Shown here piece by piece: positions 1-38,020 of a stretch of DNA of 38,020 bases; position 1 is the stretch's first letter; the number at the start of each line of letters is the position of its first letter. Made by a program: the position numbers and the translations under genes. This DNA is from Candidatus Zixiibacteriota bacterium (GTDB taxonomy: Bacteria; Zixibacteria; MSB-5A5; WJJR01). The notes beneath the pieces are model-generated. The model was not told the origin of the DNA. It worked only from the letters and a program-made list of their open reading frames with translations, and made no database searches. The stretch is from assembly GCA_036170655.1 (NCBI GenBank), contig JAVHPP010000033.1, forward strand, positions 17,010-55,029. Direction: 5' to 3'.

Positions 1-50
1 ATGTTGAATGATGAATGATGAATGATGGAAACTGACATTCAACATTCAAC
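1..50. repeat. Heptamer tandem repeats in inverted arrangement (truncated by window edge)
   Basis: ATGTTGA/ATGATGA/ATGATGA/ATGATGG at 1-28, then CATTCAA x2 at 36-49; 36-50 is the reverse complement of 3-17 with one mismatch. Confidence 0.75.
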
Positions 51-105
51 CTTACAGACAACCTATGGCGCGCAACCGTAGGCGTGGCGCAGGCCAAGAA
101 TTATC

Positions 106-1149
106 ATGAAGAACATCCTCATTACCCGCACTGACCGCATTGGCGATGTCGTTCTGTCGCTGCCGGTCGCGTACGCCATCAAGGCGGCGCATCCGGAATG
201 TCATGTCACGTTCCTCGTGGCGACAGCGGTCGCGCCGATTGTGCAGATGTGCCCTTGGGTTGATGACTGCCTGACTCTTGGACCGGAGTCCGACGCGGCG
301 GGCATCGTGCACAGACTGCGGCAGCGCCGGTTCGACGCGGCGGTCTGTCTGTATCCGCGTCCCCACATCGCTTCCTGGCTGAAGCAGGCTGGCATCCCGG
401 TGCGTGTTGGTACCAGTCGGCGCTGGTATTCGTACCGCTTCTCCCGCCGCGTCAGCCTGCACCGGGCCGGAAGCGGACGGCATGAGCGCGATCTCAACCT
501 GCAGCTGCTCAGGGGATTGGGGATCGACCGTCCAGCGGTATCTGATCCTCTGTGCGTTCCGCCGCAAAATGCCATCGATGCAGCATGTATTATTCTTAAG
601 GAGGCTGGGATTGAGGCCGACTCGTACGCGGTGGTTCATCCCGGCTCCGGCGGTTCGGCGCGAAACTGGAGGCCCGAACGGTACACTGAAGTCTGCCGCA
701 TGCTCACGGAGTCTGGCGTTGCCGTTCTGGTCACCGGTTCGCAGCCAGAGGTCATCTTGGCCGATAAAGTCAATGGTGCGATGAGGAATGGGATTGCATC
801 CATCGCCGGCCGAACCGACCTGCCAGTTCTGGCGGCCATTCTACAACGCGCGTCGGTGTTTTTCGGCCCATCGACCGGTCCGATGCATCTGGCTGCCGCT
901 GTAGGAACACCTGTCGTTGCCTTGTTCGGCCCTGTCCGTACCACCGAACCAGCGCGCTGGGGTCCGCTCGGTCAGGGTCATACAGTCTTTGTCCCCCCGG
1001 TGCTGTTGTGCCGGTGCCGAGTTGACAGTTGCCGTCAGGGCGATTGCATGGATATGATTGGCGTGAATCAAGTCGCGGACGCGGTCAGGGCAGCCGTCCG
1101 GATCCGCCGGGACAGCTTGATGGCTGAGGCTCCCCCGGCAGTTCAATAA
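106..1149 (+). CDS. Glycosyltransferase family 9 (ADP-heptose:LPS heptosyltransferase, WaaF/RfaF-like)
   Basis: N-terminal ILITRTDRIGDVVLSLP, HPGSGGSARNW and STGPMHLAAAVGTPVVALFGP motifs; C-terminal CxC..C...CM; 347 aa. Confidence 0.9.
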   Translation: MKNILITRTDRIGDVVLSLPVAYAIKAAHPECHVTFLVATAVAPIVQMCPWVDDCLTLGPESDAAGIVHRLRQRRFDAAVCLYPRPHIASWLKQAGIPVRVGTSRRWYSYRFSRRVSLHRAGSGRHERDLNLQLLRGLGIDRPAVSDPLCVPPQNAIDAACIILKEAGIEADSYAVVHPGSGGSARNWRPERYTEVCRMLTESGVAVLVTGSQPEVILADKVNGAMRNGIASIAGRTDLPVLAAILQRASVFFGPSTGPMHLAAAVGTPVVALFGPVRTTEPARWGPLGQGHTVFVPPVLLCRCRVDSCRQGDCMDMIGVNQVADAVRAAVRIRRDSLMAEAPPAVQ

Positions 1150-1155
1150 GTATCA

Positions 1156-3378
1156 ATGGCAAGCGATATGTCGGAAACCAACACACGAAGCAAAGCCACG
1201 ACACAGTTCCCCGAGATGAACCTCGCGGAGTTCGTCATCCGGGTCGAAGCGGAAAAGGCCAATGTTGACATCGAGCTGGTGCGGCGCGCCTATGAATTCT
1301 CTGAAGCGGCGCATCGCGGCCAGAAACGGGAGTCGGGCGAGCCCTATCTCAACCACTGCGTCGCCGTGGCGATGATCTTGGCCGAGCAACGCCTGGATTC
1401 CGCCACGATCGCGGGAGGGCTGATCCATGATGTGGTCGAAGACACCACCTATGGACTCGAAGCCGTCCGGGCCCGATTTGGCGATGAGATCGCCCTGCTG
1501 GTCGACGGTGTCACCAAGATTGGCGGGAAACAATTCGAGAGTGTCGCCGAGCAGCAGGCCGACTATTTCCGCAAGATGCTGATCTCGATGGCGCAGGACA
1601 TCCGCGTCATCATCATCAAACTCGCCGATCGTCTGCACAATATGCGCACGCTCGACTTCCTCAGCCCGGAAAGGCAACACCGCATCGCCGAGGAAACACG
1701 TGAGGTCTACGCGCCGCTGGCTCATCGCTTCGGCATGGCCCGCATCAAGTGGGAACTGGAAGATTTGTCCCTGAAATATCTCTACCCTGAAGCGTACGCG
1801 GATCTCGTTCGCAAAGTGGAACTGCGCCGGGACGAACGGGAGACATATATTGAGGAGGTCAAGGCGCCGCTCGCCGATGCCCTAAAACAGGAGGGCATCG
1901 CCGCCTCCATCACCGGACGCGCCAAACATTTCGATTCCATCTATCGCAAGATGGTTTCACGCGGCAAGGGCCTCGAGCAGATCTACGACCTGATCGCCAT
2001 CCGTGTCGTGACAGAAACGGAACGCGATTGCTACCACGCCCTGGGTGTGATCCACACTCTCTGGACGCCAGTTGCCGATCGTTTCCACGATTACATCGCG
2101 ACCCCCAAGACCAACATGTACCAATCGCTCCACACAACCGTGATCGGCCCCCGTGGGCGCATGGTCGAAATCCAGATCCGGACCCGTGACATGCACTACG
2201 CCGCCGAGTATGGCATCGCCGCTCACTGGCTCTACAAAGAGGGCAAACGTGAACCGGACTATACGGACCGCCAGATGAGCTGGCTGCGTGAAGTCCTCGA
2301 ATGGCAGAAGGAGACGCGTGACCCCAAGGAATTCCTCGACTTCTTTAAGACAGACCTATTCCTGGATGAGATCTACGTTTCCACGCCCAAAGGAGAGCTG
2401 AAGCCCTTGCCCAAGGGCGCCACGCCGATTGACTTCGCCTATGCGGTCCACACGCAAATCGGCCATCGTTGCGTGGGAGCAAAGGTCAATGGACGCATCG
2501 TTCCGCTGTCCCACGGACTCTCTTCCGGGGACACGGTTGAGATCATTGCAGGCGCTCATCCCAGCCCGTCGCAGGACTGGCTGTCGATTGCGCGGACAAC
2601 GCGTGCGCGCTCCAAGATCCGTCAATTCCTCCGCAAAATCGGGCACGAACAGTCGTTGGAATTGGGCCGCGACATATTCGCCCGTGAACTGAAGCGATTG
2701 CGCCTCCCACCGCTGAGCGATGCCGAGATGACCGATTTGGCGATGGCGATATCGTTTCCCGATGCCGACTCGATGATCTCCGCGCTCGGGTCCGGGCTGC
2801 TCTCAATTGTCACACTGCGGCACCGTCTCGCGCCAGAAACGGTGGAGCAGAAGCATCCCTCCATCGTCCAGCGCTTTGTCGAGCGAGCGCGTCGGCCTCA
2901 TGGCATCAGGATCCAGAACATGGATAACATGATGTTCCACTTTGCCCACTGCTGCCAGCCGGTTCCCGGAGAACGGATCATCGGGTATATCACCCGCGGA
3001 CGGGGCGTGACGGTCCACAGCGCCAATTGTGTCAACATCGTTTCCTTGATCGATCAGCCGGAACGGCGACTGGCAGTAGAGTGGGATGTCACCCCCGACC
3101 AGACGTTCCTGGTGCGTCTCATGCTCGGACTCGAAAACCGGAAGAATCTCTTGCGGGACATCACACAAGCCATCTCCGAGACCGAAACTAACATCTGTTC
3201 AGCCACCATCAATGGCGATCAGTCCACGGGCACCGGGCAATTCGTCATACAGGTGAAAAATCTTCGTCATCTCAATGAAGTGGTGAAGAAGATCCGTGGT
3301 GTTTCAGGAGTCACATCTGTCGAGAGGTCGTCGGATCATCAGGGGCTGGATGATATCTCCGATTCCGCGGCTGGGTAA
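1156..3378 (+). CDS. relA: Bifunctional (p)ppGpp synthetase/hydrolase, long RelA/SpoT homolog (HD, SYNTH, TGS, ZFD, ACT)
   Basis: Hydrolase motifs SGEPYLNH, IHDVVED, IKLADRLHNMRT; synthetase GRAKH, DLIAIR, YQSLH, EIQIRT; TGS TPIDFAYAVHT; CCQPVPG..HSANC; ACT tail. Start could be 1168 or 1216. Confidence 0.95.
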   Translation: MASDMSETNTRSKATTQFPEMNLAEFVIRVEAEKANVDIELVRRAYEFSEAAHRGQKRESGEPYLNHCVAVAMILAEQRLDSATIAGGLIHDVVEDTTYGLEAVRARFGDEIALLVDGVTKIGGKQFESVAEQQADYFRKMLISMAQDIRVIIIKLADRLHNMRTLDFLSPERQHRIAEETREVYAPLAHRFGMARIKWELEDLSLKYLYPEAYADLVRKVELRRDERETYIEEVKAPLADALKQEGIAASITGRAKHFDSIYRKMVSRGKGLEQIYDLIAIRVVTETERDCYHALGVIHTLWTPVADRFHDYIATPKTNMYQSLHTTVIGPRGRMVEIQIRTRDMHYAAEYGIAAHWLYKEGKREPDYTDRQMSWLREVLEWQKETRDPKEFLDFFKTDLFLDEIYVSTPKGELKPLPKGATPIDFAYAVHTQIGHRCVGAKVNGRIVPLSHGLSSGDTVEIIAGAHPSPSQDWLSIARTTRARSKIRQFLRKIGHEQSLELGRDIFARELKRLRLPPLSDAEMTDLAMAISFPDADSMISALGSGLLSIVTLRHRLAPETVEQKHPSIVQRFVERARRPHGIRIQNMDNMMFHFAHCCQPVPGERIIGYITRGRGVTVHSANCVNIVSLIDQPERRLAVEWDVTPDQTFLVRLMLGLENRKNLLRDITQAISETETNICSATINGDQSTGTGQFVIQVKNLRHLNEVVKKIRGVSGVTSVERSSDHQGLDDISDSAAG

Positions 3379-3580
3379 GCCGGAGGCTTATATACGCCAA
3401 TGCCTTTTAACGTGTGTCCGGAACAACCGACAGACACGATATTTGCCCCGTGAACTCGTTGGCGGGTGGAGACAAAGCTGAAACCGTGAAGGCGGGGAAC
3501 TGTCGATGAGAAATCCGGTTGACGAAGTGTGTATCAGAGGCCAACGTCCCCTTCCCGCTGGGGCCGTCCCTTTCTTCGTC

Positions 3581-6373
3581 ATGCGCACGCTCCGGTACAT
3601 TCTCCCGGCTTTGGCCGCTCTGTCTGTATCCATCTCGAATGTGGCGCAGGCGCAGTACTATTTCGGCAAGAACAAGGTCCAGTACACGGACTTCGACTGG
3701 ATGATTCTGTCGACCAAGCGCTTCGACATCTACTTTGATGAATCGGAACGGGCCTTGGCCGATGTGGCGGCCGAAGCGGCGGAAAGCGCTTACGATGTCC
3801 TGGCCGACCGTTTCAGCCATGACGTGGAGCATCGTATCCCGCTGATCATCTATTCCTCGCCGAGCTTTTTTTCGCAGACCAACGTCGTTCCCGACCTCCT
3901 GCCCGAGAATGTGGGTGGGTTCACCGAGTTTCTGAAGGGGCGTGTCGTACTTCCGTTCGATGGCTCCTATGCGGACTTCCGTCATGTTCTCCAGCATGAA
4001 CTCGTCCACGTCTTCACCCTGTCCAAACTGGCGAGTGTTGCCAAGATCCATCGGGATATGCAGCCGGGGACTCCGCCACTCTGGTTCACTGAGGGTCTGG
4101 CCGAGTACTACTCCCGCCCTTGGGAGGCGGATGCCGACATGGTTGTCGGTGATCTCGTCCTCTCTGGCCGTCTGACCAATTTCGACGATCTGGAGCGTTA
4201 CACCGGGTCGTACCTGATGTACAAGGCGGGCGAATCGTTTTTTTACTTTCTCTCTGAGCGGTATGGCAGCGACTACGTCCTGCGCCTGCTCGAGAACTGG
4301 TGGCGCGGATCGGATTTCGAAGACGTGGCCCGCTTCGTCTTCGGTAAACCGCTGGGCGACGTGGGAACCGAGTGGGGCTACTGGCTGAAGAAGAAATATT
4401 TCCCGACGATTCAACGACTGGAATTGCCGGATCGCGCTGCCACGCGCCTGACGACGTCCGGCTACAATGTCAAGCCGGTACCACTCCGTCTGACCGTTGG
4501 CGGCCGCACCGAAGACCGGATCGTCTTCAAGGGCAATCGGCTTGGCTACGCGGGCCTGTACATGACGGATACCGGCGGGCAGCATCTGGAAACCCTGCTC
4601 AAGGGTGAACGGTCACCGCAGTTTGAGTCGCTCCATCTTCTCGGCTCCGCCTTGGACGTGGCGCCCGACGGCAGAGTACTCTTTTCCTCAAAGCATCATG
4701 AGCGCGACGTGCTTTACGTTCTTGATGCAGCCCGGCGGCGCGTCATCGCCGAGTACGGAATGGATTCCCTGTATGGTCTCTCATCTCCCGGTTTCGCGCC
4801 CGATGGCAATCGCGTCGTCTTTTCCGGTTGGGGAAAGGATGGGATCCGTGACCTGTTCATTTTCGACCTCTCGACCAGGTTGCTTTCCCGTCTCACCCGC
4901 GATTGGTACAACGATACCGACCCGGTATTCACGCCCGACGGGAAGGGAATTGTCTTTTCCTCCGACCGCGGTCTTTCGGGTGAGCACGGAGCCCGAAATC
5001 TCTTCCTCTACCGTCTCGACAGCGGCCAGATCGAGGCGATGACCAGCGGCGAGCACCACGATCGCAGCCCCTCGTTTTCCCCCGACGGCAGAGCGATCGC
5101 GTTCACGTCGGACCGCGACGGACTGTTCAATATCTATCGTCGCGACTCCACCGGGCAGATCGAACAACTGACGCATCTGGCCACTGGCGCCTTCGATCCT
5201 CGCTACTTGCCCGATGGCAAGACGATCGTCTTCACCGGCTATCAGGATGCGGGATTCCAAATCTTCAAGATGTCGCTTCCGGATACACCCGCTGTTGTCA
5301 TGCCCCGCGCGGATTCGACCTCAGACCGGCCGGTAGCGTGGACGCCCTCGCAGGGAACCGGGGCGCTCTCGCGGGGCGCGGTCAAATACAAGAGCCGCTT
5401 CTCCTTTGATATTGCCCAGTCGGCTGTGTCTTACGATGCCTTCTATGGCACCGTTGGAGGATTGCAAACAGCCCTGACCGATGTCTTGGGAAATCGCCAA
5501 TACTTCTTCCTCGTGGCCAACAACGCGCAAACCAAGGATGAATTCTTCTCGAGCTTCAGTGTCGCGGCGACTTACATCAACCGGCAACATCGTCTCAACT
5601 ACGGTTACGGCGCCTTCCATCTTTTCAACCGTTACACCGACCCGTATGAAGGTGACATCAGTGAACGGCTTTACGGAGCCGTTGGCTATGCGGGTTACCC
5701 CCTGTCGAAGTTCCGGCGAATCGAGGCGTCCTTGTTCATTCGTCAGTCAGAGCGGCAGTCGTTCTTCTCCGGCGGGCTCAGGAAAGCAGTGCTGGCCACA
5801 CAGTTTCTGACCATCGCCCACGACAATTCCCTGTGGGATATCTCCGGCCCGATCGACGGTGAGCGATTCATGCTGTCCTTGGGGTTTACCGGTGATGTGT
5901 CGAATTTCCGCGCCTTCAACCGTCTCGTCATCGTGGATGCCCGCAAGTATTTCCGACTGGGCCGGTACTCCGCCATCGCCATGCGTCTGATGGGACACTT
6001 CTCGGGCGGACACGAGCCCCAGCGGCGTTATTTGGGAGGCAGTTGGGATCTGCGTGGCTACCCGCGCCGCGGGGAGTACGCGCGCAACGTAATTCTATCT
6101 TCCAATGAGCTGCGATTTCCGCTGATTGACGCACTACTCGTGGGGTTGCCGGTTGCCAGCATCGGGTTCCAAGCCATTCGGGGCGCCGTCTTTTTCGATG
6201 CCGGGAATGCTTGGGAAAACGATTTCGGACGACTCCGAGGCTCGATGGGTGTTGGCGCGCGCGTCGCCCTCGGGTATCTTGTTGTCTTGCGCTTCGATTT
6301 CGCGCGGCGCACCGATTTTCGAACGATTGATCCCAGGACACGATTTGAATTCTTCTTTGGCTGGAACTTCTGA
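3581..6373 (+). CDS. Outer-membrane fusion protein: peptidase MA-like gluzincin + PD40/TolB beta-propeller + Omp85 (BamA/TamA-type) barrel
   Basis: Signal peptide from ATG 3581 (MRTLRYILPALAALSVSISNVAQA); HELVH...PLWFTEGLAEY; repeated P.FSPDG..I.F.SDRDG; DLRGY and FFDAG barrel motifs; terminal FEFFFGWNF beta-signal. Confidence 0.85.
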   Translation: MRTLRYILPALAALSVSISNVAQAQYYFGKNKVQYTDFDWMILSTKRFDIYFDESERALADVAAEAAESAYDVLADRFSHDVEHRIPLIIYSSPSFFSQTNVVPDLLPENVGGFTEFLKGRVVLPFDGSYADFRHVLQHELVHVFTLSKLASVAKIHRDMQPGTPPLWFTEGLAEYYSRPWEADADMVVGDLVLSGRLTNFDDLERYTGSYLMYKAGESFFYFLSERYGSDYVLRLLENWWRGSDFEDVARFVFGKPLGDVGTEWGYWLKKKYFPTIQRLELPDRAATRLTTSGYNVKPVPLRLTVGGRTEDRIVFKGNRLGYAGLYMTDTGGQHLETLLKGERSPQFESLHLLGSALDVAPDGRVLFSSKHHERDVLYVLDAARRRVIAEYGMDSLYGLSSPGFAPDGNRVVFSGWGKDGIRDLFIFDLSTRLLSRLTRDWYNDTDPVFTPDGKGIVFSSDRGLSGEHGARNLFLYRLDSGQIEAMTSGEHHDRSPSFSPDGRAIAFTSDRDGLFNIYRRDSTGQIEQLTHLATGAFDPRYLPDGKTIVFTGYQDAGFQIFKMSLPDTPAVVMPRADSTSDRPVAWTPSQGTGALSRGAVKYKSRFSFDIAQSAVSYDAFYGTVGGLQTALTDVLGNRQYFFLVANNAQTKDEFFSSFSVAATYINRQHRLNYGYGAFHLFNRYTDPYEGDISERLYGAVGYAGYPLSKFRRIEASLFIRQSERQSFFSGGLRKAVLATQFLTIAHDNSLWDISGPIDGERFMLSLGFTGDVSNFRAFNRLVIVDARKYFRLGRYSAIAMRLMGHFSGGHEPQRRYLGGSWDLRGYPRRGEYARNVILSSNELRFPLIDALLVGLPVASIGFQAIRGAVFFDAGNAWENDFGRLRGSMGVGARVALGYLVVLRFDFARRTDFRTIDPRTRFEFFFGWNF

Positions 6374-7559
6374 TTTCGCTTCCTCGCGGGCGCATTCCGC
6401 TTCGGTCCTCCGGCTTCTCGTCCGGGCACTGCTGGCCTTGGCGCTCATGATCGTTGCCGGGTGCGCGTCACGCCATGTCGCGTTGGTCCCAGGCCCACTT
6501 GGGGCGGGGGACTGGCCAATCCCTCGCGGGGACATCCAAAACCACGGCGTGTCCCGTCAGCCGCTGGTTTCCGATCAGGTCACGCGGCTTCTCTGGCGGC
6601 AGAAGCTCAGCGGCGTTGCCTCCACAGAACCAGTCGTCCGCGGTCAGCGCCTCTATCTGGCTACTCAGACTCGACGCCTGGAAGTGCGCGATCCGGCAAC
6701 TGGCCAGTGCCTCTCTCGCCTCCGTTTCAAAGGAGTTGTGGCTGGAATCATACCGACAGACTCGGGGCTAATCTTCACGATCGACCAAGACCAGAATCGG
6801 CTTGTGTGGCTGGTTGGCGATCCTCCATCTCAGGCGATTTCCGTCTCTATCCCGGTTGCTTCAACCGCGCCGCGATCCTTGCCTGATGGCTCCGTCATTA
6901 TCGGATCGTTCAACGGACAACTGTCGCGCTATGACTCGCTTGGGACAAGACTCTGGACCGTAGATTGCAAGGGACCAATCGACGCCACGCCATCGATCTC
7001 AGACTCGCTGCTCTATGTCTCGGCGGGACGGTTGGTCAGCGCGCGACGGATCAGCGACGGGCAACAGGTCTGGTCCCACCGTGCCTCAGGCGCCGTGATG
7101 GCCGCGCCGGCAATCGATGATCGCGCTTACTTCGGGTCCACGGACTCCCTCGTTTATGCGGTAAATCTTCAGACAGGTTCTTTGGCGTGGTTCTTCGCGG
7201 CGGGGGGGCAGATCGTCGCTTCCCCCACTGTCGGCTCAACGCGTGTCTTTGTGCCGGCGAACGACCAGCGCATCTACGCACTGGCCAAACAGACAGGGGA
7301 CACGGTGTGGACCCACCATACCAGCGCCCCGCTGAGTCGAGAGATGACGCTTGCCAGCGACCTCCTTCTGGTCGGCACACTCGACAGGAAGTTGCTTCTG
7401 ATCAACGCTATCGATGGCACTCTCGTCCGTGAGTTCGCCCTCGAAGGCGCCTGCGTGGCCCCCCCCGTGGTGGCTAACAATCGAGTCTATGTCTGTGACT
7501 CAAAACGATGGCTTTATTGCTTTGGCGCTGCACCAGAGCAAGATGTACCAGTGAAGTAA
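6345..7559 (+). CDS. PQQ-like beta-propeller lipoprotein (BamB-like)
   Basis: Lipobox LALMIVAG-C; repeated YFGSTDSLVYAVNLQTGSLAW-type blades. Start uncertain: in-frame TTG at 6345 (AGGA upstream) or 6357, overlapping the upstream gene end; ORF-track start 6126 is unlikely. Confidence 0.8.
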   Translation: MNSSLAGTSDFASSRAHSASVLRLLVRALLALALMIVAGCASRHVALVPGPLGAGDWPIPRGDIQNHGVSRQPLVSDQVTRLLWRQKLSGVASTEPVVRGQRLYLATQTRRLEVRDPATGQCLSRLRFKGVVAGIIPTDSGLIFTIDQDQNRLVWLVGDPPSQAISVSIPVASTAPRSLPDGSVIIGSFNGQLSRYDSLGTRLWTVDCKGPIDATPSISDSLLYVSAGRLVSARRISDGQQVWSHRASGAVMAAPAIDDRAYFGSTDSLVYAVNLQTGSLAWFFAAGGQIVASPTVGSTRVFVPANDQRIYALAKQTGDTVWTHHTSAPLSREMTLASDLLLVGTLDRKLLLINAIDGTLVREFALEGACVAPPVVANNRVYVCDSKRWLYCFGAAPEQDVPVK

Positions 7560-7583
7560 TCTCAGACAGGAAGGCAGATTTGA

Positions 7584-7651
7584 CATGCCGTTTTGGCATG
7601 AATTGGCACGTCGCGTATGCCGTATTGGCGTTATATGCTGCCGTTTAGGCA
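7584..7651. promoter_or_regulatory. Three TGCC-N5-GGC(A/G) palindromes, candidate sigma54-activator binding sites
   Basis: CATGCCGTTTTGGCATG 7584-7600, TGCCGTATTGGCG 7618-7630, TGCCGTTTAGGCA 7639-7651; TGCC starts are 32 and 21 bp apart. Confidence 0.65.
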
Positions 7652-7699
7652 ATGCATTGTTGTGTTGCCGCCGACGTATTTTCGTATCTCATTGTACCA

Positions 7700-7712
7700 T
7701 AAGCTATTAATT
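7700..7712. promoter_or_regulatory. IHF-like binding site
   Basis: TAAGCTATTAATT matches YAANNNNTTGATW with one mismatch, in an AT-rich patch between the palindromes and the -24/-12 box. Confidence 0.45.
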
Positions 7713-7725
7713 GCAATTGTATATT

Positions 7726-7742
7726 TCGGCATAAAATGTGCT
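7726..7742 (+). promoter_or_regulatory. Sigma54 (-24/-12) promoter for hsp20
   Basis: TCGGCATAAAATGTGCT: GG 7728-7729 and GC 7740-7741 separated by exactly 10 nt. Confidence 0.6.
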
Positions 7743-7815
7743 TCTACATGTCTCTGGTTGTCTAAGTGATAACGAAGTCAACAAGTTCAACAGAACAAAA
7801 GAGGAGGAACGAACC

Positions 7816-8262
7816 ATGACACAGATCAAGTGTGAACCGAACCAGGGCATCGTGCCGTTTTCATCGGCGATCAACAGGGTCTTCGATGAATTCCTACCAG
7901 GCATGTTTACCAACTACGGGATGGCGGCTTTCAACATGCGACCAGCAGTGGACGTTGTCGAAGAGGATGACCGTGTGGTCGTGAGGGCTGACATGCCCGG
8001 ACTGGAAAAGGGTGACATCAAAGTGGTGGTCAACGATGGTCTCTTGACCATCGAGGGGCGACGTCAGGAAGCGCACGATGAGAAGCGCAAGGGATTCACC
8101 CGGGCTGAGCGCTTCGCTGGGACATTTTCCCGATCCTTTAATCTGCCGTCTTGGGCAGACTCATCCAAGATCAACGCCAACTACAAGGACGGCGTCTTGG
8201 ATGTCGTCATCCCGAAAACCGAGATGGCCCGTCCTAAAGAGGTTGAAATCAACATTGGCTGA
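7816..8262 (+). CDS. Small heat shock protein, Hsp20/alpha-crystallin family
   Basis: PAVDVVEEDD..VVRADMPG, LTIEG, ERFAGTFSRSFNLP, ANYKDGVLDVVIPK; strong GAGGAGG RBS before ATG 7816. Confidence 0.95.
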   Translation: MTQIKCEPNQGIVPFSSAINRVFDEFLPGMFTNYGMAAFNMRPAVDVVEEDDRVVVRADMPGLEKGDIKVVVNDGLLTIEGRRQEAHDEKRKGFTRAERFAGTFSRSFNLPSWADSSKINANYKDGVLDVVIPKTEMARPKEVEINIG

Positions 8263-8309
8263 GTTTGTCAGACGCGGCCGAGTCGGAGATTCCCGTACAG
8301 CGGCGTGGG

Positions 8310-8338
8310 CGGCCCCGTGGAAGTTCGCGGGGCCGTTT
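8310..8338 (+). terminator. Probable intrinsic terminator after hsp20
   Basis: CGGCCCCG (8310-8317) pairs with CGGGGCCG (8328-8335), followed by a short TTT. Confidence 0.5.
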
Positions 8339-8382
8339 CAACATCCGTGGCGCACGTTCACGACAAAGGCGTGTGAATTGCT

Positions 8383-8412
8383 TTGAATGTTGGCTCGGCG
8401 ATGACGTATAAT
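8383..8412 (+). promoter_or_regulatory. Sigma70-like promoter for the FmdB-family gene
   Basis: TTGAAT-N18-TATAAT; an adjacent GG-N10-GC (AGGCGTGTGAATTGCT, 8367-8382) could be an alternative sigma54 site. Confidence 0.5.
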
Positions 8413-8463
8413 GCCCAATTGGGTGTTGGTGACCCGCTGGCCCCGTGCGAGGAAACGATTGTC

Positions 8464-8760
8464 ATGCCTACCTACGAGTACAAGTGCCACACTTGCGGCA
8501 AGAATTTCGAAGCCACTCAGCCGATCACCGCCGATCCGCTGAAGGTCTGCACCCTGTGCGGCGGAACCAGCGTCGAACGGCTCATCTCGTCCGGTGGGGG
8601 TCTGATTTTCAAAGGGTCAGGGTTCTACGTCACAGATTATCGCAGTTCGAGCTACAAGAAGGATGCCAGCAAAGACAAACCGCAGATCACCAAAGCCTCC
8701 TCCCCGGACAAGAAGACTTCGCCGTCCGCCACCAAAACTCCGGCATCGTCAAACGATTGA
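8464..8760 (+). CDS. FmdB-family zinc-ribbon protein (CxxC_CxxC_SSSS)
   Basis: MPTYEYKCHTCG...CTLCGG...RLISSGGGLIFKGSGFYVTDY plus a Ser/Lys-rich tail; canonical MP.Y.Y start at 8464. Confidence 0.9.
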   Translation: MPTYEYKCHTCGKNFEATQPITADPLKVCTLCGGTSVERLISSGGGLIFKGSGFYVTDYRSSSYKKDASKDKPQITKASSPDKKTSPSATKTPASSND

Positions 8761-8936
8761 GTATTCCCCGTTCTTCGCCAGACCCGTTTACGGTGTCTTA
8801 ACCGTAGAAGATCCCTTGTTGCGGGCGGGTGTCTGCCCCCGGGTCGTGGCATGACGCTTCAGAAATGTGTCTGGCGAACATCGTCGGCAGCCGATTCCGA
8901 TCTGATCCCGGTGACTGACAGAAAGTGGTGAAACCC

Positions 8937-11603
8937 ATGATTGCTCTCGACAAATGGACTAATGGTGCAAAAACCGTACTGCAGGCGACACTCTCGTCCG
9001 CACAACGTCTTGGTCATCCCGAAATCGTACCCGCTCACCTCCTTCTGGCGCTCCTGTCTGATGGTGGCATTACCCAGGCGTTACTCCAGAAGGAAGGGAT
9101 TGATCCCGACCGTCTCCGTGGCGAACTGAGCCGGTTGCTGAATCGGCTGCCGACGGTGCATGGCGATACTCAGCCATCCACTTCCGCGGCGCTGGCCACG
9201 ATCTTCTCTGAGGCTCAAAACAAGTCTCAGCAGTTGGGACATGCGTACGTGACGGCCGCCCATCTTCTATGGGCTGTGTTCGACAAGCCGGACAGTGCCG
9301 TCCGTGAAGCCTTTGCCGCTCTGGGTGCCGATCCCAAACGTTTCTCCGGAGCTCTCGATCTTATGTTAGCGGAGAAGGGAGCCGGCGAAGAAGGCGCGGA
9401 GGAGCGTATGATGGCGTTGGAACGTTTCGGCCGTGATCTGACCGCCGCCGCTCGTGCGGGAGACCTTGATCCCGTCATTGGTCGTGACGAAGAGATCCGG
9501 CGCGTGATGCAGGTCCTCTCCCGTCGCACAAAGAACAACCCTGTCCTGATCGGTGAGCCCGGTGTTGGCAAGACCGCCGTCGCCGAGGGTTTGGCGCTGA
9601 AGATTGCCCGGGGAGATGTTCCCGAGACGCTGAAGGACCGCCGTGTCTTCATGCTGGACATGGGCGCCCTGGTTGCCGGAGCGAAGTTCCGTGGTGAATT
9701 CGAGGAACGTCTCAAGGGGGTTCTCAGCGAGGTCGAATCCTCCAACGGCCGCATTGTCCTCTTCATTGACGAATTGCACACCGTCATCGGTGCTGGCTCG
9801 GCCGAAGGGAGCGTCGATGCCTCCAATCTGCTCAAGCCCGCGCTCGCACGCGGCAAGCTCCGCTGCATCGGCGCGACCACCCTGACGGAGTATCGCAAAT
9901 ACATCGAAAAAGACGCGGCGCTGGAACGGCGTTTTCAACCGATCATGATCCTTGAACCCACGGTGGCGGAGACCGTCTCCATCCTCCGTGGGTTGAAGGA
10001 ACGATACGAAGTCCATCACGGTGTACGCATCCAGGATGCTGCCCTGGCCGCGGCGGCGACTCTCTCCGAGCGATATATTGCCGACCGGCAACTTCCTGAC
10101 AAGGCGATCGATCTGATCGACGAGGCGGCCGCCGACCTCCGTATCCAGATTGACTCACGCCCGACCGCGCTGGATCGTCTCGACCAGCAGATCGCACAAG
10201 GTGAAATCGAACGTGAGGCCGTGCGGCGGGAAAAGGATGCCGCAGAGCGATTGCGCCCGATCGAGGAACGGCTCGAACAACTGTCAGCAGAGCGGGCCCG
10301 GCTGGAAGTCAGTTGGGCGGCTGAGAAAAAAGCGGTCCAGAAGATCAGGGACGCGAAAGAGACGATCGAAAAACTCAAGGCCGGTATGGATGACGCCTCC
10401 CGGCGCGCCGACTACGAAACCGCGGCCCGACTCCGGTACCAGGATATCCCCGACCAGGAGCGGCTCATCAAAATCGAGAATGTGTCGTTGGCGCAGATCC
10501 CGAAGGCGCAGCGCATGCTCAAAGAAGAGGTCGATCCGGACGACATCGCCGCAATCGTGGCCAAGTGGACCGGCATCCCGGTCGAACGTCTCTCGGAAAG
10601 CGAGATGGACCGGCTCGTTCACCTCGAGGACGAATTGAAAAAGCGAGTGATCGGCCAGGATGAAGCGATCGCCGCCGTCGCCGGCGTGGTCCGCGCATCA
10701 CGCGCCGGTCTCGCCGAGCCGCATCGCCCGCGTGGGTCATTCATTTTTCTCGGTCCGACCGGTGTCGGCAAAACCGAACTGGCCAAGACCCTCGCTGCCA
10801 GTCTGTTCGGATCCGAACAGGCGATGATTCGCATCGACATGTCCGAGTACTCTGAGAAGCACTCGGTCTCCCGCCTGATTGGCGCGCCACCTGGGTATGT
10901 CGGCTACGATGAAGGCGGCCAGCTCACGGAGGCCATCCGGCGTCGTCCGTATTCGGTCATTCTCTTCGACGAACTCGAAAAAGCCCATCCCGAGGTGTTC
11001 AACATCCTGCTTCAGGTTTTGGATGATGGCCGCTTGACCGACAACAAGGGCCGCACCGTGTCGTTTGAGAACGCGATCCTGGTGATGACCTCGAATCTTG
11101 GGGCTAAGGCCATCGCGCAGGCTGCGGCCGACGCTGTCACCGAATCGCGCCGGCGCGAAACGATTCGTGCCGGAGCGATGGAGGCGCTACGGCGCGCTGT
11201 GCGCCCAGAATTCCTCAACCGCATCGATGAAATCGTTGTGTTCAATCCGTTGCTGCCCGATGCGATCAGGCGAATTGCGGAGTTGCAGTTCACTTCGTTG
11301 CAGGTGCGCCTCGCAGAACAGGGAATCACGGCCACGCTGACCGGCGCAGCCAAAGATGCGCTGGCGGCTCAGGGATATGATCCCGTCTACGGCGCTCGTC
11401 CCTTGCGGCGTCTCGTGCAGAAGGAGGTCGCGCACCGTCTGGCCTCCGCCCTCCTGCAGGGACAGTTCAAGGGTGGCGACTCCATTGAAGTCGACCACAG
11501 CAGTTTGGGGTTCGTGTTCCGAAAAGCCGTCCCGCCTCAGGTCGACGCATCTGTTCAACCCGCGGATACCCCGGTGATCAGACCGTCGAGCCCGAAGTCA
11601 TAG
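8937..11603 (+). CDS. clpB: ATP-dependent disaggregase ClpB
   Basis: Clp N-domain; [13 protein letters not shown]; Walker A GEPGVGKT and GPTGVGKTE; long coiled-coil M domain; [30 protein letters not shown]. Start 8937 (or GTG 8925). Confidence 0.95.
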
Positions 11604-11847
11604 AGCCATCCGGAGCAAGACGTTTCCCACGCACGGGGCTGTCGATCTCAGGCCCTTCAGTGCGGGGCGATGCCCGTCTCCGATTGCGTTGGCGTCCGAA
11701 TGATCCGCCGGGTTGACTTCTTCGGCATAAGGTCTTGTTGGTTATTTGATTACCTCCCAGCACAACACGGCGAACCCGGATTTGGTCGTTTAAGCACTCC
11801 GCACGTCTACATCTTCCCGCGCTGCACTCTCGGTGGTCAACCGATAC

Positions 11848-11874
11848 TAAACTCCGCTTGTCGCTGGCCGATAG
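11848..11874 (+). promoter_or_regulatory. Sigma28 (FliA/WhiG)-like promoter
   Basis: TAAA-N15-GCCGATAG versus consensus TAAA-N15-GCCGATAA. Confidence 0.55.
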
Positions 11875-12079
11875 AGACATAGAGAGCCCTGCATGATGCG
11901 GGGATCCCAGTCACGCCGAGTCAGGGCGCAGTGTCCGCCGTCTTGTGGGGACACTCAAGAGTGGCGCGACGGGCAAGCACGAATCGTATGGATTGTCTCA
12001 ACAGGACCCATTGGTCACGTCGAGACGATCAGACATGCTGAAAACAATCGGGTCAGGCGCTTAAGCAAAGGAGTGGATG

Positions 12080-14191
12080 ATGCAGGAGATGAATAGGGCG
12101 CGCGCATTCCACGGGATGGCGACGGTGGTGTGGGGCATACTGCTCTTGGGGATCGGCGCATGCAGCGGGCCGGTCAACACCGGCAGTACGGTCGTCGTAC
12201 GCAACATTTCTGTCACACCGCCGGTTCTGCAGGAAGGCGAAATCGCCGTCATCGAGGTCCAGGTGACCAATGGTTCAGACGTGCCCTTGGCCGACAAAAC
12301 TGTCTATCTGGCTGTCGAGCCCAGTACCGCCGGTGCATTTGCCAACAGTGTGATCACGACCGGCGCCGACGGGACCGCAACGGTGACATTCACCGCCACC
12401 CACGCCGGTACGGTGACCATCAGCGCCCGCGCGGAAGGGAATCCCGCCGCCATCAACGCCAGCGTCACCATTGAGAAGAATGTAGCCACCAACGGCAACG
12501 GGCAGATTGTGCTCTCGATCTCTCCGGCGCTGATGCAGGCCGACGGGATGTCGACCGCCTACGTCACTGCGCGCGTGGCGGACAACGCCGGCAATCCGCT
12601 TCCCGATTCGACACTGGTCAAGTTCACCGCGGGTGAGAAGTTCATCGACGTCAACGGCGATGGTTTCTGGACAGTCAACGTCGATTCACTGAAGTACGAC
12701 GCCGATGCCGATGGCCAGTGGGACCCGATCGGCACGATCGACAACATGGTCTATACTTCGCAAGGGGCGGCTGCCGCCAAATACACTGCTGGGTACACCT
12801 CTGGTCTCGTGTATGTCAAAGCCACGATCGGGGAACCAGGCCGCCAGGTCTCCGGCGAAATAGCGCTCTCGCTGACCTCCAATGATTCCGTGTACTCCAT
12901 CAATTTGACTCCGGAATGGCAGCAGATCCAGGTGCGCGGAACCGGCGGTATCGAATGGGTGCGGATTGTCGCCACTGCGTTCGATGCCCATGGAAATCCC
13001 GCCCCCCAAGGGCTGCCGGTTGATTTCAACATCACAGCTGGACCAGGCGGCGGTGAAGCGATCAACGGCGATCCCGTCGGTCCTGTGACCGTGCAGACGA
13101 ATTCGCTGGGTCAGACGGCGGTGACCTTGAACGCCGGACGCATCTCGGGAACTGTCCGTGTCAGGGCACGCGCAGGCACTGTCGTCTCAGGTGCCACACA
13201 GGTGACGATCCGCAGCGGCCCGCCGGCATTCCTCTCGGTGGGTGCGATCGAATGCAATGTCCCCTCATGGGAACTGGTCAATGCGCACAACAAGATTGTC
13301 GCGGTTGTCGCCGATCAATGGGGCAATGAAGCTCCTGACTCCACCGCCGTGCATTTTGGCACCGAGCAGGGGTTGATCGAAGGCGCTGCCGAGACCCAGT
13401 CCGTGCCCACCTTCCGCGGAGTCGCCGAAACCTACTGGCACTCCGGCGCCCCTAAGAACGACGGCATCGTCTTCTACTGGGCCGAAACAGAGGGTGGCAC
13501 CGTTGCCGATACCAGCTCCTTCTTTGAATCGGGCCCGGCGGCGTCGGGCGCGTTCCTGTCTTATCCCGACACTCTGCCGGCCAACCGGACCGCTCATGGC
13601 GAGGTGGTGATCCAGGTCCTCGATGTCAACGGCGTCCTCGTTAACGCCAATTACCCGATCGACATTACCGCTGACCACGGATCCATCAACCCTGGTCTCG
13701 TCAATGATGGCTGTCACTCGTCCGTCTATGTCGGCCAGTACTTCTCCGAAGTCCTCGATCAGGACTACGCCTATTCGATTCCCGACAGCGGGATCGGCGC
13801 CATCGCCACGATACACGCACGCGCCGGCGGCATCTATGGTTTCAACGGTGACGCCAAAGTGGTACTGACAACCGGCCGCGCCTACTCGAAAAACTCGTCG
13901 ATCGACGCACAATCATCGCTGTCCTACGGCACCTCCACCCCGATCGAGATCACCATCAAAGACCGCGCAGGCAATCCGCTGGGTGGACACCTGATCCAGA
14001 TCACGACCGACGGTACGAGCGGCGCGATCACCGGCTCGCCGCAGTACACTAACGAGTATGGCGTGGCGTCGGGGTTCACATTCACCGCGACCACCAACGA
14101 AGCCGTTACCACTGCCTACTTCACGGTCGATGATCTCGACCCGAACTACGGCGGGATTACACTATCAGGGAAGATTACGCTGCAAAAATGA
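12080..14191 (+). CDS. Lipoprotein with multiple bacterial Ig-like (Big_1/invasin-type) domains
   Basis: Lipobox LLGIGA-C; repeats such as TTGADGTATVTFTA, ARVADNAGNPLPD..VKF, DAHGNPAPQGLPVDF, DQWGNEAPD, DRAGNPL; AAGGAG RBS favours ATG 12080 (12077 possible). Confidence 0.8.
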   Translation: MQEMNRARAFHGMATVVWGILLLGIGACSGPVNTGSTVVVRNISVTPPVLQEGEIAVIEVQVTNGSDVPLADKTVYLAVEPSTAGAFANSVITTGADGTATVTFTATHAGTVTISARAEGNPAAINASVTIEKNVATNGNGQIVLSISPALMQADGMSTAYVTARVADNAGNPLPDSTLVKFTAGEKFIDVNGDGFWTVNVDSLKYDADADGQWDPIGTIDNMVYTSQGAAAAKYTAGYTSGLVYVKATIGEPGRQVSGEIALSLTSNDSVYSINLTPEWQQIQVRGTGGIEWVRIVATAFDAHGNPAPQGLPVDFNITAGPGGGEAINGDPVGPVTVQTNSLGQTAVTLNAGRISGTVRVRARAGTVVSGATQVTIRSGPPAFLSVGAIECNVPSWELVNAHNKIVAVVADQWGNEAPDSTAVHFGTEQGLIEGAAETQSVPTFRGVAETYWHSGAPKNDGIVFYWAETEGGTVADTSSFFESGPAASGAFLSYPDTLPANRTAHGEVVIQVLDVNGVLVNANYPIDITADHGSINPGLVNDGCHSSVYVGQYFSEVLDQDYAYSIPDSGIGAIATIHARAGGIYGFNGDAKVVLTTGRAYSKNSSIDAQSSLSYGTSTPIEITIKDRAGNPLGGHLIQITTDGTSGAITGSPQYTNEYGVASGFTFTATTNEAVTTAYFTVDDLDPNYGGITLSGKITLQK

Positions 14192-14221
14192 TCTGAGAGC
14201 CAGACACATTAGTGAAATCAG

Positions 14222-14258
14222 AGCCGGGGAGCTGTCAGTCAGCGCCCCGGCTTTCGTT
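14222..14258 (+). terminator. Intrinsic terminator after the Ig-like gene
   Basis: AGCCGGGG/CCCCGGCT stem with inner GCTG/CAGC pairing, followed by TTCGTT. Confidence 0.65.
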
Positions 14259-14423
14259 GGATCCGTGGGTACGGTGACCCAGTACGCGGGCACGTTCTCA
14301 GTGTCGCCTGTCAGCTGCAGATTCGGCCCGGTCCACAGCCCTTGATTTGCCAACGTGGGAACCGCCGCCATCAGATGCGACCATACGCACTGATGAACCG
14401 AATCGGACGATCGGGCACGAACG

Positions 14424-14494
14424 GGAGGGCGAGGCTCCCGCCGAGCCTCTTTCTGCACCGCACGCAAAGAGGCTCGGCAGGAACCTCGCCCTCC
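14424..14494. repeat. REP/REPIN-like inverted doublet
   Basis: 29-bp arms GGAGGGCGAGGCTCCCGCCGAGCCTCTTT (14424-14452) and AAAGAGGCTCGGCAGGAACCTCGCCCTCC (14466-14494), two mismatches, between convergent genes. Confidence 0.7.
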
Positions 14495-14575
14495 TGAAGC
14501 GTAAATGCTCCGATGAATGACCGAGATTTGATTACGGTCTATGCTTTACGTGCGCCGTCATTGTGTTAGGGGCTT

Positions 14576-17503
14576 TCAGGGCGCGACGCATCCATTGACC
14601 AGCGCCAGCCCGCCCCGAAAGATGTAATTGATGATTGTCACGACATCCACGAGATTCAACCGGCAATCCCCATTGACATCGCCATTGTTCGGGTTCGTAA
14701 TCGAACCTTCGCGATACAAGTAGTCGATCAGCATGACCACATCGTCAATCTGCACCGATCCATCGCCGGTCAAATCTCCGGGAAACTCACGTGTCCACCC
14801 CAGGCGTGCCAAGAGTCTCGCAACGGTCTCCGCCGCATCAGTCTCGATCATGTACGACAAGGGAAAGGCCAGAATGGCGGTATGCACACCAGCCACCTTT
14901 GAGATCACGCCGACGGCTTTTCCATCCGATGGCGAAGCGGCGCCATCTCGGGATTGGTAGGTGTAGATCACCTCGGCTTTGGACGTATCAACCTCGAAGT
15001 ACCCGACAAACGGTATCGCATCTCCGGGCAATGGCAGCGCCGGATTTAGCCCCCACCCCGTGCGGGCCGGATCGACGGAGAGGTCAGGCAGCGGACTCAC
15101 GCGTGATTTGGCGCCAATGAACTCGGCGTTGGGACGCGTCGGATGGGACAGCAGCACGCGGGGATAGTAGGCGGCGGTGATCCCTATATTGTCGTAGGGC
15201 CAATCGCCGGGACCGAAGCGGATTGTGCCCTCCGTGATTGCAGCGGCATTGAAAAGATCACGCCCGGTCAGGATCGCAATCCCGCCCGCGTACTGATAGA
15301 GTGCAAGTTGGCTGGGTGTCTCCGGGCGCATTGCATAACGCCCGTCCGTCACGACAATCGTTGCCGGATGTGGATCATAGACGGCCAGTCCGAACGGCGG
15401 GGTCGTGACCGGATCGGCATCTCGGTACGCGGCTCCCAATGGCGACACAAGGCGTCTCCAGACAGCAGCCACCGAATCCTTATCGGTGAGTGAAGTCGGT
15501 CCGGAAAACGTCTCATCAATCACCAGCGGAAGGCCGTCAAATGCAAACGCGAGACCTTGCAGGGGCGCCGAAGGATAGCTCCCTGTGCCAAGCGCTGACA
15601 CCGCTTGGATCCGATACTCATAGACGACCGCGTTGTCCGCCGTCACGTCGGTATACGAAGAAAGAGCCGCCGTTTCTCCGATCTGGTCCCACGTTGATCC
15701 TCTGGTTCGCCGATCGACGCGATGAGAGACTATGTCCGGCTCTGTGGCCGGTTGCCAGTCGATGGTGATGGTTCTGTTCCCACGGTGGGCCGATAACAAC
15801 CGAGGCGTCAGCGGGCGATCCGGCAGCACGGCGATCACCGGCGAGGACGCCCCCAGCCGTCCCAGCGAATCGATTGAGCGAATCGTGTAGAAGTAGGTAT
15901 GCTCACGGTGCAAACCAGAATCACTGTATGACGAATCGCCGGGGGACAACGTGGCGATCGGCGGATCAAAGAACGATCCCGAATCGAGAGAGCGAAATAA
16001 TCCGTATCCGCTGAGCCGCTGAGTGCCTCTTGGATGCCACCGTATCTCCGCGGTCGAATCGTCCCATCCGGCGATGGCGAAGCCGGTGGGTGCACCGATC
16101 GTCGCATCATGAAACCGGCTGTCCCAGAGAACTTTCGTCCGTGCAAGGGCGGTATCCAGTGACGCGAAGTTCAACCCTGCCAGATAGGGCTGCGGCGCGG
16201 CCGCATCGAAAGTTGTCTGGAAGTGAGATGGGTCGGTATGGAACGATGGCGCCACAACGAGCGCCCACACTGCGACCACCGAATCTCCGGGGATGAGATC
16301 CACCGGCCCGTGTGTGAGCAGGAATCGCGTGTCGTACCCGTCGGCAAAGTCCTTCGCAATCGTGGCTGTCGTGGACGGAATCCATCCCTCCGCTGACTTG
16401 TCGATCGCCGCATCGACTTGGTCGTAGTCAATCTCCCGGTTCGCCATCCGCCGGTATTTCATCCGGTTGCCGATGGCACGGCCATATCCCCCGTAGATGT
16501 TGGTGTCGGAGGCCGCTTGTGAGGGCCCCCAGTCGTAAGCACGGGAAAACCCCGTGTTCCACCAATTGAACGATTCATCCCCCAGCACGGGCCGTCCCCC
16601 CAGATACATCATCCCCAGCACACCGGTCGGTGAACGGGCGTCAAACCCGCTGGCGCTGTCGGGATCGCCATCATTGTCCGCCGACCAGGCGGCAGCGACT
16701 TGCACGTCATGCCCGTCAATGGTTACAACCGCCGTGTGGTGCCCGGACAGATCCCCCAGCCAACTGTTTGGATGCGACGGATGCAGAATGTCGGCATCGA
16801 CGTACCACCCCAGCCACAGCCCCTTGATTGTCTGTGTCCCGATGTTGGTCACGACAATTTCCAGAACGATCCCCTTGTCGTGAGCGGAATCGTCGACGAG
16901 GCGTGTCGTTTGGCGGATGCGCACAGGCAATGACCGGTGCGTTCCATCGACCTGATCCGCCCGCACGATGGCGGGATCGGTGATCGTGTCGGTGTAATGC
17001 GCCGTCAATTCCTCATCCCCAAGCAGGTCGCCAAACTGCAACGCCCCATCGGCGCCGGGATGCAGCTCGTAAGTCGGCGGCCATTCGCTGGCGCCAGTGG
17101 AAACTAAGGTGTCGCCGCCGGCCACGCCTCCCACCCACAGCCCGGCGCTGAACAGATAGTCGATCTGAGAATGCGGCGGCGTTTCCAAACTGGGCGCGGG
17201 TAATGTGTCCGCAGAACCCAGAGTGCTCGAGTCGATCAGCGACGATATCTGCGCATTGCCAATCAACCCCCAATTCGTGATCGTCGTCCGCAAGTGCGAA
17301 TTGGCGTGAATGCGATACGACGGACCGGCGGTCGCGTCAGATGCAGATAGCGATGCGGCGCCGGCCCCATCTCCGTGGGAACCGGCCCACGCCTGCCGAC
17401 AGCATGGGTTGGCCAACACGCACACCACCACAAACACAGCCAACACAGGGCACAACATAAAGTTCGGCGGAGATGAACAATCTCCGCTCACAGAGCGGCA
17501 CAT
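14576..17503 (-). CDS. Secreted protein: uncharacterised N-terminal domain + 2 fibronectin type III domains + C-terminal dockerin
   Basis: Hydrophobic leader; FN3 signatures (W..P..LSGYGLFRS..YSDSGL..TYFYTIRS; YTDVTADNAVVYEYRIQAVS); duplicated GDLTGDGSVQIDDVV / GDVNGDCRLNLVDVV loops. Start may be 17458. Confidence 0.8.
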   Translation of the reverse strand: MCRSVSGDCSSPPNFMLCPVLAVFVVVCVLANPCCRQAWAGSHGDGAGAASLSASDATAGPSYRIHANSHLRTTITNWGLIGNAQISSLIDSSTLGSADTLPAPSLETPPHSQIDYLFSAGLWVGGVAGGDTLVSTGASEWPPTYELHPGADGALQFGDLLGDEELTAHYTDTITDPAIVRADQVDGTHRSLPVRIRQTTRLVDDSAHDKGIVLEIVVTNIGTQTIKGLWLGWYVDADILHPSHPNSWLGDLSGHHTAVVTIDGHDVQVAAAWSADNDGDPDSASGFDARSPTGVLGMMYLGGRPVLGDESFNWWNTGFSRAYDWGPSQAASDTNIYGGYGRAIGNRMKYRRMANREIDYDQVDAAIDKSAEGWIPSTTATIAKDFADGYDTRFLLTHGPVDLIPGDSVVAVWALVVAPSFHTDPSHFQTTFDAAAPQPYLAGLNFASLDTALARTKVLWDSRFHDATIGAPTGFAIAGWDDSTAEIRWHPRGTQRLSGYGLFRSLDSGSFFDPPIATLSPGDSSYSDSGLHREHTYFYTIRSIDSLGRLGASSPVIAVLPDRPLTPRLLSAHRGNRTITIDWQPATEPDIVSHRVDRRTRGSTWDQIGETAALSSYTDVTADNAVVYEYRIQAVSALGTGSYPSAPLQGLAFAFDGLPLVIDETFSGPTSLTDKDSVAAVWRRLVSPLGAAYRDADPVTTPPFGLAVYDPHPATIVVTDGRYAMRPETPSQLALYQYAGGIAILTGRDLFNAAAITEGTIRFGPGDWPYDNIGITAAYYPRVLLSHPTRPNAEFIGAKSRVSPLPDLSVDPARTGWGLNPALPLPGDAIPFVGYFEVDTSKAEVIYTYQSRDGAASPSDGKAVGVISKVAGVHTAILAFPLSYMIETDAAETVARLLARLGWTREFPGDLTGDGSVQIDDVVMLIDYLYREGSITNPNNGDVNGDCRLNLVDVVTIINYIFRGGLALVNGCVAP

Positions 17504-17509
17504 GGTTGC

Positions 17510-17537
17510 AATCTACGGAGAAATCCGGTTTTGTCAA
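17510..17537 (-). promoter_or_regulatory. Sigma70-like promoter for the FN3-dockerin gene
   Basis: Minus strand TTGACA-N16-TAGATT. Confidence 0.5.
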
Positions 17538-17660
17538 ATCGCCGGTGATCTGGGGCGGGCTTACTACCAACCCAGACCGCCTGTCCAGTAAATGATTGCG
17601 TTTCGGCGTCGGCCAATGTAATCCTGATCCGGGCGTTTTGCGTCCCCGGAGGTACCGACG

Positions 17661-18890
17661 ATGATGTACTCTCACAGCCGCCTCGGCGCCTATGAAACGT
17701 GCCCGCGGAAATTTGCCTTCCAGTACATCGAGAAGCCCGACATCCCCAGACGGGACTCGATCGAAGCCTACATGGGTACGCGCGTCCATGATGCGCTCGA
17801 ACATCTCTACGGCGCCGTGCGCATGGACCGCGTCCCCAAGTGGGAGGAGGTCCGCGACTACTATGACACGGAATGGGCGAAGAACTGGAAAGACGACATC
17901 TTCATCGTCCACGCCGAGCAGACCGCCGAAGACTATCGGAATGTCGGCCGTCGTTGTCTGCAAGACTATTTCGTGAAGAACTATCCTTTTATCGACGGAC
18001 GCGTGCTGGGGCTGGAAGAACACATCTGGGTCGATCTGGACGGGACGGGCGCATACAAGTTGCAGGGATTTATCGACCGCTTGGCACTCCAGGATAGCGG
18101 CGCCATCGAGATTCACGACTACAAGACCTCGCGGCGCCTCCCCACACAAGAAGACGCCGACCACGAGCGGCAACTGGCGCTCTACCAGATCGCTGTGCAG
18201 GAACGCTGGCCGGACACCCCGGAGGTCACGCTGATCTGGCACTACCTGCGCTTCAACAAACGACTGATCTCCAAACGATCACCGGAGGCGCTCAACGAAC
18301 TGAAGCGGGACACGATTCGCCTGATCGATGCCATCGAAACCGCGACACCCCGCAACGATTTTCCACCTCACGAGTCCCAACTGTGCGACTGGTGCGATTT
18401 CCAGGTGCTCTGCCCCGCCAAGCGCCACCTCATCGCCGTCGCGGCGATGACCCCCGAGCAATTCTCCGCCGACGAGGGCGTGCAACTGGCCGACCGATAT
18501 GCGGCTGCCAAAGGCAGGGAGGCTCAGGCGGAGTCGGACCTGCAGGAGGCCAAGGATCGCATCCTGGATTTTGCCAAGCAAACGAACATCCTCCGTCTCC
18601 GGGGACATAACATCTCTGTCAAAGTGAATTATCGTAAAGAAACGACCATTCCCAATCAGGGAGACCCAAACCGCAAGATTCTGGAGTCGCTCGTTCGTGC
18701 CAGCGGCCAATGGGTCGAAGTCTCCGATCTCTCCCGCTCCAAGTTACCCAAGGCCGTTCAGACCGACTTGTTCGACGCGCACACGCGGCAGCGCATCGCC
18801 GAACTCCTCGTCACCCGCGAGACTCCCACGGTGACCGCCAGCAAGCTGTCCAACGAAGAGCAAGACGACGGCCCGGATCTGGGCGCGTGA
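17661..18890 (+). CDS. PD-(D/E)XK nuclease (RecB/AddB/Cas4-like, PDDEXK_1) with C-terminal extension
   Basis: YSHSRLGAYETCPRKF, GTRVHDALE, GFIDRL, IHDYKT, QLALY and CDWCDFQVLC motifs; GGAGG RBS upstream. Confidence 0.88.
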   Translation: MMYSHSRLGAYETCPRKFAFQYIEKPDIPRRDSIEAYMGTRVHDALEHLYGAVRMDRVPKWEEVRDYYDTEWAKNWKDDIFIVHAEQTAEDYRNVGRRCLQDYFVKNYPFIDGRVLGLEEHIWVDLDGTGAYKLQGFIDRLALQDSGAIEIHDYKTSRRLPTQEDADHERQLALYQIAVQERWPDTPEVTLIWHYLRFNKRLISKRSPEALNELKRDTIRLIDAIETATPRNDFPPHESQLCDWCDFQVLCPAKRHLIAVAAMTPEQFSADEGVQLADRYAAAKGREAQAESDLQEAKDRILDFAKQTNILRLRGHNISVKVNYRKETTIPNQGDPNRKILESLVRASGQWVEVSDLSRSKLPKAVQTDLFDAHTRQRIAELLVTRETPTVTASKLSNEEQDDGPDLGA

Positions 18891-18952
18891 TACCCCGCTC
18901 CCGACGGGTATGGCCTACTTGGCGTATCCGCCCAATTCGTGGACATCGTTTC

Positions 18953-18995
18953 AAAAGAATCCCCGCGCGGTCTTTGCCGTACGGGGATCATATTT
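18953..18995. terminator. Probable bidirectional terminator between nuclease and ctpA
   Basis: ATCCCCG (18959-18965)/CGGGGAT (18982-18988) stem, A-tract on the left and TATTTT on the right. Confidence 0.6.
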
Positions 18996-19013
18996 TCACT
19001 TGGTGAGAGTCCT

Positions 19014-20795
19014 TCAGCCCTTGCGATCCGGGTTCGTCGACAACAGACGCACGTACTCGTCTTTGTGGGTCAGAATCTGGATGGCCTTGCGGACATGGTC
19101 ATCATCGGACAACACAATGCCCTCGTAAAATCCCTTCTGGCCAAAGAGCTTCGACAGCACGGCGCGTTTGATCTCGCGCTTGATGAACGGATCGCTCTTC
19201 TTGAACTCGAGTTCCTTTTCCTGATCGATCAATGACGCGACTTGATCCAGACTGGCCTTGTATATAGTCTGTCGCTCAGTATCATTCTTCAGTGATTCGC
19301 GTATGTTCTCCAATTCGACCTGCGTACCCGTCTTGTAGTCGAACTTCTTATCTTTCAGGTATTGGCGGAATTCGCTCAGAAGATTGTCATTGACGTCAAA
19401 ATTCATGGTGATGTCGGGGTGAACCGTCGTGTAGTGGACGGCGAAATTGAAGAAGACACCCTGCCGCCAGAGGTTGATTTCGAGTGGCGTCCACGTGGGG
19501 TCATCGACTTTGACATCGGGCACAATCCCGCCGCCGCCGTACACTTTCCGTCCCTTGTTGGTGTAGAAAATGTCTTTCTCGCTGGGTTCCTTCGTGACCA
19601 ATTCGACCGAATCTTCATCTGACTTCGGGTGTTTCGTGCTGCGCGACGGTTTCTGGATGGAGCGGCCCGACGGCACATAATAGCGTGCGGTGGTCAGTTT
19701 TAGGGCGACGTCGTCGCTCTCCGGCAACTGGAAAATCTGCTGGACCAGCCCTTTGCCGAAGGTCGTGTTCCCGACGATCAGCCCGCGGTCCCAGTCTTGG
19801 ATCGCGCCGGAGACGATCTCCGATGCCGATGCTGTGCCTTCATCAACGAGCACGACCAGCGGACCGTCGCCGAATACCGGCTTGTCAGGAGAGAAATACT
19901 TGCGCTGTGATTCCGGATCACGGCCCTGTGTATAGACAACCAGACGGTCCTTGTCGAGGAAGAGGCCAGATGTTTTGACGGCCTGGTCGAGCAGTCCGCC
20001 GCCATTCGAGCGCAGATCAAAGATCAGCGACTGCGCGCCCATGGTCTTCAGCGCGGCGAGCGCTTCGCGCAACTCGGTATCCGTGCTCTCGGAGAACTTG
20101 TTCAAACGCAGGTACCCGATCTTGTGCTCGGTGTCGGCCATGCCATAATAGGGAACCGACTTCAACTCAATCAACGCCCGCTCGATCTCGTAATCCAATG
20201 GTTCGTGAAGGCCGGGCCGCATGATCCGCAGGGTGACCTTTGTGCCGGCGGTGCCGCGCATCAGTTTCGATGCGTCCTCCGTCGACATGCCATCGGTGGA
20301 CTTGCCGTCGATCGCCACAATTCGGTCGCCCGCCCGCAGCCCGACACGCTCCGCCGGTGTCCCTTCGATGGGCGCGACGATCGTGACTGTATCCTCGCGC
20401 AGGTCAATCTGCATCCCGAGGCCTTCGTACTTGCCCTGCGTGGATTCCATCAGCCGGTCGTAGGAAGAACGCTCCAGGAGCACAGAGAATGGATCGAGGA
20501 CGTCGAGCATCCCGCGAATGCCGGCATAAACCATCGCCTTGGTGTTGATCGTGTCCATGTAGTTGGACTGGACACGGTAGGAGATGTCGTTCATCAGCTT
20601 GGTGTACTTGTAGATCGTCTCCCGCTTGAGACGCGTATCGCTATCCGTTCCCGCGCCCGGTGCCGTGCCCTCGTTCTGCACGATGGCCGCAGGATGCTCG
20701 GGGGTCGCTTCGCCTGATCCCACCACCCAGATGACGCCCGTGGCGACCAGTGCGAGAAATAGCGTATAAAGACGGAATCGTCTGTCCTTGCTCAT
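19014..20795 (-). CDS. ctpA: C-terminal processing peptidase, S41A family with PDZ domain
   Basis: LDPFS, GLGMQI PDZ motif, DLRSNGGGLL, TASASEIVSGAIQD, TFGKGLVQ, LTTARYY; N-terminal TM anchor; GGAGG RBS before ATG 20795. Confidence 0.93.
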   Translation of the reverse strand: MSKDRRFRLYTLFLALVATGVIWVVGSGEATPEHPAAIVQNEGTAPGAGTDSDTRLKRETIYKYTKLMNDISYRVQSNYMDTINTKAMVYAGIRGMLDVLDPFSVLLERSSYDRLMESTQGKYEGLGMQIDLREDTVTIVAPIEGTPAERVGLRAGDRIVAIDGKSTDGMSTEDASKLMRGTAGTKVTLRIMRPGLHEPLDYEIERALIELKSVPYYGMADTEHKIGYLRLNKFSESTDTELREALAALKTMGAQSLIFDLRSNGGGLLDQAVKTSGLFLDKDRLVVYTQGRDPESQRKYFSPDKPVFGDGPLVVLVDEGTASASEIVSGAIQDWDRGLIVGNTTFGKGLVQQIFQLPESDDVALKLTTARYYVPSGRSIQKPSRSTKHPKSDEDSVELVTKEPSEKDIFYTNKGRKVYGGGGIVPDVKVDDPTWTPLEINLWRQGVFFNFAVHYTTVHPDITMNFDVNDNLLSEFRQYLKDKKFDYKTGTQVELENIRESLKNDTERQTIYKASLDQVASLIDQEKELEFKKSDPFIKREIKRAVLSKLFGQKGFYEGIVLSDDDHVRKAIQILTHKDEYVRLLSTNPDRKG

Positions 20796-21079
20796 TGAAT
20801 CCTCCAATATGTCGCCTGGCGTTTTCTCTGAATCAGCCGCCCAGCCGCGTCACGTCTATACGATGCAGCTGCGGCGCCTTGGTTGCAACTAATATCACTC
20901 TCGTTGCGCGTTTTCAAGCTCCATCACCACCATTCAGGTCCCGTTCTACCAATAAAGCAAGTCCACTGCCAGATCATCTGCTGAGACGCATGTTTGGAGG
21001 ACACATCCCGTAGGTCTCTGGTCCGTCCCATGATACGCCGGTCTCCCAAGTGGAGTTCCCGGTCGTCTGGCAGAATGCT

Positions 21080-23458
21080 TCATGGCTTCAAGAACTGCTG
21101 CAGATAAGCCATGCCGGAATCCTTGGGTGAGCGACGGACATACGCACGAGCCGCGGCCCGGGCCGCATCACGGTCCCCCGCATCGGCAGCGATATACACC
21201 ATCTCAAGGTAAGGCAGGGTCAGCGTCGTATCGAGCTGGGCCGCACGCTCTGCCAGTTGCTTCGCACGGGTAAAATCCCGAAGATTCCGATAGGAACTCG
21301 CCAGGTAATAGGTCGCGAGGGCATTTTCCGGTGACAGAGTCAGACACCTCGTAAAGGCCGCTGCGGCGGAGTCGTATTGATCCCGCATGACAAAGGCCCC
21401 TCCAAGTAGGAACGGTGCATCGGCGGACTTGGGGAACGCCTGTTCCCAGCGGTGAGCAATTTCGATCGACCGATCGACATGCCCCGACCATTCATACAAC
21501 TGTTGCAGGCGAGCATAGAGCTGCTCGACACCGCAGCCCCGTTGCATGGCCGCTTCATAGTCGCTCAGCGCACCGGACGTGTCGGCCCTTGCCTCGTCCA
21601 CGTAGCCTCTGTAATAGTAGGCCTCGAACCGGCCGGGCTGGAGCGCAATTGCTGCGGTTAGCGCCTGACGGGCTTCTTCGATCTCGTTCAGGGTAAAGTG
21701 CGTGTACCCGAGCTTGTAACGGCAGTCGTAACACGTGTCCGAAATGCTTACTGCTCTTTGGAATGCGTCTCTCGCCCCGCTCATGTCATTCCGGTCGAGC
21801 TGGATCAGCCCAAGGTTCTTCGCATACTTCAGATTCGTGGGATCGCGTTGGATGGCTTGTTCATAGCAAGCCGCCGCGCTGTCGGACATGTTTAAGAGTT
21901 TGTACGCGCCGCCGAGATTCGCCCATGCCAGCGCATCGGAGGGTGCGAGCGTGACTCGCCTGCCGAGATGATCCTTCGCCAAGTCGGGACGGTTGAGGTG
22001 ACGCTGCAAGACGGCTGCCCAGGGCGGCAGGCGGCTGCCGTTGAAAAAGTCTCCAGAGTAGTGCATGTCCTGACGGACGAGTCCATCCACGCGAAGGGTG
22101 GCCTTCATCGGATCCCGCAGAGTCGCCACAAATGCGCCGGCATGAATAATCGCAAAAATGCCGATTAGCACCCAGAAACGCTGCAGAGTCTCCCCCTGAG
22201 GGTACCGTCGGGCAATCACAGCTCCTCCCCAGATCGACAGCGGAATGCCAAAGCCCGACAGAAGATCCCAATCCCGGAACGCGCCGATCAACGGATCCAC
22301 CCAGAAAGAAAAGTACCACATGGACGCCGCAGCGACCGCGACGATACTGGCGGGCATGCTCGTAGTGACCGTCTCCGACCGGCGTCGCAGTGCGAAGATG
22401 ATGCCGACGATTCCCAGCGGAGCGACGAATACCAGGAGATTCAGCATGTCGGCGAGATGCTCCGGACTGAAAGCCGTGTAGGAAGAATCGGGGGTGGACC
22501 AGAAAGACAGGAAGACTCCCGAAACGGTTAGGCGGTAGAAAACGGCGGCGATTCCCCAAACCGCGAAACCAAGCACGAACGTGCCGACCATGGACGCCAA
22601 CCGTTGGCGCACATTCATTCCGGGATGGCGAGCGCGCCAGTGCGCCCAGAGGATTGCGGGGAGAAAGGCCACGGCCAATTGATGGAAGGCAACCGCCAGA
22701 AGCCACGTTCCCCACGCCCACCAAATGCGCCGGGGGCGCCGCTGGGCCTCGAGCGCCAGCGCCAGTGCCCATAGCATGGCCGCATTGGTGAGTGTGTAGC
22801 TCTCCATGTACCCGAACCAGAACGTCACGGCCGTGCTGGTGACTGCGGCTGCGACAATCACCCGTCTGCCATTGACCTCGCTGGAAAGACAGCGGGCGAT
22901 GCGCACGATCGCCCACACGCTCATCAGCCCAGCGAGAACCCCCAGAATGAGATAGCTAACCTCGACTGGGCCACCCAATGGCAGGACAATCCCTCTGTAG
23001 ACCGCCCAGTGCGCGATCACATCGAGCATTTGCGTACGTAACTGGTTCGAATTAGCCGGCAGGCTACTCCCAGAGACCTGCGGCATGTGTCCACCGGCGA
23101 AGAACGCGGGGAAAGAGAATCCATCACCGTACACGTCCGCCCGCGTACGAAATACGATGAACAACACCACACAGATCGCCACCACGCCTGCCGTTGCCCA
23201 CTGCCGCTGGGAGACTCGATCCGCCATACGCGCAACACCGGAGGCAACTGGTCCCATAGCCGCCAACCCGAGCACAGCAAGCATTAGTATGCGAACGACG
23301 ACGGGCAGAGTGGACCAGTAATCAAATCCCCACGTCCAGAGACTCGGCGCCAATGCGAACAATAGATGCGCGATTGTCAGCAGACCAAGCAGGACGGTCA
23401 GCACCGCCGGACCGGTCGTCTGACCGAAAGTGAGTCGATGGGATTTCGGATCAGACAT
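21080..23458 (-). CDS. Polytopic membrane protein (GT-C-like) with C-terminal TPR array
   Basis: About a dozen hydrophobic segments with loop motifs YGDG, FGYMESY, RDWDL; TPRs (AWANLG..Y, AYYYRG, APFLLG, ATYYLA). Start reset to 23458 because a terminator and promoter lie in 23480-23563. Confidence 0.8.
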   Translation of the reverse strand: MSDPKSHRLTFGQTTGPAVLTVLLGLLTIAHLLFALAPSLWTWGFDYWSTLPVVVRILMLAVLGLAAMGPVASGVARMADRVSQRQWATAGVVAICVVLFIVFRTRADVYGDGFSFPAFFAGGHMPQVSGSSLPANSNQLRTQMLDVIAHWAVYRGIVLPLGGPVEVSYLILGVLAGLMSVWAIVRIARCLSSEVNGRRVIVAAAVTSTAVTFWFGYMESYTLTNAAMLWALALALEAQRRPRRIWWAWGTWLLAVAFHQLAVAFLPAILWAHWRARHPGMNVRQRLASMVGTFVLGFAVWGIAAVFYRLTVSGVFLSFWSTPDSSYTAFSPEHLADMLNLLVFVAPLGIVGIIFALRRRSETVTTSMPASIVAVAAASMWYFSFWVDPLIGAFRDWDLLSGFGIPLSIWGGAVIARRYPQGETLQRFWVLIGIFAIIHAGAFVATLRDPMKATLRVDGLVRQDMHYSGDFFNGSRLPPWAAVLQRHLNRPDLAKDHLGRRVTLAPSDALAWANLGGAYKLLNMSDSAAACYEQAIQRDPTNLKYAKNLGLIQLDRNDMSGARDAFQRAVSISDTCYDCRYKLGYTHFTLNEIEEARQALTAAIALQPGRFEAYYYRGYVDEARADTSGALSDYEAAMQRGCGVEQLYARLQQLYEWSGHVDRSIEIAHRWEQAFPKSADAPFLLGGAFVMRDQYDSAAAAFTRCLTLSPENALATYYLASSYRNLRDFTRAKQLAERAAQLDTTLTLPYLEMVYIAADAGDRDAARAAARAYVRRSPKDSGMAYLQQFLKP

Positions 23459-23479
23459 GATCTGGGGGACTGCGTAAAA

Positions 23480-23508
23480 AATGTACCCCAATTGCTCATG
23501 CGGAACAA
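23480..23508 (-). promoter_or_regulatory. Sigma70-like promoter for the membrane/TPR gene
   Basis: Minus strand TTGTTC-N17-TACATT, about 20 nt upstream of ATG 23458. Confidence 0.45.
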
Positions 23509-23530
23509 GGTGGAAACTCCTTCCGGCGGC

Positions 23531-23563
23531 AAAAGAAAAAGGGCCGCCCGCCGGACCGCCCTT
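23531..23563 (-). terminator. Intrinsic terminator of the subtilase gene
   Basis: AAGGGC/GCCCTT stem; minus-strand TTTTTCTTTT tract at 23531-23540, stem begins 26 nt after the stop. Confidence 0.65.
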
Positions 23564-23588
23564 CTCTCGCAAACCGGGGATTGAGCCA

Positions 23589-25967
23589 TTACCCGCCACA
23601 AGTGGGCATTCCTCCTCCTTGAAATACGTAGTCGATCAGCGCCACCAAGTCGAGCACGTCGTTGATGCTGTCACAGTTAATGTCGGCGATTCCCGGTGGC
23701 GTCGCCGGGGCGCCGCCCTGAAATACCATGTCGATCAGGAATGTCACATCCAGTACATCGATCGTCGCATCGTGGTTCAAGTCGCCGGTCTGTGCGCTGA
23801 CCGTCAACGTGCCAGCGGTGTAGCTCGGCGTGTAGGATGCAACGGGCGACGTGAATTGGAACGAATATGACCCCAATGGTCCGACACTGACATTGATCGA
23901 GTCGCCCACCAAATCATCCACGCGCGTGCGCAGCCACACTTTGGCAATCACACCAGAACCCGGTGCCAACGGGGGAGACCCTCCGCCGTTATTGGCTCTC
24001 AGCAGCACCGAGAGCTGGCCGGAGAACCGGTTGTCAAAGACTACCTGATCCAGTTCGAAATAAGCCGTGCGGCATCCTGTCGTGACGATCGAATCGAGAA
24101 ATCCCTTGTTCATGACATTCGATGCAATCACTGGCAGAGTCATCTCGGTCACTGGCTGGCTGTTGCGTGCCCAGATTTCGACAGCGACCGCACGCCCCGA
24201 CAGAGACGACGTGTCCCGTGCCAGCGCAGTGTCCGCCAGCGATGTCACGAAATTCGGCTTGATCTTCGTCCCCAGCCCGATTGCTGTTTGAATGCGCAGG
24301 GTGACACCGAAAAGGCCCGGGCCGTATGTATGTGCAGGGTTCTGCAGGGTCGACGTCGTGCCGTCGCCAAAATCCCATTCCCACGATGTCGCTGTGGTCA
24401 GCGAACTATCCGTAAATTGAACCGTCAGGGGAGCATTTCCGGTCTGCGGCGTGGCGATGAAATTCGCCGACGCAATGTTCTGGGTGCTGGCAAACGCGTT
24501 GATGCGTCCCGAGCCCAGAAGCCCGGCATACGAGGGATTGAGCGCGTCAATGTTGTCGGCGTTATTGACGATGATGTCAACGACCTCCTGACGTGTCAGC
24601 ACGGGATTCAACGAACGGATCAAGCCGACCAGCCCGACCACGTGCGGCGTCGCCATCGATGTTCCGCTGTAGAAAGCATAATCGGGGAAATAGTGGATTG
24701 ATACTGTACTGAGAATGTTGGAACCGGGCGCAGAGACATCCACCGCGGCGCCGTAGGTGGAAAAACTGGACTTCCGGTCCTGATTGGTGGTGGATGCTAC
24801 GCAGATGACATCGGGTCGGGATTGCAAATAGCCGAAACTCGAATTGTTGTCGTTCCCCGCCGCCGCGCAGATGACCAGCCCCGCCGCCACGGCATAGTCG
24901 GTCGCCGCCTCGATCCCGCCCCCAGTCGATGAGCCAAAACTGTAATTGATCCCCACGGCGCCGTTGTCAGCCGCGTAGCGAAATGCCTCCGCGACATAGC
25001 TCATGTGTGTGCGCCCGTTCTCAAATCCCCCGTCGTTGAACGAGTATCCCATGCGCAAACACATGAGCTTACAGCCCGGTTCGCTGAGTGGCCCGAACCC
25101 GCCGGCCACTCCAGCCACACCCTTGCCGTTATTGGTCACTGCCGCGATTGTCCCCGATGTATGAGTGCCGTGGCCGTTGAAATCTTTGGGATCATTGTCC
25201 TTGATTGACCCATCTTCGCCCGGCCAGACCGAAGACCCTCCCGACACAAAATCATACCCAATCAAGTCATCGACATACCCGTTCCCATCATCATCGATCC
25301 CGTTCATGTCGTCCGGGTCAAACACAACTCCATCGCTGTCTAAGTCCTCGCCGGGATTCACCCAGATATTGCTGGCCAGATCCTCATGCGTGTAAAGCAC
25401 ACCGGTGTCGGTATCGGCCAGAGTGGTATTGGGATTCCCGACAGTGCGATCCCACGCTTCCGGTGCATCAATGTCCTTGTCCGTAATCTGGCTGAGTCCC
25501 CACATCTGAGAGAAGTTCGGATCGTCTGGTGTCCGCATGATATAGGCGTAGAAATCGTATTCGACCGAAGCGACTTGGGGATCGCTCTGGTAATCGGCTG
25601 CCGCGCGGTCCAGATCGACGGCCGGATCGAACTCGAGCACATGGTATCCCCGCAGATCGGGCTTGTTCGAGGGAGCAGGAACAGGCCTGGCGCCGGGGAA
25701 GAGCGGCCGATACCGCTGCAACCCGTACCGGACGCTAAGTGCGTCGACACTGGCAATGCCCGTGACCCGGTCACCAAGACCCCGCTTCGACGCGATCGGC
25801 AAGGCGCCGGTCTTGAAGTTCACGATCAGCACTCCCGGTATGCGCTCATCCTGCGCCGAATGGACACTTATGCGATCAAGGGCACGCCCTTGCGAAGGCA
25901 CAGACACGAGAAGTGCAATCGCGGACCCCGCAAGAACCGTAGCCAACAGGGCTCTCATTCTGGTCAT
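23589..25967 (-). CDS. Secreted S8 subtilase with prodomain, PKD, cohesin-like and dockerin domains
   Basis: Triad motifs DTDTGV, NGHGTHTSG, SGTSMATPHV and oxyanion AAGN; PKD WEWDFGDG; terminal GDLNHDATIDVLDV / ADINCDSINDVLDL; GAGGTGG RBS before ATG 25967. Confidence 0.92.
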   Translation of the reverse strand: MTRMRALLATVLAGSAIALLVSVPSQGRALDRISVHSAQDERIPGVLIVNFKTGALPIASKRGLGDRVTGIASVDALSVRYGLQRYRPLFPGARPVPAPSNKPDLRGYHVLEFDPAVDLDRAAADYQSDPQVASVEYDFYAYIMRTPDDPNFSQMWGLSQITDKDIDAPEAWDRTVGNPNTTLADTDTGVLYTHEDLASNIWVNPGEDLDSDGVVFDPDDMNGIDDDGNGYVDDLIGYDFVSGGSSVWPGEDGSIKDNDPKDFNGHGTHTSGTIAAVTNNGKGVAGVAGGFGPLSEPGCKLMCLRMGYSFNDGGFENGRTHMSYVAEAFRYAADNGAVGINYSFGSSTGGGIEAATDYAVAAGLVICAAAGNDNNSSFGYLQSRPDVICVASTTNQDRKSSFSTYGAAVDVSAPGSNILSTVSIHYFPDYAFYSGTSMATPHVVGLVGLIRSLNPVLTRQEVVDIIVNNADNIDALNPSYAGLLGSGRINAFASTQNIASANFIATPQTGNAPLTVQFTDSSLTTATSWEWDFGDGTTSTLQNPAHTYGPGLFGVTLRIQTAIGLGTKIKPNFVTSLADTALARDTSSLSGRAVAVEIWARNSQPVTEMTLPVIASNVMNKGFLDSIVTTGCRTAYFELDQVVFDNRFSGQLSVLLRANNGGGSPPLAPGSGVIAKVWLRTRVDDLVGDSINVSVGPLGSYSFQFTSPVASYTPSYTAGTLTVSAQTGDLNHDATIDVLDVTFLIDMVFQGGAPATPPGIADINCDSINDVLDLVALIDYVFQGGGMPTCGG

Positions 25968-26055
25968 TTCCACCTCAGGAATCAGTATAGCCACACTCAG
26001 TTCTCTGTACCCGCAGCAGACAAGACGTGGAATTCGAAAAGTAAACCACTGGTCG

Positions 26056-26083
26056 AAGATACCATGAATTCAATGATTGTCAA
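26056..26083 (-). promoter_or_regulatory. Sigma70-like promoter for the subtilase
   Basis: Minus strand TTGACA-N16-TATCTT with a TGn extended -10. Confidence 0.55.
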
Positions 26084-26260
26084 TGGCTAAGCGTTTGACG
26101 AACAACGCATTGTGTGGCCGATTCCGGTAGAAGTCGTCTCAAATCGTGCATTCCTTTGCAAGATCGAAGGGTACTCCGATTCGTCAGCACAGCACATAAC
26201 AGTGTAGAAAACAGCGGTAAGTTGCTGTGGCGTCGTCGGCGGTACTGATCGTGGTGGTCC

Positions 26261-26277
26261 TTGGCTTCCCGTTTGCT
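26261..26277 (+). promoter_or_regulatory. Sigma54-like promoter upstream of porU
   Basis: TTGGCTTCCCGTTTGCT: GG 26263-26264, 10 nt, GC 26275-26276. Confidence 0.5.
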
Positions 26278-26521
26278 TCCGTTCCCTCTAAGCACTGGGC
26301 CGACCCGTATGGTCTTGGCCCGGTCGAGGACGGAGTTATCGGTTGACATAACACGAGGTAACACGCTAATTGACTCTGGCCTGCGGGCCTTGGACTGTTA
26401 ACTCGAACGTCAGGAGGTTTTAGCGCATCTGATCGATTGGTTGTTGCACCCCCGGTAAGGGAGTGCGTTAAGAAAGCCATGGGGGAATCGGTCCTGCCTC
26501 CGACGTGAGGCGAGGTAAAAG

Positions 26522-29500
26522 GTGCGTTCAGTAGTCGTCCCTGTTCTGGCCAGTATTGTCACGTTGATCTTCTCCTCGCCGTCGTTGATGGCAGGAGAAT
26601 ACGATGATGTTCAGGTTCTTTCCGCCTCTTCCTTGGAAATCGCTTTTGTTTATCGTCCGGGGCCGTTGTCTTGGTCCATGGACGAAGCGGGCGCCTATCC
26701 ACAGATTCCCGCGTGCGCGGTAGGCCGACTTACGGGGTATCCTGCAATCCCCGGCCGTCTTGTCTACATCGCCGTTCCCCCCGGTTGCCAGAACGTCAGC
26801 GCCACTGCTGAACGGATCACGGCGCGCGACGAGGGGCAGCATCCGCTCACTCCAGATGATCTTGCTGCTGCTGTATTGTTTCCCTATCCGGAACAACTTG
26901 TGCTGGTTGATCCCCTCTTTACTCTCCGGGGGCTCAAGATTGCACGGCTGACGCTGCACCCGTTCACGTACGAGTCGGCCGACGGACGATACTCTGTCAT
27001 GGGTGAGATGACGATTCGCGTTCATTTTGAAGTCACGGGGAGTCTCGGCGCCCCCCCGCCGGGTCAACTGACAGATGCGTTCTCCGGCATATTCCATGAG
27101 ATCATCCTGAACGCCGATCAGGTCTCGGATTGGCGGGTGACGGGTGAAGAAAGTCTCGCCAAACCCGCCGCCGCCCCTGATCCCTTCGCGGGGGCCGATC
27201 ACTGGCTCGCCATTAGTGTCCACACGGGCGGCGTTGTTCGTATCATCCCGGAGGACTTGTCACGGGTTGGCATCGACTTGGCTGCCGTGACGCCGTCATC
27301 GTTCCGTCTTTTTTCCGGTCCCGGCCGCCAGCTCTCCACACGGATGTCGGATCCCCCGCCGGCGCTCACCGAGATTCCGATTTTGATCCGCGGCGGTGAC
27401 GACGGCCGTTTTGATGGCGCCGATGAAATCGAGTTCTACGCGCAGGGACTCAATCGTTGGGAAATGACACCTGATGGCCGGCTCACCGATGTGGTCCATC
27501 GCTACGACCGCGACAACGTCTATTGGCTCTCGCTGGATGGCAGCTTCTCCAGGCCGCCGCAACGTCTGGTGGCAGTGGCCGCCACGGAACCGTCTGCTGC
27601 CGCCCCCGTGTACGTGTCGGGACGCTCCCGCGCCCGCCATGAGAGGGATAAGATTCTTCGCGTCGATGGTCTTGGGTACGTGGGCTCATACTATACTTGG
27701 TATTGGCAGAATCTCCGGACGGCGCAGCTCTTCTCATACGCCGTAGATCAGGCGGAGCCGGGTGCGCCCGCCCGCTGGGAAATCAGCGCCCACGCCGGCC
27801 GCGTACGCTTGCTGGAGGACGGCGCCGTCGTTCCAACTGTGAATGTCCCGTTCGGTAATGGCGAAGACGGTGCGGTCATCACCGCCTTCGATCTCGCCTC
27901 CTTCAACCCGGGCGCCCGGTTCGACCTCGTCTTCGACTCCAGTGGTTCCGAGAATTACTATCTTGATTATTACAGTCTTGATTACCAGCGTCGTCTGACG
28001 CTTGCGTCCAGCGCCATCCAGTTCGCATCGCCGGATACGAATGCGGTTCTCACTCTGGCGGTTGCTGATGTGACCACGGGTTCGGTCTGGGATGTCACAG
28101 ACTCCGCCAATCCGTTCATTGTGGACAGCCTGACCCGGTCGGGGAATGTCGTGCGCTTCGGCGTCGATCAGGAGGGCGGCGCGCGCCATGTGTACTACGC
28201 CTTCGAACCATCCCAGCGTCAGCGTCCGTCCCAAGTCCGGCTCATGATCCGTCCCGATCTCTATGCCCCCGTGGCGCCGGCCGATTACCTCGTCATCGGC
28301 CCGCGGGTGTTCCAGCAGGCGTCGTCGTCGTTTATGACCTATCGGGCGAACCATGATGGCTTGTCCGTCCGATACGTGCCCGTCGAGGACATCTACGACG
28401 ACTTTTCCCTTGGTGTGGCCGATCCAGTCGCGATTCGCCGCTTCTTGCGATATGCGTATCAGAACTGGCCCCGGTCGGCGCACGGCTCTCCGGCATATGC
28501 GCTGCTCCTGGGCGATGGCACCTATGACTTTCTCGATAATTCCGGAGCCCACGCGGTCAATTATGTTCCTCCCTATATCGCGTCCGATGACAACTCCGCT
28601 GCGGATGAGAACTATGTCTACTTCGGCGACAAACAGGTGCTCAATTCGGAAGGCGATCGCCCCGCCAATCCGTTCTCGGATATGATCATCGCGCGCTGGC
28701 CGGTGAAGAATGCCGCGCAGATTCAGGCGATCACGTCCAAAATCACCCGCTATGAATCGCCGGAAAATCTCGGCCCGTGGCGTTCACGCGTCATGCTCGT
28801 CGCCGACGATGAGTTCGGCGACCGGGAGAGAAATTCAGTAGATGAGGACTTCCACGTCCGCAGCGCGGAGGAAATCGCCCACGGGTTCATCCCCTCGCGC
28901 TTCGACCTGCAGAAGATCTATCTGACCGAATATCCGTTCAATAATCCCGGCTGTGAACTGCCCGCCGCGCGCGGCTGTCGCAAGCCCGCGGCCAAGGAGG
29001 CGATTGTCGCGGGTCTGAACGATGGCGTGCTGGTATTCGACTATATTGGGCACGGCAACCCGGATTTGCTCGCCCACGAGCGTGTCTTCGAACGCGCGGT
29101 TGACCTGCCGCGCCTGACCAATGCCGGCATGCCCACGGCGGCCCTCACCTTCTCCTGCTCGATCGGCTTCTTCGACGATCCATCGTCCGAGGGCATGTCC
29201 GAGGAATGGCTGCGCATGCCGGACGCCGGCGCAGTGGCCGTCGTCTCCGCGACTCGTCTGGTAACAGCGGGCGCGAATGCCGCTCTCAACGAAAAAGTCT
29301 TCGATCTGCTCTTTAATCGTCAAATGACAGGGATTGGCGCGGCGTTGTACACAGGCAAGGTCCTCCGCCAGTATTTTGCCAATTGCACGAATTGCGGTCA
29401 GCCTCCCTGCCCCTGTCCCAACGACCGCCGGTATGTGCTCTTTGGCGATCCGGCGATGAAACTCGGCAATCCCACGCTGAAAGTGGACTTTGATTCCCTC

Positions 29501-30517
29501 CAGCCGGAAACGCTGTCGGCGCTTTCACTGACCCAGGTGCACGGCCGCATCACCGATTCGACCGGGGCGCTGGATGGTGGATTTAATGGCGCTCTTACCG
29601 TCACGGTCCGCGACGCACCGCGCCAGAGAATCTATCGCATCAACGACGCACTCTCGGTCAACTATGATCTGGCGGGAGGCACTCTCTATCGTGGAGAAGT
29701 TGCCATCACGGGTGGCCGGTTCCAGTTCGGCTTCGTCGTGCCCAAGGATATTGCTTATGGCCAGCGTGGCGCCACCATTCTGGGTCATGCCAGTTCACTG
29801 AACCAGATGGCCGGCGGTGCGCGCGATTCCCTGTTCATTGCCGGTTCCAGCGGTGTCGTAACGGACACGGCGGGGCCGCAAATCGAAGTACAGACGGCGG
29901 ACGGACGGGCCCTTCTCGATGGGATGGCCCTGCGGGAAGGGACAGAACTGGTGGCCATGATGCACGACACGTCGGGGATCAATCTGACCGGCGCCCCGGG
30001 GCACAGCCTTGAAGTCTTTGCCGATGAGCAAGCCCGTCCGCTGGCAGACCTCACCGGCCTGTTTACCTATGATCCGGGAGGCTTCCGCCGCGGCCACGCG
30101 CAGTTCGCGCTGACCGGTCTCGCGAAGGGACTCCACAGACTGCGGGTCAAGGCCTGGGACAACGCAAACAACTCGTCTGTCAAGACGATTGATCTTGAAA
30201 TCAGTGACCAGCCCGAATTTCGTGTCAGTGAGTTCCTGAATTATCCGAACCCGTTCTCCGTTCAGACCAAATTCTACTTCCGGCCAGCTGTTGACCGGGC
30301 CACGATTCGCCTGTTTACACTAAGTGGCCGACTGATTCGGTCTCTTGACGGGGTTCGTGACGGAGAGACCCTCTGGGATGGAACCGACCAGGAAGGCGAT
30401 CCGGTTGGTAACGGGGTTTACCTCGCCCAGATCGAAATTACGGACCGTGTGGCCGAAGGGTCCCGGCAGGTCGATAAAACAGCACACAGGGAAATCAAAG
30501 TCGTTGTCTCCCGATAA
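26522..30517 (+). CDS. porU: Type IX secretion sortase PorU (peptidase C25) with propeptide and T9SS CTD
   Basis: C25 motifs EDIYDDFS..DPVAIRRFL, LLLGDGTYD, YIGHG (His), TFSC (Cys), LFGDP; PorU-like FVVPKDI and VKAWDNANNSS; CTD NYPNPF..IRLFTLSGRLI..WDG..NGVYL; immediately upstream of porV. Confidence 0.88.
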   Translation: MRSVVVPVLASIVTLIFSSPSLMAGEYDDVQVLSASSLEIAFVYRPGPLSWSMDEAGAYPQIPACAVGRLTGYPAIPGRLVYIAVPPGCQNVSATAERITARDEGQHPLTPDDLAAAVLFPYPEQLVLVDPLFTLRGLKIARLTLHPFTYESADGRYSVMGEMTIRVHFEVTGSLGAPPPGQLTDAFSGIFHEIILNADQVSDWRVTGEESLAKPAAAPDPFAGADHWLAISVHTGGVVRIIPEDLSRVGIDLAAVTPSSFRLFSGPGRQLSTRMSDPPPALTEIPILIRGGDDGRFDGADEIEFYAQGLNRWEMTPDGRLTDVVHRYDRDNVYWLSLDGSFSRPPQRLVAVAATEPSAAAPVYVSGRSRARHERDKILRVDGLGYVGSYYTWYWQNLRTAQLFSYAVDQAEPGAPARWEISAHAGRVRLLEDGAVVPTVNVPFGNGEDGAVITAFDLASFNPGARFDLVFDSSGSENYYLDYYSLDYQRRLTLASSAIQFASPDTNAVLTLAVADVTTGSVWDVTDSANPFIVDSLTRSGNVVRFGVDQEGGARHVYYAFEPSQRQRPSQVRLMIRPDLYAPVAPADYLVIGPRVFQQASSSFMTYRANHDGLSVRYVPVEDIYDDFSLGVADPVAIRRFLRYAYQNWPRSAHGSPAYALLLGDGTYDFLDNSGAHAVNYVPPYIASDDNSAADENYVYFGDKQVLNSEGDRPANPFSDMIIARWPVKNAAQIQAITSKITRYESPENLGPWRSRVMLVADDEFGDRERNSVDEDFHVRSAEEIAHGFIPSRFDLQKIYLTEYPFNNPGCELPAARGCRKPAAKEAIVAGLNDGVLVFDYIGHGNPDLLAHERVFERAVDLPRLTNAGMPTAALTFSCSIGFFDDPSSEGMSEEWLRMPDAGAVAVVSATRLVTAGANAALNEKVFDLLFNRQMTGIGAALYTGKVLRQYFANCTNCGQPPCPCPNDRRYVLFGDPAMKLGNPTLKVDFDSLQPETLSALSLTQVHGRITDSTGALDGGFNGALTVTVRDAPRQRIYRINDALSVNYDLAGGTLYRGEVAITGGRFQFGFVVPKDIAYGQRGATILGHASSLNQMAGGARDSLFIAGSSGVVTDTAGPQIEVQTADGRALLDGMALREGTELVAMMHDTSGINLTGAPGHSLEVFADEQARPLADLTGLFTYDPGGFRRGHAQFALTGLAKGLHRLRVKAWDNANNSSVKTIDLEISDQPEFRVSEFLNYPNPFSVQTKFYFRPAVDRATIRLFTLSGRLIRSLDGVRDGETLWDGTDQEGDPVGNGVYLAQIEITDRVAEGSRQVDKTAHREIKVVVSR

Positions 30518-30685
30518 TTCAGAGTGGAGCCGCGTGAGTCACGGTTTGAAACAGGATTTGAAGCAGAAGCTGATACAGGTCGGAAAAGCGCCTTCGAATT
30601 CACCGGTTGTTCCCGGTGCGACGAAGCTCCCGTTTACGGGGCCGAAGGATTCAGATTCGAATTGAAGAGGGAAAGGACACAAGCA

Positions 30686-33343
30686 ATGCGACGGATGAAA
30701 CTTCTGATGATTCTGGTGATCTTTGGGGGCATACTGGTCGGCCCAAGCGAGAGCGAAGCGGCGGTCAATGCCGGTGTGCTCTTCTTGCGCATCGCTGCGG
30801 GTGCGCGCGCCGCCGGCATGGGGGAAACCTTCGTCGGCCAAGCCAACGATGCCACCGCGACGCACTGGAACCCGGCCGGGCTGGGCGACTACCCGTTGAA
30901 TAGTCAATGGGATGAATTCCTCCTCCCGTCGTATGGCTCCGTCCGCGATGCCGCCATGATCAAGAACGGCCTGCCCTACGAGGGACCTGCCGCCTACGAT
31001 CTTTGGATCCTCACCGATCAAGGACTGCTTGTTTTCGGAGCGACTGACGCGGGCAAGGAAACTCCGTCCACCGATTCTTCAGCAGCCGGAAACGCGCTCA
31101 TTGCTAAATCACGATTCTCTAATTTCATCAAGATCACGACGGCGGGTGCGACCAGCGTATCGGGAGCCATCCGCCGTTACGCTCCGTTTCTGTCGGAGGC
31201 GCAGGCCGACGACATCGCCGCCCGGTCGGCGGCGCAGCTCCTTGGCATGTCCAGCGCCGGGATCGAATCGCTGCTGACACGTCTGACTGAGGCGATCCCG
31301 TCTGACTACAAGGACCGGACCGCCCTCGAGACTGTCCTTCGTGACTTCCGCACCGGCTATCGCGAAGCACGACTCGACAAGGAAAGGATCGGCGAGTTGC
31401 GTCAGGCGTTGGCGGCCCTGCCGCCATCTGGCCCGGCCGATCTCGAGGCGCTGGACCGTGTCCGCTTCTCGATGCAACGAAGCCTGACCAACCAGATTCC
31501 CCCATCTGTCGATGTTGCTTTCAGCGGCTTGTTTACTCCGCCCATTCGCGCTATTGGCGGCGATGGGTCGCGTCTCTATGTCGCATTCGGCGACCAGTTC
31601 GTGATGTTCGACGGGACAGCCTGGGATGCCATCGCGCCTCCTTCTGAACGCGGATGGTCGGATGAAGCTGTCAACTGCATCGAAATTACCAGTGGGCCGC
31701 GCCTCTGGCTGGGGACGGATCACGGGGTGCTGTCGCGTCTTTCCGGGGATTGGAAACGCTATGGGCTGAATGAGGGCCTTCCGGGTGAGAAGGTGACCAA
31801 GCTCGCCTTGAGCGGCAGCCGGTCCGGCTGGGTCCTGACGGACGCGGGTCTCGCGGCATTGAGCGACTCGACGTTCTCTGGCAGCGTCGCGCTGACGGCC
31901 AACGTCGGTGATTCGTTGTCGAGCATGTTGCGCCGCTTTTTCGACACCGATGACGATGTCTTTCTGGCACGTGCCGAGAAGCGGGTCATCTCCGTCAATG
32001 GCTTGAGCGAGGGCTACGTGCCCGAACCGGCAACCACTGTCAGGGTACCGTATCAACTGGGCATCCGTGGCGAGGTCACCGCGTTGGCGCTCGACAATTA
32101 CCAGCGTCTCTGGGTGGGAACGACGCTCGGCGCCCTTCGCTTTTCTCAGGGCCGCTGGTCGGCGCCGGGGTATGTCAAAGTCGTTTCTGACGAAGCGACC
32201 ACGGCGAAGACGCTGGCGGAAAAGCAGCTCGGTTCACGCGCGACACCTGAGCGCATCGATCATTTTGCGCGCATTATTGCCGGCTACAATGGACTCGGAG
32301 AAGATGGCAGCATTGAAGCGGGCCGCACCGTCTACGTGTACCGCAATCCCGCGGCCGCCCAAGTCAACGCCATGGTGGCGATTGGCGACCTGTTTTTCGT
32401 CGCCACGGACGCCGGGCAGTTGCAGGTGAAATCCGGCGACTGGAGCCGTTACTACCACCGCAATCTCGAACGCGATCAGGTGAGGGCCATCGCTGCCCAG
32501 GGACGCGACGTCTGGTTTGTCACAAACGACCGGGTCGTCGTCTATATGCAGCCGCACAAGGAAGTGACCTTGATGCACGCCAACTGGCTGCCCGAACTGG
32601 CGCCGGACATCTACTATGAATATCTCTCGTACGTGAGCCACGTCGAAGGGTGGGGGACACTGGGTGCGGCGGCGACGTTCCTTTCCTACGGCGAAATCCT
32701 GCGGACCGATGAACGTGGCCAGCCCGGCAATTCATTTCACTCGTTCGATGGTGCTTTCTCTCTGTCCTATGGCACCCGTCTCAGCCCCAATCTGGCCGGT
32801 GGTCTGTCCGCGAAGGTCATCTATTCCCGCTTGGCAGATCAGGGCGCCGGACGGGAGGTTGGCAGCGGCAGCGCCACCGCATTCGCCATGGATGCTGGCT
32901 TGCTCTATCACACGCCGTGGCGCAAGCTGACTCTGGGGATGGCGCTGACGAATGTCGGTCCCAACATTTCGTACATCGACGCGCAGCAATCCGATCCTCT
33001 GCCGCGCAATCTGGCCTTAGGGTTCGCCTGGCGGGTTGTGCAATCCCCCTACAACCGCATCACGCTGGTGGGCGAACTCAACAAGGAACTGGTGAACCTC
33101 GGCGGAGGAGGGGGATCCGAGCTGAAGCAAATTATTTACAATGTCGGCGCGGAATACTGGTACGGTTCTTTTATCGCGCTCCGGGGCGGCTACATTTACG
33201 ATCAGGACGGCAGCATCAGGACGCCGACACTGGGCGCCGGGCTGTCATATCAGCGGTTTGAGATCGATTTCGCTTATATTCCCTCGACACATGACACGCC
33301 GCTGTCAAACACACTGCGCGTCAGCATGACGGGGCGGTTCTGA
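30686..33343 (+). CDS. porV: PorV-family outer-membrane barrel with a large internal insertion (propeller blades + LysM-like repeats)
   Basis: PorV N-terminus FLRIAAGARAAGMGE..NDATATHWNPAGL; barrel HANWLPEL..DIYYEYLSY, KVIYSRL, AFAMDAG, TNVGPNISY..DPLPRNL, GAEYWY..LRGGY, LSNTLRVSMTGRF; AAGGA RBS before ATG 30686. Confidence 0.85.
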   Translation: MRRMKLLMILVIFGGILVGPSESEAAVNAGVLFLRIAAGARAAGMGETFVGQANDATATHWNPAGLGDYPLNSQWDEFLLPSYGSVRDAAMIKNGLPYEGPAAYDLWILTDQGLLVFGATDAGKETPSTDSSAAGNALIAKSRFSNFIKITTAGATSVSGAIRRYAPFLSEAQADDIAARSAAQLLGMSSAGIESLLTRLTEAIPSDYKDRTALETVLRDFRTGYREARLDKERIGELRQALAALPPSGPADLEALDRVRFSMQRSLTNQIPPSVDVAFSGLFTPPIRAIGGDGSRLYVAFGDQFVMFDGTAWDAIAPPSERGWSDEAVNCIEITSGPRLWLGTDHGVLSRLSGDWKRYGLNEGLPGEKVTKLALSGSRSGWVLTDAGLAALSDSTFSGSVALTANVGDSLSSMLRRFFDTDDDVFLARAEKRVISVNGLSEGYVPEPATTVRVPYQLGIRGEVTALALDNYQRLWVGTTLGALRFSQGRWSAPGYVKVVSDEATTAKTLAEKQLGSRATPERIDHFARIIAGYNGLGEDGSIEAGRTVYVYRNPAAAQVNAMVAIGDLFFVATDAGQLQVKSGDWSRYYHRNLERDQVRAIAAQGRDVWFVTNDRVVVYMQPHKEVTLMHANWLPELAPDIYYEYLSYVSHVEGWGTLGAAATFLSYGEILRTDERGQPGNSFHSFDGAFSLSYGTRLSPNLAGGLSAKVIYSRLADQGAGREVGSGSATAFAMDAGLLYHTPWRKLTLGMALTNVGPNISYIDAQQSDPLPRNLALGFAWRVVQSPYNRITLVGELNKELVNLGGGGGSELKQIIYNVGAEYWYGSFIALRGGYIYDQDGSIRTPTLGAGLSYQRFEIDFAYIPSTHDTPLSNTLRVSMTGRF

Positions 33344-33369
33344 TCTTGGACGGGAATAGCGCAAGTGAG

Positions 33370-36300
33370 ATGAGCAGAATCGCTTGGAAGGTTGGTGTCA
33401 CGGTTCTCCTCTTGGGGAGTTCTGCCGCTTGGGCGGCAGCCGGTCCATCGGCTTCGGTCCTGCCCTTGCATCATGATGCATTGGTCGTGGAATCACCGCA
33501 GGCATCGGAACGTCTCCGGTGCTTTTGCCCGACGCCGTCCACCCGGAATCTGCTCCAATTGGAGCGGCCCGATGTCTTCAAACCGGGCATCCGCACTGCC
33601 AGCGCCAAGACCGCTGGCCCCCTCAAGATTTTGGGTATTCGCGTGGAATTCCCGCTTGAAGGAGCCGATGATTTGCTGACCACAGGCCAGGGCCGGTTCG
33701 ATATGCGCGACACGGCAGCCTACTTCGAGGCCACCGGCCATCACTTCGATAGCGCACCCCATGGCCGCCTTTACTTCGAGGCGCATCTGCGCGCGCTGCA
33801 CCTCTACTGGGCAACAGTCTCCAACGATCAAGTGACTCTCGAAGGAACGGTCTTTCCGCGCGCGGCCGACAGTGTCTACCAGCTGCCGCCGGACAGGCCC
33901 ATGTCCTTCTATGGCCGTGAACGGACCGGCGACAGCGGCGTGACTTTTGGTCTGCGGCAATTCGTCATTGACGCCGCCACGTCGGCATCGGCGAGCGACC
34001 CGGCGCTCCGCTTCAGCGACTACGACGCGGTGATCATCTTTCATGCGGGTTCGGATCGTCAGTCGGACATCCTCCAGGACTCTCCCCGCGACTTGTTCAC
34101 GGGCTTTCTCCGGTTGGACAGCACGCTCTATCTTCGTTCTGGGACTGACTCCCTCGTCGAGGCGATCATCATGCCCGAGACCGAAATCCAGGATGGCCGC
34201 ATCACCGTCCTCAACGGTGTCATGGCGCATGAATTCGGTCATCAATTGGGCTTGGTCGATTTGTACAACACGCGCAACTTCATGACCCAGATTGGCAACT
34301 TCAGTCTGATGGACAACAACGCGTCGGATGTCGGCGTCCGTGCCGCGGTCAGCGGACGGGAGCGGATCATCTTCGGTGCGCTGCCGGTCTTTCCCGATGC
34401 CTGGTCACGGGCGTATTTGGGTTTTGTCAGCGTGACCACGGTCACCGATTCGTCCCGAGTGCCGGTTCCGACGGCCGAACGATTCTCTCTTGTGCCACAA
34501 TCGTTCTCACAAGTGCTCCGTGTCCCGATTTCCTCCACCGAGTACTACCTGGTGGAGAATCGCCGCACCGATATCGATGACTTGGGTGATCCGGGGCTGC
34601 GTCTCGATTCAGTCACCAATGTCGTTCTGGAGCCCGTCGATACCAGGGTCGTGCTCCCCAGCCGTGAGTACGATTTTCTCCTGCCGGGCAACGGGCTTCT
34701 CATCTGGCACGTCGATGAAGGGGTGGCGTCTCTGGACTATGCGACGTCCGACGACGTCCGCAACAACTTTCTGGCCAACACGCTTCAGTGGGACCCGCAT
34801 CGCCGTTTTGTTCGCCTGATCGAAGCCGATGGCATCGTCAATTTCGGTGGATACTATTCGTCCGGGACAGGGACATCACGTGACTATTTCTTCGACCCGA
34901 ACAAACGGGAACTCTCGGCCAGTACCAATCCGCCCGCTGTGAGCAACACCGGCGGGGCCACGGGGATTCGCCTTTTTAATATCTCGGGCCCTTCGAACGA
35001 TATGAAATTTGATGTCACTGTCACCGGACGCCTCCCCGGCTTCCCGGTTTACACGGGTCCTGAACGCAGCGACGCGGCTGCGCCCGTCGTTACGGACATC
35101 ACTCTCCGATACGGTGAATGGATGTATCCCGGCGATGGCCATCCGGAGATTTTCACTGCATATCATCAATATATTCTGGGATGGAATTGGAACGGCACAC
35201 CGATCGGGATGACCGAAGTGCCGGACACCGTGGTGACGTTCGACACCAGCCGTGTCGTTGATACGCTCGCGATCGTCGCTGAGGGCGCGCCCGATGACTC
35301 CGGCTGGATTGCGCCTCCGATGGTTGGTGATTTCGATGGCGAAGGCGGAGCCGAATTGGTCACGGTTTCACGAACCGGACGGGTCTACCAATGGGTCATG
35401 GCCGATCGTGATTCCAATGGCCTGTTCGATCTCAAACGGGTTGCGCAGACGACGGGCAGACCCGTCGGCCCCCCGGTCATTCTCGAACAGAACGCCCCAT
35501 TCAAAAAACTCCTCGTTCCCGTTGAGGGCTCGCACTACGATCTGATCAGTCTGACGACGGATACGTCGAGCACCCACTCTCTGCCCGGCGCGCTTCGCGG
35601 TGTCGCCGGTCGCAACGATTACGAAGCAATCGGTGTGTTTCGGACCGTCGACAGCGTCTGGCTCGTTGGTTCCATCTTTGATGCACTGAAGCATGTCGCC
35701 ATAGAGGCCGAGTCCCTCTTGACGCCGGCGTTGGGCGATCTCAACCATGATGGCAAAATCGAGGCCGTCGTCCTCGATGTCGGCGGGCGCCTCTGGGCCC
35801 TGGATACCGCAGCCTTCGCTCCGCTGGATGGCTTCCCGGTCCGACTTGACTATGCCCCGGTTACGTCGCCGGTTCTCGCCGATCTCAATCGTGATGGCTA
35901 CCTCGATATCATCACGGCTGGCGGGGGAGCCATATACGCGTATGCGCACAACGGCGCTCTCCTGCCGAACTTCCCGGTCACGATTGGACAGAGCAATATG
36001 CCCGACACTGCCGTGGCGACTCCCGTCGTGGGCGATTTTGGTGAAACTTCGCTCTTGAGCCTGATCGCGGGGGGAAGCAATCGTGCCGTGTATGGATTTG
36101 CCGGCAACGGCCGGGAAGAGGGCGGCTTTCCGTTGGCCGTGGGGGGAGAGGTAGATGCTCCCCCGGCGCATGCCATCAATGCTGCGGCCAATCAGGCGGC
36201 CGTGTTCACGCGGGCTGCCGATGGGTATCTCTATGCCTACGAAGTCCCCATGGCCGCTTCTCCCTCGCAGGCAGTCTGGCCCATGGCATCCCATGATCCC

Positions 36301-36642
36301 CTGCGCACGGCAACAGTTCCACCAGAAGACTTGGACCCGAAGCAGACCTATGCCCAGTTCTTCGCGCCCGAAAAGGCCTTTGTCTATCCGAATCCGGCAC
36401 AGGACAGGGCCATCGTCCGCTACTGGCTCGGCGATGACGCTGATGTCCATATCAAGATCTTTGATCTGGCGGGAAATCTCGTGCGCGAGACCGATGGGCC
36501 GGGCACCGGCGGCGCGTACAACGAATGGACATGGGAATGCGCCACGGTGGCGTCCGGCGTGTACTTTGCCCATCTTGAAGTTGTCTCCAAGTCCAGTGGG
36601 CGCCACGAGACTGCGCTATGCAAATTGTCGGTTGTCCAATAG
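33370..36642 (+). CDS. Secreted M6 (immune inhibitor A-like) metallopeptidase + FG-GAP repeats + T9SS CTD
   Basis: IIFHAG, HEFGHQLGLVDLY (HExxHxxGxxD), Met-turn FSLMD, EYYLVENR, GLLIWHVD; GDFDGEG, GDLNHDG, ADLNRDG repeats; CTD FVYPNP..IFDLAGNLV..ASGVYF. Start 33370 (or TTG 33346). Confidence 0.85.
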   Translation: MSRIAWKVGVTVLLLGSSAAWAAAGPSASVLPLHHDALVVESPQASERLRCFCPTPSTRNLLQLERPDVFKPGIRTASAKTAGPLKILGIRVEFPLEGADDLLTTGQGRFDMRDTAAYFEATGHHFDSAPHGRLYFEAHLRALHLYWATVSNDQVTLEGTVFPRAADSVYQLPPDRPMSFYGRERTGDSGVTFGLRQFVIDAATSASASDPALRFSDYDAVIIFHAGSDRQSDILQDSPRDLFTGFLRLDSTLYLRSGTDSLVEAIIMPETEIQDGRITVLNGVMAHEFGHQLGLVDLYNTRNFMTQIGNFSLMDNNASDVGVRAAVSGRERIIFGALPVFPDAWSRAYLGFVSVTTVTDSSRVPVPTAERFSLVPQSFSQVLRVPISSTEYYLVENRRTDIDDLGDPGLRLDSVTNVVLEPVDTRVVLPSREYDFLLPGNGLLIWHVDEGVASLDYATSDDVRNNFLANTLQWDPHRRFVRLIEADGIVNFGGYYSSGTGTSRDYFFDPNKRELSASTNPPAVSNTGGATGIRLFNISGPSNDMKFDVTVTGRLPGFPVYTGPERSDAAAPVVTDITLRYGEWMYPGDGHPEIFTAYHQYILGWNWNGTPIGMTEVPDTVVTFDTSRVVDTLAIVAEGAPDDSGWIAPPMVGDFDGEGGAELVTVSRTGRVYQWVMADRDSNGLFDLKRVAQTTGRPVGPPVILEQNAPFKKLLVPVEGSHYDLISLTTDTSSTHSLPGALRGVAGRNDYEAIGVFRTVDSVWLVGSIFDALKHVAIEAESLLTPALGDLNHDGKIEAVVLDVGGRLWALDTAAFAPLDGFPVRLDYAPVTSPVLADLNRDGYLDIITAGGGAIYAYAHNGALLPNFPVTIGQSNMPDTAVATPVVGDFGETSLLSLIAGGSNRAVYGFAGNGREEGGFPLAVGGEVDAPPAHAINAAANQAAVFTRAADGYLYAYEVPMAASPSQAVWPMASHDPLRTATVPPEDLDPKQTYAQFFAPEKAFVYPNPAQDRAIVRYWLGDDADVHIKIFDLAGNLVRETDGPGTGGAYNEWTWECATVASGVYFAHLEVVSKSSGRHETALCKLSVVQ

Positions 36643-36705
36643 GAGCGTGTTGATCCTGTTCGAAACGGAATTGATCAACTTCGCGAAAACACGGGAGGTA
36701 TGCAA

Positions 36706-37722
36706 ATGATTCACTCACCACACACAGGGAAAACGGGATGGACCGTTCTGGCGTTCCTCATCGGCGCCGTGTCTCTCGCGCAGATATCGCCGGCCGCCGC
36801 GGCGCGGCGTGACGCCGGCCCGGCAAACCCGCTGGCGGGCATTACCGTTGATGATCTGTCGTCCCAACGCATGCTTGTCACGACCATGGTCATGACCGGT
36901 GACAGGTCGCTCTATACAGACAATGACGAGTCATCCGATGCCGGACTCTATGCCTATGAATCCAAATCCCCCAAGCGGGCTTTTCTCCAGTCGGTGCTGA
37001 TCCCCGGCTGGGGGCAGTGGTACAACGGTTCACGCATCACTCCATTTGTCTTCCTCGGTCTCGAAGCGGCCGGATGGCTCGGCGTCAGCCATTTCCACAG
37101 CAATGGCAACCAGAAGCAGGGCAAGTACCAGCGATTCGCCGACGATGACTCATTGGGATGGGACTACAGCCTTTACAACCATGCGTTGCAAGTTGTGTAC
37201 GGCGTCGACAGTGACACGTCGAAGTACCTGAACCCTGAGTGGGTGAAGTGTCAGACCGACCCGAACTGTCAGGATGTACCCCCGCAGTATATTCCGTGGT
37301 CGCACCACGTGTTCGACGATGGCAATGGGAATCCGATCAAGAACCAGACATACTATGAGAACATCGGGAAGTACGACCAGTTCGCATTCGGCTGGCGGGA
37401 TTACAACGACACCGACAGCAACGGGATCGGGACGCCGCCCACGAAGCCACAGGATACGGTCGGTGTCAGTTACATCACTCAGAATCGCAGGAACTATCTG
37501 AACCAGCGGGCCAGCGCCAACCGTGAGTTCAGCCGGGCCTCGACAATCCTGATCCTCACCATCAGCAACCACCTGATTTCGGCCTTCGAAGCCGCGATTG
37601 GTGCCAATCGGCATAATAGGTCGCTTGATCAATTCGGCGCGGTTGATGCGCACATGAGTCTGGTCCGTTCGCAGACGACCGGCAACCTGATGCCCAACAT
37701 GACCCTGAACTACCGGTTCTGA
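36706..37722 (+). CDS. DUF5683-like exported/membrane protein
   Basis: Signal peptide; KSPKRAFLQSVLIPGWGQWYNG motif; YYENIGKYDQF; NHLISAFEA; ends LNYRF. GGAGG spacing favours ATG 36706. Confidence 0.7.
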   Translation: MIHSPHTGKTGWTVLAFLIGAVSLAQISPAAAARRDAGPANPLAGITVDDLSSQRMLVTTMVMTGDRSLYTDNDESSDAGLYAYESKSPKRAFLQSVLIPGWGQWYNGSRITPFVFLGLEAAGWLGVSHFHSNGNQKQGKYQRFADDDSLGWDYSLYNHALQVVYGVDSDTSKYLNPEWVKCQTDPNCQDVPPQYIPWSHHVFDDGNGNPIKNQTYYENIGKYDQFAFGWRDYNDTDSNGIGTPPTKPQDTVGVSYITQNRRNYLNQRASANREFSRASTILILTISNHLISAFEAAIGANRHNRSLDQFGAVDAHMSLVRSQTTGNLMPNMTLNYRF

Positions 37723-37904
37723 TGCGAACTCCGAGGCGATGCTCCATTGATAGTCCGGGAACGACCGTTGCGCGCGCGCTGTGCGTCGTGATCGTCCTGA
37801 TCGGCGCTCAGTCCCTTGTCGCGGCCCAGACTTCTGTCGCGCACTCGGCATCCAGTGTGCGGACATTATCGGATATTCCGAATGGAGGTTGTGACTCCGC
37901 GCAC

Positions 37905-37932
37905 GTAGGGACGGATTTCAAACCCGCCCTGC
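37905..37932. repeat. GTAG-type REP-like palindrome
   Basis: GTAGGGACGGATTTCAAACCCGCCCTGC: GTAG tetramer followed by an imperfect hairpin, downstream of the last CDS. Confidence 0.5.
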
Positions 37933-38020
37933 TGTTATCGGAGCCAAAGGGCGGAAAGGGAATCAACCACTATCCCCGCCAGACACATAAGTCGGACCGG
38001 AGGGGCATTTTCACCACGAG

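Follow-up and report, generated by a model that had tools for sequence, protein, structure and literature searches.

The window, a 38,020-nucleotide stretch of a Candidatus Zixiibacteriota contig, carries genes associated with type IX secretion (T9SS) on its plus strand, among them a porV ortholog whose product is extended by a large insert. The genes and features discussed here are the following.

26522..30517, plus strand: porU sortase of family C25, with GHG and SCS motifs and a C-terminal CTD (NF033707, 627.7 bits; cut-off 420)
30686..33343, plus strand: porV ortholog with insert, 885 aa; the ATG at 30686 is preceded by a purine-rich, RBS-like stretch
30686..30760, plus strand: likely Sec signal peptide, residues 1-25, a candidate from sequence pattern and homolog alignment
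30761..30886, plus strand: PorV/FadL-type hatch with the NPA motif (WNPAGLG) at its C-terminal end; homologs are on average 0.76 identical here in pairwise comparison
30905..32548, plus strand: predicted seven-bladed Reg_prop-type beta-propeller, residues 74-621, with strand 74-79 closing it
31040..31108, plus strand: variable Ser/Thr/Ala-rich loop of low model confidence, about residues 119-141, missing from many homologs
31121..31522, plus strand: LysM-like unit 1, residues 146-187 and 270-279, interrupted by a helical bundle
31247..31483, plus strand: four-helix bundle within LysM-like unit 1, about residues 190-266
31883..32053, plus strand: LysM-like unit 2, residues 400-456, with blades 4 and 5 on either side
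32171..32344, plus strand: LysM-like unit 3, residues 496-553, with blades 5 and 6 on either side
32561..33343, plus strand: 14-stranded PorV barrel, last residue Phe885
33346..36642, plus strand: M6-like metalloprotease/FG-GAP protein with a type A CTD, a porV neighbour in long and short lineages
36700..37722, plus strand: DUF5683 protein

The 885-aa protein scored 252.6 bits with the PorV/PorQ family model NF033709 (cut-off 90) and 186.3 bits with the PorV equivalog model NF033710, below its cut-off of 250. With the latter model, three short syntenic orthologs gave 152-271 bits, while the seven short PorV-family paralogs of the same genome, one of which is a PorQ-like ORF, reached at most 74. 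Since the paralogs score so far below the 186 bits of the long form, the latter is the genome's PorV and its only true PorV ortholog; judged by sequence, it is the best PorV candidate despite the sub-cut-off NF033710 score. In an alignment with F. johnsoniae PorV, the N-terminal block and the barrel were matched as two separate stretches, and extracellular loops 1 and 2 of the barrel were collinear with N87 and F115, residues named for F. johnsoniae PorV in a passage of PMC10994853.

The junctions of the insert lie exactly where an earlier, sequence-only reading had placed them: the last residue of WNPAGLG is number 67 (base 30886) and the first of KEVTLMHANW number 625 (base 32558), which leaves 557 aa between them in a single stop-free frame. 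Given about five residues at the same hinge in short orthologs, the net insert amounts to about 550 aa. An AlphaFold model of the whole protein, computed from an alignment of 82 rows (pLDDT 90.9, pTM 0.87), predicts the NPA hatch, a 14-stranded FadL-type barrel and a closed seven-bladed propeller bearing three LysM-like units, which by strand order are beta-alpha-alpha-beta units at 147-278, 400-455 and 496-552. When this model was used in structure searches, the barrel matched PorV 6h3i_F (Z 36.0, rmsd 3.2, 299 residues) and the propeller matched the BT3049 sensor propeller 3v9f (Z 22.1, rmsd 3.6, 275 residues), and Z values of 20-22 were obtained for residues 73-623 against sensor or WD40 propellers; a search of the ESM Atlas gave no usable match. 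The Reg_prop-like blades of the sequence-only reading are borne out by a Pfam Reg_prop match at residues 463-479 (22.5 bits; cut-off 20.4) together with the predicted closed fold, and the structure prediction proposed at that time did return a propeller in the insert. All seven blades are present in 77-78 of 78 non-redundant homologs, at a mean identity of 0.23-0.33 as against 0.48 for the barrel.

The insert occupies the hinge that links the NPA hatch to barrel strand 1 (626-633), which in the model begins four residues past the last propeller strand. Short turns follow the even strands of the modelled barrel and long loops the odd ones, and in FadL-type barrels the short turns are periplasmic, a rule on which the reading of the hatch topology also leans; strand 1 thus starts on the periplasmic side. 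We infer from this chain topology that the propeller/LysM module is periplasmic, as the sequence-only reading had supposed. The model further attaches the barrel to blade 7 of the propeller, at its c-d position, and places the three LysM-like units in d-a loops, and in propellers these two positions lie on opposite faces. Because of this arrangement, the LysM-like units should sit on the face opposite the barrel junction, away from the membrane and towards the peptidoglycan, the faces being assigned from strand order only.

The Pfam LysM model (PF01476) did not match the 885-aa protein itself, and the homology of the units emerged from its homologs. Single scans of 28 homologs with the same model placed two above the cut-off of 20.9 bits and four just below it; P0080, the homolog with the most canonical LysMs, scored 39.6 and P0083 35.7 bits, the best stretch of each aligning with unit 2. 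Matches at E ≤ 10 were found in 27 of 57 divergent members (best E 5e-10), as compared with only 3 of 27 close relatives. Profile comparison with hhalign paired unit 2 with unit 3 at 98.5% and with unit 1 at 96.5%, and, against a canonical template of only three LysM sequences from the same genome, gave 97.1% for unit 2, 96.5% for unit 3 and 51% for unit 1. Among the 78 non-redundant homologs, LysM signature positions remain conserved (N535 in 97%, G546 in 93%, Gly at position 449 in 80%, D409 in 69%), and the order of secondary structure in the model is compatible with a beta-alpha-alpha-beta LysM fold in all three units. No LysM structure appeared among the matches of the fold searches, whose results were dominated by barrel, propeller or bundle. 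Taken together, the sequence comparisons identify the three units as LysM homologs, proven through the homologs and not from the 885-aa protein alone. The two units originally proposed are both present (31883-32053 and 32171-32344), and a third (146-187 plus 270-279) had been missed.

The units have diverged from canonical LysMs in several respects. Their identity of 0.24-0.25 puts them on a par with the blades, the helix linker is about nine residues longer than the canonical one in all units, and unit 1 is degenerate in the 885-aa protein, with Leu185 where the conserved Asn is expected. Three LysM-like matches were counted in 102 of 110 full-length homologs, more in three and fewer in five; some of the odd counts reflect partial or missed matches, and copy numbers range from two in some homologs to four or five in others. 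The absence of a Pfam LysM match in the 885-aa protein and the lost Asn of unit 1 are points against a peptidoglycan tether, and so are the longer linkers, the divergence of the units and the two-unit homologs.

The helical segment described earlier is likewise real, although it lies inside LysM-like unit 1. It forms a four-helix bundle that is present in 68 of the 78 non-redundant homologs, and homologs without it have an intact LysM-like unit 1 at that place; folded together with unit 1, the bundle was predicted at pLDDT 92.5. Structure searches with the bundle were uninformative (best Z 6.7 for APH(2'')-Ib and 6.6 for the Zuotin four-helix bundle), with no Foldseek match at E ≤ 0.001 and no PDB sequence match below E 0.19. 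It contains a DG-L-S-E pattern, which we take to be reminiscent of EF-hand or TerB loops; no EF-hand or TerB match was returned for the bundle in these searches.

The survey of homologs showed that the insert is not peculiar to this contig. A search with the insert retrieved 27 other proteins combining a PorV domain with strong insert matches, three of them labelled Zixibacteria, and among 150 representatives listed after 50% clustering, 52 further ones had both PorV parts flanking the insert. At the genome level, 257 members of the phylum were covered (each at least 80% complete), and 256 carry it. In 244 of them, the best match was at E ≤ 1e-180, above the ceilings of short PorV (455 bits) and of the barrel alone (490 bits). 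The 13 lower-scoring genomes were inspected: 12 had the insert, their frames either carrying additional indels or being cut off where a contig stops, and the remaining one (81% complete) had no PorV ortholog match. The insert-bearing form is the standard PorV of the whole phylum, a point that had escaped the sequence-only reading. An assembly chimera, raised earlier as a possible undoing of the observation, is ruled out by the same two junctions recurring in open frames across the phylum.

To place the long form among its relatives, we used a quick tree of the barrel alone, built from 82 rows after exclusion of a truncated paralog and of five loci that were odd or truncated, and with F. johnsoniae PorV absent. 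Long and short PorV orthologs together were set apart from the paralogs (SH-aLRT 98), and all 40 long forms fell on one side of a branch with SH-aLRT 91 that was not starred, so that the insert looks to have been gained once. The name of the phylum follows the labels of homologs; a number of long-form records carry the label Ignavibacteria or Acidobacteriota, and those labelled Ignavibacteria nest within the Zixibacteria-labelled clade. Searches for a stand-alone ancestor of the insert in five short-PorV genomes gave only generic single-blade matches, and small insertions at the hinge occur among the short orthologs of Calditrichaceae and Kapabacteria. We consider it very improbable that the insert became fixed early in the phylum as a tolerated passenger of largely neutral effect. 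Its low sequence conservation and the fact that all sampled sister lineages do without it would fit such a passenger, but loss was never found, the only genome of the 257 without the insert having no PorV ortholog match at all, and the seven blades are kept almost throughout.

The order of genes around porV is similarly stable. Upstream, porU precedes porV in 41 of 42 long loci; downstream, the M6-like gene follows in 37 of 42 long loci and in 30 of 38 short loci, and the misses among the long loci lie at contig ends. The DUF5683 gene, by contrast, lies behind the cluster at 27 of 42 long-PorV loci but at none of 38 short-PorV ones, as counted by blastp at a cut-off of 1e-8, where divergence may hide further cases. 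This association is one reason to consider the insert mainly a protein-docking scaffold whose propeller, bundle or LysM-fold units would hold on to the periplasmic face of SprA or to another partner, a stand-in for SprE/SkpA in which glycan binding would be weak or lost. Propellers are common docking platforms, and the LysM signatures are degenerate in the long-PorV subfamily. In the extended translocon of F. johnsoniae, moreover, SkpA touches the periplasmic face of PorV, according to a passage of PMC10994853. Nevertheless, we regard a docking scaffold as unlikely: no strongly conserved patch was found on the insert, whose blades are far less conserved than the barrel, and a LysM copy number varying from two to four or five suits additive binding of low specificity better than a fixed interface.

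Components of the secretion system were surveyed in 61 genomes of the phylum, each at least 95% complete. SprA scored above cut-off in 61/61, so that the translocon accompanies the insert throughout this set, whereas GldM and GldN were each detected in 0/61 at E ≤ 1e-4, a threshold that very divergent forms would escape; among Bacteroidota positive controls, GldM was above cut-off in 15/61 and GldN in 2/2. PorP/SprF was likewise found in 0/61, with a positive control in Bacteroidota genomes. In the genome studied here, sprA lies on the same contig as porV, outside the window, with no motor-like gene beside either of them on the contig. The presence of SprA where GldM and GldN were undetected would suit an insert that serves as a handle by which an inner-membrane energiser, for example of ExbBD/TonB or Tol type, pulls loaded PorV off SprA in place of GldLM-GldKN, and the module is big enough to extend into the periplasm. 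We find such a handle improbable, because the short-PorV genomes examined also gave no match to GldM (0/5) or GldN (0/3), so that the power source does not need the insert. The lack of an adjoining motor-like gene speaks against it as well, and LysM units are ill-suited to a moving part. Because systems with short PorV manage without both these motor proteins and the insert, the idea that the insert compensates for loss of the motor is likewise weakened. The short-PorV lineages also count against a tether being needed.

Reg_prop-like blades in a T9SS context are shared with PorZ, and the sequence-only reading had accordingly entertained a PorZ-fused PorV. Here, the PorZ model NF052228 matched the 885-aa protein weakly (17.6 bits, E 0.001; cut-off 260) and a PorZ N-propeller Pfam model matched 7 of 57 homologs, yet these matches span one blade. 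PorZ sits on PorQ at the cell surface and bears a CTD, whereas the insert contains a single propeller, has no CTD and is periplasmic by the topology of the model. In addition, the genome separately encodes a full-length, 800-aa PorZ-like ORF with a CTD, besides its PorQ-like ORF, and the proposed co-occurrence survey found genes of PorZ type in no fewer than 40 of the 61 phylum genomes, all under the curated cut-off, with 14 candidates scored per genome. We therefore reject a PorZ fusion and give next to no credence to it or to the broader notion of a surface lectin module for LPS delivery or for binding glycans outside the cell.

What, then, might the insert do? Taking sequence and model together, the 885-aa protein is best explained as the working PorV of a Zixibacteria T9SS with a putative cell-wall anchor built in, and we think it rather likely that the insert acts as a peptidoglycan tether, reversible and multivalent, by which PorV and PorU are kept in position close to SprA. 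The propeller would act as a spacer between the barrel and the LysMs, which, from what is known of the family, could bind glycan strands that contain GlcNAc, each weakly and with additive effect, and would hold PorV, together with its partner PorU on the surface, in fixed places by the SprA translocon. The outer barrel loops would still capture type A CTD cargo, and its hand-over to PorU would be local, without long-range shuttling. A tether of this kind could do the positioning job performed in Bacteroidia by the PorKN ring for the attachment complex and by PorE as the anchor of PorP. In the passages available to us, the attachment complex of P. gingivalis is located on PorKN rings (PMC12365241), PorE is proposed as the wall anchor of PorP or of cargo (PMC12618676), and FimV binds the sacculus through a LysM-like domain (PMC12918733). 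The possible tether of the sequence-only reading hence gains support from topology, LysM homology and phylum-wide retention, with wall binding itself staying putative. The genome also encodes what, by sequence reading, are MurB-like, Pal-like and MltD-like peptidoglycan proteins. The current F. johnsoniae model, in which energy input pulls cargo-loaded PorV off an immobile SprA, as a passage of PMC10994853 puts it, counts against a tight tether.

The long PorV is apparently an undescribed, phylum-wide variant of a known component. Database records give it no more specific name than 'PorV/PorQ family protein' or 'hypothetical protein'. The freely available literature that was searched yielded nothing on PorV or type IX secretion in Zixibacteria, and, judged by title or the start of the abstract, none of the papers listed for PorV and LysM concerned this architecture. 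A 2024 review names other FCB phyla as possible T9SS carriers in a passage that does not list Zixibacteria (PMC11285876). PorV has been modelled as a carrier pulled off SprA by a proton-driven motor, and a phylum with a built-in, putatively wall-binding PorV module in which GldM and GldN were not found challenges the generality of that model. The long PorV offers a concrete test object for carrier positioning and cargo release in T9SS outside Bacteroidia. As an outer-membrane barrel it is unusually built, since a periplasmic module of several domains separates its plug from its barrel, and it provides a clean marker of the phylum. Carried further, the peptidoglycan tether raises a tentative and somewhat doubtful possibility, that Zixibacteria run a stationary T9SS without GldLM/GldKN, in which LysM-fixed PorV forms with SprA and PorU a permanent secretion-and-attachment station. 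If so, cargo would be released without a travelling carrier, PorV shuttling and the rotary motor would be lineage-specific additions to a simpler core, and the system would offer a minimal T9SS for reconstitution.

Among known systems, one of the closest parallels is PorV of the Bacteroidota T9SS (F. johnsoniae PorV, PDB 6h3i/8gl6 chain F; PF19572, NF033710), which shares the NPA hatch, the 14-stranded FadL-type barrel (Z 36.0) and the collinear cargo-binding loops. Bacteroidota and Zixibacteria also have in common a porU neighbour and SprA in the genome; in contrast, Bacteroidota PorV has no periplasmic propeller/LysM module of about 550 aa at the hatch-barrel hinge, and GldM, GldN and PorP are not detectable in the long-PorV genome. 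The short PorV orthologs of KSB1, Calditrichota, Marinisomatota, Latescibacterota and Kapabacteria (by record label) belong to the same barrel clade, frequently share the downstream M6-like gene and, in the few genomes tested, also have no detectable GldM or GldN, but their hinge measures about 5-20 residues. If the tether reading holds, the PorE-PorP pair of P. gingivalis would resemble the long PorV in having, beneath the carrier barrel of a T9SS, both a periplasmic propeller and a domain that binds peptidoglycan. PorE, whose domains are listed in a passage of PMC12773672 (TPR, WD40, CRD, OmpA_C), is nevertheless a separate lipoprotein that serves the type B carrier PorP and uses OmpA_C instead of LysM; the Pfam scan gave no TPR or OmpA match in the 885-aa protein, and no PorE-type protein was found among the six OmpA-domain ORFs (245-423 aa) of the genome. 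The earlier suggestion that the insert replaces PorE therefore survives as an analogy, the likeness being limited to the propeller.

Outside the T9SS, FimV/HubP offers a parallel in which periplasmic LysM-like units position a machine on peptidoglycan, a role that is putative for the long PorV, and TsaP is another LysM anchor of an envelope machine. Those anchors are inner-membrane or secretin-associated, whereas the long PorV carries its three units on a propeller set within the chain of an outer-membrane barrel.

Two genes follow porV in the window, on the same strand:

33346-36642, plus strand, M6-like protein with a CTD
36700-37722, plus strand, DUF5683 protein, whose C-terminal residue is Phe

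The M6-like CTD gene lies next after porV in 67 of the 80 loci compared, and this position suggests that its product is a component of the system rather than ordinary cargo. In the window protein, the zinc motif HEFGH is intact even though the best NCBIfam match is to the 'inactivated' model, with a score of 340.6 against a cut-off of 600. A DUF5683 gene was found after the porV cluster in 27 of the 42 loci encoding the long, insert-bearing PorV but in none of the 38 short-PorV loci. The DUF5683 protein is a candidate partner of the PorV insert.

The insert itself varies among homologs. The module of blade, LysM and four-helix bundle is duplicated in P0085, P0088 and P0091 (each about 1050 aa), with four units read from the P0085 sequence, and up to five LysM matches were found in L072:5851-8889. 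In other homologs (P0082, P0123 and those of genomes G241 and G242), the bundle or entire units are missing. An Endomicrobiales-labelled record (L074:6001-7983) carries a 661-aa PorV-family ORF that exceeds the usual length and lacks the propeller/LysM insert; similar members of 600-660 aa occur in several genomes searched. Two short PorV-family paralogs in genome G000, L114 (contig C3) and L115 (C141), are mutually related (tree support 97) and are possibly dedicated carriers. Directly upstream of L114 lies a 1065-aa frame with a CTD-like match at its C-terminus.

Elsewhere in the window, a single 955-aa chain (3506-6373) combines peptidase MA-like, PD40/TolB propeller and Omp85 barrel domains, and its gene is followed by that of a PQQ/BamB-like propeller (6126-7559). 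Two secreted proteins (14576-17503 and 23589-25994, minus strand) each have a dockerin-like domain at the C-terminal end, one being an fn3 protein and the other an S8 protease with PKD. On the contig, a run of N bases (L108, about 16900-17010) separates a glycosyltransferase gene from the window start.

Neither GldM nor GldN was detectable in the 61 Zixibacteria genomes or in the short-PorV lineages tested (G257-G261, G322, G324 and G326), and these same genomes contain the type IX components SprA, PorU and PorV.
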